Source of the DNA: Escherichia coli
Lineage (GTDB): Bacteria > Pseudomonadota > Gammaproteobacteria > Enterobacterales > Enterobacteriaceae
Assembly: GCF_041886205.1 (NCBI RefSeq)
Contig: NZ_CP169029.1
Direction: 5' to 3' (one strand)
DNA: 64,000 bases
In this document: positions 1 to 64,000 of the stretch, piece by piece
How positions within the stretch are numbered: position 1 is the first letter of the stretch
How the letters are laid out: each line of letters begins with the position of its first letter
Notes under the pieces: model-generated
Told to the model about the DNA's origin: nothing
Database searches by the model: none
What the model saw: only the letters and a program-made list of their open reading frames with translations
Made by a program: the position numbers and the translations under genes

Positions 1-132
1 CCGGCAGAGATGCCCGTTGGCGGCTACAAACACTCCGGCATTGGTCGCGAGAACGGCGTGATGACGCTCCAGAGTTACACCCAGGTGAAGTCCATCCAGG
101 TTGAGATGGCTAAATTCCAGTCCATATTCTAA
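1..132 (+). CDS. betB: Betaine aldehyde dehydrogenase, 3' end (5' end lies outside window)
   Basis: Frame 1 from position 1 translates ...[43 protein letters not shown] with stop TAA at 130-132; typical aldehyde dehydrogenase C-terminus; immediately upstream of betA as in the bet operon. Confidence 0.85.
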
Positions 133-145
133 CCAGGAGGTTTAT

Positions 146-1816
146 TTGCAATTTGACTACATCATTATTGGTGCCGGCTCAGCCGGCAACGTTCTCGCTA
201 CCCGTCTGACTGAAGATCCGAATACCTCCGTCCTGCTGCTTGAAGCGGGCGGCCCGGACTATCGCTTTGACTTCCGCACCCAGATGCCCGCAGCGCTGGC
301 GTTCCCACTACAGGGCAAACGCTACAACTGGGCCTATGAAACAGAGCCTGAACCGTTTATGAATAACCGCCGCATGGAGTGCGGACGCGGTAAAGGCCTG
401 GGTGGATCGTCGCTGATCAACGGCATGTGCTACATCCGTGGCAATGCGCTGGATCTCGATAACTGGGCGCAAGAACCCGGTCTGGAGAACTGGAGTTATC
501 TCGACTGCCTGCCCTACTACCGCAAGGCCGAGACTCGCGATGTGGGCGAGAACGACTACCACGGTGGCGATGGCCCGGTGAGCGTCACTACCTCCAAACC
601 CGGCGTCAATCCGCTGTTTGAAGCGATGATTGAAGCGGGCGTGCAGGCGGGCTACCCGCGCACGGACGATCTCAACGGTTATCAGCAGGAAGGTTTTGGT
701 CCGATGGATCGCACCGTCACGCCGCAGGGCCGTCGCGCCAGTACCGCGCGCGGTTATCTCGATCAGGCCAAATCGCGCCCTAACCTGACCATTCGTACTC
801 ACGCTATGACCGATCACATCATTTTTGACGGCAAACGCGCGGTGGGCGTCGAATGGCTGGAAGGCGACAGCACCATCCCAACCCGCGCAACGGCCAACAA
901 AGAAGTGCTGTTATGTGCAGGCGCGATTGCCTCACCGCAGATCCTGCAACGCTCCGGCGTCGGCAACGCTGAACTGCTGGCGGAGTTTGATATTCCGCTG
1001 GTGCATGAATTACCCGGCGTCGGCGAAAATCTTCAGGATCACCTGGAGATGTACCTGCAATATGAGTGCAAAGAACCGGTTTCCCTCTACCCTGCCCTGC
1101 AGTGGTGGAATCAGCCGAAAATCGGTGCGGAGTGGCTGTTTGGCGGCACCGGCGTTGGTGCCAGCAACCACTTTGAAGCAGGCGGATTTATTCGCAGCCG
1201 AGAGGAATTTGCGTGGCCGAATATTCAGTACCATTTCCTGCCAGTAGCGATTAACTATAACGGCTCGAATGCAGTGAAAGAGCACGGTTTCCAGTGCCAC
1301 GTCGGCTCAATGCGCTCGCCAAGCCGTGGGCATGTGCGGATTAAATCCCGCGACCCGCACCAGCATCCGGCGATTCTGTTTAACTACATGTCGCATGAGC
1401 AGGACTGGCAGGAGTTCCGCGACGCAATTCGCATCACCCGCGAGATCATGCATCAACCCGCGCTGGATCAGTATCGTGGCCGCGAAATCAGCCCCGGCAC
1501 GGAATGTCAGACGGATGAACAGCTCGATGAGTTCGTGCGTAATCACGCCGAAACCGCCTTCCATCCGTGCGGTACCTGCAAAATGGGTTACGACGAGATG
1601 TCCGTGGTTGACGGCGAAGGCCGCGTACACGGGTTAGAAGGCCTGCGTGTGGTGGATGCGTCGATTATGCCGCAGATTATCACCGGGAATTTGAACGCCA
1701 CGACAATTATGATTGGCGAGAAAATAGCGGATATGATTCGTGGACAGGAAGCGCTGCCGAGGAGCACGGCGGGATATTTTGTGGCAAATGGGATGCCGGT
1801 GAGAGCGAAAAAATGA
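146..1816 (+). CDS. betA: Choline dehydrogenase (GMC oxidoreductase, FAD-binding)
   Basis: TTG start at 146 preceded by AGGAGG at 135-140; product begins [15 protein letters not shown] (Rossmann GxGxxG) and is 556 aa; the track ORF 101..1816 includes upstream read-through. Confidence 0.93.
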
Positions 1817-2544
1817 GTCGTGATTTGAACTGACGCAAGTCCCTGCAAAGTTAAGCGTTACCGTCTTGAGATAGGTATACAAAGTCTCATACTTCTCTCT
1901 CAACAATCCGAAATAATCGGGTACCCGCGTTTACCGGATCAGGAAGGCATATACTATCCGGTCTGCGCTTTCTACTGCAATATTTCTAAAAGTTGCGCAA
2001 CACGCGGCAGGATAGTGCTTTTACGCAAAGAAGCACTTTCTGCCGCCCGGGAAATGCGCGCGTGCTATACGCCGTTTTACCTGAGATATGACAGAGTAAA
2101 GCCCTGTTAAAATACTCTTGTCGTCTCAGGTATAATAAGTGATTAATATCAATCATATATTTTTACAGCAAGACAACCACGTACAAACTCAGGATTAATA
2201 TGTTTTACCGATTCCCCAACATAACCCAAATCAAGCGAACTAATTTGTGCCATTTCTTTCTCTGTCAATGAGAAATCGATTTTTGATGGGCATCTGCAAT
2301 ACTCTGAAGCAGACTATAAGGAAAATTCTACTGCCCCCCTCCATTCCGCATGAACAATGAGTCTACGTTAAAACGTAACCTCAAATTAGTATGTGGATTT
2401 TGATATCACTTATGCAAAAAATTCATTAATAATGTAGGACTGAAACCTCTCTATTTTCGGGGACAACGAAGCAGACGCTACCAGTGCTTTTGCCTTCGGC
2501 CTTGCTGTTTTTGATACACTTAGGGCCCAGGGCATAACGAAAAT

Positions 2545-3189
2545 GTGCGATATGACGAAGAATTAATGGAGAATGTGATGATCAGGCAGAAGATTCTACA
2601 GCAGCTCCTGGAGTGGATTGAGTGCAATCTTGAGCACCCTATTTCAATCGAAGATATCGCACAGAAATCTGGCTACAGCAGACGCAACATCCAGCTTCTG
2701 TTCCGAAATTTCATGCATGTGCCTTTGGGAGAATACATTCGCAAACGAAGGCTTTGTCGTGCCGCCATTCTTGTCCGGCTCACCGCAAAATCTATGCTTG
2801 ATATTGCACTCTTTTTGCATTTTGATTCACAGCAGTCATTCAGCCGCGAATTTAAAAAGTTATTCGGCTGCTCTCCCCGTGAATACCGCCACCGTGATTA
2901 TTGGGATCTCGCAAATATCTTCCCTTCTTTTTTAATACGTCAACAGCAAAAGACGGAGTGTAGATTAGTCAACTTTCCTGAGACACCTATTTTTGGCAAT
3001 TCATTTAAATATGATATTGAAGTGTCGAATAAATCACCGGATGAAGAAGTCAAACTGCGACGTCATCATTTAGCCAGATGTATGAATAATTTTAAGACGG
3101 ATATCTATTTCGTCTCCACGTTTGAACCGTCAACAAAATCGGTCGATTTGCTCACGGTTGAAACTTTTGCCGGTACGGTATGCAGGTGA
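2545..3189 (+). CDS. AraC/XylS-family transcriptional regulator, 3'-truncated by IS1 (stop codon supplied by the IS1 left end)
   Basis: N-terminal HTH region (IEDIAQKSGYSRRNIQLLFRNF...SQQSFSREFKKLFGCSPREYR); the ORF ends at TGA 3187-3189, which lies inside the IS1 terminal sequence GGTGATGCTGCC starting at 3185. Possibly the ykgA-type regulator; not confirmed. Confidence 0.7.
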   Translation: MRYDEELMENVMIRQKILQQLLEWIECNLEHPISIEDIAQKSGYSRRNIQLLFRNFMHVPLGEYIRKRRLCRAAILVRLTAKSMLDIALFLHFDSQQSFSREFKKLFGCSPREYRHRDYWDLANIFPSFLIRQQQKTECRLVNFPETPIFGNSFKYDIEVSNKSPDEEVKLRRHHLARCMNNFKTDIYFVSTFEPSTKSVDLLTVETFAGTVCR

Positions 3190-3239
3190 TGCTGCCAACT
3201 TACTGATTTAGTGTATGATGGTGTTTTTGAGGTGCTCCA

Positions 3240-3515
3240 GTGGCTTCTGTTTCTATCAGCTGTCCCTCCTGTTCAGCTACTGACGGGGTGGTGCGTAACG
3301 GCAAAAGCACCGCCGGACATCAGCGCTATCTCTGCTCTCACTGCCGTAAAACATGGCAACTGCAGTTCACTTACACCGCTTCTCAACCCGGTACGCACCA
3401 GAAAATCATTGATATGGCCATGAATGGCGTTGGATGCCGGGCAACCGCCCGCATTATGGGCGTTGGCCTCAACACGATTTTCCGCCATTTAAAAAACTCA
3501 GGCCGCAGTCGGTAA
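3240..3515 (+). CDS. insA: IS1 InsA (transposition regulator/DNA-binding)
   Basis: 91 aa [43 protein letters not shown]... matches IS1 InsA. Confidence 0.92.
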
Positions 3516-3937
3516 CCTCGCGCATACAGCCGGGCAGTGACGTCATCGTCTGCGCGGAAATGGACGAACAGTGGGGCTATGTCGGGGCTAAATCGCGCCA
3601 GCGCTGGCTGTTTTACGCGTATGACAGGCTCCGGAAGACGGTTGTTGCGCACGTATTCGGTGAACGCACTATGGCGACGCTGGGGCGTCTTATGAGCCTG
3701 CTGTCACCCTTTGACGTGGTGATATGGATGACGGATGGCTGGCCGCTGTATGAATCCCGCCTGAAGGGAAAGCTGCACGTAATCAGCAAGCGATATACGC
3801 AGCGAATTGAGCGGCATAACCTGAATCTGAGACAGCACCTGGCACGGCTGGGACGGAAGTCGCTGTCGTTCTCAAAATCGGTGGAGCTGCATGACAAAGT
3901 CATCGGGCATTATCTGAACATAAAACACTATCAATAA
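3434..3937 (+). CDS. insB: IS1 InsB (transposase catalytic part, normally expressed as InsAB' by frameshifting)
   Basis: 167 aa ORF overlapping the insA 3' end in another frame; sequence ...[21 protein letters not shown]...MTDGWPLYE... typical of InsB. Confidence 0.88.
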
Positions 3938-4004
3938 GTTGGAGTCATTACCAACGATCAAATTCAAACCAGCATGAAACTTTATTAAGCGTATAACCCC
4001 ATCT

Positions 4005-4256
4005 TTATTGGCTATCTGGAGAGATTTTATGAACATATTCCAATTTCCCCTTTGGATTTAATTCAACTATTCCTGCTAGGTATAACCAGTCAAGAGATAA
4101 AACAAAAATTGATATAGACATTTCAATTTTTTTCTTTGTTTCGTAAAAAAGATCTATCAATTCAATTTCATCGAAACGTTTCAGCGTATCTATAATAAAC
4201 CCACCGTTATAATATAAGCTATCTTTAGGATGAATGTCCTTTGGTAACAACATCAT
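4005..4256 (-). CDS. Hypothetical small protein, 83 aa, overlapping the 3' end of the 326-aa gene (likely same operon)
   Basis: ORF start overlaps the upstream gene's stop by ~32 bp; same strand; same AT-rich composition; ends 53 bp from the IS1 right end. Confidence 0.45.
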   Translation of the reverse strand: MMLLPKDIHPKDSLYYNGGFIIDTLKRFDEIELIDLFYETKKKIEMSISIFVLSLDWLYLAGIVELNPKGKLEYVHKISPDSQ

Positions 4257-5205
4257 TCACTCCGTTAGGGTCCCTAAAAATTTTACAGCGTATGAACGCG
4301 TCCACTGCAAGTATACTAACACAAAGCTCCAGTTCCTCTAATGGTATTTGTGTAAAATTTGCACTTTTTCTGACCATTTCAACAGAGCTGTCAATTATTT
4401 TAAAAAATAACTCATCTCCAGTGTATTGTGTACTCAATTTTACGAAGATAGTTCTAAAGGAAGACAAAACTGAAAGGCTTGAGTTTTTACCCATCTGGTT
4501 GAACTCTGAATAAATGCGGGATACTTTTCCATGATGGATTTTGTAATCTTCAATAATATATTCAGCTGCATTCAAATTATTAAATGTAATCTTGTCAGTT
4601 ACATCGAATGGTTGCGGGAAGTCAGTAGTTTCAACATTAGAAAAATCCTCCTTAGCTAATATATTTATAACAGCAGCAATATTTGTTTCGATTAAAACAT
4701 TATCAGATTCCTCTTGTAACTCATTTTTTAGAAAACCGTGTATTTCTTTCTGTTTTGTTATGTCAAGATGTGAAATAACATTAAGTATCGATTTTACATC
4801 ATGAATATCTTGCTGCGGTATAAAAACCAAAGCATGAGGATTAGTGTAAGTTTTATTTCTTAAATCACTAGCATCTTTTGCAATTGATATAAATTTAAAC
4901 TGATGGCCTTTATATAATCTTAAGTCTTTGTTCAAGGCTGAATCAATTTTTGTTTTAGTTGCAGTTGATGAAACCTGTAATACTATCTTCCCATTCTCAT
5001 CGATAAGATCGATACCCTCAAAATTATGCTTCTCTTGATTAGTATTCTTTAGGGAATACCCAAATAATAAATTAAAGAAGTGAACATAAAAATCTTCACA
5101 ATGAAGATTATAGTTAAGAATATTTAACTTCCCTCTTAATTCAACGCTATAGCATAGCAACGTAAGCCTTTTCTCACATAAATCAAAATAAATAGATCTG
5201 TTCAC
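4225..5205 (-). CDS. Hypothetical protein, 326 aa, AT-rich accessory gene (possible phage-defence/abortive-infection-type effector; unverified)
   Basis: Long uninterrupted ORF in a visibly AT-rich block between IS1 and tRNA-Thr; no family recognised with confidence from sequence alone. Confidence 0.6.
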   Translation of the reverse strand: MNRSIYFDLCEKRLTLLCYSVELRGKLNILNYNLHCEDFYVHFFNLLFGYSLKNTNQEKHNFEGIDLIDENGKIVLQVSSTATKTKIDSALNKDLRLYKGHQFKFISIAKDASDLRNKTYTNPHALVFIPQQDIHDVKSILNVISHLDITKQKEIHGFLKNELQEESDNVLIETNIAAVINILAKEDFSNVETTDFPQPFDVTDKITFNNLNAAEYIIEDYKIHHGKVSRIYSEFNQMGKNSSLSVLSSFRTIFVKLSTQYTGDELFFKIIDSSVEMVRKSANFTQIPLEELELCVSILAVDAFIRCKIFRDPNGVNDVVTKGHSS

Positions 5206-5458
5206 ACATATTATCCTTAAACTATAAACTAATCCGATATTATGAACTTAGGTAAAGTAGAAAAACTCTTCACAGATCTTACAGCATCTACGAGCTGGTT
5301 CAAGGTATGTTGAGATGGATTGAGATGTGTAGCGTATCTTCTCATTCCAAAAAGAAACCTGCCACAATTTTGCCACACTCACAACGCGCAAAAATGCACA
5401 TTTGTGTTAAGAAAAGCAAAACAACGCAACAGTAACCAGATGATTTTATTAGAAAAAA

Positions 5459-5534
5459 TGGTGCCGATAATAGGAGTCGAACCTACGACCTTCGCATTAC
5501 GAATGCGCTGCTCTACCAACTGAGCTATATCGGC
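5459..5534 (-). tRNA. thrW: tRNA-Thr
   Basis: Reverse complement reads GCCGATATAGCTCAGTTGGTAGAGCAGCGCATTCGTAATGCGAAGGTCGTAGGTTCGACTCCTATTATCGGCACCA (cloverleaf, CGU anticodon context, 3' CCA); located next to proA as expected for thrW. Confidence 0.9.
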
Positions 5535-5648
5535 CCTGAAAGGACATGTTCACGAACGTGAATCACGGTGGACAAGGTTAAAACTAACCGGGCGATGCGT
5601 CAATGGCCTTGTGAATCAAATGGCTACTTTTGCATCACCCGGTTTTAT

Positions 5649-6902
5649 TTACGCACGAATGGTGTAATCACCAATGCCGATCCACTTGTAAGTGGTCAGT
5701 GCTTCCAGCCCCATTGGGCCACGCGCGTGGAGTTTTTGTGTGCTTACCGCCACTTCCGCACCCAGTCCAAACTGGCCGCCGTCGGTAAAACGCGTAGAGG
5801 CGTTAACATAAACAGCGGACGAATCCACTTCGTTAACAAAACGCTGGGCGTTGCGCATATCGCGGGTCAGGATCGCATCGGAGTGTTGTGTGCCGTGTTC
5901 ACGAATATGGGCGATGGCATCGTCAAGATCGCTGACGATTTTGACGTTCAAATCTAATGACAGAAACTCATCGTCATACTCTTCGGCTTTAACAGCAACC
6001 ACCTTCGCAGGGCCTGCCTGCAACTGCGCCAGTGCAGCTGCATCAGCGTGTAACGTCACGCCACTTTCCGCCATTTGTTTGCTTAATGCGGGCAGGAAGC
6101 TATCGGCGATATTTTTATTCACCAGCAACGTTTCTACCGTATTACACGTGCTCGGACGCTGAGTTTTCGCGTTGACGATTACTTTCAGGGCTTCAGCGAT
6201 CTCTGCACTTTCATCAACATAAATATGGCATACGCCTATACCACCAGTGATCACCGGGATTGTCGACTGCTCGCGGCACAGTTTATGCAAACCAGCTCCA
6301 CCACGCGGGATCAGCATGTCGATGTATTTATCCATACGCAGCATTTCACTGACCAGCGCACGGTCAGGATTATCAATCGCCTGCACGGCACCCGCCGGTA
6401 AGCCACAGGATTTCAGGGCGTCCTGAATCACCGCCACCGTTGCCGCGTTAGTGCGACAGGTTTCTTTGCCACCACGCAGGATCACCACGTTACCGGTTTT
6501 CAGGCACAGGGAAGCGACATCAACCGTCACATTCGGACGCGCTTCATAAATCACGCCAATCACCCCCAGCGGCACGCGACGGCGCTCCAGACGCAGGCCA
6601 CTGTCCAGTACGCCGCCATCGATTACCTGCCCCACCGGATCGGCGAGGTTGCACACCTGACGTACATCGTCGGCAATGCCTTTCAGCCGTGCGGGCGTCA
6701 GTGCCAGACGGTCAAGCATCGCTTCGCTAAGGCCATTGGCTCGCGCGTCAGCAACATCCTGGGCGTTAGCGTTGAGGATGATTTCGCTTTGTGCTTCCAG
6801 TTCATCGGCGATTTTTTCCAGCACGCGATTTTTTTCGCGGCTGGAGAGTTGCGCTAATTTATACGAGGCTTGCTTCGCGGCAATGCCCATTTGTTCCAGC
6901 AT
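5649..6902 (-). CDS. proA: Gamma-glutamyl phosphate reductase
   Basis: 417 aa [37 protein letters not shown]...; full-length aldehyde-dehydrogenase fold; directly downstream of proB. Confidence 0.95.
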
Positions 6903-6913
6903 CAGCCTGCTCC

Positions 6914-8017
6914 TTAACGGGTAATCATGTCATCACGGTGAACGGCAACCGGGCCGTATTCATATCCCAGTATTGCATCAATTTCTTGCGAGTGGTGTCC
7001 GGCAATACGGCGTAATGCATCGCTGTTGTAACGACTGACGCCGTGGGCGATATCGCGGCCTTCGAGGTTGCAAATGCGGATGACTTCACCACGCGAGAAA
7101 TTGCCAGTCACGCTTTTAATGCCTTTCGGCAACAGGGAGCTGCCGCGTTCAAGAATGGCGGCGGTTGCCCCTTCATCTACCGTGATTTCACCCGCAGGCG
7201 GCGCACCGAAAATCCAGCGTTTACGGTTTTCAAGCGGAGTCGCCTGGGCATGGAACAGCGTACCGACGGAAATGCCTTCCATCACATCACCAATGACGCC
7301 CGGCTTGCTGCCCGCGGCAATAATGGTGTCGATACCCGCACGGCAAGCCACGTCCGCGGCCTGCAATTTGGTACTCATGCCGCCAGTTCCGAGGCCTGAA
7401 ACGCTGTCACCGGCAATCGCGCGCAGTGCGTCATCAATGCCGTAAACATCTTTAATCAGTTCTGCCTGCGGATTGCTGCGCGGATCAGCGGTGTACAAAC
7501 CTTTTTGATCGGTCAGCAGCAACAGTTTATCGGCACCCGCCAGAATCGCCGCCAGCGCAGAAAGGTTATCGTTATCACCGACCTTAATCTCTGCCGTAGC
7601 GACAGCATCGTTCTCATTGATTACCGGAACGATATTGTTATCGAGCAACGCACGCAGGGTGTCGCGGGCGTTCAGGAAGCGTTCACGGTCTTCCATATCA
7701 GCACGAGTCAGCAGCATTTGCCCGACGTGAATGCCATAAATCGAAAACAGCTGTTCCCACAGTTGAATCAGTCGACTCTGCCCTACCGCCGCCAGCAGTT
7801 GTTTCGAGGCGATAGTCGCTGGCAGTTCCGGGTAACCCAGGTGCTCACGTCCGGCGGCGATCGCGCCCGACGTCACAATAACAATCCGATGCCCGGCGGC
7901 ATGTAACTGCGCGCACTGGCGAACAAGTTCAACGATATGGGCACGGTTCAGACGGCGCGATCCGCCTGTTAGCACACTGGTGCCGAGTTTTACCACCAGC
8001 GTCTGGCTGTCACTCAT
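6914..8017 (-). CDS. proB: Glutamate 5-kinase
   Basis: Product begins [19 protein letters not shown] (internal Met of track ORF 6914..8104); amino-acid kinase domain plus C-terminal PUA-like region; 367 aa. Confidence 0.95.
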
Positions 8018-8205
8018 GATTCTCTGCCATTCAATTTTAGGAAAAATGATATCAAACGAACGTTTTAGCAGGACTGTCGTCGGTTGCCAACCATCTGCGA
8101 GCAAAGCATGGCGTTTTGTTGCGCGGGATCAGCAAGCGTAGCGGCAGTTGTTTACGCTTTCATTACAGATTTAATAAATTACCACATTTTAAGAATATTA
8201 TTAAT

Positions 8206-8232
8206 CTGTAATATATCTTTAACAATCTCAGG
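8206..8232 (+). promoter_or_regulatory. Putative PhoB-binding site (Pho box) in the phoE promoter
   Basis: CTGTAATATATCTTTAACAATCTCAGG about 75-100 bp upstream of the phoE start; CTGTAAT/CTTTAAC-type repeats resemble Pho boxes. Call by resemblance only. Confidence 0.4.
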
Positions 8233-8304
8233 TTAAAAACTTTCCTGTTTTCAACGGGACTCCCCCGCTGAATATTCGCGCGTTAATTAAAATCAGGAAT
8301 GAAG

Positions 8305-9360
8305 ATGAAAAAGAGCACTCTGGCATTAGTGGTGATGGGCATTGTGGCATCTGCATCCGTACAGGCCGCAGAAATATATAACAAAGACGGTAATAAACTG
8401 GATGTCTATGGCAAAGTTAAAGCCATGCATTATATGAGTGATAACGACAGTAAAGATGGCGACCAGAGTTATATCCGTTTTGGTTTTAAAGGCGAAACAC
8501 AAATTAACGATCAACTGACTGGTTATGGTCGTTGGGAAGCAGAGTTTGCCGGTAATAAAGCAGAGAGTGATACTGCACAGCAAAAAACGCGTCTCGCTTT
8601 TGCCGGGTTGAAATATAAAGATTTGGGTTCTTTCGACTATGGCCGTAACCTGGGCGCGTTGTATGACGTGGAAGCCTGGACCGATATGTTCCCGGAATTT
8701 GGTGGCGACTCCTCGGCGCAGACCGACAACTTTATGACCAAACGCGCCAGCGGTCTGGCGACGTATCGGAACACCGACTTCTTCGGCGTTATCGATGGCC
8801 TGAACTTAACCCTGCAATATCAAGGGAAAAACGAAAACCGCGACGTTAAAAAGCAAAACGGCGATGGCTTCGGCACGTCATTGACATATGACTTTGGCGG
8901 CAGCGATTTCGCCATTAGTGGGGCCTATACCAACTCAGATCGCACCAACGAGCAGAACCTGCAAAGCCGTGGCACAGGCAAGCGTGCAGAAGCATGGGCT
9001 ACAGGTCTGAAATACGATGCCAATAATATTTATCTGGCAACTTTTTATTCTGAAACACGCAAAATGACGCCAATAACTGGCGGCTTTGCCAATAAGACAC
9101 AGAACTTTGAAGCGGTCGCTCAATACCAGTTTGACTTTGGTCTGCGTCCATCGCTGGGTTATGTCTTATCGAAAGGGAAAGATATTGAAGGTATCGGTGA
9201 TGAAGATCTGGTCAATTATATCGATGTCGGGGCTACATATTATTTCAACAAAAATATGTCAGCGTTTGTTGATTATAAAATCAACCAACTGGATAGCGAT
9301 AACAAATTGAATATTAATAATGATGATATTGTCGCGGTTGGCATGACCTATCAGTTTTAA
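8305..9360 (+). CDS. phoE: Phosphate-starvation-inducible outer membrane porin PhoE
   Basis: [21 protein letters not shown] signal peptide followed by [16 protein letters not shown]... and C-terminal ...GMTYQF (terminal Phe typical of OMP beta-barrels); 351 aa. Confidence 0.95.
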
Positions 9361-9368
9361 TGATTATT

Positions 9369-9390
9369 GCCGGATGTGATGCATCCGGCA
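9369..9390. terminator. Putative bidirectional rho-independent terminator between convergent phoE and crl
   Basis: Inverted repeat GCCGGATG-tgat-gCATCCGGC immediately after the phoE stop. Confidence 0.5.
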
Positions 9391-9398
9391 CATTTCAC

Positions 9399-9857
<459 letters not shown>

Positions 9858-11102
9858 TTAACACAAACGTTTTTCGATCCATTCTGTGATTTCCTGAAGA
9901 CCTTTGTCAAAATTCCGATACACCGGGTTAAATGGGATCTCTAATAATTTACCGTCAGCAGATGATGAGGTGATTAAGCGTGAGTCCTCTTCCGGGCTGA
10001 ACGGATCGTTCTTCCAGTAGCCTGATAACATTGGCGTTGGGCAGCGACGTCCCAGCAATCCTTGCACTTTTAATGAATAGCGATTCAGCTCCACGCGCAA
10101 CGCTTCGTCGGAAGCATCATGCATCCCCAAACGACTGGCCAGAACGTCAAGATACATTTCCGGCACCTGTTGCTGGCACTTAAAATCACTCAACAGGGTA
10201 TGAACTACCGGACCAAGACAGGCAACCGCTTTCAGACGCGGCGATTCAAGATATGCCAGACGCACGGCAACGTTAGCGCCGAAACGGAAACCAAAGGCCG
10301 CGACGCGAGTGTGATCCACCCACGGTACGTTAGGCAGAGCCTTTAAGACGTGCTGATGCAACAGGCTGGAGTCCTGGGTGAGCTTCCATTTTGAAGAAAA
10401 GCCCACCGACGGCATATCAATAGTCAGCATCGCAATGCCACGCGGCGCAAAATAACGTTCATACAGGCTGTAATAGTCCGTCTGCATCGCATCCAGACCA
10501 CCACACATTAATACCGTCGGGAACGGGCCATCGCCTTTCGGCATATGCAAAAAGCCGGTGATGGGCGCACCGCCGGGTACGGTAAACTCCATCTGCCGCA
10601 TCGTGCCCGGTAGACGCTGAGCGGCCTCTTCATAGGCGCGGTTTGACAAAGCCTGCGCTTGCTCGGCCAGGTCATCTCCTTTCAGATGAGGATAGGCGGC
10701 AATGTTGTACAACGTAGCCGCATGCAGCCAGTGACGCCCACTGAGTTGCGGATCTTCTTCCGCACAGGCTTTTTGTTGCCACACCATCGCCTGGGTGGCC
10801 CACTCATAAATCCAGTTGCCGCCACGGTAGCCAATCACCGTATCGTATAAATCATCGTCGGTACGTTCGGCATCGCTCATCACAATACGTGCCTGGACGT
10901 CGAGGATTTCACGTGGGTCAATGCCGCGCCAGATCCACATCAGACGGTTAATCATGCGATACCAGTGAGGGATGGTTTTACCATCAAGGGCCGACTGCAC
11001 AGGCGGTTGTGCGCCGTGATTAAAGCGGCGGACTAGCGTCGAGGTTTCAGGATGTTTAAAGCGGGGTTTGAACAGGGTTTCGCTCAGGTTTGCCTGTGTC
11101 AT
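9858..11102 (-). CDS. frsA: Esterase FrsA (alpha/beta hydrolase; fermentation/respiration switch protein)
   Basis: 414 aa [27 protein letters not shown]...; alpha/beta-hydrolase core; position between crl and gpt. Confidence 0.9.
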
Positions 11103-11193
11103 GGATGCAGCCTCCAGAATACTTACTGGAAACTATTGTAACCCGCCTGAAGTTAAAAAGAACAACGCCCGGCAGTGCCAGGCGTTGAAAAGA

Positions 11194-11652
11194 TTAGCGA
11201 CCGGAGATTGGCGGGACGAATACGACACCCATATCCCACGGCTGTTCAATCCAGGTATCTTGCGGGATATCAACAACATAGTCATCAACCAGCGGACGAC
11301 CAGCCGGTTTTGCAAAGATGGTGACAAAGTGCGCTTTTGGATACATTTCACGAATCGCAACCGCAGTACCACCGGTATCCACCAGGTCATCAATAACGAT
11401 GAAGCCTTCGCCATCGCCTTCTGCGCGTTTCAGCACTTTAAGCTCGCGCTGGTTGTCGTGATCGTAGCTGGAAATACAAACGGTATCGACATGACGAATA
11501 CCCAGTTCACGCGCCAGTAACGCACCCGGTACCAGACCGCCACGGCTTACGGCAATAATGCCTTTCCATTGTTCAGAAGGCATCAGTCGGCTTGCGAGTT
11601 TACGTGCATGGATCTGCAACATGTCCCAGGTGACGATGTATTTTTCGCTCAT
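11194..11652 (-). CDS. gpt: Xanthine-guanine phosphoribosyltransferase
   Basis: 152 aa [39 protein letters not shown]...[20 protein letters not shown] (PRPP-binding motif). Confidence 0.95.
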
Positions 11653-11912
11653 GTGAAGTGTCCCAGCCTGTTTATCTACGGCTTAAAAAGTGTTCGAGGG
11701 GAAAATAGGTTGCGCGAGATTATAGAGATCTGGCGCACTAAAAACCAGTATTTCACATGAGTCCGCGTCTTTTTACGCACTGCCTCTCCCTGACGCGGGA
11801 TAAAGTGGTATTCTCAAACATATCTCGCAAGCATGTCTTGTGTTGACAACATTTTCTGCTAACCCTGTGACCTGCAATACTGTTTTGCGGGTGATCGACA
11901 AGGAGACTTAAC

Positions 11913-13370
11913 GTGTCTGAACTGTCTCAATTATCTCCACAGCCGCTGTGGGATATTTTTGCCAAAATCTGTTCTATTCCTCACCCGTCCTATCATGAAG
12001 AGCAACTCGCTGAATACATTGTTGGTTGGGCAAAAGAGAAAGGTTTCCATGTCGAACGCGATCAGGTAGGTAATATCCTGATTCGTAAACCTGCTACCGC
12101 AGGTATGGAAAATCGTAAACCGGTCGTCTTACAGGCCCACCTCGATATGGTGCCGCAGAAAAATAACGACACCGTGCATGACTTCACGAAAGATCCTATC
12201 CAGCCTTATATTGATGGCGAATGGGTTAAAGCGCGCGGCACCACGCTGGGTGCGGATAACGGCATTGGTATGGCCTCTGCGCTGGCGGTTCTGGCTGACG
12301 AAAACGTGGTTCACGGCCCGCTGGAAGTGCTGCTGACCATGACCGAAGAAGCCGGTATGGACGGTGCGTTCGGCTTACAGAGCAACTGGTTGCAGGCTGA
12401 TATTCTGATTAACACCGACTCCGAAGAAGAAGGTGAAATCTACATGGGTTGCGCGGGGGGTATCGACTTCACCTCCAACCTGCATTTAGATCGTGAAGAG
12501 GTTCCAGCTGGTTTTGAAACCTTCAAGTTAACCTTAAAAGGTCTGAAAGGCGGTCACTCCGGCGGTGAAATCCACGTTGGCCTGGGTAATGCCAACAAAC
12601 TGCTGGTGCGCTTCCTGGCGGGTCATGCAGAAGAACTGGACCTGCGTCTTATTGATTTCAACGGCGGCACACTGCGTAACGCCATCCCGCGTGAAGCCTT
12701 TGCGACCATTGCTGTTGCAGCTGATAAAGTCGACGCCCTGAAATCTCTGGTGAATACCTATCAGGACATCCTGAAAAACGAGCTGGCAGAGAAAGAGAAG
12801 AATCTGGCCTTGTTGCTGGACTCTGTAGCGAACGATAAAGCTGCTCTGATTGCGAAATCTCGCGATACCTTTATTCGTCTGCTGAACGCCACCCCGAACG
12901 GTGTGATCCGCAACTCCGACGTGGCAAAAGGTGTGGTCGAAACCTCCCTGAACGTCGGTGTGGTGACCATGACTGACAATAACGTAGAAATTCACTGCCT
13001 GATCCGTTCTCTGATCGACAGCGGTAAAGACTACGTGGTGAGCATGCTGGATTCGCTGGGTAAACTGGCTGGCGCGAAAACCGAAGCGAAAGGCGCATAT
13101 CCTGGCTGGCAGCCGGACGCTAATTCTCCGGTGATGCATCTGGTACGTGAAACCTATCAGCGTCTGTTCAACAAGACGCCGAACATCCAGATTATCCACG
13201 CGGGCCTGGAATGTGGTCTGTTCAAAAAACCGTATCCGGAAATGGACATGGTTTCTATCGGGCCAACAATCACCGGTCCACACTCTCCGGATGAGCAAGT
13301 TCACATCGAAAGCGTAGGTCATTACTGGACACTGCTGACTGAACTGCTGAAAGAAATTCCGGCGAAGTAA
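11913..13370 (+). CDS. pepD: Cytosol non-specific dipeptidase (aminoacyl-histidine dipeptidase), M20 family
   Basis: GTG start; 485 aa MSELSQLSPQPLWDIFAKICSIPHPSYHEEQLAEYIVGWAKEKGFHVERD... Confidence 0.95.
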   Translation: MSELSQLSPQPLWDIFAKICSIPHPSYHEEQLAEYIVGWAKEKGFHVERDQVGNILIRKPATAGMENRKPVVLQAHLDMVPQKNNDTVHDFTKDPIQPYIDGEWVKARGTTLGADNGIGMASALAVLADENVVHGPLEVLLTMTEEAGMDGAFGLQSNWLQADILINTDSEEEGEIYMGCAGGIDFTSNLHLDREEVPAGFETFKLTLKGLKGGHSGGEIHVGLGNANKLLVRFLAGHAEELDLRLIDFNGGTLRNAIPREAFATIAVAADKVDALKSLVNTYQDILKNELAEKEKNLALLLDSVANDKAALIAKSRDTFIRLLNATPNGVIRNSDVAKGVVETSLNVGVVTMTDNNVEIHCLIRSLIDSGKDYVVSMLDSLGKLAGAKTEAKGAYPGWQPDANSPVMHLVRETYQRLFNKTPNIQIIHAGLECGLFKKPYPEMDMVSIGPTITGPHSPDEQVHIESVGHYWTLLTELLKEIPAK

Positions 13371-13382
13371 TTATTTGATTTG

Positions 13383-13414
13383 CTGCCGGATGGCGTTTAA
13401 TCGCCTTCCGGCAG
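13383..13414. terminator. Putative bidirectional terminator between convergent pepD and prfH
   Basis: Imperfect inverted repeat CTGCCGGATGGCG...CGCCTTCCGGCAG in the 56-bp gap. Confidence 0.4.
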
Positions 13415-13426
13415 TTTCATCCTTCA

Positions 13427-14041
13427 TTATCCTTCGATAAAAGCCATCCCTGTAAATGTCCGTCTCGGGTTGCCACGTTCAATCTGGTGATGGAACATTC
13501 GCCGCTGCGATTTCAGCACCGCGCTATTTTCCTGTTGCTGCTGCTCCAGCTTCCAGGCAATCAGCAATCGTGCCAGCCGCTTGTTAGCATGCTGACTACG
13601 CTCTGACTGAACCTTCACGCTAATACCGGATGCCAAATGCGTGGCGCGTACCGCCGAGTCGGTTTTATTGACATGTTGACCGCCCGGCCCCGACGAACGC
13701 AACGTCTCATAACGGATTGCATCCGATTGTTCCTGCTCATCAGCGGTAAAACGCCCAATGCCCAGAAACCAGTTTTTGCGCCCATGATGAGGCCGATACG
13801 GACTCGGACAAATCCACTGAATAGTGCCGCACCAACTTTCGCTTAATGCCCATGCGTTATCGCCATCCAGAGAAACCAGCGCTGAACGCAGCGTGTCAGA
13901 GTAGCGGCCCGTTTCGGTTTCCAGCACCGTTACCGCGACGTCTTGTCGGGCAGCTTCTTTAATTAGCCTGTCCAGCGCCTTTTTCACTGCGAGACAACAT
14001 TCTTCCGGCCCCTGCGCTGAGGAGAGTTGAAGCAAGATCAT
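13427..14041 (-). CDS. prfH: Peptide chain release factor homologue PrfH (RF-H), apparently full length
   Basis: Product from [16 protein letters not shown]... with the GGQ motif ([16 protein letters not shown]) of class-I release factors, about 204 aa; start ATG overlaps the upstream rtcB stop (ATGA at 14038-14041). Confidence 0.85.
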
Positions 14042-15204
14042 CCTTTTTTCCCTCCACTGTTTTTGAGCGTTAGCACCGGACGCAGCCGCGCGACAGGAAT
14101 AATTAAACCGGCCTGCACCAGACATTGCACCACGCTTTCAGCCGATTTATAGGCTTGTGGCGCTTCTTCAAAGATGAGTTGTTTATCGCGACAAATTACC
14201 CGACTGCCAAGTTCAGTACGCGAGAGTTGCGTCGCTGTGTATTTCGCTGCCAGACGCCCTTTACACTCGGTGCGCCCCCATTTACGCCCAGCCCCATGCG
14301 CCAGCGAGTGGAGCGTTTTTTCATTCGCAACAGGCTGTACAAGCCAGGAGTAATCACCGCGTGAACCGGGAATAATCACCAGACCGTTGTCATCCGGCGT
14401 GGCACCTTTACGATGCAACCAGCCCTGTTGATCGCCGATTTGACAGGCGCTAACAAAGTTATGCGCCACATCCAGAACCGGACTTCCGATAGCCTTAACT
14501 TGTTGCATTATGCGTAAAGCGATCAGCTGGCGATTAATACGCGCAAACGCCAGCGCATCGTCATGTTCCGCAATATACCGTAGCGTGTCGTCACTGCCTT
14601 CAGGCAAACCATGATGCGAAAACGAGGCAATATGCCGCTGTAAAATAGACTGCCCCAACCCCCGCGAGCCGCTATGAACCAACAGTTGCAGATGTTGTGC
14701 ATCCAGACCTGCCAGTGCAAACTGTTCAGCGTTGATGATTTGATCAACTTGTTGCAGTTCAGCGAAATGATTGCCGCCACCGATAGAGCCAAGCGAGCTG
14801 CGCCACGGATGCTGTGCAAATGCTGACGGCAGGTTTTCCTCCAGCCAGCTTTCTTCAGCAACGTCATCCAGATCTGATAATCGCTTTTCAAACTTATCGG
14901 CGTTGTATTTGCGAGCGAGAATATCTGTTTGCCATAGCGCCATGCCGCAGCCGATATCATTGCCGACCAGTGCCGGATAAAAACGGCCTGCGGAGAAGAA
15001 CGCTGCGCCAATCGGATAGCCGCGTCCGGGATGTAAATCTGGCATCCCCACTACGCGCTGCATGTTGGGTAAATTTGCCGTGGTGTGTAATTGTAGGATC
15101 GCTAAACTCTCGATCCACAGGTCATCAGATGCGATGGTAAATACCGCATCGGATAAGGGACGAATATAATTGCCCATATACCATTCCGTAAATAGACTCG
15201 TCAT
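14038..15204 (-). CDS. rtcB: RtcB-family RNA ligase paralogue (RtcB2-type; ykfJ position), apparently intact
   Basis: 388 aa with RtcB hallmarks (...[10 protein letters not shown]..., ...[13 protein letters not shown]..., ...[12 protein letters not shown]...); translationally coupled to prfH. Confidence 0.85.
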
Positions 15205-15422
15205 ACTTCAAGTTGCATGTGCTGCGACTTGAATTATTGAGAGTAACAATTAAAAAATCAGGAAATGGCAGACGAATCCAGGGCAAGAAAAAAAGAATTA
15301 ATCCTGGAAAGGTCTGCAAAGAGTCATTGATAAAGGATTTGTCATGATTTACCTCCTTGCAGTTTGTGGAATAAGAAAACGCGCACATATTAGGCGGGCG
15401 TTATTTTCATTGCAAGCTGGAT

Positions 15423-15875
15423 TTAATGTTGCGGTTTATAACGCATATAAAAATTAATAAACCACGCTCCCCGGCATTCAACGCGCTGCTGCTTAACTGT
15501 CTGAAAACCATAACGTTCAAAAAAGGGTTTTGCGGTTATGCTGGCGTCCACCGTAAGTTCGGATTCAGACTTAATCAAAGGTTTTAACAAAGCGCTGGCA
15601 ACCCCACGGCGGGTGTATTCAGGGTCAACAAATAACATATCGATATAATGTTCAATGCGGGAAATAAAACCAACCGGTTGTGCATTAATGACCGCAACCC
15701 ACACTTGTGATTTCGCGAGTTTCTCCTTCCAGCAAGATTCGTCAATCTGCGCCCAGGCGGCAATTTGTTGTGGAGAATAGTGCTGACTGGCGGTCATCGT
15801 AACCGCTCTAATAAAAATAGCGCATAGTTGCTGAAAATCGCCAGGCTGATAGTTTCTTATTTGTATGTTATTCAT
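15423..15875 (-). CDS. yafP: GNAT-family N-acetyltransferase YafP
   Basis: 150 aa [25 protein letters not shown]...; start overlaps the dinB stop by 4 bp. Confidence 0.85.
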
Positions 15876-16927
15876 AATCCCAGCACCAGTTGTCTTTCCA
15901 TTTGAGGGTCAAGCAACGTCACATGCAGCCCCACCAGTCGCACACCGCGCCCACCGCGGCGTTCATCCCAGGTTTTACGCGCGGTGGCGATTAAGTCAGC
16001 TTTATTCAGCCGCGGCCAGACATGCTCCTGGGTGGTTTGCTGAAAATCGTCGAACTTTAATTTCACCCCCTGGCGAGCAATCAGTAAATCAGGTTTTACC
16101 TTTGCCAGACGGCGTTCAAGTTCCGGATACAGCCGCTCGATAATCGCTTCACATTCAGACCAGTGATGAATATCTTCCGCCATCGTGCGTTCCACGCCGA
16201 CGGATTTTCGCAACCGTTCGCTGTTAACGTCGCGCTCGTCAATCCCCTGACTACGCTCCCACAAAATGCGGCCAAATTTGCCAAAGCGTTTAAGCAGCAT
16301 CACCAGATCACACTTTTGTACATCACCGCAGGTCCGCAGCCCCATCGCTTCCAGCTTCGCCGCTGAGACTTTGCCAACACCGGGAATTTTTGCCAGCGGT
16401 AAGGTTTGCAGAAATGCCGGAACTTCCGCCGGAGTAATCACAAACTGGCCGTTGGGTTTATTCATGTCGGAGGCGATTTTGGCGAGAAACTTTACTGGTG
16501 CCACGCCCGCAGACGCCGTCAGTTGTAGCTCGTTGAAAATCGTCTGGCGGATTTCCTGGGCGATGAGGGTCGCAGAACCGTGGCAATGGACGCTGTCGGT
16601 GACATCGAGATAGGCTTCATCCAGTGACAACGGTTCAATGCGCGAGGTGTAGCGCGAGAAGATTTCACGGATATGATTTGAGGCTTCTTTGTAGGCGTCA
16701 AAGCGCCCCGGAAGCAAGGTGAGATATGGGCATAATTTGAGCGCCATCCCTGTCGGCATAGCGCTACGTACGCCAAATTTACGCGCGGGGTAATTGGCGG
16801 TGCTGATCACCCCCCGACGTTCACGGCTGCCGCCAATAGCAATAGGGATATCGCGCAGGGCGGGATTGTCGCGCATCTCCACTGCGGCGAAAAAGCAGTC
16901 CATATCCACATGAATGATTTTACGCAT
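15872..16927 (-). CDS. dinB: DNA polymerase IV (Y-family translesion polymerase)
   Basis: 351 aa [58 protein letters not shown]... Confidence 0.95.
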
Positions 16928-16941
16928 TGCTCACCTCTCAA

Positions 16942-16961
16942 CACTGGTAAAGTATACAGTG
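16942..16961 (-). promoter_or_regulatory. LexA (SOS) box of the dinB promoter
   Basis: Reverse strand reads CACTGTATACTTTACCAGTG (CTGT-N8-ACAG consensus) about 15-35 bp upstream of the dinB start codon. Confidence 0.75.
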
Positions 16962-16997
16962 ATTTCAGGGTTTGAGAAATGCGTAAAGATTCAGCAT

Positions 16998-17690
16998 TTA
17001 ACGCGTTCGCTGCGAAAGCACCTGCTGCTTATCCAGCTTTTGCACCAGCGGCTGCACCACCTTATCCCCATGCTGACCAAAGTATTGATACAGCGTATCG
17101 GACGCACTTTTGGTCAGCACCATAATCTCAATGCGTCGGTTGCCCGCGCTTTGCGGATTTTTGGAATCCAGCAGCATCTGGTCCGCCATCGCGCTCACCT
17201 GCATCACTTTATCTTCCGGCATTCCTGCCTCTTCCAGCACCCGACGAGCCGAAAGCGCGCGGTCACCCGAAAGGTTCCAGTTGTTGTAGATATTATTTTT
17301 GTAGGCCATCGCATCGGTATGCCCGGTAATAATAATTTTGTTATCGAGCGAGTCGAAAACTGGCGCGAGCTCCACCAGCAGCGTTTTAAAGAACGGCATA
17401 ATCTGCGCGCTACCGCGTTCGAACATATTGCGATTCTGGTCGTCTTTAATCAGCACGCGTAATCCCTGCGGGACAATCTCCATCTCCAGATTCGCTTCCA
17501 TATGCGCATCACGGGCAATGGTGTTGATACTGGTTGCCAGCTCGCCAAGCTCGGTGGCGGATTTCATCTTCAGCAGCGCCGTTTTCTCGTTGACGTCGCG
17601 CGCTTTTTTCTCCGTCTCTTCCGGCACCGCCACGGTGGCAGGTTTTGGCGGATGAGACGGGCTGATTTTATTTAACGGCGACAACCCGCC
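16998..17690 (-). pseudogene. lafU: lafU remnant: MotB-like lateral-flagellar motor protein lacking its N-terminal membrane segment (Flag-2 remnant)
   Basis: Translation carries the MotB/OmpA-like C-terminal domain (...NWNLSGDRALSARRVLEEAGMP...); the 5' part of the track ORF is antisense to lfhA and not credible coding sequence. Confidence 0.7.
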
Positions 17691-17759
17691 GCCATTGAAA
17701 ATCGACTGCCCGTGCAGCGCGGCGATAATGCTTTCACGCTCGGATTTACTGACGCTGTT

Positions 17760-19467
17760 GACAATCAACTTTATCGTCGTCACCAAAGGGGCCGAGCGTA
17801 TTTCCGAGGTTTCTGCCCGCTTTACCCTGGACGCGATGCCCGGTAAGCAGATGGCGATTGATGCCGATCTTAACGCCGGATTGATCAACCAGGCGCAGGC
17901 GCAATCCCGGCGTAAAGATGTTGCCAGCGAGGCCGATTTCTACGGCGCGATGGACGGGGCATCGAAGTTTGTGCGCGGAGACGCCATCGCCGGGATGATG
18001 ATTCTGGCGATCAACCTGATCGGCGGCGTCTGTATCGGCATCTTCAAATACAACCTGAGCGCCGACGCCGCCTTCCAGCAATACGTGCTGATGACCATCG
18101 GCGACGGCCTGGTGGCGCAGATCCCTTCCCTGCTGCTCTCCACCGCGGCGGCGATTATTGTCACCCGCGTCAGCGACAACGGCGATATTGCCCATGACGT
18201 GCGCCACCAGCTGCTGGCAAGCCCGTCGGTGCTCTACACCGCTACCGGGATTATGTTTGTGCTGGCGGTGGTGCCGGGGATGCCGCACCTGCCGTTTTTG
18301 CTGTTCAGCGCCCTGCTTGGCTTTACCGGCTGGCGGATGAGCAAGCGCCCACAGGCGGCGGAGGCGGAAGAGAAAAGCCTCGAAACGCTGACCCGCACCA
18401 TCACTGAAACCAGTGAGCAACAGGTCAGTTGGGAGACGATACCGCTGATCGAGCCCATCAGCTTAAGCCTGGGCTACAAGCTGGTAGCGCTGGTGGATAA
18501 AGCCCAGGGCAACCCGCTCACCCAGCGAATTCGCGGCGTGCGGCAGGTGATTTCTGACGGTAACGGCGTGCTGCTGCCTGAGATCCGCATTCGGGAAAAC
18601 TTCCGCCTCAAGCCCAGCCAGTACGCTATTTTCATCAACGGCATTAAGGCTGATGAAGCGGATATTCCGGCGGATAAACTGATGGCCCTGCCCTCCAGCG
18701 AAACCTACGGCGAGATTGACGGCGTGCTGGGGAACGACCCGGCGTACGGAATGCCGGTCACCTGGATCCAGCCCGCACAGAAAGCGAAGGCGCTGAATAT
18801 GGGGTATCAGGTGATCGACAGCGCCAGCGTGATTGCCACGCATGTGAATAAGATTGTGCGTAGCTATATTCCTGATTTATTTAACTATGACGATATTACG
18901 CAGTTGCATAACCGTTTGTCGTCGATGGCACCGCGCCTGGCGGAAGATTTAAGCGCGGCGCTGAATTACAGCCAGTTGCTGAAAGTGTACCGCGCGCTGC
19001 TGACCGAAGGCGTTTCCCTGCGCGATATCGTCACCATTGCCACCGTGCTGGTCGCCAGTAGCGCGGTGACCAAAGATCATATTCTGCTGGCAGCTGATGT
19101 GCGCCTGGCGCTGCGGCGAAGCATTACCCATCCGTTCGTTCGCAAGCAGGAGCTGACGGTGTATACGCTGAATAATGAGCTGGAAAATCTGCTGACCAAC
19201 GTGGTGAATCAGGCGCAACAGGGCGGGAAAGTGATGCTCGACAGCGTGCCGGTCGATCCGAATATGCTCAACCAGTTCCAGAGTACGATGCCGCAGGTAA
19301 AAGAGCAGATGAAAGCGGCGGGGAAAGATCCGGTGCTGCTGGTGCCGCCTCAGCTGCGCCCTTTGCTGGCGCGTTATGCAAGGTTGTTTGCGCCGGGGCT
19401 GCATGTGCTGTCGTATAACGAAGTGCCGGACGAGCTGGAGTTGAAGATAATGGGGGCGTTGATGTAA
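17760..19467 (+). pseudogene. lfhA: lfhA remnant: FlhA-family flagellar export protein lacking its N-terminal ~130 aa and promoter (Flag-2 remnant)
   Basis: Credible FlhA homology begins ...GAERISEVSARFTLDAMPGKQMAIDADLNAGLI... and runs to the stop at 19467; no FlhA N-terminus and no start context. Confidence 0.7.
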
Positions 19468-19479
19468 GTATCCGGCATT

Positions 19480-19784
<305 letters not shown>

Positions 19785-19790
<6 letters not shown>

Positions 19791-20282
19791 AATGATACGC
19801 TCGCCAGCATTTATATCCGTTACGTCCCCCGCCCAATCGATGGGATATAACCCTCGCGCGACATCGCGATGGAACGTTGAGAATGGCCAATCACTCACTT
19901 GCTTTACCCAACCATGCTTTACTGGATTTATATAAATATAATCAACATGATGCCTATAATCTTTGGTATTGCGGATGGCGTGCTCCCAAAAACGTGGTTG
20001 CCAGATATTTTTCAATCCACAAGCATGGGTAAATTGCTTTTTAATTTCCCGCCAGCGCGAGGAAAAATCATCATCGCCTTCAGGTAATGTCCAGATACAG
20101 TGCATATGCTCTGGCAAAACGACCCAGGCGTTGATTTCAAAAGGCCTGTCTCGCTTAACTTTAATAATGGCGTGACGGAGCATCTGGTACTGGGTGGTCA
20201 AGAGTTGGCTTCGACGATTGCGTAAATTCACCGTGAAAAACCAGGTTCCCCCCTTGATGTAATAACGACGATATTCAGACAT
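19785..20282 (-). CDS. rayT: REP-associated tyrosine transposase (RayT/TnpA-REP)
   Basis: 165 aa MSEYRRYYIKGGTWFFTVNLRNRR...; IS200/IS605-like HUH fold (...HMHCIW...); flanked on both sides by REP elements. Confidence 0.85.
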
Positions 20283-20372
20283 GGCGACTCCTTTTTCTCA
20301 ACGGTAAGAAGAAAAGGAAAGGTCGGTAATGAGGTGATGGAATAACAGGAAAGCGGCTCGCAAAAACGCACA

Positions 20373-21216
<844 letters not shown>

Positions 21217-21507
21217 AAACCGGCTGAATGAAGGTGAGAATTTTAAAAGACCGGAGGAGTAAACGGGATTATTAATTGCTTATTTGCATATTACTATTGA
21301 GGTTTCATAATCTTAGGAAATAAATGATACATGCGCTTTTCGGACTATTGAAAACTGCCCCTGTGCTAAATTTGTAAACCCAGCGCCGACAGGCTTGCGT
21401 AAAACTCTTTTGGTGATAATGTGAGCCTTCCAAATCCAGACTATTCCGATTTGGGATCCATTTTGCCGTCCTGGCGTGTGTAACCGTTTTATCAAGGAAT
21501 AAGCAGT

Positions 21508-22248
21508 ATGCGTAAAATCGCATTAATTCTTGCGATGTTGTTGATCCCGTGCGTTTCGTTTGCCGGTTTGCTGGGCAGCAGTAGCTCGACCACGCCAGTG
21601 AGCAAAGAGTATAAGCAGCAGTTGATGGGATCCCCTGTCTACATCCAGATCTTCAAGGAAGAACGTACGCTCGATCTCTACGTCAAAATGGGCGAGCAAT
21701 ATCAACTGCTCGACAGCTATAAAATCTGTAAATATTCCGGCGGCTTAGGGCCAAAACAGCGTCAGGGCGATTTCAAAAGCCCGGAAGGGTTTTATAGCGT
21801 CCAGCGTAATCAGTTAAAACCAGACAGCCGTTACTACAAAGCGATTAATATTGGTTTCCCCAATGCCTATGACCGTGCGCATGGTTATGAAGGGAAATAC
21901 CTGATGATCCACGGCGATTGTGTTTCCATCGGCTGCTACGCAATGACCAATCAGGGTATTGATGAGATCTTCCAGTTCGTTACTGGTGCGCTGGTGTTTG
22001 GTCAGCCGAGCGTGCAAGTGAGTATTTACCCGTTCCGCATGACCGACGCCAATATGAAGCGCCATAAATATTCCAACTTTAAGGACTTCTGGGAGCAACT
22101 GAAGCCGGGTTACGACTACTTTGAGCAAACCCGTAAGCCACCGACCGTTTCTGTGGTCAATGGTCGTTACGTGGTCAGCAAGCCGTTAAGCCACGAAGTT
22201 GTGCAGCCACAACTGGCATCAAACTACACGCTCCCCGAGGCAAAATAA
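21508..22248 (+). CDS. yafK: L,D-transpeptidase-fold periplasmic protein YafK
   Basis: 246 aa with signal peptide [19 protein letters not shown] and YkuD-like core (...[15 protein letters not shown]...). Confidence 0.85.
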
Positions 22249-22986
22249 GCGCCATTCGCCTGGCATAATCTTTTGCCAGGTTTCATTGCCCGTCAGCGGC
22301 TGTGTTGCAATCACCGTGACCACATCATTCGGTGTGGTCTGCGAGCTGAAGTCGATTTCCACATCCTGATCCAGCAACGTTGCCACGCCAAACGGCGCGC
22401 GGCGGGTGATCCAGTGTAAATTAGTCGAGCAATACGCCATTACATAGCGCCCGTCAGAAAGCAGCATATTGAAAACGCCCTTCTGCCGCAGTTCATCCGC
22501 CAGTGAGGCGATATATTTAAACACTGCCGCCATGTTGCCCGGTGTACGCGGGTAACGCTGCGTTAATTTATGCAGCAGCCAGCAGAAGGCTTTTTCGCTG
22601 TCGGTTTCGCCTACCGGGCGGAAGTTGCCGGTTTCCAGTAATTTGTAGCCCGTCAGTTGTCCGTTATGGGCATAAGTCCAGTTACGCCCCCATAACTCGC
22701 GGGTAAATGGGTGAGTATTTTCCAGCGCCACCTCGCCCCGATTAGCCTGGCGAATATGAGCCACCACCGAACAGGATTTTATCGGGTAGTCCTGGACAAG
22801 TTTGGCGATGGGGGAATTAAAGCTGGGTTGTGGATCTTTAAATGTGCGACAGCCTTTACCTTCGTAAAAGGTAATGCCCCAGCCATCTTTATGTGGCCCG
22901 GTTCCACCACCACGCTGTACAAGTCCGGTGAAACTAAAGCAGATATCGGTAGGGACGTTGGCGCTCATCCCGAGCAATTCGCACAT
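22219..22986 (-). CDS. yafJ: Class-II glutamine amidotransferase-like protein YafJ
   Basis: Product from [19 protein letters not shown]... (N-terminal nucleophile Cys after Met); 3' end overlaps the 3' end of convergent yafK. Confidence 0.8.
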
Positions 22987-23049
22987 GGGTAACCTCCACA
23001 ACAGCGGGAGCGCATGGCCCCCGGCGAAGATTGATTTAAGAATTTTCAG

Positions 23050-23191
<142 letters not shown>

Positions 23192-23195
<4 letters not shown>

Positions 23196-23770
23196 TTAAC
23201 CATCTCTTTTTCAATTAACTGGATCAGGATATGGATCACTTTAATGTGAATCTCCTGAATGCGGTCGGCATAACCAAAGTGCGGTACGCGAATTTCGATA
23301 TCCGCCGTGCCAGCCATTTTGCCGCCGTCTTTACCGGTCAGGGTGATCACTTTCATCCCCTTCTCACGCGCCGCTGCGATCGCTTTGATCACGTTTGCAG
23401 AGTTACCGGAGGTGGAGATCCCCAGCAGTACATCGCCTTCGCGACCTACCGCTTCAACGTAGCGGGAGAAAATATCATTGAAACCGAAATCATTACCGAC
23501 GCAGGAAATATGACTAACGTCAGAAATAGCAATCGCCGGGTAGCCCGGACGGTTTTCACGGTAGCGACCGGTCAACTCTTCGGCAAAGTGCATAGCGTCG
23601 CAATGGGAACCGCCGTTGCCGCAGGAAAGCACTTTGCCACCGGCTTTAAAGCTGTCTGCTAACAGGACCGCCGCGCGCTGAATGGCGTGAATATTGGCGT
23701 CATCTTTTAAAAAGTTAGCCAGCGTTTCCGCCGCTTCGTTCAGTTCGTTACGAATAAGATCCTGGTACAT
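23192..23770 (-). CDS. gmhA: Phosphoheptose isomerase (sedoheptulose-7-phosphate isomerase)
   Basis: 192 aa [66 protein letters not shown]... (SIS domain). Confidence 0.95.
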
Positions 23771-24009
23771 GAGGATATCCTTCAGCATAAATGTAATAGA
23801 CAAAATGCAGTGTACCGGATACCGCCAAAAGCGAGAAGTACGGGCAGGTGCTATGACCAGGACTTTTTGACCTGAAGTGCGGATAAAAACAGCAACAATG
23901 TGAGCTTTGTTGTAATTATATTGTAAACACATTGCTAAATGTTTTTACATCCACTACAACCATATCATCACAAGTGGTCAGACCTCCTACAAGTAAGGGG
24001 CTTTTCGTT

Positions 24010-26454
24010 ATGATGATTTTGAGTATTCTCGCTACGGTTGTCCTGCTCGGCGCGTTGTTCTATCACCGCGTGAGCTTATTTATCAGCAGTCTGATTTTGC
24101 TCGCCTGGACAGCCGCCCTCGGCGTTGCTGGTCTGTGGTCGGCGTGGGTACTGGTGCCTCTGGCCATTATCCTCGTGCCATTTAACTTTGCGCCTATGCG
24201 TAAGTCGATGATTTCCGCGCCGGTATTTCGCGGTTTCCGTAAGGTGATGCCGCCGATGTCGCGCACTGAGAAAGAAGCGATTAATGCGGGCACCACCTGG
24301 TGGGAGGGCGACTTGTTCCAGGGCAAGCCGGACTGGAAAAAGCTGCATAACTATCCGCAGCCGCGCCTGACCGCCGAAGAGCAAGCGTTTCTCGACGGCC
24401 CGGTAGAAGAAGCCTGCCGGATGGCGAATGATTTCCAGATTACTCATGAGCTGGCGGATCTGCCGCCGGAGTTGTGGGCGTACCTTAAAGAGCATCGCTT
24501 CTTCGCGATGATTATCAAAAAAGAGTACGGCGGACTGGAGTTCTCAGCTTATGCCCAGTCTCGCGTGCTGCAAAAACTCTCCGGCGTGAGCGGGATCCTG
24601 GCGATTACCGTCGGCGTGCCGAACTCATTAGGCCCGGGCGAACTGTTGCAACATTACGGCACTGACGAGCAGAAAGATCACTATCTGCCGCGTCTGGCGC
24701 GTGGTCAGGAGATCCCCTGCTTTGCACTGACCAGCCCGGAAGCGGGTTCCGATGCGGGCGCGATTCCGGACACCGGGATTGTCTGCATGGGCGAATGGCA
24801 GGGCCAGCAGGTGCTGGGGATGCGTCTGACCTGGAACAAACGCTACATTACGCTGGCACCGATTGCGACCGTGCTTGGGCTGGCGTTTAAACTCTCCGAC
24901 CCGGAAAAATTACTCGGCGGTGCAGAAGATTTAGGCATTACCTGTGCGCTGATCCCAACCACCACGCCGGGCGTGGAAATTGGTCGTCGCCACTTCCCGC
25001 TGAACGTACCGTTCCAGAACGGACCGACGCGCGGTAAAGATGTCTTCGTGCCGATCGATTACATCATCGGCGGGCCGAAAATGGCCGGGCAAGGCTGGCG
25101 GATGCTGGTGGAGTGCCTCTCGGTAGGCCGCGGCATCACCCTGCCTTCCAACTCAACCGGCGGCGTGAAATCGGTAGCGCTGGCAACCGGCGCGTATGCT
25201 CACATTCGCCGTCAGTTCAAAATCTCTATTGGTAAGATGGAAGGGATTGAAGAGCCGCTGGCGCGTATTGCCGGTAATGCCTACGTGATGGATGCTGCGG
25301 CATCGCTGATTACCTACGGCATTATGCTCGGCGAAAAACCTGCCGTGCTGTCGGCTATCGTTAAGTATCACTGTACCCACCGCGGGCAGCAGTCGATTAT
25401 TGATGCGATGGATATTACCGGCGGTAAAGGCATTATGCTCGGGCAAAGCAACTTCCTGGCGCGTGCTTACCAGGGCGCACCGATTGCCATCACCGTTGAA
25501 GGGGCTAACATTCTGACCCGCAGCATGATGATCTTCGGACAAGGAGCGATTCGTTGCCATCCGTACGTGCTGGAAGAGATGGAAGCGGCGAAGAACAATG
25601 ACGTCAACGCGTTCGATAAACTGTTGTTCAAACATATCGGTCACGTCGGTAGCAACAAAGTTCGCAGCTTCTGGCTGGGCCTGACGCGCGGTTTAACCAG
25701 CAGCACGCCAACCGGCGATGCCACTAAACGCTACTATCAGCACCTGAACCGCCTGAGCGCCAACCTCGCCCTGCTTTCTGATGTCTCGATGGCTGTGCTG
25801 GGCGGCAGCCTGAAACGTCGCGAGCGCATCTCGGCCCGTCTGGGGGATATTTTAAGCCAGCTCTACCTCGCCTCTGCCGTGCTGAAGCGTTATGACGACG
25901 AAGGCCGTAATGAAGCCGACCTGCCGCTGGTGCACTGGGGCGTACAAGATGCGCTGTATCAGGCTGAACAGGCGATGGATGATTTACTGCAAAACTTCCC
26001 GAACCGCGTGGTTGCCGGGCTGCTGAATGTGGTGATCTTCCCGACCGGACGTCATTATCTGGCACCTTCTGACAAGCTGGATCATAAAGTGGCGAAGATT
26101 TTACAAGTGCCGAACGCCACCCGTTCCCGCATTGGTCGCGGTCAGTACCTGACGCCGAGCGAGCATAATCCGGTTGGCTTGCTGGAAGAGGCGCTGGTGG
26201 ATGTGATTGCCGCCGACCCAATTCATCAGCGGATCTGTAAAGAGCTGGGTAAAAACCTGCCGTTTACCCGTCTGGATGAACTGGCGCACAACGCGCTGGT
26301 GAAGGGGCTGATTGATAAAGATGAAGCCGCTATTCTGGTGAAAGCTGAAGAAAGCCGTCTGCGCAGTATTAACGTTGATGACTTTGATCCGGAAGAGCTG
26401 GCGACGAAGCCGGTAAAGTTGCCGGAGAAAGTGCGGAAAGTTGAAGCCGCGTAA
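24010..26454 (+). CDS. fadE: Acyl-CoA dehydrogenase FadE
   Basis: 814 aa from [22 protein letters not shown]...; continuous reading frame with acyl-CoA dehydrogenase core. Confidence 0.95.
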
Positions 26455-26463
26455 ATGAATAAC

Positions 26464-26489
26464 GGAGCCGAAAGGCTCCGTTTCTTTAT
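26464..26489. terminator. Bidirectional rho-independent terminator between convergent fadE and ivy
   Basis: GGAGCCGAAAGGCTCC hairpin followed by a T-rich run (TTTCTTTAT). Confidence 0.6.
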
Positions 26490-26496
26490 CCGCTAA

Positions 26497-26970
26497 TTAT
26501 TTAAAATTAAAGCCATCCGGATGGTTTTCCAGGCTGCCGGTCAACGCCGCGAACAACACCGTTTTACCATCAATCGAAAGCGCATCGTTCACATTCAGCC
26601 AGGTGAGTTTCTCTTGCGACGTTTTCTCATCAATAGTCGAGAACAGCCCCGTCATCTGATTAGATTTCTCGGACCACATCACAGCGATACGTTGCGAGCC
26701 ACAGTCATGCGGTTTGCACGCGCTCATCACCTGATACGTCTCATCTCCCAACGTTACGGTTTGTGCGGGAGTATAAGTACCGCCTTTCATCACCCAGGCA
26801 GGCAGCTTATGCCCTTGTACCATCTGATTAAATGCAGCTTTGGTGGTTTCGCCCTTTGCAAGGCTGCTAATGGTTAAATCATCCTGCGCCATTGCACTGG
26901 TGGCGATGACCAGAGCGGCGACTGTCGTTATTGCCTTAAACATCATTCCTCCCGAGCTTATCCTGCCCAT
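26497..26970 (-). CDS. ivy: Inhibitor of vertebrate lysozyme (periplasmic)
   Basis: 157 aa with signal peptide (...MMFKAITTVAALVIATSAMAQDD...) and the conserved CKPHDCG motif. Confidence 0.85.
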   Translation of the reverse strand: MGRISSGGMMFKAITTVAALVIATSAMAQDDLTISSLAKGETTKAAFNQMVQGHKLPAWVMKGGTYTPAQTVTLGDETYQVMSACKPHDCGSQRIAVMWSEKSNQMTGLFSTIDEKTSQEKLTWLNVNDALSIDGKTVLFAALTGSLENHPDGFNFK

Positions 26971-27123
26971 GTTATTAACCTCCTAAAGCCTGGCGATAAC
27001 ACGATAATTTGCAAATCAGATATTTCCAATATCAGCATTTGTTATCAATTTATTCTGCGCTAAGGCAACTGCCTGATAAGGTGTTAAAGTTATAAAACCC
27101 TTCGCATAAAGGAGTTGTACACC

Positions 27124-27891
27124 GTGCCTGGTTTGAAGATTACGCTTTTGCAGCAACCACTGGTGTGGATGGATGGTCCTGCCAACCTGCGTCATTTTGA
27201 TCGTCAACTGGAAGGTATTACCGGGCGCGATGTGATCGTTCTACCGGAGATGTTTACCAGCGGCTTTGCCATGGAAGCGGCAGCTTCGTCGCTAGCACAA
27301 GATGACGTAGTGAACTGGATGACAGCTAAGGCGCAGCAGTGCAATGCGCTGATTGCAGGCAGTGTTGCATTACAAACGGAGTCTGGTTCGGTTAACCGCT
27401 TTTTGCTGGTTGAGCCGGGCGGCACGGTACATTTTTATGATAAGCGTCATCTGTTCCGCATGGCAGATGAGCATCTACATTATAAAGCGGGCAATGCGCG
27501 AGTGATTGTGGAATGGCGCGGCTGGCGTATTTTGCCGCTGGTGTGCTACGACTTACGTTTTCCTGTGTGGTCGCGCAATCTCAACGATTATGACCTCGCC
27601 CTGTACGTCGCCAACTGGCCTGCTCCGCGCTCTCTGCACTGGCAGGCATTGCTGACGGCCCGCGCGATTGAGAATCAGGCGTATGTGGCGGGATGCAATC
27701 GCGTCGGCAGCGATGGCAACGGCTGCCATTATCGCGGTGACAGCCGGGTGATTAATCCACAAGGCGAGATTATCGCTACTGCCGACGCGCATCAGGCAAC
27801 GCGCATTGATGCCGAGCTGTCGATGGCGGTGTTAAGGGAATATCGCGATAAGTTTCCGGCATGGCGGGATGCGGATGAGTTTAGGTTGTAG
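27124..27891 (+). CDS. yafV: Nitrilase-superfamily omega-amidase YafV
   Basis: Carbon-nitrogen hydrolase catalytic-triad context (...EMFTSGF..., ...KRHLF..., ...LVCYDLRFP...); probable GTG start at 27124. Confidence 0.85.
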   Translation: MPGLKITLLQQPLVWMDGPANLRHFDRQLEGITGRDVIVLPEMFTSGFAMEAAASSLAQDDVVNWMTAKAQQCNALIAGSVALQTESGSVNRFLLVEPGGTVHFYDKRHLFRMADEHLHYKAGNARVIVEWRGWRILPLVCYDLRFPVWSRNLNDYDLALYVANWPAPRSLHWQALLTARAIENQAYVAGCNRVGSDGNGCHYRGDSRVINPQGEIIATADAHQATRIDAELSMAVLREYRDKFPAWRDADEFRL

Positions 27892-28113
27892 TGAGTGGGG
27901 GCTGTATTTAGGGCGGGGAATTCAGAAAGGGATGTTTAGTGTGCTGAGCGAGAGTTAAATAATAAAAAACTGGAAGATTTAATAATCCCCCCGCAGGGCA
28001 AGAGCATGAATTAAATTTGTGTTAAATTTTTCATTTTATCAGTTCGAAACCCAAGCTCTGAGCAGGATGCAAGCACTTCTTCTATATAACATGTGTTTAA
28101 CGCCAGGGCAAGA

Positions 28114-28951
28114 TTACGAAAGCCCGCTCCCCGCAAGGACTGACGCCAGATAGTTTCTGTCCATGGCTGCTTTTCGCATCTTACGTCTTAACCCTGCCTT
28201 GAATACCTTATCATTCGTCAAAATATTAATAGCAATGTGCCGTATCCCTGAAAATAATTCTGCTGCATTTCCTCTTCTTATTTTGCAGTCGTCTTCATTC
28301 ATTACCACGTCCAGACGCCAGTGCAGCTTATTCTCCACGTGCCAGTGATTTCGGATTGCTGTGGCGAACTTTTCAGCGGTTAAATCAGCAGAACTGATAT
28401 AATATCTGACCGTCATTTCTGGCTCTTTCTTTTGTTCTGCTATTATGGACCGAAAGGAGACTGCCACGCATAATTTCTTCAGCCCTTTCCATTCAAACGT
28501 GAAATCAATAAGTTCATCAGGGACATCGCAAACAATATGAAGACGGATTTCTTCTCTGCCGTGACTCTTTTCACTAATTGCGTAACTGTCATGCTCTGGA
28601 TTATTTAATTCTTTCAGCGGAAATCTCTCCTCAAAGGCTTTATTTAGCCGCCCCTGGTTTCCTTTTACCGCGAATAAATAATCACCTCCCTGTTTTTGTA
28701 TCTTCTCTGCAATATCTTTCTGGCAACCCATCGCATCAGTTGTGATGATTTTTCCTTTAATATCCAGCATGTTTAAGAAGTTCTGGGATAGCTGTAATCT
28801 CATTAGATTTCTCATCCGTCCTGATCTGTCCGATGACCAGACTGTGCATTGTTGAGAACGCACTAATGACATGAATCGCTCCCCTGCGGCGACTCTTGTC
28901 ATAAATGTGCCGGAAGTGTTTTCCCATCAATTGCGATGACGTCTTTATCAT
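28114..28951 (-). pseudogene. ISAs1-family (Rhs H-repeat-associated) transposase, 5'-truncated and frameshifted
   Basis: C-terminal ~260 aa of an H-rpt transposase (...[40 protein letters not shown]...[19 protein letters not shown]...); the preceding segment is in another frame; no N-terminus. Confidence 0.75.
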
Positions 28952-29538
28952 CTGAAGAATGGCAGCTCACGCATCCAGTTAATAAAGCACTCAGTGAAAT
29001 TTTCCAGGACTGATACAGGATACAACTCTGGCAATAGTATCGTGAACAGGAATACCATTTTCAAAATCACCATATTGCTTCAAGAAATCGAGACGTGTTT
29101 CCCCGAAATCCTCCATATCTTCCCAACTTTCTGCACCAGAAATAACGGCACAACACAGTCAACAGTAGGATGTCCGGACGATTTATGCTCCACTTTCCAG
29201 GCTCGTACTCTAATGGGGACAGACAGCAAATATGTTCCATCAATTGTTCAAGTTCCAGTTGGTTCTACCTTAATTATGTAAGGAGTATGTTGATCATGTA
29301 TAAGCTATAAAACAGCTTCAGGTAATGAGGAAGTATCTCAATTCTGAATACCTAGAATGCGAAGTATTTAGTACAAAAAAGTGAGCGTCTGACGTGATGC
29401 CTGTGTCCTAGGCGCAGCCCTTCTTTCTTTTCCTCTTCACCCTTGATGTCTTGGCAATCCCTTGGTAAATTCAGTGCCATCTTCTTTATTCCAAGTGTTA
29501 TTTAGGCTGCGTTTCCTCTTCTTATCCGGCTGGCATCT

Positions 29539-30678
29539 TCATTGATTTTCTACATATCTAACACCCAATGAAGACTGTGCTGATTCAACCAGTGCGCTCT
29601 GAGAGCACGTGCAAGTTCTCCACGCATCCATATCCTTTGATGAAATATAATATCTGATGCCCACACCTTCTGCTGATTTATCTTCTTTCTTCTGCCTGAA
29701 TGACAATGCTACACAAGAGCTTTTCAATCTCTTCCATTCTAATTCAAAGTCACAAAAGTTCAGGTCATGATACTGACAATATGCAAACGTGCACCACTTC
29801 TTCCATGCCTTGTCTCCTGGGAATTACGGGCTGCCTTTGTAATCAGAAAACACGTTCACAGGCAATTTTTCCTCGAACGCACGAGGCGATTTCCCTGATT
29901 CGCCTTATTTACTGCCAGAGATGATCTGCTATTTAATCATGTCTATAGCTATCGAAGCGACAGCTTCTAGACAGCCCATAGCAGTCAGTGGTCATCGAAT
30001 TGTTGAACTTAAAATACGAGTTAGGTTAGTAGCAACTCTGGAAGTGGCTGTAATCATCATTACTTTCGGCCTCCGAATGCCACCTGCCCCAGTACAACAC
30101 CTATTTCCGTTCGAGATATGCACTTTCACCATATGCGATTGCTCCTTTTCGTTTTCCCTCAGGAAGTAGTCTTTAACTGCTCTTCCATCTATTGCTGTAA
30201 TTTCACCATCAGTGATTTCATGGCACTCCTGTATCCATTCAATAAACATCTTTTCAAAGGCCAAGACTGTCAATGTTGCTCGCGACGCGTGCAATGCTGT
30301 CATTCGACCGTAATGCCATTGATCAAAATCACCATATTTCTTTAGCCATTCAAGTCTTTCATGTCCAAGATCTGCATTTTCTTTACCCGCATTGGCACCT
30401 GCCAACAACTGCACATACGGTGAGAACAAATAGCAGATACTTTATGTTGATAGACCGTACCTTGTCGTCGTATATCAGGGACTTACTGAAAACCGATCAA
30501 AGCAAACTTTGAGTAACACTCGCCTGCGTCCATTTTTTCTAGCTGTATTCATCAACTCCTGCAACGATATCACCTGTATGGCGTTGAAGCCCAAGATGAA
30601 GGCGTCGTGATCCACGATCGCGAATTTCAAGTATTTCGCCCCGTCCCTTGCGCTCGTGACTTTCTGTATGTATTTCAT
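29539..30678 (-). pseudogene. Second, more divergent H-repeat/ISAs1-like transposase remnant split over three frames
   Basis: Fragments ...LEWLKKYGDFDQWHY...ITAIDGRAVK... and ...VALSFRQKKEDKSAEGVGIRYYISSKDM... resemble the N-terminal and middle parts of H-rpt transposases. Confidence 0.5.
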
Positions 30679-31422
30679 GTTTTACCCAGTTCTGGTGTTG
30701 TCCAATAATGACCATCCACCGATCCAGTCAAAAACTTCATTTTTCAAATTGATACCATAACAATCAACATCGTAATGGTCTCCATAATTAATTATTTAAC
30801 AACTAGCCAACACGTTTTGATCATCAAAATAGCACCCGTTAGCGAAAGTAGCGCAGAACAATCCATAATCTCCAGTTTGCTAATGTTTCGCAATCGCACG
30901 CTATAAAGAATATCACCGAAAAAACTAACGATTTATATCAACCACTCCAGCAGAGCGACCTGAAACTCTTAACCATTATACTTATAAAATGACCATTCCC
31001 TCGACTAGTTCTCTGGTCATTAATTATTGCATAAATAATATTCACCCAGAAACATCTATCTCAACTGCTCGTTGCTGGCCCATGTCCGGTAAATATGATG
31101 TCTGGGAATTTGAATAGGGTATCAAGCCCAAAGGTAAAACAAATAAACCAGGTGGTAATTGAGAAGATGGCCAAGTTTGCCTCTGGTAATTCAAGTGTCT
31201 GAACTCCCTTGCTTTGCTTTCATTGGATTATCTGCATCCCTGGCCACCCCAACCCGTGGAGTCGCCCAGTGGCGTATTTTTCAATACGTGCATCGCTACA
31301 TTTGGCAGAAAAATCGCCACAAGCAATACCTGACAGTGTTATTTTCAGATTGATGATTCTGTCTGTAGCTGGGCGTAACCCTGTCTATCCCTGCAGCTGA
31401 TGATTTTGACCTATCATGTTAG

Positions 31423-34400
31423 CTATTGTCGCATCCAACTGGCCTGGTCAATCGACGCATCAAGTGGCAATGTCTCAATTGCATCGGCGGCCCCATTATG
31501 AGCTCCGCCAACAATAGCATCCATGGCATAACCGGGCTGGTAGGCGCTGTTAGTAATGCGGTCTGCAGCAATCAATCCAGGTACACCAGATACGGCATAA
31601 ATTAGTCCACCTGATGTCCATATTTCGATCGCATCTAGCCCCATTGGGTCTATCAAACTGCACCGGATTTCAGCGGATACTGATACAAATTCCATCCCCC
31701 CTTCAGCCCAATCGGATCCTGAGTGATATACCTCCCCTGCAGCGGGTCATAATAGCGGTGGCGGTTGTAATACAGGCCGGACTCCTCATCATACTGCTGC
31801 CCCGGCAGGCGGATAAGCTGCTGCAGGCTGATGCGGGTTCTCTTCATTCAGCAGGTTGCCCCATTCATCGTATTCTGCGCACCACGCTGTTGCCCCTTCC
31901 GTGCTGATAAGCGCCAGCGGCAGGCCGCGATGGTCGCAGTGGTACAGGTGGATTTTTCGCGCCGGCGTGTACACCGGGTCCATCTGGTTTTGCATCTGCT
32001 CCACCGTCAGGCCGCACGATGCCAGCCAGCGGCGGCTTTCCTCACTCACCCGGTCAGCCAGGATTTCACTTTCCAGCCGGTCGAGCATCTGCACCAGCAC
32101 CGGCGGGAACACCACACTGCCACCGTCTTCGCCGCCGGACTGCTGAAGGGTATCCGCCAGGCTGCGGCGCTGCGTTTTCGCCTGCTCACCGGTGGCGGTT
32201 TCAACCCTGATGAGTGGCGTGAAGCTCCCCGGCTGATAAATCGTCTGGATGCGGGTCCTGTCGTTCTGTATCGTGGTCAGCCGGTCGCCGTCCCAGCCGT
32301 ACCAGGTCACTTGCGGTTTCCGTGACAGCGACATCCAGCCCGTCAGGTCCCGTTCACGCCGCCACACCCGTTTTGCCACCCTGCGGCCCAGCGGGTCGTA
32401 AAGATAGCGACTTTCGACCAGCGGCTCTGCATATTGTGTCCGCGTGTAGTGCACCAGCCGGTGCTGACTGTCGTAATGGTACCGGTGGGTGCGCTCATCA
32501 TCCGTGCGGATAACCCCTTCCGGGATGAGGTCGGTTTTCTCCGTCAGCCTGCCGTGACGGTCATACCGGTAAAGATAGTGCGCGTCACGGGCGATACGGT
32601 TATCCGGCCACATGCTGAGGGTGCTGTCCGGGTGCAGCTCCGGGTCGGGCAGGCGGTTACCTGCCGGGTCTGTGGCATACGGGATGCGGATATCCAGATT
32701 CGCTGCGGTGGTGTGAACGCTGGTCAGCCTGCCGGTGGTGCTGTAGCTGTAACTCCGGGTCTGGCGCGGGCTGCTGATGCGGATGAGTTCGCCGTTGTCG
32801 TTCCAGGTGTAATCGCGGTCATACAGCAGGCTGTTCAGGTGCTGGCTCTGTAACTGCCCGGCAGGGGTGTAAGCGGTGGTGAGTTCATTAACGGCCGAAG
32901 CTGCGCAGCGTTTCCCGGTGCAGGCGGTCGCGGGTGTACTCCACCAGCGGTGTGTCGCCGAGTTTCATGCCTGCCAGGTAACCGCTGCCGTAGGTCAGCC
33001 ATTCCACGGCGGGCAGGCTGTCCGGTATACAGCGGTTCGCCAGCCCCTGCGCGTTGTACGCATGTCTGGTCTCATGCTGCCAGAGCAGTGCTTCCGTCTG
33101 CGGGTGATGCACCGTCTGACGTTCACCGGTCAGGCGGCCTTTATCATCATACCCGTAGTGCACCGTCACCCGGTGCCCTTCGCTGATATGGCTGATGTCT
33201 GTCAGCCAGCCGCGTGTCGTCATACTGCCACCGCTCTGCCGGTTTCACCCTTCACGGTGCGGTGCGTGAGGCGGTCTGCTTCGTCATAGTGCCAGTGGGT
33301 GACCAGCCCCTCATCCTCACTGCTGGATGAGTTTGCCGGTCAGGTCGTGGTGATAACGCTGTGTGCGGCCGTCAAAGCCGGTTTCCTGTATCGAGCCGGT
33401 CAAGCACATCGTAACGGAAGGTGGTGTGGCTGCCGTTTTCACTGGTCAGGCGGATGACCCGTCCGGCAGCATCGTATTCCATACTGCGCGTCAAGCCCGC
33501 CCTGCGTGGTACAGACGGCCTTTCCCGCGCGCATCGTACTGTGTCCCGTTTCTGCTGCCGTCCGGGGCAATAACGGCGGTCAGGTCACCGGCGGCGTTGT
33601 ATTCATACCGCGTTTCATGGCCCTGCGTGTCTTTCACCGAGCAGTTAACTGTCCACGGCTGTCGTATGCGCGGTACTGGCTCATGCCCTTCCTCGCGGTG
33701 CACCGCCGTCATCTGACCGAAACGGTCATGGTCATAGCGGGTCGTGGTAACCGGAACAGTCAGTGAAGGTCAGCAACTGACCGTAACGGCTCCACGTCAT
33801 GGTTTTCCGGTACTGCCCGTCGCATCCGTCCGTTGTCGCAGGGAAGCTCACTGTGCGCGGATTATCATAACGGTAGCGGGTGATATCGCCGTCAGGGGCG
33901 AGTCTCCTGAATCAGACGTCCGTATTCATCATATTCCCGGCGCATTTCCAGCCCGTCCTGGCCCGGTAGCTGACGTTAACTGGTTGTGGTCGTTATAGTG
34001 AAACGCCGATGCCCTGCCATCCGGCGTGGTGATGCGCGTGATGAGCGCCGCGACACCACATCCGGGCTGTACTCTGTCTGTCCGGCCTGCGGCATCCGTC
34101 TGTGCCTTAAGCCTGCCCACCGCATCAAACTCGACTCTGCGTGACGCTGCCGTCCGCGTGTTCCTTTTTCACCACCCGCTTCAGCCCGGCTTCGCCCTGC
34201 GTGTGCAGCACTTCACGGCGGTTCAGGCTGTCGGTGATGGTGATGCGGTCCTTCTCATACTGATAGCGTGTAGCTCCAGAGCCTGCCGGGTTGAGCTGCT
34301 TCGTCACCCGCCCGGTCACTCGTCGTACCGGTAGCGGATTTCCGGCCGGCCCGCGTAACGGTGCGCCACCATCCGGCCCCGGTGTTGCATCATCGTAAGT

Positions 34401-35441
34401 GAAAGCTGCGCACCTGCGTTCCGCTGCGGTCATACACCGCCGCGCAGTTCGCCGCGCTGGCCGTCCAGCGTGTAGCGCGCCAGCGGCGCGGCAGGCTGAA
34501 TTCTCCGGGTATGCCGGGTCGTGCGTCAGCCACACCGCCGACAAGACGGATGCCGTTGTCCGGGCCGTATTCGGTGTACCCGGGCAGTGTGTCGAGGAAA
34601 AGCGGACGGTTCCGAGACCGGCGGGAAGATAAAGAGTGCGCGCTGCTCGGGCTTGTCCTGCCCGCTGCGCCTGCGTGGTCAGCACCAGCCGGAAGTGACG
34701 CCCGGCACCGTCCGTCACGCCGGTGATTTCGCCGCCGAATGTCACCCGCCGGCCTCGCGGTGGAACGTCAGCGTCCGCCCGAAGCGGTCCGCCAGCCCGG
34801 TCAGCACCCGGTACGGCGGCAGCGCGCGCAGGCAGCACCTCGTCCGCTTCCGGCACCCGCTCACGACCAGCCGAGCAGCCACCACGGCCCCTGCAGCGCT
34901 GTTCGTCGCCAGATAACGATGCGGACTTAAGCGGATATCTTCCGGCAGCGCCTGCCAGAGTGCGCCTAGCCGTGTGACCGTTCATCCAGCTCCGCCACGC
35001 CGCCGCGCACCAGCCACAGTGACTCGCTGCGGCTGTAGCCGTCCTCGCCGGGAAACAGCGTGCTCAAAGTGACAGGCTCCTGCCGCCGTTGTCAGCTGAG
35101 TATCAGTGCGTCATCGCGCAGCTGTAAGCGGATATCCGCAGGCGCTTTCAGCCGGGGCCGAGGCTCCCCACCGGCGCGGGCGTTCTGGTCCGGTAGCTGC
35201 TGTAGGTGCGGGAGAGGATGAACGGCAGCGGGCGCGGGCAGGGCGATGTCGGTCTCGCCGGGCAGGCACCTTCGCACCGAGCAGCGGATTGACCGGATGG
35301 CCGGACGTCACCCCGCCGGACACGCCGAACAGGCCACGCCGGTGGGCGCGCCGATGCGCACCCGGCTGCCGAACCCTCGGACAATGCCGCGGCCGCCTTG
35401 CGGGTCATGTCGCCCTGACGCGCCGCCGGTTTTCCGCTCAT
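31423..35441 (-). pseudogene. rhs: rhs (Rhs YD-repeat toxin) element, extensively frameshifted; includes the C-terminal tip after the DPxGL motif
   Basis: Canonical N-terminus MSGKPAARQGDMT at 35441; YD-repeat core fragments in at least 8 different ORFs; core end ...[31 protein letters not shown] at ~31653; the tip ORF (31423..31695) contains IDPMGL. Confidence 0.78.
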
Positions 35442-35569
35442 GAATCAATTCCTCTTTCTGCTTATTAATAATGGCTTGTCTGTTACTGCACCAGTACCGT
35501 TTTAACAGGTGCACCCGACCCTAGTACTGCTCGCATATCCGGCGTATCCGGGGGGTGAATCTTTCGGCA

Positions 35570-37693
35570 TCAGGCGTCATCCGGTGCGGGATCGTCGAGG
35601 CTGCCACAGTTCCAGTTAATCAACTGGCGCAGTCACCGTTCACCTGCTCGACTCACCCTGCCAGAGTGAATGTGCGTGCCGTTGAGAAAGATTGCTGCCG
35701 TCCTTCGTCAGCACCAGCCTTGCCTCACCACAGCAGAGCTCCAGATGCCACAGGCGAGATAAACTCGCGGTCTGCCCGTGTGTCAGTCCTTCATTCGTCT
35801 TCTACCACCGGTGAAAGGCGGCGTGATTCCCCACATTGACGTCTGTAGCCCAGCCCGACCCTGAACCAGTGATCCGAAGCAGCCCTGCCTGTGAGGACTG
35901 CAACAGACGCCACCGAGGTGTGGTCGTAATGCCGCCTACCGTCGTCTGGTACGCCCACCGTCAGCGCACGAACGAGTCGCCACCGTTTCCACTCTGAACA
36001 GAACCCACGTTGATGATCTGGTTACCGCCCACCGTCTCCACACTGGTTCATCCCCCACTCGTCTGTATCTGATTAACGCCAATGTTCTGGATCTGGTTAT
36101 TGGTACCGGCGATCGCCTGGTTGTTGCCAATGGTCTCGGCATGGTTGTTTATCACATCCGTGGTGCGGTTATTCAGCACCTCAGGTGTTCATCTGTCTTC
36201 TGCGCGTGGATGTAGACCTGTTCTTTCCCTGTCGCATCGTCAAACTTCAGTTCATTAAACCCGCTGCCCGTATACGTTTTCGAGCGGATGGTCATCTGCG
36301 TCTTCGTTCCGGCAGGCTGCCGGGTGTGCGGTTTTCCTGGTGGTAGGTACGCCCCATAATGATCGGCTGGTCCGGATCGCCGTTGAGGAAGTCCACAATC
36401 ACCTCCTGACCCACACGCGGTATCGCCAGGTGGCCAAAACCGGTGCCTGCCCACGCCTGTGCCACACGGATCCAGCACGAACTGTCTTGGTCTGCCGGGT
36501 TATAACGGTCCCAGTTGAACTTCACCCGCACGCGACCATGTTCGTCGCAGAAGATTTCCTCGCCTGCCGGTCCTGTCACGACAGCGCTCTGCGGGCCGTC
36601 AACCAGCGGTTTCAGCAACGGCTGTGGTCGCCATGTTCTGTCTGCCGGGATCACCGCAAAATGGTTATCCAGCGCCGTCCCCGCTCCCTGCCGTCCTGGC
36701 ACCGCCTGTGGCTGTTCGCCGTGCAGTTCACTTGCCACCACCTGCCATTCCCGGTTCAGGTTCGCCTGCGGATGCCCCGTCAGCACAATTCGCCGTCCCG
36801 GCCATATCTCCGGCGAGCGGCTTGTTCCCCGCGCGGTTTCTGCGTTGTTGCGCCAGCCGTCCATCTGCCAGCGGGCAAAGTTCTGCCCGTGGGCACTCTC
36901 GAAACGTCCGGGGTAGTCATACACTTCATACTGCGTGCGCTGGTAGTCCTGGTGCTGGCCTTCCTGTTCAAAACGTCCGGCCCAGCCGGGTCGCTTAAAG
37001 GTGTAGTCTTTGTGTTCACCACGGAAGAAGGGCGGATTTGTGCGCTGTAGCGGAACTGGCTGATGCAGAGGGTGCTCACCTCGGTACGGGTGTTCGGATT
37101 CCAGGGATTTCAAAAGATTCGGGCAGATAACGCGACTGTGTCGCACAGCACCAGGCTCTGGTCGGTACTTTTGTAAGCATGCTCCTCATAAAAGAAGATG
37201 CCTTCCTCCGCCGCCATCCGGCACAGGAAATCGTAATCAGTCTCACCGTACTGGACACAAAACTCACGGGAAGGATGCGGCTCGCTGAACAGCGGACTCC
37301 ATTCGGTCACCCCGTTTTCCTGCAACATCGTGCCGAGGATGCTTTCGATGTCCTCGTTCTGGAAGATACGGAAGTTCTGGCGCAGACCGGCACGCCACAG
37401 CGGCGGGTGCACCTTCATGCTGTACAGCATCTGGTTTTTGTCGTTCTCCCCCAGTTCAAACCAGGTCACCACACCTTCACCCGGCGCTGTACGTCATCGC
37501 CCTGCCATACCGTCAGGTAGGCCATTTTGTCCAGCACCTGCGCAAATTCAAGGGAGAGAAACTGCTGGCTGACCAGAGAGAGATCGAGGGAAAAAAGCGA
37601 AGAGAGTGACTGGTTCAGATGAAAGGAAACCACCGCAAACGCATCCGGTGGCAGGCCGTCCACTTCCAGTGTGAAACGTAATCCGGTTGACAT
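35570..37693 (-). pseudogene. vgrG: vgrG (T6SS spike protein), split across at least 5 frames; 3' boundary approximate
   Basis: N-terminus MSTGLRFTLEVDGLPPDAFAVVSFHLNQSLSSLFSLDLSLVS at 37693; gp27/gp5-like fragments continue in ORFs 37110..37472, 36292..37146, 36173..36478, 35936..36142. Confidence 0.75.
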
Positions 37694-37857
37694 AGCAACC
37701 TCTGGGGTTAGGAAAAACAGACAGTTCGCTGTTAAAGCGGCTGTGACAGTACAGTGTTACGCTTGCGTTCAGGCACGCTACCGCCGAGTTTTCCGGCAGT
37801 CGCCATCTCCCTTGCTAGTACCCTAACTGACAACCTTTTTTTTATGGTGTAATACAA

Positions 37858-37890
37858 AAACAGCATCCGGCCTGATAGCCGGATGCTGTT
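37858..37890 (-). terminator. Rho-independent terminator downstream of hcp
   Basis: On the minus strand, hairpin CAGCATCCGGC-tatcag-GCCGGATGCTG followed by TTTTTGT, 9 bp after the hcp stop. Confidence 0.55.
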
Positions 37891-37898
37891 GGCTTAAC

Positions 37899-38425
37899 TT
37901 ATGCTTCCAGCGGTGCGCGCCAGTCGTCGGCACCGGAGGTGCCAGATTTGACGTGTTCCCATTCAATTTTCGCGGTAGGCCAGTGAAACTTCGAGCAACT
38001 GGGTGAACTCGCGTTTCGCCGGGTCCTGGCAATGCGGCATATGCAGTTCTCATATCGCCAATCGTCGAATCAGTCAGGCGGGGAGCGAGATAGTGCTCCT
38101 GTTTGCCTTCCACAGAGGTACGCCACCAGTGAAGTTCAGCGGTTGGGCAGCATTTCGCCGGAGGCCAGTGCGTTGTACATCAGCGGAACCGCTTTGTTCA
38201 GCGCCACGGTAAAAATGAAAGGCTTGTGAGCGCACGCTGACCCGCAGGCTGACCGGACTGAGGATCGGTCCGCACAGATAACGTTATGCAGGAATTCCTG
38301 CACCAGCATCTCCGTCTTCGTGCCCCTGCACATAGATGTTGCCGACAGAATCAGCGGTAAATGCACCTGCAGTAATATTTCCCTGGGTCTGACCAGTGAT
38401 GGAAGATATAACACGGTGTTGGCAT
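37899..38425 (-). pseudogene. hcp: hcp (T6SS inner-tube protein), frameshifted
   Basis: Start codon at 38425 encodes MPTPCYI...; internal ...HKPFIFTVALNKAVPLMYNALASGE...; C-terminus ...SGADDWRAPLEA* ending at 37899; the length (527 bp) is not a multiple of 3 and the frame changes at least twice. Confidence 0.8.
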
Positions 38426-39135
38426 TTGTAAACTCCTTGTTAACGTGGTTAATTACTACTTACAATGACCTGCCGTTAATCCCAGACAGGCAGATGCAGC
38501 TCACTTCACGGAACCGCATCATTTTTCAGTATTTTTTACATACAAACCGAGCTAGAATTTACGGTTGTCGTAAAAACTATTTTTAAAATCATTACATAAC
38601 TCTCATTCAGCAAATAACTTAATAATATATATCTGGATAGCCATACCCAACTGTTCAAAGTCCGTATTGCCTCCATAAAATGGCCAACAGCGCGAACCAA
38701 CTGAAAATAAATATTGTATTTATCCTTTCTGAATTATCATTTTGATAATTTTTGAAGATATTCCTTAAAAATACCCACTTAATCAATCACAGTAAACACA
38801 TGTATAAATAAGCAATCATTAGATTAGCTCATGTTTAATGAAATTATTATATACTTCAATAAGTTACATAAAAAATCTATATTTAAATTATTGCCATAAT
38901 ACACCTGACGCGAATTGCACAGGTTCACACAATCTATTTAACGCTTGCAGAATACCCCTCTTTACCATCGATAAAAAGTCCTTTTCTTATTTATTTTGAA
39001 GCGTAAAATGCGGGGTGATGAAGGAGCTGGTGATTTTATTTTCACCGCCATTAGGGCGGCATTGCCGATATTTTTTTGCGGTACAAATATGCCGTGTTCA
39101 TGGCCTGTACGAGATAACATGACGGATTACTTTTA

Positions 39136-39647
39136 TGAGCAAAAAATTTGAAGGCAGCGTCGCGCCTCGCGAGCGTATTAACATATCGTATGTCCCAAAA
39201 ACAGATGGCCAGACGGCTGAAGCGGAACTTCCGCTTAACATGCTCGTTGTCGGCGATACCGGAAATACGCAGGAAAACATCCCCACTGGATGAACGTCAG
39301 GCAGTTTCCGTTAACAAGCACAATTTCGGTGCAGTGATGGCTGAAGCAGCCATTGGCCTCAATTTTACTGTCCCCGCCACGCCTGAAGGGAAGCACAACA
39401 GACGATGAACTGAATGTGGCGCTGAATATCAAATCACTGGAAGCTGACTCTTTCACCAGATAGCGTGGCCCGGCAGGTTCCGGGAAGCGAGTAGTAATCG
39501 CTGGAACTGCGTGAAGCACTGACTGCACTGAAGGGGCTCGGCTGGGTAAACCTTCCGGCATTCCGTACCCAGCTCCAGGCATTGCTGGAAAATGAAGAGT
39601 CCCGCGAGCAGTTGCTCAAAGAAATCGGTCTGGTGAGCAATAAATAA
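39136..39647 (+). pseudogene. tssB: tssB (T6SS sheath small subunit, VipA-like), frameshifted with in-frame stops
   Basis: MSKKFEGSVAPRERINISYVPKTDGQTAEAELPLNMLVVGDTGNTQENIP then frame loss; continuation LDERQAVSVNKHNFGAVMAEAAIGLNFTVPATPEG in another frame; TAG-TAA inside the expected coding sequence. Confidence 0.8.
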
Positions 39648-39682
39648 CCACCACGATTCCATTAAACAGGGTTATCCAGGAC

Positions 39683-41461
39683 ATGACGGCACACAAAAAT
39701 ATCTCCGGGACATACCACCTCTCTGTTGCAGACATTCTGCAGGTGCTTTACCAGGTATGTTTCAGCCCGTCCGTTGAAATCAACCAGGACTGGTGTGGCT
39801 GCGCTGATTACAACACTGGATCGCCGTATCAGTGATCTATTGGATGAGATTATCCATTTTTGTGAGTTTCAGCAGAGCGCGTCGCACTGGCAGCGCGTAC
39901 TTCACTGATGGCGAAAGGCCGGTTCCAGAAACACAGCTAAAACAGAAGGATTTTCAGTATGTCTTTACAGGAAGAGGAACTCTGTTCCCAGTCATGCCGG
40001 GCAGCCTGGAGCAGGCATCGTCGCTGCTTGATCAAATCATGGCACAGACCCGTATTCAGGCCCGGTTCGGAAGGTTATGACGTTGCCCGCCAGGGTGTGA
40101 CAGCCTTTATTGCCAGCATCCTGCAATCCACTGCATCTGCCGAACCGGTCAATAAACTGGCCGTGGACAGCATGATTGCAGATATTGATGAACGCATCAG
40201 CCGCCAGATGGATGTCATCATCCAGGGCGCGCCTGCCTTTCAGCAGGTCGAATCGTTCTGGCGCTCACTGAAAACCATGGTGGATCGCGTTGATTTCCGT
40301 GAAAACATCAAGGTCAACGTGCTTCATGTCACCAAAGCAGGGAACTTCTGGAAGACTTTGAGTTTGCGCCAGAAATTATTCAGTCCGGATTTGATCAAGC
40401 ACGTTTATTCGTCCGGATTCGGACAGTTTGGCGGTGAACCCATCGCTGCCGTGCTGGGCGCTTATGAGTTCAAAAATACCGCGCCTGACATGAGACTGTC
40501 GGCAAGACGCCAGTGCCGTGGGCGCAACGGCGCACGCACCGTTCCTGTCCTCCGTTTCCCCGGCGGAGTTTATGGGGCTGAACTCGTGGACCGAACTGCC
40601 TAATATCAAAGATCTTTATGCCATCTTTGAAGGTCCGGCCTACACCAAATGGCGCGCCCTGGCGTGACTCGGAAGATTCGCGCTGGATTCAGGGCTTACG
40701 GCACCCCGTTCTTCCTGCTTCGCCAGCCCTGGTCACCAGCAGATAACCCTGTTAAGAAGCTTTAACTATCACGAAGATGTCAGCCAGAACCACGAAGATT
40801 ATCTGTGGGGTAATACGGCCTGGATGCTGGCATGCAATATCGCAGACAGTTTTGCCGAATACCGCTGGTGTCCAAACATTATCGGCCCGCAAAGCGGCGG
40901 CGCGGTGAAAGATCTGCCGGTGCATCTGTTCGAAACGATGGGGCAGATTCAGGCCAAAATCCCAACCGAGGTGCTGGTCACCGATCGCCGCGAATTTGAA
41001 CTGGCTGAAGAGGGTTTTATCACCCTGACCATGCGTAAAGACTCTGATAATGCAGCCTTTTTCTCTGCAAACTCGGTACAAAAACCTGAAGCACTTTCCG
41101 GGAAAAGATGCAGAAACCAACTATAAGCTGGGTCTGCAGTCTCCCTGATCTCTTCATCATCAACCGGTTAGCGCACTACATCAAGGTGTTGCAGCGTGAA
41201 CATACTGGGGTCATGGAAAGAAAGGAGCGACTTAGAGAGGGCAGCTCAGACACCCTGGATCCGTCAGTATGTTGCCGACCAGGAAAACCCGCCGGACGGA
41301 CGTGCGCAGCCCGCAAACCTCTGCGCGCAGCCAGAGTTGAGGTTATGGATGTGGAAGGCGAACCCGGCTGGTACCAGGTTGCGCTAAGCGTGAGGCCTCA
41401 TTTTAAATTTATGGGGGCAAATTTTGAGCTTTCCCTGGTCGGCCGGTTAGACAGGGAGTAA
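39683..41461 (+). pseudogene. tssC: tssC (T6SS sheath large subunit, VipB-like), split over several frames
   Basis: Fragments in ORFs 39959..40603, 40824..41126 and 41108..41461; C-terminus ...YVADQENPPDG...VEVMDVEGEPGWYQVALSVRPHFKFMGANFELSLVGRLD is VipB-like but distributed over two frames. Confidence 0.75.
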
Positions 41462-41467
41462 CACACC

Positions 41468-41828
41468 ATGAGAGTACCGGATCGGGAAAAGAACCACAGG
41501 TTCTCTTTTTTGAGCGTATGGAAGCCTCTTCGGCCAGAAACCGGGCAGGGAGGCAGTATTCATTCGCTCAGGCAATCCATTCGCCAGAACCTGACGAAAC
41601 ATTCTGAGTACCCGGTCCGGTAGTTGCCGGGGTGCGCCTGAGCTGGGCATTGATGAACCGGAAGGGGCTGAAAACTTCCGCGAATCCATGAGTCGGGCCA
41701 TCGAGCAATGTATAGAACGCTATGAACCCCGGATCTCACACGCTGAAGTGCAGGCAGTGGTTTCATCCGCCTCCAGCCCGCTGGATACGGCTGCTTCATA
41801 TTACAGCCTGGGTGACATTTCAGTCTGA
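41468..41828 (+). pseudogene. tssE: tssE (gp25-like baseplate component), frameshifted
   Basis: MRVPDREKN...SIHSLRQSIRQNL... then stop; continuation ...ESMSRAIEQCIERYEPRISHAEVQ... in another frame. Confidence 0.55.
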
Positions 41829-41894
41829 AACGCATGAGGTGCTTGAATTTGATATGGCACCGAATGCAGCCAGCATTACCGGGTGGACTGACAA

Positions 41895-43701
41895 ATGGAA
41901 TTTGAAGAACGCTATTTCCGGGAAGAACTCGATTACCTGCGCCAGCTGAGCAAGCTGCTCGGCAATGGATCTATCTGGCCCGCTTCCTGGCCGAAAAAGA
42001 TGCGGATCCGGATATCCAGAACGCCTGCTGGAAGGGGTGGGGCGTCTTTCTTAACCGGCAATCTCCGCCAGAAAATTGAGGATGAATTCCCAGAACTGAC
42101 GCACGGGCTCAATCAAAGATGCTATGGCCTGATCACCTGCGTCCGGTTCCTGGCAATGACCCTTGATCTATATACGCCGGATATGGATAAGTCTTCTGTA
42201 CCGGTGTTAATCCCCTCGTAGACTCAGCAGTTGAACATACCAACGCCGGGGAAATCAGAGTTGATGAAGTGCTGCCCTCTGATGCTAAAAAGGAGGAGCC
42301 GCCTCCCCTGTACCTTCAGCCCTCTGCCGGGATATCAGGCTGCTGGCCCGTTCGCCTGGAGCAGATTGACTGCAGTACGACCCGTAATGGTGTTATCATA
42401 CATCACCCTTTCGGTTCGCACCGGAAACGGACTTCCGCACGCTGGATCTGAACAAACTTCGCTTCTGCCGCTCGGCAATGACGACAACTATACCCGTGAC
42501 CAGCTTTATTTATGGTTCTGCGAATACTTGCAGGGTGCCGACCTGACTGTGGGTGAACAGCATATTCGCCTGCCTGAGTTTATGCTAAAAGCTGTCGGTT
42601 TTGAGCCGCAGGACGCCATGCTGGCCCTGGCCTGAAAAACGTCCACAGCGGCTACCGGATCCTTCAGGAGTATTTCCGTTACCCCGATGCGTTTCTCTTT
42701 TTTGATCTTTGTGGTTGTCCGGCTTTGCCTGACGGATTGCAGGCGGAATTCTTTACCCTGCAACTGCGTTTTTCGCGCCCTTTGCCCGTGGACATCCGGC
42801 TGCGCCGCGATTCCCTGCGCCTGTATCGCGCACCTGCCATTAATTTATTTATCCACCATGCAGAAGCCATCACGCTGGACAAACCGGCGGGCAAGACTAT
42901 CCGCTGGTTCCCAGCCGCCATTACCCACAACATTACGATGTATTTTCCGTTAACAGTGTGGTGAGCCAGGTCCAGGATATGTTCAGGAAAAAAGATCTGG
43001 GGCGTCCTGTTTCGACGCAGGCCGCGCGCCAGTGGCCAGCCTTTGAAAGTTTCAGCCATCAGATGGAATACAGCCGGAAGCGGGAAGTGGTGTACTGGCA
43101 ATCACCGGACCAAAACATCCCTGTTCCATCGCGGCTTTGATCATACCCTTGCCTTTATACATGCTGATGGCAGTTATCCGTCAGACGAATCTTCTCGCTC
43201 GAGTAAATGAAGTGGTTTCGGTATCGCTGACCTGTACCAACCGTGAGCTTCCGTCACAAATACGTTCCGGGCGATATCACCGGCACAACCGGTAAAAATG
43301 CGGCTGTTGCTTCATTTCGCAACATTACCCGCCCGACGCAACCACTCTGGCCGGTCATTGACTGGCAGCCTGCACTGGTCCCTGCTCTCCGCCATGAACC
43401 TGAATTATCTGTCATTACTGGATACGGACGCGCTGAAGCAGCTCATCGCCAGTCTTTGATCGCCACGCAATCCATCATCCGCAGACGGCACGGCTGTCAC
43501 AACAAAAGCTGGATGCCATTGAGCGTCTGGAGACCCGCCCCGTTGATCGCCTGTTTACGGGTATTCCCGTCCGGGGACTTGGCCTCCACGCTGTATCTGC
43601 ACCCGGAGCCGTTTGTCTGTGAAGGGAAATGTATCTGCTCGGTACGGTGCTTTCGCATTTTCTGTCGCTGTACGCCAGCGTTAACTCATTCCACATGCTG
43701 A
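41895..43701 (+). pseudogene. tssF: tssF (baseplate component), split across at least 4 frames
   Basis: N-terminal MEFEERYFREELDYLRQLSKLLG; further pieces in ORFs 42231..42635, 42687..42964, 43243..43701. Confidence 0.65.
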
Positions 43702-43729
43702 CCGTTGTGAACACAGAAAGCCAGGAGAC

Positions 43730-44637
43730 ATGGAAATGGACGGAAAGAATCGGGCAGCATCCTCTTATCTGAGTCCGGGAAATCCCCCGGCAGATAAAGA
43801 GCAGAATGATCCGCTGGCACAGGTTTTCCATAATGCCTGCTCTTACAATTTTTTTGCGATGGCGGGCTCGTTGCACCGCCTGGCAAAGGGTGAAAGGGGA
43901 CGCCAGAATTATCCCTGCGTGACGATCCGGCACAGGAAACCCTGCGTTTCAGCGCCGATGCCAGCCTTGCCTTCCCGTGCAGTGATATCAGTGCACTGAA
44001 ACGGGATACGTCAGGGGCATTCAGGATGACCACCACCTTTATGGGGTTACAGGGGAGCCAGTCGCCTCTCCCCGGTTATTACCTCGATCACCTGGCCTGG
44101 AAAGCGGTACATGAACAAAGTCCGGTAGGTGATTTTCTGGATATGTTCAGCCACCGCCTGACCCAGTTTGTCTGGCATATCTGGCGTAAGTACCGCTATC
44201 ACATCAGTTTTCGTAACGGCGGTGTGGATGCGTTCTCGCAGCGCATGTACTCCCTTGTCGGGCTGGGCCACCGCCAGCTTCGCGATAAGCTGGCGATTAA
44301 TCACAGCAAAATGCTGGCGTATTCCGGGATCCTGGCAAATCCGGGATGATCCCCGGAAATAATCTGTGGCCTGGTGTCCCACTGCTTTGATTTGTCAGAA
44401 GTGACGCTGCAAAACTGGCAACGTCGCAAGGTGGATATTGAACCGGATCAGCAAAATAGTCTGGGGAGCTATTCTCTTAAAAATGGCGAAAAACTGGCGG
44501 GAAGATCGGTACTGGGCAACTTTGTTCTGGGTACACGAGTGCCCGATCTCAGCGGAAAATTCCAGCTCAGTATTACCAGCCTGACCCGAAAACAGTTCCT
44601 CTCTTTCTGCCGTCTGGCGAAAACTTCCTGCCACTGA
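43730..44637 (+). pseudogene. tssG: tssG (baseplate component), at least one frameshift
   Basis: ORFs 43730..43999, 44026..44349 and 44374..44637 are consecutive pieces in different frames; position after tssF. Confidence 0.6.
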
Positions 44638-44840
44638 CGATGTTCGTGTCCTTCATCCTGCGCGATCAGCTTGCCTGGGACTTACATCTGGGGCTGGCGC
44701 CGGAGCAGGTGGGCGCAATGCGCCTGGGCGATAACAAAAGTGCGCTGCTGGGCTGGACCAGCTTCCTCGGCACACCGGAAGAACGACCCTCAGTCACCAT
44801 CAGGGTACGGTCGTAAATTATGATAATCACGGAGCAGAAT

Positions 44841-46121
44841 ATGCCGGAAGAGAAACTACAGACGCTTTCATTGCAGGTCATTAACGGCAGTGAGCTGGAA
44901 AGCGGACGGGCGGCGCGCTGTCTGTTCACACAGCAGGGAAATGTCGGCCATGGCCCCGAATGCCACTGGTCGGTACAGGATCGTCAGCAGAGCATTCCGG
45001 CCCAGGCTTTTACCGTTATCCTGCACGATGGCACATTTTGTCTGCGCCCGCAGACGGCACAACTGTGGCTGAATCAGGCAAAAGTCACAGCAACATCAGA
45101 CCTAATACAGTTGCGCCAGGGCGATGAGATCCAGATCGGACGGCTGATGGTGAGGGTTCATCTGAACCGGGGAGATATTCCCCATTACGATGAGGAAATG
45201 GCCACTCCCGAAACCATCGTTACCAATCGCGATATGCTCACGGATACCCTGCTATCAACGGAGGGTACGCCACACTATCCGGGAATGACTCACCGGCACC
45301 AACTTGCAGACACCGTGGTAAACGGTTTTTCTGCCGATCCACTCCAGGCACTTCAGTCCGAAAGCCTGATTACCACGGGCGATCCGCTTTCAGGCATTGC
45401 GGCTGTCCGGCCATCGGCACCGCTGTCCGATCCGGCAAGTAATGGGGGGATCAATACTCCGTTTATGGATCTGCCGCCCATTTATGCCAGCCCCGGCGAT
45501 CGTAATGACGACGTCTCTGCGGCAGAAATGGCGCAACGCCACCTTGCGGTCACCCCCTTACTGCGCGGTCTTGGCGGCTCGCTTACCATGAGCAATTCCG
45601 ACGATGCGGATGATTTTCTGGAGGAGGCCGGACGAACGTTACAGGCCGCAATAAAAGGTCTGCTCGATTTGCAGCAGCAGCGTAACAGCCTCTCAGACAA
45701 ACATTTGCGCCCGCTGGAAGATAACCCGCTGCGCCTGAACATGGATTACGCCACCGCGCTCGACGTAATGTTTGCCGAAGGTAAAAGCCCGGTACATCTG
45801 GCGGCTCCCGCCGCCGTCAGTGAAAGCCTGCGCAATGTCCGCCACCACGAAGAAGCTAACCGGGCAGCGATTGTGGAGTCGCTTCGTGTCCTGCTGGATG
45901 CTTTCTCACCACAAAATCTGCTGCGCCGCTTTGTGCAGTACCGCCGCAGCCATGAACTGCGCCAGCCGCTGGATGATGCCGGAGCATGGCAAATGTACAG
46001 CCATTATTACGAAGAACTGGCCTCCGATCGCCAGCAGGGGTTTGAGATGCTGTTTAACGAGGTCTACGCCCAGGTCTATGACCGGGTGCTTCGTGAAAAA
46101 CAGCGGGAGCCGGAAGCATGA
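44841..46121 (+). CDS. tagH: T6SS FHA-domain protein TagH/Fha, reading frame intact
   Basis: Continuous ~427-aa ORF; N-terminal FHA-like segment (...LSLQVINGSELESGRAARCLF...LRPQTAQLWLNQAKVTA...GDEIQIGRLMVRV); position between tssG and tssJ; stop overlaps the tssJ start. Confidence 0.7.
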   Translation: MPEEKLQTLSLQVINGSELESGRAARCLFTQQGNVGHGPECHWSVQDRQQSIPAQAFTVILHDGTFCLRPQTAQLWLNQAKVTATSDLIQLRQGDEIQIGRLMVRVHLNRGDIPHYDEEMATPETIVTNRDMLTDTLLSTEGTPHYPGMTHRHQLADTVVNGFSADPLQALQSESLITTGDPLSGIAAVRPSAPLSDPASNGGINTPFMDLPPIYASPGDRNDDVSAAEMAQRHLAVTPLLRGLGGSLTMSNSDDADDFLEEAGRTLQAAIKGLLDLQQQRNSLSDKHLRPLEDNPLRLNMDYATALDVMFAEGKSPVHLAAPAAVSESLRNVRHHEEANRAAIVESLRVLLDAFSPQNLLRRFVQYRRSHELRQPLDDAGAWQMYSHYYEELASDRQQGFEMLFNEVYAQVYDRVLREKQREPEA

Positions 46122-46642
46122 ACAGGAAGGCGTTTCTGGCCTGCGTGCTGATGTGCGTCATATTAACCGGCTGCGAAACGGCGAAAAAAATCAGTGAGGT
46201 GATCAAAAACCCGGATATCCAGGTCGGGAGCCTGAAGGAGCAACCTTCGGAAATAACCGTCACCCTGCTGACCGAACCGGACACGCATACCAATGCGGAA
46301 GGTGAATCAGCCGCCGTGGATGTGCAACTGGTGTACCTGACTGACGACTCAAAATTGCTGGCAGCCGACTATGACCAGATAGCCAGTACGCCGCTACCGG
46401 ATGTGCTGGGTAAAAACTATATCGACCACCAGGATTTCAACCTGTTGCCGGACACCATCAAAACCCTGCCGCCGGTAAAGCTGGATGAGAAAACGCAGTT
46501 TATTGGTGTCGTGGCCGATTTCTCCGATGACCAGGCCACTGAATGGGAACAAATCGAGACGGTGGAAGGAACCGGCCACCATTACCGCCTGCTGGTGCAT
46601 GTACGTCAAAGCAGCATCGAAATGAAAAAAGAGGATGAATAA
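46118..46642 (+). CDS. tssJ: T6SS outer-membrane lipoprotein TssJ, reading frame intact
   Basis: 174 aa; lipoprotein signal MNRKAFLACVLMCVILTGC (lipobox LTGC); ATGA overlap with tagH; followed immediately by tssK. Confidence 0.8.
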   Translation: MNRKAFLACVLMCVILTGCETAKKISEVIKNPDIQVGSLKEQPSEITVTLLTEPDTHTNAEGESAAVDVQLVYLTDDSKLLAADYDQIASTPLPDVLGKNYIDHQDFNLLPDTIKTLPPVKLDEKTQFIGVVADFSDDQATEWEQIETVEGTGHHYRLLVHVRQSSIEMKKEDE

Positions 46643-46644
46643 TT

Positions 46645-47977
46645 ATGGCAACCACCCGCAACAAGGTGATGTGGCAGGAAGGGATGCTGATGCGCCCACA
46701 CCATTTCCAGCAACAGCAGCGTTACAACGACTACCTGGATAACCAGCGTTTCCGGGCCATGAATGATTTATCCTGGGGATTTACCGAACTCACCCTCAAC
46801 AATGAACTGCTGGCGCAGGGTAAGATCATGATTGACAGCGCGTCAGGCACACTGCCCGACGGCACCGTCTTTTCTATCCCCGACCAGGACGCACTGCCCG
46901 ATCCGCTGCACCCGCAAAATTTTCCGGACGAAAGAAGCCGCAATATCTACCTCGCTCTGCCGGTCGCCAGTGATGTGAGAAATGAAATCAGCGACGGACG
47001 GCGAATCGGGCGTTACCGGCTGAATTATGCCGATGTCCGGGATTTGCATTCAGAAGAAGGTGACGCGCGAACATTGACGCTGGGTCAACTGACGCCGCGC
47101 ATTATGAGCGGTGCAGAAGATATGAGCGCCTATATTACGCTCCCGCTTTGCCGTATCAGCGATCGCCATGCCGATGGCTCCCTGACGTTGGATGACGATT
47201 TTATCCCCTCCTGCCAGAATATTCAGGTCAGTAAGAAACTGCGTGTTTATCTCAAAGAGGTACAGGGGGCCATTGGCGGACGGGCAAGCGATCTGGCAAA
47301 CCGTATTGGCTCTCCGGCGCAGAGCGGCATCGCGGATGTGGCGGAATTTATGATGTTGCAGTTACTTAACCGTAACCAGACCCGGTTTACCCATCGCGCC
47401 CGCCGATCCCAGCTCCACCCGGAAGATTTCTACCTTGATCTTGCTGGGTTGCTGGGTGAACTGATGACCTTTACCGAGCCGTCGCGCCTGCCCTGCCCGC
47501 TTGATGTGTATGATCATCATGATCTGACCAAAACATTTAAAACACTGTTACCGGAAGTCAAACGGGCGCTACATACCGTACTGTCGCCAAGAGCGGTCAA
47601 TCTGCCGCTGCATCTGCGTGACGGTATCTGGCAGGCCGATATCCATGACACAGAACTGCTGCAATCTGCCACCTTTGTGCTGGCCGTGGCGGCAAACGTG
47701 CCGGTCGATCAGATCCAGCGTCAGTTTATCCAGCAGTCGAAAATTTCCTCGCCGGAAAAAATCCGCAATATGGTCAGTGTGCAGATCCCCGGTATTCCAT
47801 TGCGTGCCACTTATGGCGGCTCCCCGCCAGCTTCCTTATCATTCCGGGTTCAGCTATTTCGAACTCGACAAGAGCGGACAGGCCTGGACAGAAATGGCTG
47901 CCGCCGGGGCCGTTGCACTGCATGTATCCGGCAGTTTCCCGGATCTGAACATGCAACTGTGGGCGATAAGAGGGTAA
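46645..47977 (+). pseudogene. tssK: tssK (baseplate component), single frameshift near 47820
   Basis: Track ORF 46645..48075 is TssK-like until ...VQIPGIPLRATYGG, then becomes low-complexity; the plausible C-terminus ...LPYHSGFSYFELDKSGQAWTEMAAAGAVALHVSGSFPDLNMQLWAIRG* is in the frame of ORF 47618..47977. Confidence 0.75.
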
Positions 47978-47981
47978 GACG

Positions 47982-48742
47982 ATGGATGAGGGGTCACTGT
48001 CTCTGCCACCATTTACCGGATACGACGAAAAAAGCCAGCGCAACTACCATCTCGCGCTTCGTGGCAACAGCCTGAATCCGATGATCGACGCGGCCACGCC
48101 GCTACTCGGTATGGTAATGCGCCTTTCAACCATGAACAGCCAGACGATGCCGGAGCATCTTTTTGCTCAGGTGGTGACGGATGTTCAGGCCGTGGAGCAA
48201 CTGCTTCAGGAGCAGGGCTACGAACCGGGCGTGATTATCTCGTTTCGCTACATCCCCTGCACGTTTATTGATGAAGCTGGCGCTCGGTAACGGCTGGTCA
48301 AACAAGAACGAGTGGATCAAGCAGTCATTGCTGGTCCATTTCCACAACGAAGCCTGGGGTGGAGAGAAAGTTTTCATCCTGCTGGAGCGCCTGATCCGTG
48401 AACCCAAACGTTACCAGGATCTGCTGGAATTTCTCTGGATCTGTTTTTCTCTGGGATTTCGCGGGCGCTACAAAGTGGCAGCACAGGATCAGGGGGAATT
48501 TGAGCAGATCTACCGCCGTCTGTACCACGTTCTGCATAAACTGCGCGGCGATGCCCCTTTCCCGCTGTTACACCAGGACAAAAACCCAGGGCGGGCGTTA
48601 TCAGCTCATCAGTCGCCTGACTGTTAAACATATTTTTTGTGGTGGCGTTGTCGTGCTGGCGTTGTTTTACCTGTTCTATCTGTTGCGGCTGGACAGCCAG
48701 ACGCAGGACATCCTGCACCAGCTAAACAAATTACTTCGATAA
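47982..48742 (+). pseudogene. tssL: tssL (DotU-like membrane-complex component), about two frameshifts
   Basis: Three consecutive ORF pieces (47982..48290, 48268..48627, 48398..48742) with ...SLLVHFHNEAWGGEKVFILLERL... and a C-terminal transmembrane helix VVVLALFYLFYLL. Confidence 0.62.
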
Positions 48743-48750
48743 GGACGTTT

Positions 48751-51521
48751 ATGATCCAGATTGATCTTCCCACGCTGGTAAAACGGCTGAACCTGTTCTC
48801 CCGCCAGGCGCTGGAGATGGCCGCCTCTGAATGTATGAGTCAGCAGGCAGCGGAAATTACCGTCAGCCATGTGCTCATTCAGATGCTCACCATGCCACGC
48901 AGTGACCTGCGGGTTATTACCCCGCCAGGGCGATATTGGCATGGAAGAAGTTGCGCCAGGCGCTGACGGTAGAGAACTACACGACCGCCCGTTCTGCGGA
49001 CAGCTACCCGGCGTTTTCCCCGATGCTGGTTGAGTGGCTGAAAGAGGGCTGGCTGCTGGCGTCGGCTGAGATGCAGCACAGCGAACTGCGCGGCGGCGTG
49101 TTGCTGCTGGCCCTGCTGCATTCGCCGCTGCGTTATATACCGCCTGCTGCCGCCCGGCTGACCGGCATGAACCGTGACCGTCTGCAAAGGACTTTGTGCA
49201 ATGGACACAGGAGTCGGCGGAATCAGTCGTGCCGGATGCAGACGGTAAAGGCGCAGGCACACATGACGGACGCCTCTGACACCCTGCTTGCCCGCTATGC
49301 CAAAAACATGACCGCAGACGCCCGTAACGGCAGGCTTGACCCGGTACTGTGCCGCGACCACGAAATCGACCTGATGATCGACATTCTCTGCCGCCGCCGT
49401 AAAAACAACCCGGTGGTGGTGGGCGAAGCGGGCGTGGGCAAAAGCGCACTGATTGAAGGGCTGGCGCTGCGCATCGTGGCAGGCCAGGTGCCGGACAAGC
49501 TGAAAAACACCGATATCATGACCCTGACCTGGGCGCATTGCAGGCCGGGGCGTCGGTGAAGGGTGAATTCGAAAAACGTTTCAAAGGGCTGATGGCGGAG
49601 GTCATTTCCTCCCCGGTGCCGGTCATTCTGTTTATCGACGAAGCACATACCCTGATTGGCGCGGGCAACCAGCAGGGCGGGCTGGATATCTCCAACCTGC
49701 TCAAACCGGCGCTGGCGCGCGGCGAGCTGAAAACCATCGCCGCCACCACCTGGAGCGGTACAAAAAATACTTCGAAAAAGATGCCGCCCTGTCGCGCCGC
49801 TTCCAGTTGGTGAAGGTCAGCGAACCCAACGCTGCCGAAGCCACCATTATTCTGCGCGGTCTGTCGGCGGTCTATGAACAGTCTCACGGCGTGCTGATTG
49901 ATGATGACGCCTTGCAGGCCGCTGCGACATTAAGCGAGCGTTATCTCTCCGGGCGTCAGTTACCGGACAAAGCGATTGATGTGCTGGATACCGCCTGCGC
50001 CCGTGTGGCCATCAACCTGTCGTCGCCGCCGAAGCAAATCTCGGCGCTGACCACTCTGAGCCACCAGCAGGAGGCGGGAAATTCGCCAGCTTGAGCGCGA
50101 GCTTCGCATCGGACTGCGTACCGACACATCACGGATGACCGAGGTGCTGGTGCAGTATGATGAAACGCTGACGGCGCTGGATGAACTGGAAGCGGCCTGG
50201 CACCAGCAGCAGACGCTGGTCCGGGAGATTATTGCGCTGCGCCAGCAGTTACTGGGCGTGGCAGAGGACGATGCGGCGCCGTTGCCGGACCGCAGATACC
50301 GTGGAGGATACGCAGCCAGAGTCAGAGTCAGAACAGGATAATACCGAGTGCCGTACCGGCTGGATGAGGCCGACAGAGAACAGCCGGAAGAGACCGCTGA
50401 AACAGTTTCCCCGGTACAACGTCTGGCGCCATCTCACTGCCGAACTGGACGCCCTGCATAACGACCGGTTGCTGGTTTCCCCGCACGTCGATAAAAAACA
50501 GATTGCGGCGGTGATTGCCGAATGGACCGGCGTGCCGCTTAACCGCCTGTCGCAGAATGAAATGTCGGTCATCACCGACCTGCCAAAATGGCTCGGCGAC
50601 ACCATCAAGGGCCAGGACCTGGCGATTGCCAGCCTGCACAAACACCTGCTGACCGCACGCGCCGACCTGCGCCGTCCGGGACGCCCGCTGGGCGCGTTCC
50701 TGCTGGCTGGCCCCAGCGGCGTGGGTAAAACTGAAACCGTCCTGCAACTGGCAGAGCTGCTCTACGGCGGTCGCCAGTACCTGACCACCATCAATATGTC
50801 CGAGTTCCAGGAGAAACATACCGTCTCGCGACTGATTGGTTCGCCTCCGGGCTACGTTGGCTACGGTGAAGGCGGCGTACTGACCGAAGCGATTCGCCAG
50901 AAACCCTACTCGGTAGTACTGCTCGATGAAGTGGAAAAAGCGCACCCGGATGTGCTCAACCTGTTCTACCAGGCGTTCGATAAGGGCGAAATGGCAGACG
51001 GTGAAGGCCGCCTGATTGACTGCAAAAATATCGTCTTCTTCCTGACGTCCAACCTCGGCTACCAGGTAATAGTCGAGCATGCCGATGACCCGGAAACCAT
51101 GCAGGAAGTACTGTATCCAGTTGTGCTGGCCGACTTCTTCAAACCTGCCCTGCTGGCGCGTATGGAAGTGGTGCCGTACCTGCCGCTGTCGAAAGAGACG
51201 CTCGCCACCATCATTGCCGGGAAACTGGCCCGCCTGGATAACGTGCTGCGCAGCCGCTTTGGCGCGGAGGTGATTATAGAACCGGAAGTGACGGACGAAA
51301 TCATGAGCCGCGTCACCCGCGCGGAAAACGGCGCGAGGATGCTGGAATCGGTCATCGACGGCAAGATGCCGCCGCTGCTCTCCCTGCTGCTGTTGCAGAA
51401 AATGGCGGCGAATACGGCGGTTGCCCGGATTCGGTTGTCGGCAGTGGACGGCGCATTTACGGCAGACGTGGAAGATGCTCAGAACGACGAGTCCGTCACA
51501 AAGGATGAAACGGTTTTATGA
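48751..51521 (+). pseudogene. clpV: clpV/tssH (T6SS AAA+ ATPase), about five frameshifts
   Basis: N-terminus MIQIDLPTLVKRLNLFSRQALEMAASECMSQQ...; Walker A of the first ATPase domain ([18 protein letters not shown]) and second (FLLAGPSGVGKTETV) lie in different frames; pieces in 6 ORFs. Confidence 0.8.
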
Positions 51522-52261
51522 GCAGGTTGCGCGTTTTCCGGCAGACAGGATGGTTTATCGCGGGCCTGATGACGGGCTTACCCGCCACTGCCGCGCCCGC
51601 AGAAGCATCGTCAATGGCCGGTGTGGCGGTTGCCGTCGCCACCACGACCCCGCCGGATGCGACAGCCACGTTACAGGCCATGCAGTCCTGTCGGCGGGAG
51701 TCCGCGGCGCTGGAGCGGCTTGACTGCTATGACCGCCTGCTGGCACCGCTGTCCCCGTCAGGGTTTGACGGGGCGCTGGTCAAAGCCGGTTTTGTGGGCG
51801 AAGCCTGGACCCGCGCCACAGAACAGGAAAAACACCGCCAGGGCAACACCACAGAGCTGCTGGTGACGCAGGTGCCGGGGGAGCGCCCGACGGTGGTGAT
51901 AACCACCCCGGCTATCGGTCATGTTCCGCCACGCCCGGTGCTGATGTTCAGTTGCGTGGACAATATCACCCGGATGCAGGTGGCGCTGATGCACCCTCTG
52001 GATGTCCATGATATCGCCGTCACTCTGAATGCCGACAACCGGGCATTGCGCAGCCACTGGTTTGTGCGCGAGAACGGCACCCTGCTGGAGTCCAGCCGGG
52101 GGTTATCCGGGATTGATGAAATTAAGCAACTGTTCGGCGCAAAAACGCTGACGGTGGATACCGGCGCAGACAATGCCGCCGGAAAGCTGACCTTTAACAT
52201 TGACGGGCTGGCAAGGGCGATTGCTCCCCTGCGCGATGCCTGCCACTGGGCGGGAGAGTAA
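51518..52261 (+). CDS. T6SS-associated periplasmic protein, VasI-like by position; reading frame intact
   Basis: 247 aa with N-terminal signal-like segment (...GWFIAGLMTGLPATAAPA...); sits between clpV and tssA as VasI does in V. cholerae-type clusters; ATGA overlap with clpV. Confidence 0.5.
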   Translation: MSRLRVFRQTGWFIAGLMTGLPATAAPAEASSMAGVAVAVATTTPPDATATLQAMQSCRRESAALERLDCYDRLLAPLSPSGFDGALVKAGFVGEAWTRATEQEKHRQGNTTELLVTQVPGERPTVVITTPAIGHVPPRPVLMFSCVDNITRMQVALMHPLDVHDIAVTLNADNRALRSHWFVRENGTLLESSRGLSGIDEIKQLFGAKTLTVDTGADNAAGKLTFNIDGLARAIAPLRDACHWAGE

Positions 52262-52265
52262 AAAT

Positions 52266-53679
52266 ATGGCAATGGACTTACGCGATCCGAATGTCTGGAT
52301 ATCGCACCTGCTGGAAAACCTGCCGGAAGAGAAACTGGCATCGGCGCTGAAAGATGACAACCCGAACTGGGAGTATATCGACGGCGAAATCGTCAAGCTG
52401 GGATCGCTGGCCCACAGTCAACTGGATATCCCGGAACTCCAGCGCCGGGGGCTGGTCATTCTGGCTTCGGAGAGTAAGGATTTTCGTCTGCTGGCGCATC
52501 TGCTGAGAACCCTGCAACACGCCGGTGATCCTCACTCCCGCATTGCGCCTGCTGGCGCTGTATGTGGAGCATTACTGGGCGGTGGCTGCGCCGCAGAATA
52601 TGGCGCATAAAAAACGCTTTGCCAGCCAGGTCATTAAACGCTTTGAAACAGGTATTGAAGTTTTTTCACAGAACGCCGCCACAGCGCAGCGCGATGCGCT
52701 GTCAGGGGAACTGGCAAAACTGGCGCAATGCTGGCAGTCACATAACGCCCCGGAACTGGCACAGGCTACTGATGATCTTTTTGCCCCGTACCAGCGTGCG
52801 TTTAATCGTGCGGCACCGGTTCCTGTCCCCACTCCGGCGGCCTCCGGTAGTTCACCACAGACCACCGCCACGTCTGAAAGCGGCGTGACGCAACCCAGTG
52901 CTCCGGCTCCCCAAATCGTCATCGACAGTCACGACGACAAAGCCTGGCGCGACACGCTGTTAAAAGTGGCGGCCATTTTATGTGAACGCCAGCCGGATTC
53001 ACCGCAGGGCTACCGTCTGCGCCGCCATGCGCTTTGGCAGAACATCACCAGTACGCCCCAGGCGGAAAGCGATGGCCGTACTCCACTGGCTGCGGTCTCC
53101 GCCGATATGGTGGCAGATTACCATGCTCAGCTCGGTAGTGCCGATATGGCGCTGTGGCAGCAGGTGGAGAAAAGCGTACTGCTGGCTCCTTACTGGCTGG
53201 ATGGTCACTGCCTTTCTGCACAGACGGCGCTGCGTCTGGGTTACAAACAGGTGGCAGACGCCATCCGCGATGAGGTCATCCGCTTCCTTGAGCGTCTGCC
53301 CCAGCTTACCGGGCTGCTGTTTAATGACCACACACCGTTTATCAGTGAGCAGACGAAACAATGGCTGGCAGCTTCGCCCGACGCCAAAGTTGCACCGGTT
53401 GCGCAAATCGGTGAGGAATCGAAGGCAGCCAGAGCCTGTTTTGCTGAGCAGGGTCTGGAGGCGGCGCTGCGATATCTGGACATGCTACCCGAAGGCGATC
53501 CCCGCGATCAGTTTCACCGCCAGTACCTTGCCGCACAGTTGACGGAAGAGGCGGGGCTGGTACAGCTTGCGCAGCAGCAGTACCGGATGTTGTTCAGGAT
53601 GGGATTGCAGATGATGGTGGCAGACTGGGAGCCGTCCCTGCTTGAGCAGCTAGAACAAAAATTCACGGCAGAACAATAA
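52266..53679 (+). pseudogene. tssA: tssA (ImpA-N-domain protein), one frameshift near 52540
   Basis: MAMDLRDPNVWISHLLENLPEEKLASALKDDNPNWEYIDGEIVKLGSLAHSQLDIPELQRRG... continues in a second frame (ORF 52525..53679). Confidence 0.65.
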
Positions 53680-53697
53680 AAGAGAACAGGAGTTTTT

Positions 53698-56600
53698 GTG
53701 TTCAGATTACCAACACCCCGACTACTCAGCGGACTCAAATCAGCCCTGCGACCGGCGATGCCCCGGTTTAAAGTCTCTGCTTTCTGGCTGCTGATACTGG
53801 CGTGGATTTTTCTGCTGGTGTGGATCTGGTGGAAAGGCCCGACGTGGACGCTGTATGAAGAACAGTGGCTCTAAACCACTGGCGAACCGCTGGCTGGCAA
53901 CGGCGGCGTGGGGGATTATTGCCCTGATGTGGCTTACCGTCCGGGTGATGAAGCGCCTGCAACAGCTTGAAAAACAGCAAAAACAACAGCGCGAGGAAGC
54001 CGTTCGATCCGCTCAGTGTGGAACTGAACGCCCAGCAGCGTTACCTCGACCGCTGGCTGCTGCGCCTGCAACGCCATCTCGACAACCGCCGTTTCCTGTG
54101 GCAATTGCCGTGGTATATGGTCATCGGCCCGGCGGGCAGTGGCAAAACGACACTGCTGCGCGAGGGGTTTCCGTCAGACATTATTTATGCCCCGGAGGGC
54201 TCGCGCGGCGCAGAACAACGCCTGTACCTTACGCCCCATGTCGGTAAACAGGCGGTGATCTTTGATATCGACGGCACACTCTGCGCTCCCGCTGATGCGG
54301 ATATCCTGCATCGCCGTCTGTGGGAACATACCCTCGGCTGGCTGAAGGAAAAGCGCGCGCGCCAGCCCGCTGAACGGGATTATTCTGACACTCGATTTAC
54401 CCGATCTGCTGACCGCAGACAAGCGCCGCCGTGAGTATCTGCTACAGACGCTGCGCAGCCGCTTGCAGGATATACGCCAGCATCTTCACTGCCAGCTACC
54501 GGTTTACGTGGTACTGACCCGGCTTGATTTATTGCAGGGTTTTGCCGCCCTGTTCCAGTCCCTGAACAGACAGGATCGTGATGCGATTCTGGGTGTCACG
54601 TTCACCCGCCGTGCCCATGAAAATGATGACTGGCGAACAGAGTTGAATGCTTTCTGGCAGACATGGGTGGATCGAATGAATCTGGCGTTGCCGGATCTGA
54701 TGGTCGCTCAGACTCACACCCGCGCGTCTTTATTCAGTTTTTCCCGCCAGATGCAGGGAAGCCGTGAACCCCTGGTGTCACTGCTTGAAGGTCTGCTTGA
54801 CGGCGAAAATATGAACGTGATGCTGCGTGGTGTCTATCTCACCTCGTCACTGCAACGCGGCCAGATGGATGACATCTTTACCCAGTCCGCCGCCCGCCAG
54901 TACCGGCTGGGCAATAACCCACTGGCGTCCTGGCCCCTGGTGGACACCGCGCCTTATTTCACCCGCAGCCTGTTCCCGCAGGCATTACTCGCAGAGCCTA
55001 ATCTGGCAACGGAGAGCCGTGACTGGCTGATGCGTTCCCGTCGCCGCCTGACGGTTTTCTCTGCCACAGGCGGCGTGGCGGCACTGCTGCTCATCACCGG
55101 CTGGCATCACTATCACAACGGTAACTATCAGTCCGGCATCACCGTGCTTAAGCAGGCCAAAGCCTTTATGGACGTGCCGCCTCCGCAGGGGAAAGACGAC
55201 TACGGCAACCTGCAACTGCCGCTGCTGAACCCGGTACGCGATGCCACACTGGCCTATGGCGACTGGGGCGACCGCAGCCGTCTGGCCGATATGGGACTGT
55301 ACCAGGGACGACGTATCGGGCCTTATGTGGAACAGACCTATCTGCAACTACTAGAGCAGCGTTACCTGCCCTCGCTGTTTAACGGGCTGGTCAAAGCGAT
55401 GAACGCCGCGCCGCCGGAGAGTGAGGAAAAACTCGCCGTGCTGCGCGTGATGCGAATGCTGGAGGACAAAAGCGGACGCAATAATGAGGTGGTGAAGCAG
55501 TATATGGCAAAACGCTGGAGCGAAAAAGTTCCACGGCCAGCGTGATATCCAGGCACAACTGATGTCCCATCTTGACTACGCGCTGGCTCATACTGACTGG
55601 CATGCAGAGCGTCAGGCGGGCGACGGTGACGCCATCAGCCGCTGGATGCCATATGACAAGCCCGTGGTATCAGCACAGAAAGAACTGAGCAAACTGCCTG
55701 TCTACCAGCGGGTTTACCAGAGCCTGAAAACGCGGGCGCTGGGCGTTCTTACCTGCTGACCTCAATCTGCGTGACCAGGTAGGGCCAACCTTTGACCAGG
55801 TCTTTACATCTGCCGATGACAACAAACTGGTTGTTCCACAGTTTCTTACCCGTTACGGCCTGCAAAGCTATTTTGTAAAACAGCGCGATGAACTGGTTGA
55901 ACTGACGGCAATGGATTCCTGGGTACTCAACCTCACCCGCAGTGTGAAATACAGTGACGCCGACCGCGCGGAAATCCAGCGCCAGTTGACCGAGCAGTAT
56001 ATCAGCGACTACACCGCTACCTGGCGAGCCGGGATGTGACAATCTGAATATCCGCAATTTTGAGTCCATTGGACAACTGACCGGGGCGCTGGAGCAGGTT
56101 ATCAGCGGCGACCAGCCTTTGCAGCGGGCGCTGACTGTGTTGCGTGACAACACACAGCCAGGCGTCTTTTCTGAAAAACTTTCTGCCAAAGAACGGGATG
56201 AGGCTCTGGCAGAACCGGACTACCAGTTGCTCACCCGCCTCGGGCATGAATTTGCCCCGGAAAACAGTACTCTGGCAGTACAGAAAGACAAAGAAAGCAC
56301 GATGCAGGCCGTGTATCAGCAACTCACCGAGTTGCACCGCTATCTGCTGGCAATTCAGAACGCGCCTGTACCAGGGAAATCGGCGCTGAAAGCCGTGCAG
56401 TTGCGGCTTGATCAGAACAGCAGCGATCCGATATTCGCCACCCGCCAGATGGCAAAGACACTGCCTGCTCCGCTCAACCGCTGGGTTGGCAGACTGGCTG
56501 ACCAGGCCTGGCATGTGGTGATGGTGGAGGCCGTTCACTATATGGAAGTGGACTGGCGCGACAGCGTGGTGAAACCGTTTAACGAGCAACTGGCAAATAA

Positions 56601-57228
56601 CTATCCGTTTAATCCGCGTTCTGCACAGGATGCCTCACTGGATGCCTTCGAACGCTTCTTTAAACCGGATGGCATACTGGATACCTTCTACCAGCAGAAC
56701 CTGAAGCTGTTTATCGACAATGACCTGAGTCTGGAGGATGGCGATAACAGCGTCATTATTCGCGAAGATATTATTGCGCAACTGAAAACCGCGCAGAAAA
56801 TCCGTGACATCTTCTTCAGTAAACAGAACGGTCTGGGAACATCCTTTGCCGTGGAAACGGTATCGCTCTCCGGCAACAAACGCCGCAGTGTACTGAACCT
56901 TGACGGCCAGTTAGTCGATTACAGCCAGGGGCGCAACTATACCGCCCATCTGGTCTGGCCTAACAATATGCGCGAAGGCAACGAAAGCAAACTGACGCTC
57001 ATCGGCACCAGCGGCAACGCGCCGCGCAGTATCAGCTTCAGCGGGCCGTGGGCGCAGTTCCGCCTTTTCGGGGCCGGACAACTGACCGGAGTTCAGGATG
57101 GCAACGTTACCGTGCGCTTTAGCGTGGACGCTGGCGCGATGACCTACCGTGTGCATACCGACACTGAGGATAACCCATTCAGCGGTGGGTTATTCAGCCA
57201 GTTTGGTCTGTCAGACACACTGTACTGA
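53698..57228 (+). pseudogene. tssM: tssM (IcmF-like membrane-complex component), about five frameshifts
   Basis: GTG start with N-terminal transmembrane helices (...FWLLILAWIFLLVWIWW...); Walker A ...MVIGPAGSGKTTLL...; pieces in ORFs 53967..54434, 54463..55545, 55562..55759, 56119..57228. Confidence 0.75.
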
Positions 57229-57239
57229 GGAGGCAGGGA

Positions 57240-58593
57240 TGGATAGTAACGGACTGACACAAACTATCGTTACCGGCAGTGACCCGCGCGGGGCTGCCGG
57301 AATTCAGTGCCATCCGCGAGGAAATAAACAAAGCCAGCCACCCGTCACAGCCTGAGCTGAACTGGAAACTGGTGGAGTCGCTGGCACTGGCGATTTTTAA
57401 AGCCAACGGTGTGGATTTACACACCGCCACCTACTAGACGCTTGCCCGGACACGGACACAGGGACTGGCGGGATTCTGCGAAGGTGCGGAACTGCTGGCG
57501 GCAATGGTAAGCCACGACTGGGATAAGTTCTGGCCGCAGGGCGGCCCGGCGCGTACTGAAACGCCGGACTGGTTTAACTCCCGAACCGGCAATATTCTGC
57601 GTCAGCAAATCTCCTTTGCGGAATCCGACCTACCACTGATCTACCGCACAGAGCGGGCATTGCAGCTTATCTGCGATAAGCTCCAGCAGGTGGAACTGAA
57701 GCGCGTTCCGCGCGTGGAGAATCTGCTCTATATTTATGCAGAACACGCGTAAACGGCTTGAACCCCAGACTGAAGAGTAACACTGAGAACGCCGCACAGA
57801 CCACGGTCAGAACGCTGATTTATGCCCCGGAAACACAGGCATCTTCCACACCAGAAGCGGTAGTGCCTCCCCTGCCCGGCCTGCCTGAGATGAAAGTGGA
57901 AGTGCGCAGTCTGACAGAGAATCCCCCACAGGCCAGTGTGATAAAGCAAGGCAGTACGGTAAGAGGGTTTATCGCAGGGATCGCCTGTTCAGTGGCTGTC
58001 GCCTCAGCATTGTGGTGGTGGCAGGTCTATCCGGTGCAGCAGCAACTGTTACAGGTTAACGACACCGCTCAGGGCGCAGCAACGGTGTGGATGGCCTCAC
58101 CTGAACTCGAAAACTATGAGCGCAGGCTGCAACAACTTCTTGATACCTCCCGGTACAGCCGCTGGAAACCGGGATGCAGATGATGCGTGTTGCCGACAGT
58201 CGCTGGCCGGAAAGCCTGCAACAGCAACAGGCCTCGACACAATGGAATGAGGCACTCAAAACCCGCGCACAGAGTAGCCCGCAGTTGCGTGGCTGGTTGC
58301 AGACCCGCCAGGACTTACATGCTTTTGCAGATCTAGTGATGCAGCGCGAGAAAGAGGGACTAACCCTTTCCTATATCAAAAATGTCATCTGGCAGGCGGA
58401 GCGGGGACTGGGGCAGGAAACACCCGTTGAGTCTCTGTTGACGCAGTACCAGGATGCCCGTGCGCAGAAGCAGAATACAGATGCGCTGGAAAAACAAATT
58501 AATGAGCGACTCGAAGGCGTGTTAAGCCGCTGGCTGCTGCTGAAGAATAACGTCATGCCAGAGGCGGCAACCGGTACCACGGCCGAAAAATAA
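57240..58593 (+). pseudogene. Unassigned T6SS accessory gene(s) (TagF/VasL-position), fragmented; family not determined
   Basis: ORF pieces 57240..57355, 57504..57752, 57758..58183, 58174..58593 in different frames; lies between tssM and the second hcp. Confidence 0.3.
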
Positions 58594-58616
58594 TTATTTA
58601 ATTAAAGGAGATTATC

Positions 58617-59099
58617 ATGGCAAATATAAGTTATTTATCTTTGAGTGGAGAGACACAAGGGCTGATTTCAGCAGGTTGCTCAACGCTTGATTCTGTCGGA
58701 AACAAAGCGCAGCCAGAACATAAAGATCGAGATCATGGTTTATGCGTTAATGCATTCCATCTCAAGAAGTCAAAATGTCAATCATCATGAATTAATTATC
58801 ACCAAACCGGTTGATAAATCCTCACCATTGCTGGCAAAAGCACTTAGTGACAATGAAAAAATGGCAATATGTGAATTTATACTCTACCGAACCAGTAAAG
58901 CGGGTATTTACCAGCCTTATTATAAAATAAATCTGTCAAAAGCCCGAATATCAAGTATTGATTTTGTCACACCGCATGCTGTCCTGGAAAAGAACTGGAA
59001 CCACAGGAGAGAATTGCCTTTATTTATGAAGATATTTCCTGGGAGCATACGTTAGCCGGTACGAATGCAATGAGTAAATGGCAGGATCGTGTACAGTAA
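58617..59099 (+). pseudogene. hcp: Second Hcp-family gene, two frameshifts
   Basis: MANISYLSLSGETQGLISAGCSTLDSVGN (Hcp N-terminus) then frame loss; middle part ...DKSSPLLAKALSDNEKMAICEFILYRTSKAGIYQPYYKI...; C-terminus ...ISWEHTLAGTNAMSKWQDRVQ* in a third frame. Confidence 0.65.
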
Positions 59100-59142
59100 C
59101 TTACTGTAATAACATAATAAATTACTATTGCGGAGAGATAAA

Positions 59143-60039
59143 ATGGCTGGTTTAAGGAATAACAACAACACACAGAATGCACAGTGGGCTGATTATGTGG
59201 GTGACATTCTTCGGGGGGCTCAGCCGATAAACCAGCTAGTACCTCAGCACCCTTATCTTAACGACGTCCCACTCATTGATGAGTTAAGGCATCAGAACAC
59301 TCATCATGTTATTCTCTTGACACTTGATGTTGCAAAAAAAATACTCAGCCCAATAACATCATTTGATTACATTCATTTTATCACTACACATCCTTCAGGT
59401 ATAAAAGATACACTCGCCTGGTTAGTTAACGCGGGTAAATTAATGACTGAGTTTGATGACAATGGGAAAATTATATTTAACCTTAATGCCTTAAAGTATA
59501 CAAAAGCAAGTTACTTTGAAATACTTGGAGAGAAATATATAAAAATCACAACATCCAGCCCCTGGCTTTTAGAAAAGCTCGGTAAATATATTTTCTCTTC
59601 ACGAGCGCCTCAAGTTCTGGAACTCGCTATTGGCTGGCGAGGAGCTTTATCTGAATCAATAAAAGGAGTTAAGTTCTGTATCTGGTTTTCAGTAGCCTGG
59701 AGAACCATAGAATTTATTATGAGTTCAGAGCGAGATCTGGTTAATTTTCTTGGCGATTTTTCAATGGATGTGGCCAAAGCAGTTATAGCCGGTGGTGTTG
59801 CAACCGCTATTGGAAGCCTGGCTTCTTTTGCCTGTGTTAGCTTTGGCTTTCCAGTAATTCTTGTCGGAGGAGCAATTTTACTGACAGGGATAGTGTGTAC
59901 AGTTGTTTTAAATGAAATCGATGCTCAATGCCATTTATCAGAAAAATTAAAATATGCAATTAGAGATGGACTAAAACGGCAACAGGAACTTGATAAATGG
60001 AAAAGGGAAAACATGACTCCATTTATGTATGTTCTTTAA
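59143..60039 (+). CDS. Hypothetical protein (~298 aa) with C-terminal Gly/Ala-rich hydrophobic segment; candidate Hcp-linked membrane-targeting effector
   Basis: Intact AT-rich ORF directly after the second hcp; C-terminal AKAVIAGGVATAIGSLASFACVSFGFPVILVGGAILLTGIVCTVVL resembles glycine-zipper membrane-inserting segments. Start chosen at MAGLRNN; the alternative start is 59128. Confidence 0.5.
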   Translation: MAGLRNNNNTQNAQWADYVGDILRGAQPINQLVPQHPYLNDVPLIDELRHQNTHHVILLTLDVAKKILSPITSFDYIHFITTHPSGIKDTLAWLVNAGKLMTEFDDNGKIIFNLNALKYTKASYFEILGEKYIKITTSSPWLLEKLGKYIFSSRAPQVLELAIGWRGALSESIKGVKFCIWFSVAWRTIEFIMSSERDLVNFLGDFSMDVAKAVIAGGVATAIGSLASFACVSFGFPVILVGGAILLTGIVCTVVLNEIDAQCHLSEKLKYAIRDGLKRQQELDKWKRENMTPFMYVL

Positions 60040-60067
60040 CACTCCACCCGTGATATGAGGATTAACC

Positions 60068-60433
60068 ATGCGTTTACATGTTAAATTAAAAGAGTTTCTT
60101 TCGATGTTTTTTATGGCCATATTATTTTTCCCTGCATTCAATGCTTCTTTGTTTTTTACCGGAGTTAAACCTCTATATTCAATAATAAAATGCTCCACGG
60201 AAATATTTTATGATTGGAGAATGTTGATTCTGTGCTTTGGTTTCATGTCGTTTTCCTTTTTAAATATTCATGTAATTTTACTTACGATAATAAAATCATT
60301 CTTAATCAAAAAAACGAAGGTAGTCAATTTCGCCACAGACATAAACAATACAGCTAACTCTTATATTTTTACTAATAGCTATCGTAATAGCACCTTTAAT
60401 AGCTCCTTTTGTCACAGGATATGTCAATGCTAA
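60068..60433 (+). CDS. Hypothetical small polytopic membrane protein (121 aa); candidate cognate immunity protein
   Basis: Intact AT-rich ORF 29 bp after the preceding gene; strongly hydrophobic (…FFMAILFFPAF…, …MLILCFGFMSFSFL…). Confidence 0.4.
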   Translation: MRLHVKLKEFLSMFFMAILFFPAFNASLFFTGVKPLYSIIKCSTEIFYDWRMLILCFGFMSFSFLNIHVILLTIIKSFLIKKTKVVNFATDINNTANSYIFTNSYRNSTFNSSFCHRICQC

Positions 60434-60703
60434 TTATCACCCCTGCGGTAATAATGCGGGGATTTTCCCAGCGAGCAATCTGATATTAAAAATGGCATGA
60501 AATGTAGTAACTGAATATATTTCTCGCAAGGAAGATTCAGCAGTTAAATAACTAAATATTCTAAAACAAACAGTTTTTAACTCCGGTATTCCATGTCCTT
60601 TCTTGCACTGTCTTTGTCAAGAAAGATTTCTTATGCAAAGAATTTTGTATTATTGCCGCCCAGAGATTCCTGGCGGCAGATAGAATCTATTATTGATAGC
60701 GAG

Positions 60704-61486
60704 TTAACCAAATCTTTTCACCATCGCTTTATAGGTCTTTTGCTTAAGTTGCATGATTTGCTGCTCTGTCATATCAGTCGTACTGGCTTCATTCTTGTCG
60801 GGCAATGGTGGAAGCACTTTATATTCATACTTCACCGGCGACCAGGTACGTAGCCCACTCACCTGTTGCCACATCCACCAGCGTGAAACGTACCAGGTAG
60901 CGCAGGGAGATAGCGTCGGTGAGTTTTTCATTTTTATAGTCGGACCATACTGTTGATTTCAGCGCAGAGTCATATTTTCCTGTCTGCAACGTATCCTGGA
61001 AAACAATAATCGCTTTCTGATGCCCTTTTGCAGCCCACAAAACGCAGTGCCTGCATCCAGTTCATATTCTCAGCACTGGCAACATCCTCGTTCTCATTTT
61101 TATCTTTGTTTTTGTTACAAGTCAGAGGCTTTTGCCTGTCCGGGATACTCAGAAAAGAACGTGGAAACAGTATAATATTTTCGCATCTCCTCCTGCATAA
61201 TGGTTTCCGGTGCGCGGTTGCCGGATTGAACAAGTATTACAGGAGAATTAAGGGGAACGCGGAACTCATCTCCATCAAGCGCAGCTTGAATATCCTCTTC
61301 GGATACGGCCAGAGTGGTTTCATTACCGAATAAATCTTTGTCTGTCAGTTGCTGGGGAGTGTTTTTATTAATATTACTTTGTGTGACTTGAGCTTTTTTC
61401 TTCTTTTCATCAATAGAAGATTCAGAGGCACATCCTGCAAGCAGCGAGAATAACACACATATGCAACAAAGCTTTTTTGAATTCAT
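60704..61486 (-). pseudogene. yafT: YafT-like lipoprotein gene, about three frameshifts
   Basis: Lipoprotein signal [19 protein letters not shown] at 61486; coding-like continuation in three further frames (ORFs 60970..61233, 60825..61040, 60704..60931); adjacent to tRNA-Asp. Confidence 0.6.
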
Positions 61487-61816
61487 AATTGGACACTCCC
61501 TCGCCTGTCATAATCATGGTAATGTTTAGCTAACGATTTTTAATTATATACTCCACTTGAATCAGAACAAACAAAAATAACAGTATATATAAATTCATTA
61601 AATCAATAGAAAAATGAAAATCATAACATTCAAATATATTTAAATTGAATGATTCGATAGTATGATTAAATATTAATGATATGGTCTACCATATGTGATT
61701 AACACATTTACAGCATAACAAAACCATAGACCGAAGAAATAGCGGGATTTAAATGCAAAAAAAACCGCAAAATTAAAAATCTTGCGGTTCTCTGAACTCA
61801 TTTTCATGAGTGAATC

Positions 61817-61893
61817 TGGCGGAACGGACGGGACTCGAACCCGCGACCCCCTGCGTGACAGGCAGGTATTCTAACCGACTGAACTACCGCTCC
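61817..61893 (-). tRNA. aspV: tRNA-Asp
   Basis: Reverse complement reads GGAGCGGTAGTTCAGTCGGTTAGAATACCTGCCTGTCACGCAGGGGGTCGCGGGTTCGAGTCCCGTCCGTTCCGCCA (GUC anticodon); located next to dnaQ. Confidence 0.92.
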
Positions 61894-62025
61894 GCGTTGT
61901 GTTCCGTTGGGAACGAGGCGAATATTACGGATTGCCTCGTCCTTCGTCAATGGTTTTTCTCATCTTTTGAATCATTTGCTGCAAAAATCGCCCAAGTCGC
62001 TATTTTTATCGCCTTTTACATGTAT

Positions 62026-62757
62026 TTATGCCCGCCAGAGGCAGCTTCCGCCTTTCTTCTGCACCAGATCGAGACGGGCTTCATGTGCTGCAAGCTCGTC
62101 ATCTGTCGCAAAAACAACGCGTAACTTACTTGCCTGACGTACAATGCGCTGAATTGTTGCTTCACCTTGTTGCTGCTGTGTCTCTCCTTCCATCGCAAAA
62201 GCCATCGACGTTTGACCACCGGTCATCGCCAGATAAACTTCCGCAAGGATCTGGGCATCGAGTAATGCCCCGTGCAGCGTTCGTTTACTGTTATCTATTT
62301 CGTAGCGGGCACATAACGCATCGAGGCTGTTGCGTTTACCGGGAAACATTTTCCTCGCCACCGCAAGGCTATCGGTGACCTTACAGAAGGTATTAGTCTT
62401 CGGAATATCGCGCTTAAGCAACGAGAACTCGTAGTCCATAAAGCCGATATCGAACGCTGCGTTATGGATCACCAACTCCGCGCCGCGGATATAGTCCATG
62501 AACTCATCGGCTACTTCGGCAAACGTGGGCTTATCGAGCAAAAATTCATCGGCAATACCATGTACGCCAAAGGCTTCCGGATCCACCAGCCGATCGGGTT
62601 TGAGATAAACATGGAAGTTATTGCCCGTCAGGCGACGGTTCACCACTTCAACGGCCCCAATCTCAATGATCTTGTGGCCTTCATAGTGCGCACCAATCTG
62701 GTTCATACCGGTGGTTTCGGTATCGAGAACGATCTGGCGTGTAATTGCAGTGCTCAT
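62026..62757 (-). CDS. dnaQ: DNA polymerase III epsilon subunit (3'-5' proofreading exonuclease)
   Basis: Product from [20 protein letters not shown]... (Exo I motif DTETTG), 243 aa. Confidence 0.95.
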
Positions 62758-62821
62758 AGCGGTCATTTATGTCAGACTTGTCATTTTACAGTTCGATTCA
62801 ATTACAGGAAGTCTACCAGAG

Positions 62822-63289
62822 ATGCTTAAACAGGTAGAAATTTTCACCGATGGTTCGTGTCTGGGTAATCCTGGACCTGGGGGTTACGGCGCTATTTTAC
62901 GCTATCGCGGACGCGAGAAAACCTTTAGCGCAGGCTACACCCGCACCACCAACAACCGTATGGAGTTGATGGCCGCTATTGTCGCGCTGGAGGCGTTAAA
63001 AGAACATTGCGAAGTCATTTTGAGTACCGACAGCCAGTATGTCCGCCAGGGTATCACCCAGTGGATCCATAACTGGAAAAAACGTGGCTGGAAAACAGCA
63101 GACAAAAAACCAGTAAAAAATGTCGATCTCTGGCAACGTCTTGATGCTGCATTGGGGCAGCATCAAATCAAATGGGAATGGGTTAAAGGCCATGCCGGAC
63201 ACCCGGAAAACGAACGCTGTGATGAACTGGCTCGTGCCGCGGCGATGAATCCCACACTGGAAGATACGGGCTACCAAGTCGAAGTTTAA
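62822..63289 (+). CDS. rnhA: Ribonuclease HI
   Basis: 155 aa [35 protein letters not shown]...; divergent from dnaQ. Confidence 0.95.
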
Positions 63290-64000
63290 GCCTGTGGTTT
63301 ACGACATTGCCGGGTGGCTCCAACCGCCTGGCGAATTCGTGGCTTGTTTTTACTCTGTTTCATCGGATTTAGCGTTAAAGGAATAGTCCGTTTCCGGGCA
63401 ACAATAAGTTGTAAGCAACCAAGCGCAGGAATATGCGCATTCAATAGTTTTCCTCCGTGTTTGTTCCACGGGAGAACGTGGAAACGGCTGGCGTGTAGCA
63501 CTTCAAAATTCAACAAAGAGAGCCAGTCCAGTTGCCGCATCAGAGTAAACATCCGGCTGTTATAGGGCGAGGTTTTTCGCAATACCGGCACAAGTTTGCG
63601 TAATCCCATTAAACTGATGGGATTGAAGCCACTAATCACCAGCCAGCCATCATCAATCAGTACCCGATCGGCTTCACGTAATAAACGATGCGGATCGGTG
63701 CACCACGGCAATGTATGTGCCAGTAGACAAACATCAACGGATTTATCGGCAAAAGGAAGATGAAGTGGATCCGCCTGCACCTGGACGGGCATTCCTTGCG
63801 CAGAAACATTCACTTGATGAGAAACCGCGCACGCTTCGCAATTGATTTCTGCGCTTAAATTGCCAATCTTAAGCAGATGAAAACCATACATTTTAGTGAA
63901 CCACGGGTTGAGCTGGCGCTCCAGCGCCTTGCGATAAAGCTCTCCCCAGGGCAAATCGCCCCAGCGATCAGGAGCCACGACAGTTTGAGGGACTCTTGCC
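63286..64000 (-). CDS. yafS: SAM-dependent methyltransferase YafS (5' end just beyond window)
   Basis: ...[43 protein letters not shown]...; coding continues to the window edge. Confidence 0.85.

Follow-up and report, generated by a model that had tools for sequence, protein, structure and literature searches.

How did a single IS1 element come to stand between the bet region and the thrW island of an Escherichia coli chromosome, flanked by remnants of two different genes? In the 64-kb stretch of DNA analyzed here (the window), the interval 3176-3961 consists of a complete IS1 with 9 bp on either side. The first-pass annotation had proposed that this IS1 lacks a target-site duplication, that it truncates an AraC-family regulator, and that it results from an adjacent deletion or from recombination between two IS1 copies rather than from a simple insertion. 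The element was also offered as a possible reason why bet and the thrW island are joined in this strain. The features discussed below are collected in Table 1.

Table 1. Features of the IS1 junction and its surroundings, in window coordinates.
Feature	Position	Strand	Support
betA (choline dehydrogenase), last gene of the bet cluster	146..1816	+	Collinear with PT62 betA, 3847-5517 in L001
Aldo/keto reductase pseudogene remnant (akr')	2149..2277	-	Partial annotation; collinear in PT62, AZ147 and DH1
Truncated ykgA-like AraC-family regulator, 203 aa	2578..3189	+	Pfam and translation
Left-flank 9-mer CGGTATGCA, IS1 target	3176..3184	.	Same position hit in two other strains
Complete IS1 (IS1B-like)	3185..3952	+	Both ends, frames and frameshift motif mapped in the window
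DUF2326 ABC-3C ATPase gene remnant, 28 codons	3953..4036	-	99.9% identity to the AZ147 locus
ABC-3C middle component MC6, intact	4005..4256	-	Pfam MC6, E=1.2e-23; RefSeq annotation of homologous loci agrees
ABC-3C SMEK_N + CTD10 protein, intact	4225..5205	-	Pfam SMEK_N, E=2.6e-38; CTD10, E=1.5e-32
thrW, tRNA-Thr(CGU)	5459..5534	-	ARAGORN; island anchor, followed by proA and proB

An intact IS1 between unmatched flanks

The element is exactly 768 bp long. Its left inverted repeat, GGTGATGCTGCCAACTTACTGAT (3185-3207), and its right inverted repeat, GGTAATGACTCCAACTTATTGAT (3930-3952, minus strand), are each found at a single place in the 64-kb window, where no match to either is expected by chance, and the two agree at 18 of 23 positions. 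This is the terminal structure of the IS1 family, whose members measure about 768 bp, have imperfect repeats of about 23 bp and start with GGT(G/A)ATG. Both insA (3240-3515, InsA of 91 aa) and the insB frame (3434-3937, 167 aa) are intact and, as in the IS1 family, the insA and insB' frames are joined by a -1 frameshift at the A6C motif TTAAAAAAC, which is itself intact at position 3489. Judging by these frames, the copy looks transposition-competent. Compared with the annotated IS1B of strain 100416 (L005), it is 99.5% identical, with four scattered differences.

The 9-mers that abut the two ends, CGGTATGCA on the left and AACGATCAA (3953-3961) on the right, are identical at three of nine positions. 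With the ends mapped exactly, no direct repeat of 8-9 bp was found, so the mismatch described in the first-pass annotation stands. A duplication of another length, or one that has decayed, was considered as well and is ruled out by the flanks: the two 25-bp stretches next to IS1 share no direct word of at least five bases. A target duplication marks a simple insertion and not membership of the IS1 family; its absence is characteristic of a secondary rearrangement, and the element still belongs to the family.

Two genes cut at the IS1 ends

On the left, the regulator reading frame (listed as 2545..3189) has an ATG at 2578 in frame with a TGA at 3187-3189, inside the left end of IS1. The last codon and the stop are thus supplied by the element, and the translation ends in FAGTVCR. 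The intact regulator in PT62 and wlxctx60 has 285 aa (WP_040062570), against 203 aa here, and the loss of the 3' end that had been read from the position of the TGA is confirmed by the length of these homologues. In the 285-aa protein of PT62, Pfam places HTH_18 at residues 27-106 and a GyrI-like domain at residues 127-283. Only HTH models match the window product; its GyrI-like domain is interrupted at about residue 202 of 283 and falls below detection. The gene is the ykgA homologue, here without the complete C-terminal GyrI-like domain that accompanies the N-terminal double HTH (HTH_18/HTH_AraC) in AraC/XylS regulators of the ykgA type, and it is a pseudogene of that family. The DNA leading up to the element (window 1-3184) matches PT62 (L001, 3702-6885) at 99.9% identity and wlxctx60 at 99.97%.

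The right flank of IS1 is a disrupted gene as well, a point absent from the first-pass annotation. The first 84 nt of a DUF2326 gene (28 of 581 codons) remain and run into IS1 as a fusion reading frame of 54 aa (3872-4036). Window positions 3952-5504 are 99.9% identical to positions 8000-9552 of the AZ147 locus (L002), where the 581-aa DUF2326 gene is intact at 6339-8084 on the minus strand. An ABC-3C island homologous to this segment at 99.9% identity is present in 36-37 of the 5,426 complete E. coli genomes searched. These genomes carry a three-gene operon on the minus strand, encoding the SMEK_N + CTD10 protein, MC6 and the 581-aa DUF2326 ATPase. The SMEK_N + CTD10 gene leads the operon, and transcription runs from the thrW side toward IS1. 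Of the three genes that make up an ABC-3C system (ATPase, middle component and CTD protein), the window retains the ATPase as 28 codons, and the defence system is incomplete here. The DUF2326 position carries only the annotation 'hypothetical protein' in MB56 and FLI21.

Strain A23 presents the undisturbed order, in which thrW is followed by the ABC-3C protein, MC6, DUF2326, HigA, traJ/trbJ/trbL and several integrases; the intact thrW island measures about 18 kb there. In AZ147, homology to the window ends 46 bp inside thrW, and in USMARC-49610 it ends 17 bp inside; both strains have other elements integrated between thrW and the ABC-3C island. The far end of the A23 island (L008, 3228-3339) carries a 112-nt 'tRNA-Ser' beside a site-specific integrase; this length is atypical of tRNAs, and the feature may be att-related or mis-called.

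Extent of the missing DNA

When both flanks are aligned to Ecol_AZ147, in which both genes are whole, the break points are collinear, with 39,295 bp between them. The flanking genes are cut exactly at the IS ends (203 of 285 aa on one side, 28 of 581 codons on the other), and flanks that are collinear and distant in this way are what an IS deletion scar leaves. The AZ147 interval contains the ykgA 3' end, fdeC, ykgR, ykgM/O, ykgL, ecpR-E, ykgJ, yagU and paoABCD, together with a LysR remnant and an integrase; most of the thrW island lies in it as well.

The nearest relatives, wlxctx60 and 6EVA, have 12.1 kb between thrW and the ykgA break point, and the ABC-3C island is absent. Between the two points lie fdeC and ykgR, a Mn-catalase/ferritin-like cluster, and genes for a LysR regulator and an SDR. 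To the right of thrW, wlxctx60 is 100.0% identical to the window over 22.5 kb. As a side observation, positions 2714-9568 of the wlxctx60 locus (L007) encode a Mn-catalase / ferritin-like / YciE-F / con-10 stress cluster, and the ecp and pao operons are absent; the wlxctx60/6EVA lineage is without genes that are usually counted as E. coli core-like, for example those of the Ecp pilus.

Judged from these reference genomes, about 29-39 kb has been lost. For the window's own rare lineage we estimate a loss of about 29 kb, from the 12.1-kb interval of wlxctx60 and 6EVA taken together with an A23-like island of about 18 kb assumed in the ancestor, the content of which we infer. A proxy for the state before the deletion was sought among the 5,426 genomes; the 6 with the betA-ykgA arrangement and the 37 with the island do not overlap.

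The bet-ykgA adjacency

In the lineage of the window, betA is followed directly by the akr' remnant and ykgA. This direct arrangement is found in 6 of the 5,426 genomes, namely wlxctx60, 6EVA, PT62, LP5-1, GF4-3 and MB53. In K-12 and AZ147, ykgH-ykgEFG(lutABC)-rclRABC lies between betA and ykgA. These genes are absent from the gap at window 1817-2578, and homology with the rcl-bearing genomes picks up again at window 2102. In the three of the six genomes that were inspected (wlxctx60, PT62 and 6EVA), ykgA continues uninterrupted past the break point of the window. Because relatives that share the adjacency have ykgA intact at the break point, the adjacency is a lineage trait independent of IS1. 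The proposal that IS1 joined bet to the thrW island must therefore be divided: the element explains the join between ykgA and the thrW island, and it does not explain why bet lies next to ykgA, as this is also seen in relatives with an intact ykgA.

Search for the junction and for related IS1 insertions

A query with the whole junction, at a coverage of at least 80%, matched none of the 5,426 complete E. coli genomes, and junction-specific 130-nt queries detected neither a left junction in the same orientation nor a right junction among them. Scans of JGI metagenome contigs with the exact pattern of each junction gave no hit, and neither did a scan of GTDB species-representative genomes with the right-junction pattern. 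Possible intermediates were also sought in the 5,426 genomes, and there was no IS1 in the same orientation with duplications at the ykgA site and none at the DUF2326 site. Across the 5,426 genomes, the JGI contigs and the GTDB representatives, the searches thus returned no ancestral intermediate with the IS at one junction, as adjacent deletion would require, or at both, as recombination would. The lack of an intermediate bears on the sub-mechanism, not on the deletion itself.

The ykgA position itself has been hit by IS1 in other strains. Strain 100416 (Gambia, NZ_CM128593, L005) and strain ETEC1731 (Belgium, NZ_CP122816, L006) are unrelated strains, and both carry an IS1 at the identical 9-bp position. 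In both, the element is in the opposite orientation to that of the window, is bordered by a perfect 9-bp duplication, CGGTATGTG, and is followed by the remaining part of ykgA. The two copies of the duplication, an allelic form of CGGTATGCA, are found at 6092-6100 and 6869-6877 in L005 and at the same coordinates in L006. The IS1 variants of 100416 and ETEC1731 are 99.5% and 91% identical to the window copy, and because the variants differ, the two insertions are independent. The 9-bp position in ykgA is a genuine IS1 hot spot, with three independent IS1 events including the one in the window. The hot-spot target CGGTATG resembles the IS1 terminus GGT(A/G)ATG.

IS1 is also found at other points of the region. 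PT62 has an IS1 91 bp downstream of ykgA (L001, 7228-7996), where it is joined to afuB'-fbpC-mmuMP, and in USMARC-49610 a copy lies 68 bp further into DUF2326 than that of the window (L003, 9001-9900), joined to polysaccharide-synthesis genes. AZ147 has two IS1 copies within the thrW-ykgA interval. The junctions in PT62 and USMARC-49610 are independent deletion or rearrangement scars at the edges of the same region.

Origin of the scar

The suggestion that this IS1 is not a simple insertion, but the product of an adjacent deletion or of recombination between two IS1 copies, is borne out by the two cut genes, whose break points lie 39,295 bp apart in AZ147. We regard an IS1-associated deletion, by either of these routes, as very likely. 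An IS1 insertion followed by an IS1-promoted adjacent deletion has, in our judgment, an even chance of being the route taken. The comparison with reference genomes shows a deletion centred on one IS1; the order of the steps and their dependence on transposase we infer.

In this sequence of events, IS1 would first arrive by ordinary transposition, with the hot spot CGGTATGCA in ykgA slightly favoured as the site over the mirror case, in which the element entered the DUF2326 gene. A free IS1 end would then attack the same chromosome in an intramolecular, transposase-dependent adjacent deletion. The intervening DNA would depart as a circle with a second IS1 copy, and the segment from ykgA codon 203 to DUF2326 codon 28 would be lost, leaving a single intact IS1. 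Such an element would have one old and one new flank, so that a matching duplication would not be expected. Use of the hot spot as a pointer to the primary insertion site was considered and dropped, since an IS1 in DUF2326 that attacked its own chromosome would also be drawn to that target.

Both truncated genes retain their native orientation. The left junction has the register of real IS1 transposition, because IS1 has used this 9-bp target twice more, with perfect duplications and in two variants. IS1 is known classically for promoting deletions next to itself, as reportedly described by Reif and Saedler in 1975. The precedent for adjacent deletion from the LTEE concerns IS150 and not IS1, which counts against this route. 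Insertion followed by adjacent deletion is nevertheless favoured, because two events suffice, compared with three for recombination between two copies.

Homologous (RecA-type) recombination between direct IS1 copies, one in the ykgA hot spot and one in DUF2326, is a plausible alternative to which we give somewhat less than even weight. Such an exchange could have involved two copies on the same chromosome, or a resident copy and one carried by incoming DNA, and would have deleted or replaced the interval. Its product would be as seen here, i.e., one IS1 with half of a different duplication on each flank and both genes cut. Adjacent deletion and recombination between direct copies give an identical product, and the sequence does not separate the two routes. 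IS1 is dense around the region (two copies in AZ147, one in PT62 and one in USMARC-49610), and the nearest relatives lack the 1.5-kb ABC-3C remnant while the core on both sides is 99.9-100% identical, which would fit imported DNA. Missing duplications are usually due to adjacent deletion or to inter-IS recombination, the latter being a frequent cause (PMC11708052). However, recombination between two copies requires two insertions and an exchange, and neither parental insertion was found in the required orientation in the 5,426 genomes, the metagenome contigs or the GTDB representatives. A mosaic of IS1 variants was also sought as a sign of recombination, and no obvious one was seen; the four scattered differences from IS1B make this a weak test.

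An assembly artefact, in which two real IS1 copies with their own duplications were collapsed and the wrong flanks joined, is very improbable. At 768 bp, IS1 exceeds short reads, which is a classic cause of misjoins, and the junction is present in no other genome searched. Nevertheless, the window is contiguous over 64 kb and collinear with relatives on both sides, and comparable strain-specific IS junctions occur at this locus in the finished genomes of PT62 and USMARC-49610 (IS1) and K-12 (IS3). A collapse would, moreover, leave about 30 kb to be placed elsewhere.

We give hardly any weight to a one-step event, in which IS1 entered a double-strand break without duplication while the deletion formed. 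Capture of an IS at a deletion break without duplication has been proposed for IS5 and IS481, and the window resembles those cases in that there is no duplication and the IS lies at the centre of a large deletion (PMC11708052). However, the left junction matches to the base a 9-bp IS1 target of two other strains, and at such a base-exact known target a site chosen by transposase is to be expected, not a random break. The break-capture proposal is itself unproven, and we know of no IS1 precedent for it. Finally, a simple IS1 insertion with a duplication decayed by point mutation is supported by nothing other than an intact IS1 and is refuted, as the flanks come from different genes that are 12-39 kb apart in reference genomes and are identical at three of nine positions even though they are 99.9% identical to their homologues.

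An insertion of IS1 followed by an adjacent deletion thus remains our preferred reading, and the locus is an ordinary and well-understood IS-mediated deletion for which no new mechanism is needed. It is improbable that it represents either a single event without duplication, as for IS5/IS481, or a ykgA 9-mer that, as a sequence-specific IS1 hot spot, seeds repeated, independent erosion of the whole thrW-ykgA interval across E. coli.

Consequences for the strain

One scar disables two functions in this strain, the ykgA-like regulator and the ABC-3C defence. The regulator keeps its DNA-binding domain and loses approximately the C-terminal half of the GyrI-like ligand-binding domain, and the defence operon is left without its ATPase. 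In the reference genomes, the missing DNA of about 29-39 kb encodes the FdeC adhesin. Whether the Ecp pilus and the Pao aldehyde oxidoreductase were lost too, along with most of the thrW island, depends on the ancestor.

The thrW-ykgA interval is a hot zone for IS-driven gene loss, with scars of their own in K-12, PT62 and USMARC-49610, and the window adds one more data point both for this erosion and for the 9-bp site in ykgA. The instance was previously uncatalogued and the phenomenon is textbook; the value of the observation is descriptive.

Further downstream in the window, the T6SS/Rhs cluster (tssH, vgrG, tssF, tssC and Rhs core, approximately 27000-51000) is 92.6% identical to its best full-length E. 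coli matches, and the near-perfect identity to wlxctx60 ends at about window 27919. The T6SS allele, upstream of aspV (tRNA-Asp, 61817-61893), would accordingly seem divergent or recombined.

Comparison with known IS scars

The IS1 insertions of 100416 and ETEC1731 share both the gene and the 9-bp target with the window. They are plain insertions with nothing deleted, and the GyrI-like 3' fragment follows directly after the element, whereas the window carries a deletion. K-12 DH1 (NC_017625, L009 4281-7060) has the arrangement ykgA'-IS3-eaeH'(fdeC'), which resembles the window in being an IS-associated scar with truncated genes on both sides; the regulator gene, a pseudogene in K-12, is cut about 50 bp further 3' than in the window. 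It differs in that the element is IS3 and the deletion is far smaller, comprising the ykgA 3' end and the end of fdeC, with the thrW island and the ecp/pao region still in place.

PT62 and USMARC-49610 resemble the window in that one IS1 links sequences that usually lie far apart, again at the margins of this variable region, and in the latter strain the same ABC-3C ATPase gene is cut, 68 bp deeper. The break points and the partners are different, however; ykgA is intact in PT62, and the IS1 of USMARC-49610 is only 91% identical to that of the window.

Outside this region, the deletions of the Lenski LTEE resemble the window in that one IS lies at the centre of a large deletion and the duplication is absent (PMC11708052). 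The LTEE cases come from a laboratory lineage, with IS150 as the element and intermediates resolved in time, whereas the window records a natural event with IS1 for which no intermediate is available. The explanation given for the LTEE deletions without duplication was an adjacent deletion after insertion, or else recombination between IS copies (PMC11708052).

Follow-up and report, generated by a model that had tools for sequence, protein, structure and literature searches.

Genes and features next to thrW

The window, i.e. the whole 64,000-nucleotide stretch of E. coli DNA analysed here, contains a 1506-nt block (3953-5458) between a copy of IS1 and the tRNA gene thrW, in which two complete genes and the beginning of a third one lie on the minus strand. 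The features of the block and its borders are the following.

2578-3184, plus strand: Rob/AraC-type regulator gene (ykgA-like) with an NCBIfam RobA/SoxS-type HTH match, truncated; 202 of 285 codons are left, the 3' end is removed at IS1
3185-3952, plus strand: IS1, 768 bp, inverted ends 3185-3207 and 3930-3952; insA and insB ORFs present on the plus strand
3953-4036, minus strand: 5' stub of an lmuB-type DUF2326 ABC ATPase gene, 28 codons plus 1 nt, ATG at 4036, cut by IS1
4005-4256, minus strand: lmuC-type middle component gene (MC6), 83 aa, intact, overlapping each neighbouring gene by 32 nt
4225-5205, minus strand: lmuA-type effector gene, 326 aa, intact, GTG start with AAGGA 8 nt upstream
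5206-5458, minus strand: AT-rich leader, 253 nt, between thrW and the first gene, identical in E. coli M3 and USMARC-49610
5459-5534, minus strand: thrW, tRNA-Thr (anticodon CGT; ARAGORN, and Rfam tRNA with 71.8 bits), an integration hotspot bordering the island

The GC content of 3953-5458 is 31.7%, compared with a mean of 52.1% in the 64-kb window (sd 6.5%, 1506-nt windows), and no other 1506-nt segment of the 64 kb has so low a value. The proA-proB genes have 54.9% and betA 56.9% GC, which confirms the claim of a preliminary description of this DNA that the block is far more AT-rich than the proAB/betA core. The positions given there for thrW, IS1 and the two ORFs were all verified, and the RefSeq annotation of E. 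coli M3 agrees in the starts and stops of both; in M3 the same tRNA also has the same placement relative to the operon. The leader presumably holds the operon promoter; when 3900-5600 was scanned for consensus promoters (sigma-70) and terminators, there were fewer sites than in shuffled sequence, and the leader had no site at all. Next in AT-richness within the window, with about 35% GC in the 1506-nt windows starting at 59101-59301, comes 59128-60039 (plus strand), where a 303-aa ORF has no NCBIfam match. Elsewhere in the window Rfam detected naRNA4 (CssrE), a family of REP-derived nucleoid-associated RNA elements, in four copies above the gathering threshold (19544-19716, 20381-20458, 23104-23181, minus strand).

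The effector and the middle component

In the 326-aa protein residues 11-144 match Pfam SMEK_N (4.8e-38; the NCBIfam SMEK_N match, 3e-33, is partial), and residues 175-310 match CTD10, "C-terminal domain 10 of the ABC-three component systems" (3e-32). This is the layout of an ABC-3C effector, with a variable N-terminal enzymatic domain followed by a C-terminal CTD domain. In Pfam the 83-aa protein has its best match in MC6, "ABC-3C system Middle Component 6" (1.5e-23; MC8 and MC7 match more weakly), and it is identical to WP_196613384.1, a RefSeq "ABC-three component system middle component 6"; it had no match in PDB sequences, NCBIfam or PADLOC. A small middle-component gene between the effector and ATPase genes is the arrangement expected of Lamassu type II/ABC-3C operons, and judged from its sequence the 83-aa MC6 protein is an LmuC-type component. 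The opinion of the preliminary description that neither protein matches a family that could be named with confidence is therefore superseded by the SMEK_N, CTD10 and MC6 matches.

The effector fold contains a restriction-endonuclease core, SMEK_N being an Mrr-like PD-(D/E)xK nuclease fold. When a profile made of 60 effector sequences was used as query, it found over ~165 residues the Mrr domain of the Kordia jejudonensis SMEK/Mrr-APAZ pAgo protein (PDB 26bh, chain D; E 5.9e-19). This homology also explains the PADLOC match of the effector to an Argonaute-associated REase family; PADLOC matched it to families of this kind alone and to no Lamassu model. Seven residues are invariant in the alignment of effector homologues (H35, E37, D66, D69, Q77, S79 and K86), and all seven are conserved in the Kordia domain. 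The active site of SMEK_N reads D66 ... Q77-V-S79, with K86 downstream, whereas the classical motif is D...(D/E)xK: in the (D/E/Q)-x-K triplet Ser stands in place of the final Lys, and an invariant Lys follows seven residues later. It is possible that this is a variant restriction-fold active site, D ... Q-x-S, in which the displaced lysine (K86) substitutes for the missing one. By analogy, SMEK_N would be expected to have nuclease activity.

In the fold search the effector grouped with LmuA. The best Foldseek match of its model in the PDB was chain B of 9a6c (integrative YydD-YydB), with a probability of 1.00 and a weak E value of 0.079. Public data contain more than 2,000 effector clusters at 90% identity. 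A tblastn search of 50,697 phage records with the effector gave no match, thus its origin as prophage cargo is not supported.

The ATPase gene

The third reading frame starts 32 nt inside the MC6 gene and its last base, 3953, is directly at the end of IS1 (3952). This DNA is the start of a gene that in E. coli M3 (NZ_CP010183.1) encodes a 581-aa protein, and the two sequences are identical up to the IS1 end. The M3 operon is in the same position, immediately downstream of thrW, and differs from the block in the window by one synonymous change in 1506 nt (99.9% identity), the effector and MC6 proteins being identical. RefSeq calls the three M3 proteins "ABC-three component system protein" (WP_001082070.1, the effector), "ABC-three component system middle component 6" (WP_196613384.1) and "DUF2326 domain-containing protein" (WP_000470135.1, 581 aa). 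In M3 the full ATPase gene is followed by higA and by traJ/trbJ/trbL remnants, whereas in the window IS1 and the truncated ykgA-like gene stand in this place, and nothing of the rest of the M3 island beyond the stub was found in the window.

The preliminary description had taken the locus for a module of two overlapping genes, cut off by IS1 and possibly lacking an NTPase or an integrase. The overlap (32 nt) and the cut are real, the ATPase gene stopping at 3953. The conserved unit, on the other hand, consists of three genes, of which the window has two complete ones and a stub of the third. The 53 bp regarded as a gap between the 83-aa ORF and IS1 are in fact coding, and together with the 32-nt overlap make up the first 28 codons of the ATPase gene. 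The missing NTPase can be identified as the 581-aa LmuB-like ABC ATPase; as to an integrase, none is linked to the operon in M3.

A profile of the ATPase family found in the 64-kb window the stub as its sole match (profile positions 1-30, E 8.1e-11), and a complete LmuB-like ATPase with Walker A, coiled coil, signature and Walker B is absent from the operon in the window. In an alignment of 34 homologues the Walker A motif G45-N-N-V-G-K-T-T52, the ABC signature-like S487-S-G-K-K-Q492 and the Walker-B-like F516-L-L-N-D520 followed by K-K-E are invariant. Walker A (G45-T52) falls past the IS1 cut; as IS1 interrupts the gene after codon 28, every catalytic motif of the ATPase is lost. The AlphaFold2 model of the M3 ATPase (pLDDT 80.6) has N- and C-terminal head halves linked by long helices (197-456), and its sequence has no CxxC zinc hook. 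More than 4,500 clusters of the ATPase (90% identity) are present in public data.

The PADLOC search proposed in the preliminary description pointed to Lamassu through the ATPase, not through the effector or MC6: the LmuB model matched the stub weakly (0.041) and the M3 ATPase over nearly its full length (2.1e-11; PDC-M68B, 2e-33). A fold search, also proposed there, placed the M3 ATPase with LmuB and the effector with LmuA, these being the best structural matches of the two proteins. Compared with solved structures, including the LmuB chains, the M3 ATPase gave coiled-coil noise alone, whether the query was its own sequence or a profile of 34 sequences, and no resemblance to the solved LmuB chains is detectable at the sequence level; DUF2326 would therefore be a distant LmuB lineage. 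The link of the ATPase to LmuB is indicated by the PADLOC profile and the predicted fold.

The IS1 junction

The 9-bp sequences flanking IS1, CGGTATGCA (3176-3184) and AACGATCAA (3953-3961), are unlike, i.e. there is no 9-bp target-site duplication, which indicates a deletion junction. The closest complete relatives, E. coli 6EVA and wlxctx60, are 100.0% identical to the window over proA-gpt. In these genomes the distance from thrW to ykgA is ~12 kb, the interval contains a decayed integrase, catalase/ferritin cargo and fdeC, and there is no Lamassu DNA. In wlxctx60 the full-length 285-aa regulator gene runs beyond the point that matches 3184 of the window, and fdeC comes next; in the window fdeC and the genes around it are absent from the 3176-3961 junction position. 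A simple IS1 insertion is ruled out by the unlike flanks and by the distance of ~12 kb or more that separates the flanking loci in the relatives.

We propose that this lineage once held a thrW island starting with the Lamassu operon, and that IS1 then entered one of the two loci. An adjacent IS1-mediated deletion, or recombination between two IS1 copies, would have deleted all DNA between lmuB codon 29 and the middle of the ykgA-like gene; the lost lmuB codons, 29-581, are those for Walker A, the coiled coil, the signature motif and Walker B. After an IS1-IS1 inversion the rest of lmuB could be elsewhere in the genome, in which case the gene is split all the same. The surviving genes have no amino acid change relative to M3, so the truncation is recent. 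The junction thrW / effector / MC6 / IS1 / ykgA was found in none of 5,426 complete E. coli genomes.

Distribution of the operon

Some DNA of the operon is present in 48 of the 5,426 complete E. coli genomes; all of these copies are chromosomal, and most have at least 99.8% identity. In 28 of the 48 (M3 and 27 others) the operon is uninterrupted. The remaining copies are damaged in different ways: ISSen4 lies within the effector gene of FDN-24 and FDN-9, the operon is truncated at its 5' end in MB19 and S1-CAM-01-C, the ATPase gene is cut at three further positions in MB56, FLI21 and USMARC-49610, effector stumps are found in PCP06173, A30, MB50 and 720632, and nine copies consist of the leader alone. 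The IS1 that breaks lmuB in USMARC-49610 is a different one (91% identical to the IS1 of the window) and is located 69 bp further into the gene. To judge from these sequences, independent inactivation of the operon is recurrent in E. coli. Repeated breakage is the usual picture for costly defence systems and is no evidence of function in the remnant. With this natural series of broken copies, lmuB-null and lmuA-null alleles are at hand for studying the control of an uncharacterised Lamassu subtype.

In USDA-ARS-USMARC-49610 (5990-8360) the operon is preceded by 16 nt that imperfectly repeat the 3' end of thrW (TCCTATTATC-GCACCA) and by a CP4-like island with cbtA/yeeU, antirestriction, ATP-dependent nuclease and UvrD-like helicase genes, which suggests that a second integration at thrW displaced the operon from the tRNA gene.

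Outside E. coli, effector homologues of 52-61% identity were found in Delftia, Photorhabdus and Rhodoferax. Their genes have the same order, SMEK_N+CTD10 then MC6 then DUF2326, in unrelated neighbourhoods; the genes are conserved as a unit, and the third partner that, as the preliminary description had suspected, might travel with the two genes is the DUF2326 ATPase gene, third in all distant homologues examined. In Rhodoferax aquaticus (CP036282.1, 1-7901) the genes directly in front of the cassette encode a CI-type repressor, a Mu-type transposase and an AAA_22 (MuB-like) protein; a Mu-like prophage or transposable element may carry the cassette at its edge.

Relation to known defence systems

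The founding paper on ABC-3C systems is reportedly that of Krishnan et al., published in NAR in 2020. It is worthwhile to compare the operon with the short type II Lamassu systems V. cholerae DdmABC (= LmuACB) and Salmonella enterica LmuACB (PDB 9uxl, 9hqu, 9hqx). The order of the genes is the same (effector, middle component, SMC-like ABC ATPase), the ORFs likewise overlap, and the effector likewise joins an enzymatic domain of variable type at the N-terminus to an ABC-3C domain at the C-terminus. The M3 ATPase resembles its counterparts in size (~580 aa, the 'short' class) and in possessing a central coiled coil besides Walker A and a deviant Walker B. The differences lie in the families of the parts: the solved LmuACB complexes have Cap4, CTD7, MC3 and DUF3732, whereas the operon described here has SMEK_N, CTD10, MC6 and DUF2326, and in the window only 28 codons of its ATPase gene are left. 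The names type II Lamassu and ABC-3C designate one and the same architecture (10.1101/2025.06.23.660979). Haudiquet et al. (2025) listed SMEK, together with HNH and lipase, among the effector heads that are specific to short Lamassu, and included ABC-3C profiles in the DefenseFinder models (10.1101/2025.04.02.646746).

SMEK is also regarded, in PMC10810196, as a nuclease domain of short-Argonaute partners. In the Kordia protein the domain is fused to APAZ and is controlled by Argonaute, whereas in the effector it is fused to CTD10 and would be controlled, in the intact operon, by the ABC ATPase and MC6. The statement in PMC10810196 that cites Kim et al. 2020 attributes RNA-guided DNA cleavage to the Kordia complex. 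The SMEK head common to Lamassu and short-Argonaute systems is another example of effector-domain exchange between defence systems.

The Bacillus subtilis genes yydB-yydC-yydD probably encode a sister ABC-3C/Lamassu system, for which there is cross-link evidence of effector-ATPase contact (9a6c). YydD is the DUF2326 namesake (JGI annotations), and YydB (481 aa) has an enzymatic head different from that of the effector.

Proposed mechanism and fate of the operon

On the basis of these observations the block is very probably the tRNA-proximal end of a small thrW island, carrying a SMEK-type short (type II) Lamassu/ABC-3C operon that was truncated by IS1 and recently disabled. This supports the earlier idea that a defence-type operon reached the thrW hotspot by horizontal transfer, and shows that the locus belongs to a known, catalogued kind and is incomplete in the window. 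The complete loss of function of the locus is also likely, although we hold this part somewhat less firmly. The appropriate label is truncated SMEK-type short Lamassu (ABC-3C) system rather than new defence candidate; apart from this correction the importance of the locus is small.

The intact operon would encode LmuA (SMEK_N nuclease domain and CTD10), LmuC (MC6) and LmuB (DUF2326, an SMC/Rad50-like ABC ATPase) from overlapping genes. Cryo-EM of Cap4-type systems has shown that an A1B2C1 complex sequesters monomeric LmuA via its CTD, and that the active nuclease is the released LmuA tetramer. In Cap4- and lipase-type systems protection depends on the active site of the effector and on ATP binding by LmuB, LmuB Walker A/ATP-binding mutants having lost defence, and suppressors of DdmABC-dependent killing were obtained in all three genes. 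From the solved Cap4-type complexes we infer a similar sequestration and release mechanism for the SMEK subtype: an LmuB dimer and LmuC would keep one LmuA monomer inactive through the C-terminal domain of LmuA; upon recognition by LmuB of DNA from a phage or plasmid (as DNA ends or replication intermediates, in a step that requires ATP), LmuA would be freed, oligomerise via its CTD, and its nuclease domains would cut DNA indiscriminately, leading to abortion of the infection. We found no experiments on SMEK-type Lamassu in the searchable literature, thus defence and nuclease activity are extrapolated from the Cap4- and lipase-type systems. In the window the sensor (LmuB) is missing, so the effector and MC6, though intact, would not be able to mount Lamassu defence.

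The preliminary description regarded the locus as a candidate for an undescribed accessory or defence locus. That it represents a new kind is, in our view, extremely improbable. It is true that the 83-aa protein has no NCBIfam or PADLOC match, that the effector is matched partially by NCBIfam and by PADLOC as an Argonaute-associated REase, not as Lamassu, and that the SMEK subtype has no published experiment that we could find. These points are outweighed by the Pfam families, which cover all parts (SMEK_N, CTD10, MC6, DUF2326), and this reading is refuted by them. In addition, RefSeq names identical proteins as ABC-3C components, the fold search grouped the effector with LmuA and the ATPase with LmuB, and SMEK is already listed in the literature as a short-Lamassu effector. 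A different view would be that the effector and MC6 form a self-sufficient two-gene module, e.g. a nuclease toxin with a small partner, which works without the ATPase. Both ORFs are intact and encode proteins identical to those of the full operon, MB56, FLI21 and USMARC-49610 have also kept an intact effector and MC6 next to a truncated ATPase gene, and in Cap4-type Lamassu mutations by which the LmuA-LmuBC contact is loosened result in hyperactivity, so free LmuA can act in some systems. We nevertheless consider this very unlikely: the DUF2326 gene is third in every distant homologue examined, Lamassu defence needs functional LmuB, and in one study LmuA alone had no nuclease activity in vitro. 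The near identity to M3, with one synonymous difference in 1506 nt, would be expected after a recent truncation and does not show selection, and in other E. coli copies the break lies within the effector gene, as general decay predicts.

The ATPase-less pair arose independently at least four times in E. coli (the window, MB56, FLI21 and USMARC-49610). Perhaps it is retained because it still acts, either in trans with another SMC-like ATPase or as a low-level nuclease module, or else its tolerance could mean that the SMEK-type ATPase is needed for activating the effector as well as for sequestering it, which would be a departure from the pure sequestration model of the Cap4-type systems; we think either is very improbable. 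A less remote alternative concerns the target. The operon may act mainly on plasmids or other mobile elements rather than on phages, as has been reported for V. cholerae DdmABC, in which case its loss would reflect relaxed selection or a cost of plasmid carriage. DdmABC-related Lamassu systems have been reported to have anti-plasmid as well as anti-phage activity, and the disruption, at differing points, of 11 of the ~39 E. coli copies that have coding sequence fits a costly system. Against this, nothing in the window bears on the target, there is no copy in the phage collection (50,697 records), and the plasmid-borne homologues in Clostridium, Priestia and Caballeronia indicate that the system is tolerated on plasmids. 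We regard a mainly anti-plasmid role as possible, with the odds clearly against it; a recently disabled Lamassu operon is the reading that we prefer.

Sequence quality in the window

A type VI secretion cluster with ISAs1 remnants, ydcD, an Rhs core, vgrG, hcp and tssB/C/E/F/G occupies positions 29000-43900 of the window. It is colinear with E. coli O111:H8, but the identity is only 89.8%, and 416 gaps are opened over 17 kb of alignment. In the segment from 38 to 43 kb each kb contains just 14-26 mismatches but has 16-27 single bases in excess, each protein of the cluster is broken over two to four reading frames, and ORFs of at least 150 aa are almost absent. Judged by this pattern, 29000-43900 looks like an unpolished, low-quality stretch of the assembly rather than biology. 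The sequence around 3953-5458 is itself free of such assembly noise.

Follow-up and report, generated by a model that had tools for sequence, protein, structure and literature searches.

The window, a stretch of 64,000 nucleotides of an Escherichia coli genome (contig NZ_CP169029.1), very probably carries the known RtcB2-PrfH operon for ribosome rescue and repair in intact form, judging by the sequence of both genes. The existence of this operon, its coupling, its deletion in K-12 and its function against E3-type nucleases are all published, and nothing in them is new. Novelty is confined to an unannotated leader mini-gene upstream of rtcB2, which probably determines when the module is expressed.

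The rtcB2-prfH operon and its deletion in K-12

The two genes are located on the minus strand between yafP and pepD, where the initial annotation had proposed a full-length and translationally coupled pair. The features of the operon are as follows.

13427..14041, minus strand: prfH coding sequence, 204 aa plus stop codon; release-factor homologue H
14038..14041, minus strand: ATGA in which the end of rtcB2 overlaps the beginning of prfH (translational coupling; direct sequence reading)
14038..15177, minus strand: rtcB2 coding sequence, 379 aa plus stop codon; release-factor-H-coupled RtcB RNA ligase
13951..14977, minus strand: segment deleted in K-12, 1027 bp, from pairwise alignment with NC_000913.3

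Both reading frames were full length, with profile matches from end to end. RtcB2 matched the NCBIfam model NF007153 for RF-H-coupled RtcB over positions 1-378 of 379 (E = 1.4e-192, 639.8 bits, cut-off 407) and TIGR03073 over its full length (E = 9e-186, 617 bits, cut-off 271.8), and PrfH matched TIGR03072 over positions 1-200 of 200 (E = 6.9e-99, 329.3 bits, cut-off 166.65). These reading frames and family matches are far beyond chance. The rtcB2 stop codon (TGA, 14040-14038) lies on the prfH start codon (ATG, 14041-14039), which gives the claimed ATGA overlap. The same ATGA was found in Escherichia, Klebsiella, Citrobacter, Salmonella, Kosakonia, Cronobacter, Limnobaculum, Leminorella, and Entomohabitans; the junction reads TGATG in Pseudomonas, TAATG in Providencia, and TAAATG in Proteus. 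In strain 6EVA (99.9% identical), PGAP annotates the locus as two intact genes with the same rtcB2 start. The PADLOC defence-system models matched neither protein, and an Rfam search over 13000-16000 with E up to 1 returned nothing meaningful; we disregarded a weak STnc350 match, whose 21.6 bits fall short of the gathering score of 60.

A 2006 paper (PMC1586002) already described the operon, including its coupled translation and a deletion of about 1000 nt in K-12. K-12 ykfJ and prfH are annotated as pseudogenes, in line with the initial annotation, and 1027 bp are absent. Alignment demonstrated that K-12 lacks RtcB2 from about residue 68 onwards together with the first 30 or so codons of PrfH, and that the reading frames of the window are untruncated. 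The microhomology CCGGCA/CCGACA leaves the position of the deletion junction uncertain by a few nucleotides. At a threshold of at least 80%, the locus is carried by 2709 of the 5426 complete E. coli genomes. Since about half of the sequenced E. coli carry the module, an intact copy is ordinary and not particular to this strain.

A leader open reading frame upstream of rtcB2

Inspection of the region between yafP and rtcB2 revealed a short open reading frame (sORF) preceded by a Shine-Dalgarno (SD) sequence and a promoter-like motif.

15298..15358, minus strand: leader, with SD AAGGAGGT (15358-15351) and sORF MTNPLSMTLCRPFQD plus TAA (15345-15298); 15 codons, unannotated
15387..15415, minus strand: putative sigma-70 promoter of a leader-rtcB2-prfH transcript, with −35 TTGCAA (15415-15410), a 17-nt spacer and −10 TAATAT (15392-15387)

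The SD AAGGAGGT ends 5 nt 5' of the sORF start, whose ATG corresponds to K-12 coordinate 253,239 or thereabouts. In all 19 loci compared, which represent 14 genera, rtcB2 is preceded by an sORF of 13-15 codons that has a strong SD and encodes the motif [LIF]-C-[RG]. Of 5399 E. coli records, 5371 (99.5%) have the 117-nt leader with an identity of at least 99%, the comparable figure for 117 nt of neighbouring coding sequence being 22%. The leader is conserved also in K-12-type strains from which the operon has been deleted, and because identity of at least 99% persists there, it may have a separate role of its own.

In Pseudomonas aeruginosa, the leader PA5471.1 controls armZ-PA5470 by ribosome stalling (PMC3516279, PMC12057347, PMC13041342), and armZ (PA5471)-PA5470 (prfH) is an orthologous two-gene operon that belongs to the same NCBI cluster, PRK09588 (PMC3516279). 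We rebuilt PA5471.1 from the published primers as CCGCAAAGGAGGTTACATCG ATG ATT CAG TTC TCT ACC CTT TGC AGG. PA5471.1, the enterobacterial leaders and the leader of Pseudomonas YH-1 have the SD block and T-L-C-R codons in common; in P. aeruginosa the shared elements read GCAAAGGAGG for the SD and CTT TGC AGG within the T-L-C-R codons, and the rtcB/armZ initiation region is the same as well (ATGGATTGG..ATGGGCAA). By these shared elements, the E. coli leader is homologous to PA5471.1. The two differ in layout: the Pseudomonas leader has 13 codons, lies about 250 nt upstream and has proposed terminators, whereas the enterobacterial leader has 15 codons, lies 60-76 nt upstream and shows no evident canonical terminator. 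They differ also in what they serve, since ArmZ has come to act as an anti-repressor of MexZ in connection with the mexXY efflux pump. An indirect sign of induction by ribosome-stalling stress comes from K-12, where 4-azaleucine is reported to induce ykfJ (Morita 2006, cited in PMC3516279). In the literature searched, which excluded Morita 2006 and 2009, the E. coli leader is undescribed, the peptide sequence of the sORF does not occur, and ArmZ is never mentioned together with RtcB2 or colicin E3.

The putative promoter begins 8 nt past the yafP stop codon and overlaps a hairpin and U-run. A TTGnnn-17-TAnnnT motif was located 40-60 nt 5' of the sORF in 17 of the 19 loci, regardless of the upstream gene. 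A simple promoter and terminator scan over 13300-15900 gave no promoter 5' of rtcB2, and no terminator past the sORF or past prfH; it missed TTGCAA-17-TAATAT because this sequence agrees with the consensus at only 8 of 12 positions. A canonical intrinsic terminator, with hairpin and U-run, was not found between the sORF and rtcB2. It is improbable that the pair is expressed mainly by read-through of the SOS-regulated dinB-yafP operon and not from a promoter of its own leader. The rtcB2-prfH pair does lie on the same strand directly 3' of dinB-yafP, the order dinB-(yafP)-rtcB2-prfH-pepD is kept in Salmonella, Kosakonia, Cronobacter, and Entomohabitans, and the hairpin after yafP is imperfect; however, the promoter-like motif and the leader accompany rtcB2 despite an unrelated neighbour in Limnobaculum, Leminorella, Providencia, Proteus, and Pseudomonas, and in P. 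aeruginosa the leader is reported to be preceded by a constitutive promoter (PMC13041342). The read-through and own-promoter routes could coexist.

Conserved RNA helices in the leader

Two helices of the leader RNA were supported by covariation.

15268..15317, minus strand: hairpin P2, in which GCAGAC (15317-15312) and CCAGG (15307-15303) pair with CCTGG (15282-15278) and GTCTGC (15273-15268)
15181..15268, minus strand: helix P4, in which the pyrimidine element CCATTTC (15268-15262) pairs with GGAATGG (15187-15181)

P2 spans codons 10-15 of the sORF and its stop codon. It is the RNAalifold consensus, with compensatory changes in 4 of its 11 pairs; its sub-helices were 96% and 89% paired, and its covariation score was reached by none of 500 shuffles. 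The GGAATGG arm of P4 is located 4-10 nt 5' of the rtcB2 ATG, so that the helix covers the rtcB2 initiation region. P4 was 86% paired over the 14 genera, with three compensatory pairs (AU/UA central) and a score that again none of 500 shuffles reached, and it appears in the predicted minimum free energy (MFE) fold of the window sequence and of most species. Two further pairings were considered: P1 (leader SD with codons 8-11) is unproven, being in the MFE fold of most species and lacking covariation because both arms are invariant, and P3 (leader SD with the pyrimidine element) is weakly supported, with only 73% paired. In a thermodynamic simulation in which a ribosome masked codons 1-5, the rtcB2 initiation region opened only modestly (for example from 0.29 to 0.45 unpaired), and this opening was not seen in all species.

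Leader attenuators such as those of ermC and cat/cmlA sense ribosome inhibition through a short open reading frame with a strong SD, alternative pairings and a helix over the initiation region. The leader described here resembles them in these respects and has no sequence kinship with them. Unlike in those systems, the genes regulated here repair ribosomes and do not modify the ribosome or the drug, and the switching logic is predicted.

From the sequence comparisons we infer an operon with its own promoter, a leader peptide and conserved helices. Because the leader is homologous to PA5471.1 and its helices are conserved, expression probably rises when ribosomes stall on the leader. Control in enterobacteria is likely to act, in the predicted fold, at least partly through P4 occluding the rtcB2 initiation region. 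We lean towards the full reading, in which the 15-codon leader and an RNA switch homologous to PA5471.1 would govern enterobacterial rtcB2-prfH, such that stalling would induce its own repair module.

The rtcB2 start codon and an ERIC remnant in its 5' UTR

The region immediately upstream of rtcB2 contains an insertion that bears on the choice of its start codon.

15193..15250 (approximate), minus strand: internally deleted ERIC repeat within the rtcB2 5' UTR
15178..15204, minus strand: nine-codon 5' extension MTSLFTEWY, probably untranslated as part of RtcB2

We take the insert to be an ERIC repeat on the basis of the ERIC consensus. When six E. coli loci were aligned, the insert was absent from EC958 and CB7453, full (about 127 bp) in K-12 and WCHEC035148, and short in the window and 6EVA. 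The initial annotation gave rtcB a length of 388 aa, which is correct for the longest open reading frame (14038-15204) and not for the product, which has 379 aa and starts at ATG 15177 (MGNY...). We rejected the 388-aa start because ATG 15204 falls within the ERIC-derived insert, and the insert is missing from other E. coli, such as the B2 type, and from other genera. All RtcB2 homologues compared begin with MG(N/K)Y, and rtcB2 is preceded by only a weak SD-like sequence, GGAATGG. ATG 15177 is further backed by the PGAP annotation, the 379-position NCBIfam profile and the published numbering of H294 (PMC9304027).

We considered whether the genes might be intact but silent or decaying towards the K-12 state, the ERIC insert or the loss of an in-frame ATG having impaired their expression. 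An ERIC remnant does lie between the leader and rtcB2, the window has ACG where other E. coli have an upstream in-frame ATG, the operon has been lost in about half of E. coli, and the Intestinirhabdus locus is degraded, with prfH split and a 200-nt insert in the leader. Nevertheless, decay is very unlikely here: the window genes have no frameshift, premature stop or catalytic substitution, and the upstream ATG is absent in Citrobacter too. The ERIC remnant of the window strain falls, with a U-rich tract, within the loop of P4, and the predicted fold still contains this helix. An ERIC-like insert is present at the same site in K. spallanzanii, although rtcB2 could be read there only as far as a contig edge.

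Ribosome rescue and repair by RtcB2 and PrfH

The residues on which activity depends are kept in both proteins. Alignment with P. horikoshii RtcB placed the metal-binding and nucleophile residues D74, C77, N136, H137, H168, H239, and H294 of RtcB2 on D95, C98, N202, H203, H234, H329, and H404, so that none of the catalytic His/Cys residues is lost; H294 is the residue mutated in published work, in the same numbering as the 379-aa start (PMC9304027). RtcB2 is 96.6% identical to that of EC958 (B2), with 13 differing residues, none of them catalytic. In PrfH, the reported GGQ motif was confirmed as G120, G121, and Q122. PrfH is identical at 200 of 204 residues (98%) to chain 8 of PDB 7SA4, the nearest solved structure, and keeps R52, S53, R83, H85, H86, R88, K89, N90, R181, H184, and R189, which form the A1493-3'P pocket and the rRNA contacts (PMC9304027). 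It lacks RF domain 1, its alignment with RF2 beginning only at about residue 115-120.

Experiments on proteins 97-98% identical to these have carried the rescue and repair role beyond the proposal that the initial annotation mentioned. The evidence, published in 2022, came from in vitro assays, cryo-EM and in vivo work (PMC9304027), with further support from PMC13166195. PrfH releases peptide only from 70S ribosomes cut at A1493/G1494 of 16S rRNA and shows no activity on intact ones, and RtcB2 reseals cleaved 30S subunits; EcRtcB2 ligates 16S rRNA cleaved by E3 or CdiA in the 30S subunit, and not cleaved tRNAs (PMC9304027). Protection against colicin E3 was shown in 2022 by knockout and complementation in E. 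coli ATCC25922 (PMC9223846). The copy in the window had been put forward as a functional candidate worth testing: it is intact, but such copies are common and the proposed colicin test is already published. That the RtcB2 of the window ligates cleaved 30S rRNA is assumed from its 96.6% identity to the B2-type protein.

In the mechanism shown for those nearly identical proteins, a colicin E3-type or CdiA-CT nuclease cleaves 16S rRNA between A1493 and G1494 and leaves a stalled ribosome. PrfH, having no RF domain 1 and reading no codon, occupies the A site and binds the new 3'-phosphate end in a pocket of R83, H86, R88, and R189. Its GGQ motif (Q122) then hydrolyses the peptidyl-tRNA, allowing the 70S ribosome to disassemble. 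In the 30S subunit thus set free, the cut in 16S rRNA is sealed by RtcB2, a GTP/Mn-dependent 3'-P/5'-OH ligase with H294 as nucleophile. The ATGA overlap couples translation of the two proteins.

Compared with the characterized E. coli systems (ATCC25922, CFT073-type, PDB 7SA4), the window has the same position between yafP and pepD, gene order and ATGA. PrfH is 98% and RtcB2 about 97% identical to the ATCC25922 and CFT073-type proteins, with identical functional residues; the protein differences are allelic only (13 in RtcB2, 3-4 in PrfH), and the window has a short ERIC remnant and no yafNO upstream. RtcB1 of E. coli rtcBA (RtcB1-RtcA) shares the ligase fold, His-GMP and 3'-P/5'-OH sealing, but it is only about 28% identical, is sigma-54/RtcR regulated, is paired with a cyclase and not a release factor, and repairs tRNA and not the E3-cleaved 30S subunit (PMC9304027). 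CgPrfH of Capnocytophaga (PDB 9MOR/9MQ4) and ArfB are likewise GGQ peptidyl-tRNA hydrolases that rescue without a stop codon (PMC12829566). In CgPrfH (231 aa, as in 9MOR), however, a C-terminal tail adds rescue of intact non-stop ribosomes, whereas the PrfH of the window (204 aa) ends with the 7SA4 chain and is tailless. The PrfH of the window belongs to the damage-specific EcPrfH subfamily and not to that of CgPrfH.

The notion that RtcB is a general tRNA/mRNA ligase of the rtcBA/RtcB1 kind and PrfH an ordinary stop-codon release factor draws on their membership in the broad RtcB (PF01139) and RF-1 (PF00472) superfamilies, but it is scarcely credible and already refuted for the 97-98% identical proteins, given that the top matches are RF-H-coupled subfamily models and not generic RtcB, that PrfH, without RF domain 1, aligns only from about residue 115 of RF2, and that EcRtcB2 performs no tRNA repair and EcPrfH does not act on intact ribosomes (PMC9304027).

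Implications of a possible leader control

The RtcB2-PrfH literature searched does not address how the native operon is switched on, and for this reason the regulatory layer could matter. On the leader, the papers covered on E. coli ribosome repair and those on Pseudomonas MexXY/ArmZ are unconnected. If true, a leader acting as a PA5471.1-like stalling sensor would give a concrete answer to how the operon is switched on, and leader control could help to account for the partial phenotypes seen at native-level expression in published knockouts. In enterobacteria, it would also connect ribosome repair with antibiotic-induced stalling and with contact-dependent and colicin-based warfare.

Integrity of the rtcB2-prfH operon

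The gene order in this E. coli chromosome window is crl-frsA-gpt-pepD, followed on the opposite strand by prfH-rtcB-yafP-dinB-lafU. The two reading frames of the operon are:

14041-13427, minus strand: prfH, 204 aa
15204-14038, minus strand: longest rtcB ORF, 388 aa

The initial annotation described both ORFs as full length and joined by an ATGA overlap. End-to-end profile matches bear out the full length: RtcB matched NCBIfam NF007153 at profile positions 1-378 of 379 (E 1.4e-192, 639.8 bits, cut-off 407) and also TIGR03073 ('release_rtcB'), and PrfH matched TIGR03072 at positions 1-200 of 200 (E 6.9e-99). The rtcB stop TGA (14040-14038) overlaps the prfH ATG (14041-14039). Where the genes are intact, RefSeq already labels them 'RNA ligase RtcB family protein' and 'prfH: peptide chain release factor H'. 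Two database proteins (522 and 583 aa; 96% and 83% identity) contain PF01139 (RtcB) and PF00472 (RF-1) in one polypeptide; these apparent RtcB2-PrfH fusions may be genuine products of a −1 frameshift at the ATGA overlap or may stem from errors in sequencing.

Window PrfH is identical at 200 of 204 residues to the PrfH chain of PDB 7SA4, differing by K20R, A31T, V56I, and V175A. The GGQ motif reported from the sequence is G120-G121-Q122, and all contacts named from cryo-EM are kept (R52, S53, R83, H85, H86, R88, K89, N90, R181, H184, and R189; PMC9304027). Loss of RtcB catalytic residues had been named as a possible objection; alignment with the Pyrococcus horikoshii and Thermus RtcB structures revealed that D74, C77, N136, H137, H168, H239, and H294 are all kept, corresponding to P. 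horikoshii D95, C98, N202, H203, H234, H329, and H404. RtcB2 of the B2 strain EC958 is 96.6% identical, with none of its 13 differences at a catalytic residue. The window genes are intact and coupled, with all required residues present.

In K-12, ykfJ and prfH are annotated pseudogenes, in agreement with the initial annotation. Alignment demonstrated that K-12 lacks 1027 bp (window 13951-14977), with a short CCGGCA/CCGACA microhomology at the junction. The deletion takes away the C-terminal part of RtcB2, starting near residue 68, together with the first ~30 PrfH codons. Among 5426 complete E. coli genomes, 2709 retain 80% or more of the 2.2-kb locus; in the others, coverage is 54% (K-12-type deletion) or 46% (further decay).

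Start codon of rtcB2

The length of 388 aa holds for the longest ORF, but the true start is most probably ATG 15177, giving a product of 379 aa. The start at ATG 15204 was rejected because this codon belongs to an insert not present in B2-type E. coli. All homologues share the N-terminus MG(N/K)Y, encoded from the ATG that corresponds to 15177, PGAP gives the protein 379 aa in strain 6EVA (99.9% identical), the NF007153 profile has 379 positions, and the published catalytic H294 is compatible only with the 379-aa numbering. A further in-frame ATG lies four codons 5' of the annotated start in most E. coli, Klebsiella, and Kosakonia (window 15178-15189; context ATG-GAA/GAT-TGG-TAC/TAT-ATG-GGC); the window has ACG in its place, and Citrobacter has CAG.

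A conserved leader upstream of rtcB2

The 245-nt spacer between yafP and rtcB2 is not neutral. It contains the following features:

15262-15415, minus strand: unannotated leader with promoter-like TTGCAA-17-TAATAT, perfect Shine-Dalgarno (SD) sequence, sORF, and conserved helices
15345-15298, minus strand: sORF of 15 codons, MTNPLSMTLCRPFQD, 5 nt after a perfect AAGGAGGT
~15193-15250: short, internally deleted ERIC repeat in the rtcB2 5' UTR, within the P4 loop (six-locus E. coli alignment)

Upstream of rtcB2, an SD and sORF in this arrangement occur in every one of the 19 loci analysed (14 genera), which covered four Escherichia lineages, two Klebsiella, Citrobacter, an Enterobacteriaceae MAG, Salmonella, Intestinirhabdus, Kosakonia, Cronobacter, Entomohabitans, Limnobaculum, Leminorella, Providencia, Proteus, and Pseudomonas sp. 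YH-1. Most of the sORFs have 15 codons, that of Providencia 14 and that of Pseudomonas 13. Variation is free in the N-terminal half, and CTT-TGC-AG(A/G) (Leu-Cys-Arg) is fixed, synonymous sites included. In 17 of the 19 loci, a promoter-like TTGnnn-17-TAnnnT is found 40-60 nt upstream of the sORF, regardless of the upstream gene. Within E. coli, 5371 of 5399 records (99.5%) match the unannotated 117-nt leader (window 15256-15372) at 99% identity or more; for the neighbouring 117 nt of rtcB2 coding sequence, only 1182 of 5407 (22%) do. This invariance extends to K-12/O157-type genomes from which rtcB2-prfH is deleted.

The 5' UTR insert is a putative ERIC element. The site is empty in EC958 and CB7453, holds a full ~127-bp insert in K-12, and holds the short form in the window and 6EVA. 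An ERIC-like insert also occupies the corresponding position in Klebsiella spallanzanii (L012); this position looks like an insertion hot spot.

Relation to PA5471.1 of Pseudomonas aeruginosa

The orthologous operon of P. aeruginosa consists of armZ (PA5471; same PRK09588 cluster) and PA5470 (prfH) (PMC3516279), and is controlled by a 13-aa leader peptide, PA5471.1, a sensor of ribosome stalling (PMC3516279, PMC12057347, PMC13041342). Using the mutagenic primers listed in the PMC13041342 supplement, we rebuilt the PA5471.1 leader as CCGCAAAGGAGGTTACATCG ATG ATT CAG TTC TCT ACC CTT TGC AGG (MIQFSTLCR...); the armZ start from the same primers is ATGGATTGGATTATGGGCAAC. Both match the enterobacterial blocks, and by this sequence match the window sORF is a homologue of PA5471.1. 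According to a review, K-12 ykfJ is inducible by 4-azaleucine (PMC3516279).

Co-mention of ArmZ with RtcB2 or colicin E3 was not found in the searchable literature, and the RtcB2-PrfH papers mention neither a leader nor ArmZ or PA5471. Enterobacterial PA5471.1 homologues may have been noticed before, for example in the original Morita papers.

Predicted structure of the leader RNA

Fourteen leaders were aligned with MAFFT, the alignment not being fitted to any structure. The RNAalifold consensus was a single hairpin, P2 (GCAGRY/RYCUGC and CCAGG/CCUGG), spanning sORF codons 10-15 and the stop codon. Its sub-helices are 96% and 89% paired, 4 of 11 pairs show compensatory changes, and none of 500 shuffles reached its covariation score. 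Directly 3' of P2, the pyrimidine element CCAWUUC (15268-15262) pairs with GGAWUGG (15187-15181), 4-10 nt upstream of the rtcB2 AUG. This helix, P4, is 86% paired with three compensatory pairs (central AU to UA); its score was likewise reached by 0/500 shuffles, slid controls scored far lower. The ERIC insertions sit in the P4 loop, and the helix is still predicted in the window.

The P1 helix would join the leader SD region (CUGCAAAGG) to codons 8-11 (CCUUUGCAG) and is present in most predicted ground states; P1 and P2 are mutually exclusive. No covariation was seen in P1 among the 14 leaders, because both arms are invariant. Pairing of the leader SD with the pyrimidine element of P4 (P3) is weak. 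When a ribosome footprint was masked in simulation at different leader codons, the rtcB2 initiation region became only modestly more open, and this was not seen in every species.

Other features of the locus and window

In the window, yafP directly follows dinB with a 4-nt overlap (15872-15875). The K-12 toxin-antitoxin pair yafN-yafO, between dinB and yafP, is absent from the window, 6EVA, EC958, and WCHEC035148, and yafO is a pseudogene in CB7453. In some E. coli (CB7453 locus L004, 1580-2387), two additional genes separate prfH from pepD. One, on the prfH strand, encodes a 'metal-dependent hydrolase' of 169 aa and the other a hypothetical protein of 93 aa; this may be a third locus member in those lineages. 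The Intestinirhabdus locus (L016, 1200-3312) is decaying: prfH is broken into two ORFs (144 and 61 aa), neither with an RF-1 match, and the leader hairpin loop contains an insertion of ~200 nt.

Between convergent pepD and prfH, a 13-bp imperfect hairpin (13383-13414; CTGCCGGATGGCG...CGCCTTCCGGCAG) is probably a bidirectional terminator; a simple terminator scan did not call it. A Flag-2 (lateral flagella) scar, laid out as in K-12, occupies 16998-19467, with lafU and an overlapping, N-terminally truncated flhA-like lfhA ORF. Four Rfam naRNA4 copies (RF02564, REP-derived nucleoid-associated RNA; 63-80 bits) lie on the minus strand at 19544-23181. The tRNA genes are:

5459-5534: tRNA-Thr(CGT)
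61817-61893: tRNA-Asp(GTC)

Discussion

The rescue/repair role initially proposed for rtcB-prfH is correct, and both this interpretation and the suggested colicin E3 experiment are already published. Baranov et al. (2006) described the operon, its likely translational coupling, and a ~1000-nt deletion in K-12 and O157 (PMC1586002). Tian et al. (2022) found that EcPrfH releases peptides only on 70S ribosomes cut at A1493/G1494, and solved the structure of the EcPrfH-ribosome complex. In the same work, EcRtcB2 repaired damaged 30S subunits by ligation but did not act on tRNAs, and the two proteins together reversed E3-like toxin damage in vivo (PMC9304027). Colicin E3 knockout and complementation were carried out by Maviza et al. 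(2022) in ATCC25922 and the K-12 derivative BW25113 (PMC9223846). A 2026 paper refined the kinetics (PMC13166195), and a tailed PrfH subfamily has been defined (PMC12829566). In the literature on these near-identical proteins, ribosomes stall once a toxin has cut them at A1493/G1494. PrfH hydrolyses the peptidyl-tRNA upon recognising the 3'-phosphate end, and once the subunits have come apart, the 16S rRNA of the 30S subunit is sealed by RtcB2 (H294-GMP).

For control of the operon, we infer with moderate confidence that rtcB2-prfH would have a promoter of its own and that transcription from it would run through a translated leader. Ribosome occupancy of this leader would decide between the alternative pairings (P1/P2, P4), so that stalled ribosomes would raise rtcB2-prfH expression. 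In enterobacteria, control would most likely be exerted by P4 occluding the rtcB2 initiation region. Termination, Rho-dependent or intrinsic, is a possible means of control; no canonical hairpin-plus-U-run terminator was found between the sORF and rtcB2.

The finding as first written is ordinary, because its interpretation was already published and the locus is common. The remaining interest lies in the unannotated, near-invariant leader of the PA5471.1 type, which is kept even in K-12-type genomes without the operon.

Follow-up and report, generated by a model that had tools for sequence, protein, structure and literature searches.

Results

dinB and yafP overlap directly in the window

The locus lies within a 64-kb stretch of Escherichia coli DNA (hereafter, the window), to which all coordinates refer unless another locus is named. 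The two genes and their control region comprise the following features:

15872..16927, minus strand: dinB, DNA polymerase IV, 351 aa (open reading frame and Pfam; C-terminal sequence QLVLGL)
15423..15875, minus strand: yafP, GNAT-family N-acetyltransferase, 150 aa (open reading frame and Pfam)
15872..15878, minus strand: junction ATTATGA, in single copy in the window, holding the dinB stop codon TGA and the yafP start codon ATG
16930..16939, minus strand: Shine–Dalgarno region GAGAGGTGAG, upstream of the dinB start (sequence read; conserved across loci)
16942..16961, minus strand: LexA (SOS) box CACTGTATACTTTACCAGTG (sequence read; core CTG-N10-CAG at 16959..16944)
16951..16956, minus strand: −10-like hexamer TATACT, inside the LexA box (consensus scan)
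16973..16978, minus strand: −35-like hexamer TTCTCA of the dinB promoter (consensus scan; identical in a K-12-type strain)

The boundary between the two genes reads ...CTGGGATTATGAATAAC... As read from the sequence, the dinB stop codon TGA occupies positions 15874–15872 and the yafP start codon ATG positions 15875–15873, and the ATGA at 15872–15875 is common to both; dinB ends in the frame CTG GGA TTA TGA, and yafP begins one base before the stop codon, with ATG AAT AAC. An earlier reading of this DNA, made from the letters alone (the sequence-only reading), had described a 4-bp overlap between the dinB stop and the yafP start, and this is what is found. The pair is thus of the AUGA type, in which the downstream start overlaps the upstream stop, and both of its members, a Y-family polymerase and a GNAT acetyltransferase, are intact, with full-length open reading frames. 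DinB has all four domains of the Y-family polymerases (IMS, 2e-50; IMS_HHH; IMS_HHH_1; and IMS_C), and YafP has the GNAT domains Acetyltransf_10 (2e-20), Acetyltransf_7 and Acetyltransf_1. The YafN–YafO type II toxin–antitoxin (TA) system, a PhdYeFM-type antitoxin followed by a toxin of the YafO_toxin family (PF13957), is absent: BLASTN of the K-12-type yafN–yafO segment against the whole 64-kb window gave zero matches, in agreement with the claim that no such pair separates dinB from yafP. With its ATGA overlap and no gene in between, the junction has the form of the two-gene allele of strain CFT073 (see below). We found no convincing intrinsic terminator after yafP; a scan returned none on the minus strand, the best hairpin having a z of −1.4.

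The hexamers of the dinB promoter match the consensus at 9 of 12 positions and are separated by a 16-nt spacer; this site, overlapped by the LexA box, is the only promoter-like one before dinB. Over the 75 nt upstream of dinB, promoter and LexA box included, the window is identical to the K-12-type strain. The 16-nt core of the box, CTG-N10-CAG, is invariant in the 25 Escherichia loci compared (25/25); in Citrobacter, Kluyvera and Pseudocitrobacter it persists as CTGTATACTT-N3-CAG. The sequence-only reading had placed a conserved LexA box at 16942–16961, and both the position, which is exact, and the conservation hold.

Other features of the window

Downstream of yafP, rtcB (RtcB RNA ligase family) and prfH (release factor H), at 13427–15204 on the minus strand, are full-length in the window and in CFT073; in K-12- and O157-type loci both are truncated pseudogenes. 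A 15-codon open reading frame (15298–15358, minus strand; MTNPLSMTLCRPFQD), unannotated in the nearest genome, lies between yafP and rtcB; it is preceded by a perfect Shine–Dalgarno sequence, AAGGAGG, 6 nt before its ATG and could be a leader peptide or a small protein of the rtcB–prfH unit. On the other side of dinB, a truncated lfhA (flhA-like) and lafU overlap tail to tail (16998–19467), which is the usual deletion scar of the Flag-2 lateral flagella and is found in K-12 too. In strain 20.1 (locus L019) and E. marmotae (L008), motA is still present upstream of dinB together with lafU at its full length, and in further strains hicAB lies between yafL and what is left of lfhA. Another TA pair that K-12 has in this neighborhood, dinJ–yafQ, is also absent: it has no match anywhere in the window, and in the dpaA–yafL intergenic region (about 21143–21368) some 225 bp replace about 830 bp of the K-12-type locus L002.

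The genome closest to the window, that of wlxctx60, is otherwise 99.9% identical to it and lacks a 34-kb segment (27919–61811) that carries type VI secretion genes. The large genes of this system appear to be broken, with a 284-aa piece of VgrG, a 446-aa piece of ClpV and a TssM/IcmF split into at least two open reading frames (54463–55545 and 56119–57228); just one open reading frame in the segment reaches 450 aa. Positions 1–5457 of the window, which encode a GMC oxidoreductase at 101–1816, are not colinear with wlxctx60, where a tRNA-Thr is followed by a degraded integrase.

The window differs from the K-12 operon by a cassette and one copy of a 7-bp repeat

The sequence-only reading had given the K-12 operon as dinB–yafN–yafO–yafP, a four-gene arrangement for which PMC3105422 cites McKenzie et al. 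(2003) and Singletary et al. (2009). In a K-12-type record (L002, from strain DTU-1) the genes are annotated in just this order, with a 51-nt gap between dinB and yafN and a 9-nt gap between yafO and yafP. Alignment of the two loci shows that dinB and yafP are separate in the K-12 type and that the window is shorter by 759 bp. The sequence ATTATGA occurs twice in L002, at the end of dinB (7123–7129) and at the start of yafP (7882–7888), and once in the window; the difference of 759 bp is made up of the 752-bp yafN–yafO cassette and the second copy of the 7-bp ATTATGA. Each four-gene Escherichia locus that we examined has a copy of this 7-mer on either side of the cassette. The direct repeat is therefore the 7-bp ATTATGA and not only the ATGA given in the literature (PMC3105422). 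The cassette, whose ends are TGTATACTATTATG... and ...TTTTTGAATTTAT, has no inverted repeat or transposon-like ends that are apparent by eye.

Besides the identical 75-nt control region, the window and the K-12 type share nearly the same two proteins. DinB differs at one residue, H68Y (codon 68, at about 16726), the His being common to K-12-type strains and the nearest genome, and YafP differs at four. The K-12-type allele is also the one nearest to the yafP of the window (98.0% identity, against 94.7–97.1% for the other two-gene E. coli).

The closest described counterpart is the two-gene operon of CFT073 and UTI89, which has in common with the window the gene pair, the ATGA overlap, the LexA box and the promoter, as well as the neighbors, with lafU upstream and rtcB–prfH–pepD downstream. 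The CFT073 locus (L012), which is without the cassette, aligns with the window end to end, and the differences are allelic only, with nucleotide identities of 96.0% for dinB and 94.9% for yafP and eight residues different in YafP; the flanks of the window are closer to the K-12 and O157 types than to CFT073.

Both arrangements are common in E. coli

The junction was surveyed in 5,426 complete E. coli genomes. A probe of 80 bp that spans it, matching over at least 80% of its length, detected the contiguous arrangement in 2,564 (about 47%); the yafNO cassette was present in 2,847 (52%), of which 2,831 matched at least 80% of the cassette. This survey of presence and absence had been suggested in the sequence-only reading. 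Intermediate genomes are few; strain GF43, for example, has yafN and lacks yafO.

Gutierrez et al. [quoted passage not shown] In their sample, nearly all phylogroup A strains had four genes and all B1 strains two; E. fergusonii had four, from which they deduced that the pair had been deleted independently three times or more (PMC3105422). The polarity opposite to that of Gutierrez et al. (2011) was adopted by Fraikin et al. (2020), in J Bacteriol: for UTI89 and similar strains they speak of dinB–yafP as an "undisturbed bicistronic operon", and of yafNO as an insertion (PMC7167474). The polymorphism, the ATGA junction, its frequency of about 50:50 and both candidate histories have thus been in print, the earliest since 2011, and the window almost certainly carries the dinB SOS operon of E. 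coli in an ordinary two-gene form, the CFT073/UTI89 type.

Collapse of yafN–yafO by an assembly or sequencing artefact would also give a contiguous junction, and its probability is negligible: the same junction is present in 2,564 complete genomes and in other species, the dinB and yafP frames are intact, and wlxctx60 is 99.9% identical to the window throughout the region. On the strength of the genome count and of wlxctx60 we rule it out.

The contiguous pair is found in related species and genera

A scan of genome contigs with YafP, by exact 8-residue patterns, gave five loci, none of them from E. albertii or from E. fergusonii, the outgroup on which Gutierrez et al. (2011) relied. In E. marmotae (L008), with the same ATGA overlap, and in Escherichia sp. 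MOD1-EC7003, dinB and yafP are contiguous in conserved synteny. They are also contiguous in Citrobacter amalonaticus and a second Citrobacter-like organism, where the junction reads TAA-CCGCG-ATG, in Kluyvera sichuanensis (TAA-CC-ATG), and in an Escherichia-like contig, L041, in which the 3′-end of dinB is about 85% identical to that of Escherichia and the junction, CTGGGGTTATAAATAATATGCAACTAAGAGAATAT, is colinear base for base with that of the window, CTGGGATTATGAATAACATACAAATAAGAAACTAT. Judging from these junctions, the ATGA overlap arose through a TAA to TGA change and a three-codon shift of the start codon. A locus labelled 'E. coli' (L040), with a YafP of 65% identity, was set aside for its poor assembly with broken genes, and a protein look-up of the Yokenella YafP (P0036) had nothing on record.

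More distant YafN–YafO pairs (67–69% identity) occur in Klebsiella and Pectobacteriaceae, where the surroundings are unrelated and island-like, and YafO-family genes are present on 141 plasmids. Together with the contiguous pair in the outgroups, these island and plasmid contexts indicate that dinB–yafP was contiguous first, so that the uninterrupted pair would be the ancestral architecture into which yafN–yafO was later inserted.

The insertion may nonetheless be older than the genus Escherichia. In Pseudocitrobacter (L029–L031, 2097–4358), identified by exact protein look-up, the order is dinB–yafN–yafO–yafP, at the same site and behind nqrF–nqrM. The left junction is the same as in E. coli (dinB TGA|TGTATAC), the repeats have decayed to ATTGTGA and ATCATGA, and YafN and YafO are 84–85% identical to the E. 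coli proteins (85% for YafO). An insertion of this age leaves room for deletion within Escherichia, where two-gene alleles could be secondary losses. This four-gene operon is not mentioned by Gutierrez et al. (2011) or Fraikin et al. (2020).

The cassette is less diverged than the genes that flank it

Four-gene loci are present in E. whittamii and in strain SCPM-O-B-8794, which has an early stop codon in yafO, as well as in E. coli. Across eight four-gene E. coli, mean dS was 0.154 for dinB, 0.084 for yafN, 0.035 for yafO and 0.093 for yafP. Between K-12 and E. whittamii, synonymous differences were counted at 62 of 253 sites in dinB, 5 of 60 in yafN, 3 of 84 in yafO and 14 of 92 in yafP; pooled, this is 8/144 for the cassette against 76/345 for dinB and yafP together (Fisher p = 3e-6). 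An intrinsically low synonymous rate of yafN–yafO was rejected as the cause, since all four genes have reached saturation at synonymous sites in the comparison of E. coli with Pseudocitrobacter. By this measure, the cassette alleles of Escherichia have a more recent common ancestor than the surrounding DNA, which suggests that the cassette moved between backgrounds by homologous recombination.

In a neighbor-joining tree of dinB and yafP, the two- and four-gene states are interspersed, and the flanks of the window cluster with K-12, O157 and PK5074, in a group of mixed state. Near-identical flank haplotypes occur with different states, as in FDAARGOS_1302 (four genes) and KC-Dl-1 (two), or O157 86-24 (four) and PK5074 (two), and state changes must therefore be both recent and recurrent. 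The toxin gene has also commonly decayed independently: in two loci yafO is interrupted by internal or early stop codons, and an identical clean deletion of 383 bp, with TTAT as the microhomology, has taken it out of both GF43 (E. coli) and E1V33 (Escherichia sp.). The resulting orphan-antitoxin intermediates, in which yafN is kept (L014 of GF43, 4543–4918; L004 of E1V33, 3625–4000), thus occur in two species backgrounds.

Discussion

Two histories for the junction of the window

The sequence-only reading had offered two origins for the shorter operon, ancestry or a clean excision, and both still stand after the present tests. If the site was never occupied, or came by homologous recombination from an allele that had never been occupied, a history to which we give not quite an even chance, then the contiguous pair in related species and genera, and the colinearity of the window junction with that of the more distant L041, follow directly. 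The relative youth of the cassette against its flanks speaks for the same history, and so does the identity of the two ATTATGA copies of four-gene Escherichia, even at unconstrained positions, which suggests that the overlap existed before the duplication. Less easily accommodated are the yafP of the window, nearest to the otherwise four-gene K-12 type, the position of its flanks in a mixed-state group, and the Pseudocitrobacter operon, which shows that the insertion can be old.

In the proposal of Gutierrez et al. (2011), a four-gene ancestor lost 759 bp between direct repeats by illegitimate recombination or slippage, the overlap being recreated in the process; we consider this history, too, just short of evens. 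All four-gene loci examined offer a suitable substrate, a perfect 7-bp direct repeat around the cassette, and the locus has undergone other short-repeat deletions, those of yafO at TTAT in GF43 and E1V33, in addition to the inactivation of yafO by stop codons in two loci. The pairs of near-identical flanks with opposite states point the same way, as does the four-gene state of E. fergusonii (PMC3105422); the cassette of FDAARGOS_1302 is a distinct, diverged allele, which favors a recent loss in KC-Dl-1. Against these stand the contiguous pair in the relatives, which shows that a four-gene form was not the original one, and the low diversity of the cassette, unexpected if it had been inherited vertically together with its flanks; moreover, the product of such a deletion is indistinguishable from an unoccupied site. 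Indeed, a site that was never occupied, a precise deletion at ATTATGA and allelic replacement by homologous recombination all yield an identical sequence. With the flanks of the window in a mixed-state group and its yafP closest to the K-12 allele, we regard 'never occupied' and 'secondarily lost' as about equally likely for this lineage.

Expression of yafP from the contiguous operon

In the strain represented by the window, the LexA-repressed promoter, with its −10 hexamer inside the LexA box, would drive a single dinB–yafP transcript. In CFT073, itself a two-gene strain, YafP–YFP is induced by mitomycin C, as part of the SOS response, and in stationary phase (PMC3105422); from this precedent and the identity of the control region, the window strain probably also makes YafP from a single SOS-inducible transcript. 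No good Shine–Dalgarno sequence is found upstream of the yafP ATG, only a weak GGGA 3 nt before it. Coupling by termination and reinitiation is usual for AUGA overlaps, and the weak GGGA in combination with this overlap makes it most likely that YafP synthesis is translationally coupled to that of Pol IV, ribosomes that terminate on dinB restarting on the spot at the yafP start. Such coupling would restrict YafP synthesis to ribosomes that have just finished making Pol IV, which would fit the report that YafP raises the cytotoxicity of nitroaromatics unless Pol IV is present (PMC3105422). Ribosomal frameshifting has also been suggested for YafP (PMC3105422) but seems unnecessary, as yafP has its own ATG and its own frame.

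Implications for the dinB operon

The locus resembles that of mazEF within relA–mazG, discussed in PMC7167474, in that a small TA module is present or absent inside an otherwise intact bicistronic operon; for insertions of the mazEF type and of the yafNO type alike, TA-free strains keep the operon undisturbed. Unlike the mazEF example, the window represents the empty state; here the insertion falls on the stop/start overlap itself and, when present, has a copy of the 7-bp duplication on either side. To the existing debate our analysis adds the 7-bp duplication, the outgroup junctions, the four-gene operon of Pseudocitrobacter and the youth of the cassette, and so refines it.

A more general reading, held tentatively and at rather less than even odds, is that yafN–yafO is a selfish insertion in an ancestrally contiguous junction, marked by the duplication of ATTATGA, and that its movement by homologous recombination between lineages and species of Escherichia postdates the coalescence of its flanks. 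If true, this would reverse the polarity proposed in 2011 (a four-gene ancestor and at least three deletions), and strains like that of the window would represent the original state and not the outcome of a deletion. The locus is in this respect of modest evolutionary interest for chromosomal TA cassettes, where selfish spread is set against repeated loss. For the strain itself, the two-gene arrangement means that it is without an SOS-linked YafO mRNA interferase; expression of yafP would depend on the LexA-controlled dinB promoter alone, any promoter of the cassette being absent, and operon maps drawn for K-12 should not be carried over to it.

Follow-up and report, generated by a model that had tools for sequence, protein, structure and literature searches.

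The interval 16998-19467 of the window, a stretch of 64,000 nucleotides from Escherichia coli, is almost certainly the Flag-2 (lateral flagella) deletion scar that is already known in this species, in which the 5'-truncated remnants of lafU (minus strand) and lfhA (plus strand) abut. The scar was published by Ren et al. in 2005, according to the accounts of that work given in PMC6993521 and PMC3032704, and the K-12 pair lfhA (fhiA, b0229) and lafU (mbhA, b0230) is the scar of Ren, Beatson, Parkhill & Pallen 2005 (J Bacteriol 187:1430). As PMC6993521 cites that study, the deletion lies inside the lfhA and lafU reading frames and has direct repeats at its ends. The identification itself adds nothing new: this is a textbook scar that K-12 annotations already include and that three quarters of E. 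coli genomes share. What deserves attention is that the two stumps are much less decayed than expected of a simple old pseudogene. The complete account, comprising a known scar, inert stumps, and a single origin kept polymorphic by recombination, is regarded as fairly probable when its parts are taken jointly.

An intact E. coli Flag-2 locus, that of LCP17S3_I1 (contig L004), served as the alignment reference. The window was first described from its letters and open reading frames, and this sequence-only reading proposed the internal deletion of a large flagellar cluster with only its two terminal genes left, a proposal confirmed by the collinearity of both arms with the ends of the intact cluster. 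Window positions 16900-17766 align to L004 8286-9152, the 3' part of lafU (intact gene, 8384-9307), at 96.4% identity, and positions 17755-19600 align to L004 44497-46349, the 3' part of lfhA (intact gene, 44116-46209), at 94.4% identity. With both endpoints mapped by this alignment, 35,356 bp containing about 40 flagellar genes are missing from the window relative to L004. The intact ~36-kb cluster has an outward-facing operon at each end, lafU being the last gene of one and lfhA of the other, and both promoters and native translation starts have been lost with the deleted interior. The coordinates of the features are collected in Table 1.

Table 1. Features of the Flag-2 scar in the window
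Feature	Position	Strand	Description
lafU' remnant	16998..17766	-	3' 769 nt of the lateral-flagellar MotB homologue; codons ~52-307 and stop
Read-through ORF	16998..17888	-	296 aa, TTG start; lafU' plus 41 codons antisense to lfhA'
RefSeq 'lafU' call	16998-17783	-	GTG start, 261 aa, MTTIKL/IVNSVSK...; shorter form of the read-through ORF
Read-through ORF	17695..19467	+	590 aa, TTG start; lfhA' plus 23 codons antisense to lafU'; frame checked against intact lfhA
Imperfect direct repeat at breakpoint	17755..17766		CTGTTGACAATC (lafU end) and CTGATGATCATC (lfhA end), 9/12 matching
Deletion junction	17764..17766		ATC, the sole bases exactly common to both endpoints in the intact cluster
lfhA' remnant	17764..19467	+	codons 131-697 and stop (last 567 codons) of the lateral-flagellar FlhA homologue

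The lafU' remnant has lost 155 nt from its 5' end, equivalent to the first ~52 codons, which removes the N-terminal cytoplasmic segment, the membrane helix (aa ~34-54 of intact LafU), and the MotB_plug region; the description of a MotB-like minus-strand gene lacking its N-terminal membrane segment is therefore accurate, as the hydrophobic helix falls in the deleted part. The plug domain (PF13677) is found in 307-aa proteins and is missing from 261-aa ones. The membrane helix and plug of LafU are needed for stator function. The minus-strand product retains a Pfam OmpA domain (E=1.6e-14) and passes the NCBIfam LafU equivalog NF005273 with 474.6 bits against a cut-off of 383, the match spanning profile positions 42-297 of 297 and thus falling short of full length. 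On the plus strand, the estimated loss of the first ~130 aa of an FlhA-like gene proves exact (390 nt, or 130 codons): lfhA' begins where a transmembrane segment ends and retains the cytoplasmic loop, the last membrane helices, and the C-terminal cytoplasmic domain. Its product matches Pfam FHIPEP (PF00771) over profile positions 99-656 of 657 (E=3.7e-189) and NCBIfam FlhA (TIGR01398) over positions 118-677 of 678 (E=3.3e-177), with a TIGR01398 score of 590.8 bits, which lies under the equivalog cut-off of 772.1, whereas the intact E. coli lfhA product reaches 772.4 bits over positions 3-677. Because the profile matches miss the N-terminal part, both products are 5'-truncated members of their families, and neither matches as a full-length protein of another family. 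The RefSeq labels 'lafU' and 'FlhA, incomplete, missing N-terminus' are given to this pair in both a near-identical strain and K-12. The long ORFs said to cross the junction on both strands are present in the ORF list.

The junction was placed by a three-way alignment of the window with both endpoints of L004. The genes do abut, as described, but the meeting point given at roughly 17690-17760 lay to the left of the junction by between a few and ~70 nt, the junction itself being at 17764-17766. The two BLAST arms of the window on L004 overlap by 12 nt, and the short direct repeats that were to be sought at the endpoints amount to the 3-nt exact ATC inside the imperfect 12-mer. Both endpoints are located in short dyad-symmetric sequence and are conserved in the intact clusters of E. 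coli, Kluyvera, and Citrobacter, although the left-hand inverted repeat is not kept in Kluyvera. No recombinase gene is annotated in the intact cluster.

The junction core 24-mer (GACGCTGTTGACAATCAACTTTAT) occurs in the window, K-12, BL21, O157:H7, several other E. coli, and the E. albertii type strain. Among 5,426 complete E. coli genomes, 4,085 (about 75%, K-12 included) carry the 200-bp junction without gaps, and ~1,290 carry the two junction halves at separate places. Such recurrence of an ungapped junction excludes chance or an assembly artefact. Other junctions, such as LafE-LafU and similar fusions, occur rarely. The notion that the interval holds no scar, being two unrelated complete genes (OmpA-family and FHIPEP) arranged head to head or a product of misassembly, can draw on the RefSeq annotation of the 261-aa LafU' as an ordinary protein-coding gene; it is refuted by the alignment of both arms with the ends of the intact cluster at 94-96% identity, the presence of the junction in thousands of independent complete genomes and 21 metagenome contigs, and profile matches that begin only at ~42 (LafU) and ~118 (FlhA), and its probability is negligible.

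Neutral evolution would have been expected to bring dN/dS near 1 and an accumulation of stops and indels, a pattern that the stumps do not follow. Gaps and stops are absent from 9 distinct RefSeq scar alleles, the stumps keep an open frame in nearly every genome sampled, and across 2,465 nt none of 45 evenly sampled RefSeq scar genomes has a net indel. Scar alleles of E. coli compared with one another give dN/dS values of 0.033 (lfhA') and 0.053 (lafU'), with dS 0.13-0.20, matching the values of intact alleles and of dinB. Lesions nevertheless exist: four independent lfhA' frameshifts were found in 19 junction-bearing metagenome contigs (about one in five), one of them also in a RefSeq isolate, and lfhA' of the E. 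albertii type strain carries a 22-nt frameshifting deletion. One metagenome contig (L113; 0.78x coverage, many 1-nt gaps) was left out as error-laden. Sporadic private frameshifts of this kind indicate that lfhA' is dispensable. Additionally, singletons confined to scar alleles show a nonsynonymous to synonymous ratio of 21:55 against 16:137 for shared polymorphisms (p=0.002), an excess that alone means little because nonsynonymous changes are over-represented among young variants of any gene; for the youngest variants, the excess over dinB (23:28 versus 3:12) is not significant (p=0.13), the direct comparisons with dinB giving p=0.09-0.13 overall.

Scar and intact alleles of E. coli are interspersed, with zero fixed differences between the two classes; the nearest relatives of scar alleles are intact alleles at 0-2 differences, and all four combinations of scar state with a SNP 12 bp from the junction are present. 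In the comparison of ECC-1470 (scar) with O111:H8 (intact), the right arm shows 0 differences in 2,299 nt and the left arm 27 in 2,067 nt, which makes the pair a mosaic, and a clean de novo deletion in this B1 lineage was rejected since only one arm matches. Recent re-import of the intact cluster into E. coli was likewise rejected, since intact strains differ from one another in the interior (dS 0.08-0.17) as much as they do in the retained parts.

The same breakpoint was also located outside E. coli. A scan of genome contigs for LfhA' yielded three useful loci (E. albertii and two intact Citrobacter), the rest being generic FlhA homologues that swamped the scan because the pattern DAMPGKQM is universal; the other genera were reached through a LafU' protein search and inspection of contigs. 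E. albertii, Citrobacter amalonaticus, Kluyvera ascorbata, and two Atlantibacter species share the position of the junction to the exact nucleotide, and the flanks of the scar are genus-specific, differing at synonymous sites within 3-9 nt of the junction. Each of the five genera examined has both stumps with an open frame, and the scars of Citrobacter, Kluyvera, and Atlantibacter occupy the same chromosomal slot. Involvement of RayT/REP elements, considered on account of the rayT gene that adjoins lfhA' in E. coli, was rejected, as the scars of these three genera have no rayT there. Between the two Atlantibacter species, dN/dS is 0.026 for lfhA' and 0.083 for lafU', with dS saturated, and within species the scar and intact LafU are identical at 273 of 274 residues in A. 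hermannii and 276 of 277 in K. ascorbata. Shortened products occur in ~6% of the listed A. hermannii contigs, and this species has stumps together with intact loci. De Maayer et al. 2020 (PMC6993521) reported lfhA-lafU deletions in 531 of 4,028 strains across Enterobacterales, and by that account stumps are found mainly in taxa also holding intact loci.

With respect to expression, lafU was not detectably expressed in the laboratory according to the account in PMC8824477. The sole proteomic trace located is one 5-residue cross-linked peptide. Promoter-like sites around the junction number 4 compared with 1.8 +/- 1.3 in shuffled sequence, which is no significant excess, and terminators are likewise no more frequent than in shuffled sequence. 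LafU' has neither a signal nor a membrane segment with which to reach the peptidoglycan or periplasm. A product of LfhA', cut at the end of a membrane helix, could retain a sensible topology. Every genus has an in-frame GTG, ATG, or TTG close to the junction, with start codons that differ between genera. The absence of promoters and native starts, the lack of a periplasmic route for LafU', and the private frameshifts of lfhA' argue that the stumps are non-functional, which, with a single origin of the junction, is considered the probable state of affairs.

Under the explanation preferred here, one illegitimate deletion joined a point in lafU to a point in lfhA at the ATC within the 9/12 repeat, and this 35,356-bp removal took both promoters and both 5' ends. 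The junction probably arose once and persists beside the intact cluster as a presence/absence polymorphism, with homologous recombination continually swapping the flanking stump sequence with that of intact alleles, and this proposed exchange would be the reason that the stumps look as if they were under purifying selection. Given the shared breakpoint nucleotide, a single origin needs either a very old polymorphism spanning species or spread of the scar between genera, and by a rough estimate, keeping lesions so rare would require recombination with intact alleles tens of times above the values usually held to be typical of E. coli. In a rival reading, the same lafU-lfhA junction would be made repeatedly, species by species and on many allelic backgrounds, by recurrent site-specific deletion; each scar would then be young and its stumps would have had no time to decay. 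The same-nucleotide junction in at least five genera with flanks that diverge within a few nucleotides, the near-identity of scar and intact LafU within A. hermannii and K. ascorbata, the close intact relatives of E. coli scar alleles, the four scar-state/SNP combinations, the concentration of stumps in taxa with intact loci (as described in PMC6993521 and seen in A. hermannii), and the dyad-symmetric endpoints conserved across genera are all consistent with recurrence. It is nonetheless judged unlikely, as there is no evident mechanism: exact homology is 2-3 nt, longer chance repeats are expected across the 36-kb interval, the cluster is without an annotated recombinase gene, and Kluyvera does not share the left-hand inverted repeat. 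Moreover, the one-arm match of ECC-1470 and O111:H8 is better explained by recombination than by a clean de novo deletion, and the presence of the scar in whole deep E. coli lineages would require very many recent independent events.

Retention by selection, in which LfhA' and/or LafU' would still be made from fortuitous starts and be held open by their usefulness, is slightly less probable again. Such usefulness would accord with the dN/dS of 0.03-0.05 among E. coli scar alleles and the values between the two Atlantibacter species, with stumps that are open in five genera and free of net indels in the sampled RefSeq scar genomes, with an LfhA truncation at a membrane-helix end that could leave topology sensible, and with the in-frame start codons close to each junction. 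These starts vary between genera, however, and the promoters and native starts are deleted; LafU' has lost its means of access to peptidoglycan, lafU expression was undetectable by the PMC8824477 account, and the 5-residue peptide is the sole proteomic trace located. The frameshifts in metagenome contigs and in the E. albertii type strain, and the shortened A. hermannii products, also argue against it, and the occurrence of stumps mainly where intact loci circulate, as PMC6993521 describes, would be unexpected if they were useful in their own right. That at least one of the two holds, either a conserved, site-preferring recurrent deletion across Escherichia, Citrobacter, Kluyvera, and Atlantibacter or stumps held by selection for longer than the age of the species, is a tentative possibility that would explain the identical breakpoint, the species-specific flanks up to the junction, and the dN/dS of 0.03-0.08, which holds even where synonymous sites are saturated between species.

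This side result could bear on how bacterial pseudogenes and gene-cluster losses are read, as a 'dead' remnant looks constrained, draws on one allele pool together with the live gene of other strains, and is broken at an identical point in several genera. Should recombination with intact alleles be the cause, dN/dS and open frames would be unreliable signs of function wherever the presence and absence of a locus co-exist; should recurrent site-specific deletion be the cause, the loss of Flag-2 would be programmed or due to a hot spot, with a mechanism worth study.

Compared with the K-12 pair, the window holds the same two genes in the same orientation and in the same chromosomal slot between dinB and yafL, with dinB on one flank and the REP cluster/rayT and yafL on the other, the same junction 24-mer, and the same RefSeq annotated lengths of 786 nt and 1,719 nt. 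In K-12, lafU' is followed 70 bp downstream by the dinB promoter. Unlike K-12, the window allele is only ~95.7% identical over 2,465 nt, and its surroundings lack yafNO and dinJ-yafQ and include an intact rtcB-prfH. Relative to the intact Flag-2 loci of E. coli 042, W, O111, O26, and LCP17S3_I1, the stumps correspond to the 3' parts of the terminal genes, and only the intact loci possess the 35,356-bp interior with the basal body, hook, filament, export apparatus, sigma factor, and stator genes. The scar resembles the deletions described by De Maayer et al. 2020 (PMC6993521) in the en-bloc loss between the two terminal genes; that paper, in the part relevant here, reports their occurrence, whereas the same-nucleotide breakpoint and the open stumps of low dN/dS come from the present analysis.

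The feature is the deletion scar of the Flag-2 (lateral flagella) cluster, a correct and well-localized call of an already known lesion; PMC6993521, citing Ren et al. 2005, places it inside both reading frames and describes direct repeats at either end. The window derives from the E. coli chromosome; across 16900-19600 it matches strain wlxctx60 at 100% and K-12 at about 95% identity. In roughly one in four complete E. coli genomes, matching is confined to the right two thirds of the query; one such genome, LCP17S3_I1, holds an intact Flag-2 cluster in the same chromosomal slot (locus L004), where about 40 flagellar genes separate lafU from lfhA. By alignment, the left arm (window 16900-17766) corresponds to L004 8286-9152 at 96.4% identity and the right arm (17755-19600) to L004 44497-46349 at 94.4% identity; the arms are collinear with the ends of L004, of which 35,356 bp are absent from the window, bearing out the sequence-only reading of an internal deletion of a large flagellar cluster that left its two terminal genes. 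In a three-way alignment of the window with both L004 ends, the sole exactly common bases of the endpoints are ATC at 17764-17766, within an imperfect 12-mer (CTGTTGACAATC versus CTGATGATCATC, 9/12 matching). The MotB-like gene, described as lacking its N-terminal membrane segment, has lost the first 155 nt of lafU, corresponding to the hydrophobic helix (residues ~34-54) and the plug region, while the loss of ~130 residues estimated for the FlhA-like gene amounts to exactly 130 codons, the cut coinciding with the end of a hydrophobic segment. Since each gene closes an outward-facing operon in L004, the deletion took both promoters too; promoter-like matches near the junction were not above shuffled expectation in a promoter scan.

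Both remnant ORFs that had been described are present in the ORF list, and each reads, as had been claimed, past the end of its own-family homology into the antisense of the other gene. The minus-strand product contains an OmpA-type domain and matches the NCBIfam LafU equivalog with 474.6 bits (cut-off 383) over profile positions 42-297 of 297 only. The plus-strand product enters Pfam FHIPEP at profile position 99 and NCBIfam FlhA at 118 of 678, its 590.8 bits lying below the full-length cut-off of 772.1. Given this partial profile coverage, the two are members of the MotB/LafU and FlhA families truncated at their 5' ends; neither fragment was found to be a full-length protein of another family, the profile matches starting internally. 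RefSeq labels the minus-strand gene 'lafU' (a 261-aa CDS with a GTG start inside antisense lfhA) and the plus-strand gene 'FlhA, incomplete, missing N-terminus'.

Features of the scar, its neighborhood and the intact reference locus L004
Feature	Sequence	Coordinates	Strand	Remark
yafP	window	15423-15875		dinB runs straight into it
dinB	window	15872-16927	-	4-nt overlap with yafP
lafU'-bearing ORF	window	16998-17888	-	296 aa
lfhA'-bearing ORF	window	17695-19467	+	590 aa
rayT	window	19785-20282	-	flanked by REP cluster (19470-20420) directly downstream of lfhA'
lafU	L004	8384-9307	-	intact gene
lfhA/flhA	L004	44116-46209	+	intact gene

A junction-centered 200-bp query aligned over its full length, as a single gapless match, to 4,085 of 5,426 complete genomes, its two halves lying at separate places in about 1,290, and the 24-mer spanning the junction is identical in K-12, BL21, O157:H7 and others. 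Noncanonical fusions (LafE-LafU and similar) are present but rare in E. coli. Rare E. coli proteins (P0008, P0011 and P0014) have LafU fused at residues ~70-80 to different Flag-2 products, namely a hook-length-control-like protein and a second one; they represent alternative deletions, each removing only part of the cluster's interior, with different endpoints. In strain 1943 (NZ_CP023359.1), which has the two halves separate, the lfhA match falls 11 nt short of the query, and the feature is labeled FlhA without the flhA gene name borne by the other intact hits; decay of the intact cluster may be under way in this strain as well.

The neighborhood also varies between strains. The yafN-yafO toxin-antitoxin pair that lies between dinB and yafP in K-12 is absent from the window, and sampled strains are polymorphic for it; the window likewise lacks the dinJ-yafQ pair of K-12 between yafL and dpaA (21216-21508), whereas it holds intact an rtcB-like RNA ligase gene and prfH (13427-15204), of which K-12 keeps only fragments. 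The rayT slot is occupied by hicAB in ECC-1470 and O111:H8 and is empty in strain 98203. Synonymous diversity across 15872-19467 and homologous loci, dinB included, amounts to dS 0.12-0.25, which is high for E. coli and suggests a long-standing high-diversity or recombination-rich region.

The stumps do not have a decayed look. Nine distinct RefSeq scar alleles contain no gaps and no stops in either stump, and none of 45 scar genomes, taken at even intervals along the ranking, differs in net length over 2,465 nt, a check that registers net indels but not stop codons. Nei-Gojobori estimates of dN/dS among E. coli scar alleles are 0.033 for lfhA' (dS 0.20), 0.053 for lafU' (dS 0.13) and 0.020 for the control dinB (dS 0.15), against 0.025, 0.043 and 0.027, respectively, among intact alleles; by these values, the stumps are indistinguishable from intact alleles and from adjoining dinB. 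Samples are small throughout: 9 scar alleles from RefSeq, whose genomes are clonally redundant, some 19 from metagenomes, and, for each gene, 4 intact ones. Both variants of a SNP 12 bp away from the junction are found with the scar and with the intact locus.

Evidence for the dispensability of the stumps, with rare private frameshifts confined to lfhA', comes from 21 metagenome contigs recovered by an exact-pattern scan for the junction, one of which, of very low coverage, was discarded. In the remainder, lfhA' carries four different frameshifts (codons 72, 174, 204 and 212) and two in-frame deletions, although these could include assembly errors and a single one was cross-validated; lafU' in the same contigs shows neither type of lesion. 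About 27 kb of adjoining functional genes contain one frameshift, and the excess in lfhA' over its neighbors is suggestive, not significant. The codon-72 frameshift is shared by one RefSeq isolate and is therefore real, while that at codon 212 was not found in RefSeq. The E. albertii type strain (NBRC 107761, locus L023) has the same junction with a 22-nt frameshifting deletion in lfhA' at ~3934 (remnant nt 933). In that strain, the final 27 nt of lafU' did not align, and the annotated LafU (P0009, 252 aa) differs at its C-terminus. In scar alleles, N:S stands at 23:28 for the youngest, isolated private variants, versus 3:12 in dinB (p=0.13, a weak test) and a neutral expectation of about 2.6:1; constraint is at most partly relaxed. 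Expression of lafU is given as undetectable in the laboratory in PMC8824477, and one 5-residue peptide is the sole proteomic trace found.

The breakpoint is conserved beyond Escherichia coli. A protein search with the 261-aa LafU' returned, from several genera, products of two length classes: full-length ones with a MotB_plug domain, and truncated ones starting with M(T)TIKL or MKL joined to IVNSVS, i.e., antisense lfhA joined to LafU at the same residue. At the DNA level, C. amalonaticus, K. ascorbata, A. hermannii and another species of Atlantibacter share the junction to the nucleotide, reading ...CTGACGCTGTTGACAAT[C/T] followed by AACTT[T/C]ATCGT... (window 17764-17766; loci L122, L123, L125 and L127, together with L023 of E. 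albertii). These scars of Citrobacter, Kluyvera and Atlantibacter occupy the same chromosomal slot with both stumps open (LfhA' 562-569 aa, LafU' 277-286 aa). Scar and intact LafU agree at 273/274 residues in A. hermannii and 276/277 in K. ascorbata (~99.6%), and are 83% identical in C. amalonaticus.

Three explanations for the intact stumps were weighed. Recurrent site-preferring deletion, making the same junction anew, would account for the 'young' look of the stumps and for flanks that are genus-specific, with synonymous differences within a few bases of the junction; it is nevertheless unlikely, as no mechanism is visible: the two endpoints have only 2-3 exact bases in common, though each is conserved where E. 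coli, Kluyvera and Citrobacter keep the cluster intact, the cluster has no recombinase gene, and conservation does not extend to the left-hand dyad. The second alternative, selection acting on the stumps, would explain the low dN/dS between the two Atlantibacter species (0.026 for lfhA', 0.083 for lafU', approximate ratios at saturated synonymous sites), but it too is unlikely, conflicting with missing promoters and starts, nonconserved start codons, a LafU' without an export route, and the private frameshifts.

A single origin with recombination is preferred with moderate confidence. The junction would long have existed alongside the intact cluster, and homologous recombination would keep trading sequence between the stumps and intact alleles, the latter being those on which selection acts. 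Such an origin fits the interspersion of scar and intact alleles in E. coli, the absence of fixed differences among the compared alleles, the presence of both scar and intact forms within each species, and the mosaic formed by ECC-1470 (scar) and O111:H8 (intact), with 0/2,299 mismatches in the right arm and 27/2,067 in the left; the ECC-1470 lfhA' is identical to the intact O111:H8 gene over 1,704 nt. The scar lafU' alleles of BL21 and AH02 lie 1 and 2 nt from intact alleles. The deleted interior among intact strains (dS 0.08-0.17) is as diverse as the retained parts, and the intact cluster is therefore old in E. coli. Against a single origin stands its need for species-spanning polymorphism or spread between genera and, by a back-of-envelope estimate without a fitted model, for more recombination than typical to keep lesions so rare. 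Polymorphisms common to stumps and intact alleles were also observed on comparing window 16998-19467 with the K-12 locus (L001) and loci L005-L012 and L100-L120.

In this known scar, both the stumps and the exact breakpoint are conserved across genera. PMC6993521 reports stumps mainly in taxa that also have intact loci, with which the rare intact copies in A. hermannii agree.

What the first reader, a model, noticed from the sequence alone, without database searches (positions are those of the whole stretch)
21217..21507. yafL-yafK intergenic region is only ~290 bp; dinJ-yafQ toxin-antitoxin pair absent
Only short, non-conserved-looking ORFs occur between yafL and yafK. As I recall, K-12 carries the dinJ-yafQ pair at this position. 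Together with the missing yafNO, this strain lacks two toxin-antitoxin modules in a 6-kb stretch, consistent with such modules being accessory insertions.
Basis: partly seen in the sequence, partly recalled or inferred. Interest (0 to 1): 0.35.

Follow-up and report, generated by a model that had tools for sequence, protein, structure and literature searches.

The report
Ancestral toxin-antitoxin-free yafL–dpaA spacer
This E. coli strain has never carried the dinJ-yafQ toxin-antitoxin pair between yafL and yafK/dpaA: it keeps the original short spacer, a common and already published variant found in about 38% of complete E. coli genomes.

Summary
yafL (20458-21216, minus strand) and yafK/dpaA (21508-22248, plus strand) are separated by exactly 291 bp. 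DinJ, YafQ, YafN and YafO give no meaningful match anywhere in the window.

The window carries the ancestral state. Its whole spacer is collinear with E. albertii and two other divergent Escherichia lineages, and its dpaA-proximal part matches Citrobacter. None of these has dinJ-yafQ at this site.

K-12 differs by a sharply bounded replacement, not a plain insertion. A 222-bp ancestral block (window 21146-21367) holds the yafL promoter region and signal-peptide codons. In K-12 an 830-bp block takes its place. That block carries dinJ-yafQ, a LexA box and a very divergent yafL 5' end. The mature YafL sequence and the 140-bp dpaA promoter/leader, which is conserved across Enterobacteriaceae, are untouched.

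Of 5,426 complete E. coli genomes, 2,084 carry the window-type block and 3,342 the K-12 block.

The yafNO site is a precise empty site. The dinB stop overlaps the yafP start in one copy of ATTATGA, and this 7-mer flanks the 759 extra bp in K-12. yafNO is present in 2,847 of 5,426 genomes.

Both polymorphisms are published, so interest is low. The co-replacement of the yafL signal peptide is a small new detail.

The parts
20458..21216 (-). yafL, encoding an NlpC/P60 (C40) peptidase of 252 aa. The mature part is 217/224 aa identical to K-12 YafL.
   Evidence: ORF list; NlpC/P60 family hits; same annotation in the near-identical genome; mature-part identity.
21146..21367 (.). Ancestral-type block of 222 bp that K-12 lacks. 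It comprises the first 71 nt of yafL (signal peptide MSFMSSFLLGRFLHPGVFSLCVLLPLF) and 151 bp of yafL upstream sequence. In K-12 an 830-bp block containing dinJ-yafQ takes its place.
   Evidence: Pairwise alignment with K-12. Present in 2,084/5,426 E. coli genomes. Block identity is 76-82% to E. albertii and other divergent Escherichia and 91.8% to a B2 strain; it is absent from K-12, O157 and MOD1-EC7003. The signal peptide resembles those of the outgroups.
21268..21294 (-). AT-rich motif 52-78 nt upstream of the yafL ATG (yafL sense: GTAATATGCAAATAAGCAATTAATAAT). A related motif, TTAAT..TAATAAT..ATTAA, sits at the aligned position upstream of yafL in the K-12 type and in Citrobacter/Phytobacter. 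It is probably a yafL promoter or operator element; this function is inferred.
   Evidence: Alignment of yafL upstream regions; 48-bp match between the K-12 spacer and C. amalonaticus, 81% identity, E 2e-6.
21368..21507 (+). dpaA (yafK) promoter/leader block of 140 bp. It is shared by both haplotypes (139/140 identical to K-12) and conserved across Enterobacteriaceae. It contains TGTAAAC, a TTGCGT-N16-TGaTAATGT promoter-like pair, an imperfect hairpin (CCAAATC..GATTTGG) followed by a T-rich run, and the AAGGA ribosome-binding site. The dinJ-yafQ block in K-12 ends exactly at its upstream edge.
   Evidence: 99.3% to K-12. Conservation profile over 81 loci begins at 21369. 26-genus alignment A3. 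The promoter reading is my inference from the sequence. The hairpin has only weak support.
21508..22248 (+). dpaA (yafK/ldtF), peptidoglycan meso-diaminopimelic acid protein amidase.
   Evidence: NF040599, 428 bits, above the cut-off.
15872..15878 (-). Precise empty site for yafNO. A single ATTATGA holds the overlapping dinB stop (TGA) and yafP start (ATG). In K-12 this 7-mer occurs on both sides of 759 extra bp carrying yafN-yafO.
   Evidence: blastn junction analysis and printed junction sequences.
15423..16927 (-). Undisturbed dinB-yafP bicistron (dinB 15872-16927, yafP 15423-15875), with a LexA-box-like CTGGTAAAGTATACAG at 16944 upstream of dinB.
   Evidence: NCBIfam PRK02406 and PRK09831, both above cut-off; LexA pattern.

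Best explanation
The interval is the original, toxin-antitoxin-free divergent promoter region between yafL and dpaA (yafK), inherited vertically from the Escherichia ancestor. It has two parts. The yafL-proximal part (21217-21367, plus the yafL signal-peptide codons 21146-21216) is specific to this haplotype. A 140-bp dpaA promoter/leader (21368-21507) is conserved across Enterobacteriaceae. The K-12 arrangement arose instead in another E. coli lineage, apparently once, because the junctions are identical in K-12, O157 and a cryptic Escherichia lineage. In that event an 830-bp block replaced the 222-bp ancestral block. The incoming block carries a plasmid-related dinJ-yafQ cassette with its LexA-controlled promoter. 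It also carries a very divergent version of the yafL promoter and signal peptide. The replacement runs from the codon before the FASA|TT signal-peptidase site of YafL to the upstream edge of the dpaA promoter block, so mature YafL and dpaA regulation were spared. The nearby absence of yafNO is likewise the ancestral dinB-yafP bicistron. Shown here: absence, junctions, population frequencies, outgroup states. Inferred: promoter assignments, a single origin, and import of the K-12 block from a divergent donor.
For: Absence and coordinates. K-12 order. Junctions at window 21145/21146 and 21367/21368. The K-12 block is 830 bp with identical ends in O157 and Escherichia sp. MOD1-EC7003, where dinJ and yafQ are 98-99.6% identical. 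Outgroups: yafL lies next to dpaA without dinJ-yafQ in E. albertii, Escherichia sp. E1V33, strain SCPM-O-B-8794 and Citrobacter/Phytobacter; only K-12 and MOD1-EC7003 have the TA pair. The whole window spacer is collinear with the Escherichia outgroups, and block identity to them is 76-82%. The window-type YafL signal peptide (..GVFSLCVLLPLFASA) matches the outgroups (..GVFSL.LLLPLLASA), whereas the K-12 type occurs only with the TA pair. Population: 2,084/5,426 genomes have the window block and 3,342/5,426 the K-12 block, summing to 5,426. A real secondary loss looks different: in strain PSS-11 an IS1-associated deletion leaves a 44-bp yafQ remnant. Cassette relatives at about 68% nt identity sit on Enterobacteriaceae plasmids and cover only the dinJ promoter through yafQ. 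The LexA box is present in the K-12 block and absent from the window spacer. yafNO: single ATTATGA in the window against a flanking duplication in K-12; yafNO is in 2,847/5,426 genomes. Literature: yafQ-dinJ is present in the E/B1/A lineage and phylogroup F only (PMC6896753); dinB-yafP is an undisturbed bicistron where yafNO is absent (PMC7167474).
Against: I could not cross-tabulate genomes. Mutual exclusivity of the two blocks rests on the counts summing exactly to 5,426. Polarity rests on one genome per outgroup species. One non-coli Escherichia lineage (MOD1-EC7003) does carry the TA block, so the insertion is either old or has moved between lineages by recombination. The window is 99.25% identical to K-12 immediately right of the junction, yet the literature says the A/B1/E lineage always carries dinJ-yafQ. 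The phylogroup of this strain could not be determined from the window. A recombinational re-import of the ancestral allele into a TA-bearing background is therefore not excluded; this would still be inheritance of the ancestral allele, not a deletion.
Confidence: 0.9

Rival explanations
1. Secondary loss: the lineage once carried dinJ-yafQ (and yafNO) and deleted them cleanly.
For: About 62% of complete E. coli genomes carry dinJ-yafQ. The right flank of the window is 99.25% K-12-like. Deletions at this locus do occur, as in the PSS-11 IS1 deletion.
Against: The window holds 222 bp that TA-bearing genomes lack, and these are homologous to E. albertii, other divergent Escherichia and Citrobacter sequence. 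A deletion cannot recreate that sequence or the outgroup-type YafL signal peptide. There is no TA remnant. The documented deletion leaves a yafQ stub and an IS1.
Confidence: 0.03
2. Allelic re-replacement: an ancestor of this strain had the K-12 haplotype, then regained the ancestral TA-free allele by homologous recombination with a TA-free donor. One crossover would lie in the conserved dpaA leader.
For: Identity to K-12 switches from 99.25% (21368-27919) to 94-97% (15222-21143) exactly at the junction. The haplotype is mosaic among its nearest relatives: LHM10-1 is 99.6-100% identical from lfhA to fadE but only 96-98% in lafU-dinB-yafP.
Against: yafL and the lfhA pseudogene are 5-9% diverged between all E. 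coli lineages compared, including K-12 against O157, which both carry the TA pair. The drop in identity is therefore a property of the locus, not of this strain. Mismatches within yafL show no gradient away from the junction.
Confidence: 0.15
3. The spacer hides another functional element in place of the TA pair, such as a small protein, an sRNA or a type I toxin.
For: Three ORFs of 46-72 aa lie in or across the gap. One sigma-70-like match on the plus strand lies at 21283-21311. The dpaA-proximal 140 bp is more conserved than the neighbouring coding sequence.
Against: The ORFs match no NCBIfam family and are truncated or lost in the outgroups. No Rfam family matches within 21217-21507 at E up to 1. 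Promoter-like matches are at the chance level (2 found, 1.3 expected). The conserved 140 bp reads as a promoter plus 5' leader directly abutting the dpaA start. RNAalifold finds almost no covariation (covariation term -0.22 kcal/mol), and the hairpin z-scores are ordinary (mostly about -1).
Confidence: 0.05

Closest known systems
dinJ-yafQ locus of E. coli K-12 MG1655 (b0226/b0225), between yafL and dpaA/yafK
   Same: Same chromosomal position and same flanking genes. The mature yafL, the 140-bp dpaA leader and dpaA are all shared.
   Different: The window has neither gene and no LexA box. It carries a 222-bp block in place of the 830-bp K-12 block, and its YafL has a different signal peptide.
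TA-free yafL-dpaA spacer of phylogroup B2 E. coli (e.g. strain 83972) and of E. albertii
   Same: Same architecture: yafL and dpaA diverge across about 300 bp with no TA pair. The block is 91.8% (B2) and 75.9% (E. albertii) identical.
   Different: The window allele lacks 11-12 bp that B2 and the outgroups have (222 against 233 bp). The B2 strain also lacks rayT.
dinB-yafP bicistronic operon of yafNO-free strains such as UTI89 (PMC7167474)
   Same: dinB and yafP are directly adjacent and overlapping, as described for strains without yafNO.
   Different: No difference of substance. Here the junction is resolved to a single ATTATGA that is duplicated around the K-12 insert.
Plasmid-borne RelB/DinJ-RelE/StbE cassettes on ~40-46 kb Enterobacteriaceae plasmids
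   Same: They are about 68% nt identical to the K-12 cassette, from 59 bp upstream of dinJ to near the end of yafQ. This is consistent with a mobile origin for the cassette that the window lacks.
   Different: They do not include the yafL-proximal 228 bp of the K-12 block, and nothing in the window matches them.

Membership tests
dinJ-yafQ type II toxin-antitoxin module (RelB/DinJ antitoxin + RelE/YafQ toxin) | An antitoxin ORF homologous to DinJ | tested here: not met
   tblastn of K-12 DinJ against the whole window: best E 0.93, none in 21100-21520.
dinJ-yafQ type II toxin-antitoxin module (RelB/DinJ antitoxin + RelE/YafQ toxin) | A toxin ORF homologous to YafQ immediately downstream | tested here: not met
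   tblastn of K-12 YafQ: best E 0.53 elsewhere; a 12-aa chance hit at 21328-21363 has E 29.
dinJ-yafQ type II toxin-antitoxin module (RelB/DinJ antitoxin + RelE/YafQ toxin) | Autoregulated promoter with a LexA box upstream of the antitoxin | tested here: not met
   CTG-N10-CAG occurs at L001:6520 in K-12 but nowhere in window 21100-21560.
Ancestral (never occupied) site of a TA insertion | Collinear with outgroup species across the whole interval | tested here: met
   Alignment A2 with E. albertii, E1V33 and SCPM-O-B-8794; the dpaA-proximal part also aligns with Citrobacter. Locus maps.
Ancestral (never occupied) site of a TA insertion | No remnant of the inserted element and both flanking genes intact | tested here: met
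Ancestral (never occupied) site of a TA insertion | Occupied and empty alleles differ only by the insert (a clean insertion) | tested here: not met
   At dinJ-yafQ the alleles differ by a 222-bp against 830-bp replacement that includes the yafL 5' end. At yafNO the criterion is met: 759 bp bounded by a 7-bp direct repeat.
Secondary deletion scar | Residual TA sequence, the K-12-type yafL 5' end, or an IS at the junction | tested here: not met
   None in the window. Strain PSS-11 shows the contrast: IS1 plus a 44-bp yafQ stub.
yafNO type II TA module in the dinB operon | yafN and yafO ORFs between dinB and yafP | tested here: not met
   dinB and yafP overlap by 4 bp; there is no YafN or YafO tblastn hit (best E 0.35, inside dinB, chance level).

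The most novel reading that the evidence does not exclude
dinJ-yafQ did not enter E. coli as a bare cassette. It came as part of an allelic replacement from a divergent, non-Escherichia-like donor in which the TA pair already lay beside yafL. The 830-bp block brought a xenologous yafL promoter and signal peptide. Its AT-rich upstream motif is closest to that of Citrobacter amalonaticus (48 bp, 81% identity). It also placed a LexA-controlled promoter back-to-back with yafL. E. coli would then segregate two YafL signal-peptide/promoter alleles in complete linkage with presence or absence of the TA pair, and yafL expression or export might differ between them.
Probability: 0.4. Interest if true: 0.3.

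Novelty: already known. Interest (0 to 1): 0.15.

Why it matters
The finding matters little in itself. The patchy distribution of dinJ-yafQ and yafNO among E. coli lineages is published, and about four in ten complete genomes share this state.

It has some practical value. TA-free natural alleles are the proper comparison for K-12 deletion strains such as the multi-TA knockouts, whose phenotypes have been blamed on polar effects on neighbours like yafK (PMC5120126).

The comparison made here indicates that dpaA/yafK has its own promoter/leader, conserved across the family, immediately downstream of the insertion point. It also shows that TA-bearing strains carry a different yafL promoter and signal peptide. 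Engineered 'clean' deletions of dinJ-yafQ therefore do not recreate the natural TA-free state.

Tried and rejected
- **Residual homology.** tblastn with word size 2 and blastn with word size 7 looked for dinJ, yafQ, yafN and yafO remnants. Only chance hits appeared.
- **Hidden genes.** The three short ORFs match no family and are not conserved.
- **Known RNAs.** An Rfam scan of 19500-23000 at E up to 1 found only REP-derived naRNA4 matches around rayT and nothing in the spacer.
- **A single recombination patch removing both TA pairs.** The sharp drop in identity to K-12 left of 21368 suggested this. It was rejected as a specific claim because yafL and lfhA are equally diverged between all lineages compared and mismatches show no gradient.
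- **Whether the K-12 yafL 5' end is unrelated DNA.** Global nucleotide similarity of the signal-peptide codons is marginal (89 of 2,000 shuffles reach it), and the upstream regions show none by simple local alignment. A multi-species alignment then revealed a shared AT-rich motif at the same position. I now read the K-12 5' end as a very divergent homologue.
- **Donor search.** No full-length K-12 block was found on genuine plasmids. It occurs only on F-primes and misassigned chromosomal pieces. No non-Escherichia locus among the 80 fetched has dinJ-yafQ beside dpaA.
- **Structured RNA in the conserved dpaA leader.** RNAalifold gave a covariation term of -0.22 kcal/mol, and per-sequence hairpin z-scores were mostly about -1. 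This is not supported as a structured RNA.
- **Phylogroup of the window strain.** The Clermont marker genes are not in the window, so this could not be determined.

Full report
**Observation.** The window is E. coli chromosome in the reverse orientation relative to K-12.
- yafL lies at 20458-21216 on the minus strand, with NlpC/P60 hits.
- dpaA (yafK/ldtF) lies at 21508-22248 on the plus strand. It matches NF040599 at 428 bits against a cut-off of 365.
- Beyond dpaA come yafJ and gmhA. On the other side come rayT, an lfhA fragment, lafU, dinB and yafP.
- The yafL-dpaA gap is 21217-21507, exactly 291 bp. RefSeq annotates the same gap in a 99.8%-identical genome.
- tblastn of the four K-12 TA proteins against the whole window gave only chance-level hits, and blastn of the K-12 block against the spacer found nothing.
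- The 46-72 aa ORFs in the gap match no family and are truncated or missing in related species.

**Anatomy of the difference.** Aligning the window with K-12 shows two sharp junctions.
- On the dpaA side, homology resumes at window 21368, about 15 bp past the yafQ stop in K-12. From there the 140 bp up to the dpaA start are 139/140 identical.
- On the yafL side, homology ends at window 21145/21146. This lies inside yafL, one codon before the shared ...ASATTSH sequence.
- The window-specific block is 21146-21367, 222 bp: 71 nt of yafL plus 151 bp upstream.
- The K-12-specific block is 830 bp: 64 nt of yafL, a 209-bp spacer, dinJ, yafQ and 15 bp.
- The two YafL proteins therefore differ in their signal peptides. 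The window has MSFMSSFLLGRFLHPGVFSLCVLLPLFASA and K-12 has MSLPSIPSFVLSGLLLICLPFSSFASA.
- Both keep the same FASA|TT cleavage context, and the mature parts are 217/224 identical.
- The K-12 block carries the LexA box CTGTATATTTATTCAG upstream of dinJ. The window spacer has no CTG-N10-CAG.

**Which state is ancestral.** I scanned one genome per bacterial species with DpaA as the query, which returned 80 loci, and mapped the neighbouring genes.
- yafL sits next to dpaA without dinJ-yafQ in E. albertii, Escherichia sp. E1V33, the divergent strain SCPM-O-B-8794, and about ten Citrobacter and Phytobacter species.
- Most other Enterobacteriaceae lack yafL at this position.
- Apart from K-12, only Escherichia sp. 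MOD1-EC7003 has dinJ-yafQ there.
- The window spacer aligns with the Escherichia outgroups over its entire length, except for an 11-12-bp indel.
- The 222-bp block is 76-82% identical to the outgroups and 91.8% identical to a B2 strain. It has no counterpart in K-12, O157 or MOD1-EC7003.
- The window-type signal peptide (..GVFSLCVLLPLFASA) matches the outgroups (..GVFSL.LLLPLLASA; Citrobacter ..GLLSLCVV..). The K-12 type occurs only together with the TA pair.

The window therefore keeps the ancestral arrangement and K-12 carries a derived replacement. The block has identical ends in K-12, O157 and MOD1-EC7003, where dinJ and yafQ are 98-99.6% identical. This points to a single origin followed by spread.

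**What a true loss looks like.** In strain PSS-11 an IS1-associated deletion removes yafL through most of yafQ and leaves a 44-bp yafQ stub. The window shows nothing of that kind.

**Frequency.** Counts are out of 5,426 complete E. coli genomes.

| Block | Genomes | Detail |
|---|---|---|
| Window-type 222-bp block | 2,084 | 615 at 99% or more; 1,231 at 90-95% (the B2-type allele with the extra 11 bp) |
| K-12 830-bp block | 3,342 | 3,321 with near-full coverage |
| yafNO | 2,847 | |

The first two counts sum exactly to 5,426, consistent with two mutually exclusive alleles. I could not cross-tabulate genomes. Many genomes match window 15300-23000 as one uninterrupted 7,701-bp piece, so they lack both TA modules.

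The literature already reports this. yafQ-dinJ is present throughout the E/B1/A lineage and in phylogroup F only (PMC6896753). dinB-yafP is an undisturbed bicistron in strains without yafNO (PMC7167474). Both papers cite earlier surveys by Fiedoruk et al. 2015 and by Ramisetty and Santhosh 2016.

**The yafNO site.** In the window the dinB stop and the yafP start overlap within a single ATTATGA (15872-15878). K-12 has 759 extra bp bounded on both sides by this 7-mer. This is a precise empty site.

**What the 291 bp contain.** The dpaA-proximal 140 bp (21368-21507) are conserved in all 81 Enterobacteriaceae loci examined. Conservation begins abruptly at 21369, exactly at the K-12 insertion boundary. 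From the sequence I read the following elements; their functions are inferred.
- An invariant TGTAAAC.
- A TTGCGT/TTGCGA-N16-TG-n-TAATGT promoter-like pair.
- An imperfect hairpin followed by a T-rich run.
- An AAGGA ribosome-binding site.

RNAalifold found almost no covariation and the hairpin is not unusually stable. I treat this part as a promoter plus leader, not as a structured RNA. No Rfam family matches it. Because dpaA is transcribed divergently from yafL in every TA-free genome, it must have its own promoter here. This qualifies the statement in PMC5120126 that yafK has no promoter and is probably co-transcribed with dinJ-yafQ.

The yafL-proximal part contains an AT-rich motif (window 21268-21294). 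A related motif recurs at the aligned position upstream of yafL in the K-12 type and in Citrobacter/Phytobacter.

**Origin of the K-12 block.**
- Only the cassette proper, from the dinJ promoter to near the end of yafQ, has plasmid relatives. These are about 68% identical and sit on roughly 40-46 kb Enterobacteriaceae plasmids.
- The yafL-proximal 270 bp of the block is not unrelated DNA. It shares the AT-rich motif.
- Over 48 bp it is 81% identical to the region upstream of C. amalonaticus yafL (E 2e-6). That is closer than it is to the window type.
- Mature yafL in K-12 is ordinary Escherichia sequence.

My inference, at about 0.4 probability, is that the block entered by allelic replacement from a divergent donor that already had dinJ-yafQ beside yafL. 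No such donor was found among the 80 loci.

**An idea considered and dropped.** The window is 99.25% identical to K-12 right of the junction but only 94-97% left of it. This suggested a single recombination patch that removed both TA pairs. However, yafL and the lfhA pseudogene are 5-9% diverged between all lineages compared, including K-12 against O157, and there is no gradient of mismatches within yafL. The pattern is a property of the locus. Re-import of the ancestral allele into a K-12-like background remains possible, at about 0.15.

**Verdict.** The region is the ancestral, TA-free yafL-dpaA divergent promoter region, and the absence of yafNO is likewise ancestral. The variation is common and published, so novelty is 'already known' and interest is low. 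The one modest addition is that the dinJ-yafQ polymorphism is a block replacement. It also exchanges the yafL promoter and signal peptide, and it stops exactly at a dpaA promoter/leader conserved across the family.

Noticed in passing
window 21368-21507: The 140 bp upstream of dpaA are more conserved across 81 Enterobacteriaceae loci than the adjacent coding sequence. They show an invariant TGTAAAC, a promoter-like TTGCGA-N16-TGcTAATGT, a recurring imperfect hairpin plus T-run, and a conserved GCCGTCCTGGC. No Rfam family matches, covariation is negligible, and the regulator is unknown.
   Followed up: partly
window 20458-21140 (yafL) and 17695-19467 (lfhA fragment): yafL and the lfhA pseudogene fragment are unusually diverged within E. 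coli, 5-9% between lineages. That is nearly as much as between E. coli and E. albertii or the cryptic clades. Neighbouring dpaA-yafJ differ by only 1-3%. The cause is unexplained; it may be fast evolution, old alleles or inter-species recombination.
   Followed up: partly
window 19544-19802 and 20381-20458: REP-element arrays flank rayT (19785-20282, REP-associated tyrosine transposase) and match Rfam naRNA4 (RF02564, up to 79.5 bits). This is a typical REPtron. B2 strain 83972 lacks rayT here (L083).
   Followed up: no
L085:7316-7943 (E. coli O145 RM12522-C8): In this strain a hicA-hicB toxin-antitoxin pair occupies the position where the window has rayT, between the lfhA fragment and yafL. 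dinJ-yafQ and yafNO are absent. A third TA module can therefore sit in the same 6-kb neighbourhood.
   Followed up: no
window 13200-15204: rtcB (14038-15204, a full-length match to NF007153) and prfH appear intact in the window. K-12 has only the ykfJ and prfH pseudogene remnants and lacks about 1 kb (window 13950-14971). O157 also has degraded copies, so the TA-bearing genomes examined go with decayed rtcB-prfH.
   Followed up: partly
window 27919-59700: About 32 kb are absent from K-12, lying between yafV and the aspV/dnaQ side. In the near-identical strain wlxctx60 the start of this region is annotated as an IS256 fragment and a DUF6531 (Rhs-like) gene. It was not examined.
   Followed up: no
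window 3183-3952: An IS1 copy (99.2-99.3% identical to K-12 IS1 copies) lies in the region beyond thrW, where the window no longer matches K-12.
   Followed up: no
L089:3288-4066 (E. coli PSS-11): An IS1-associated deletion removes yafL, rayT, the lfhA fragment, dinJ and most of yafQ. It leaves a 44-bp yafQ 3' stub directly upstream of the intact dpaA leader, and yafNO is retained.
   Followed up: yes
L006:3014-3148 (Escherichia sp. MOD1-EC7003): In this TA-bearing cryptic lineage the K-12-type yafL start codon is ATA (..RISLPSIPSF..). The only in-frame ATG lies 18 codons upstream, so yafL may start elsewhere or be impaired.
   Followed up: no
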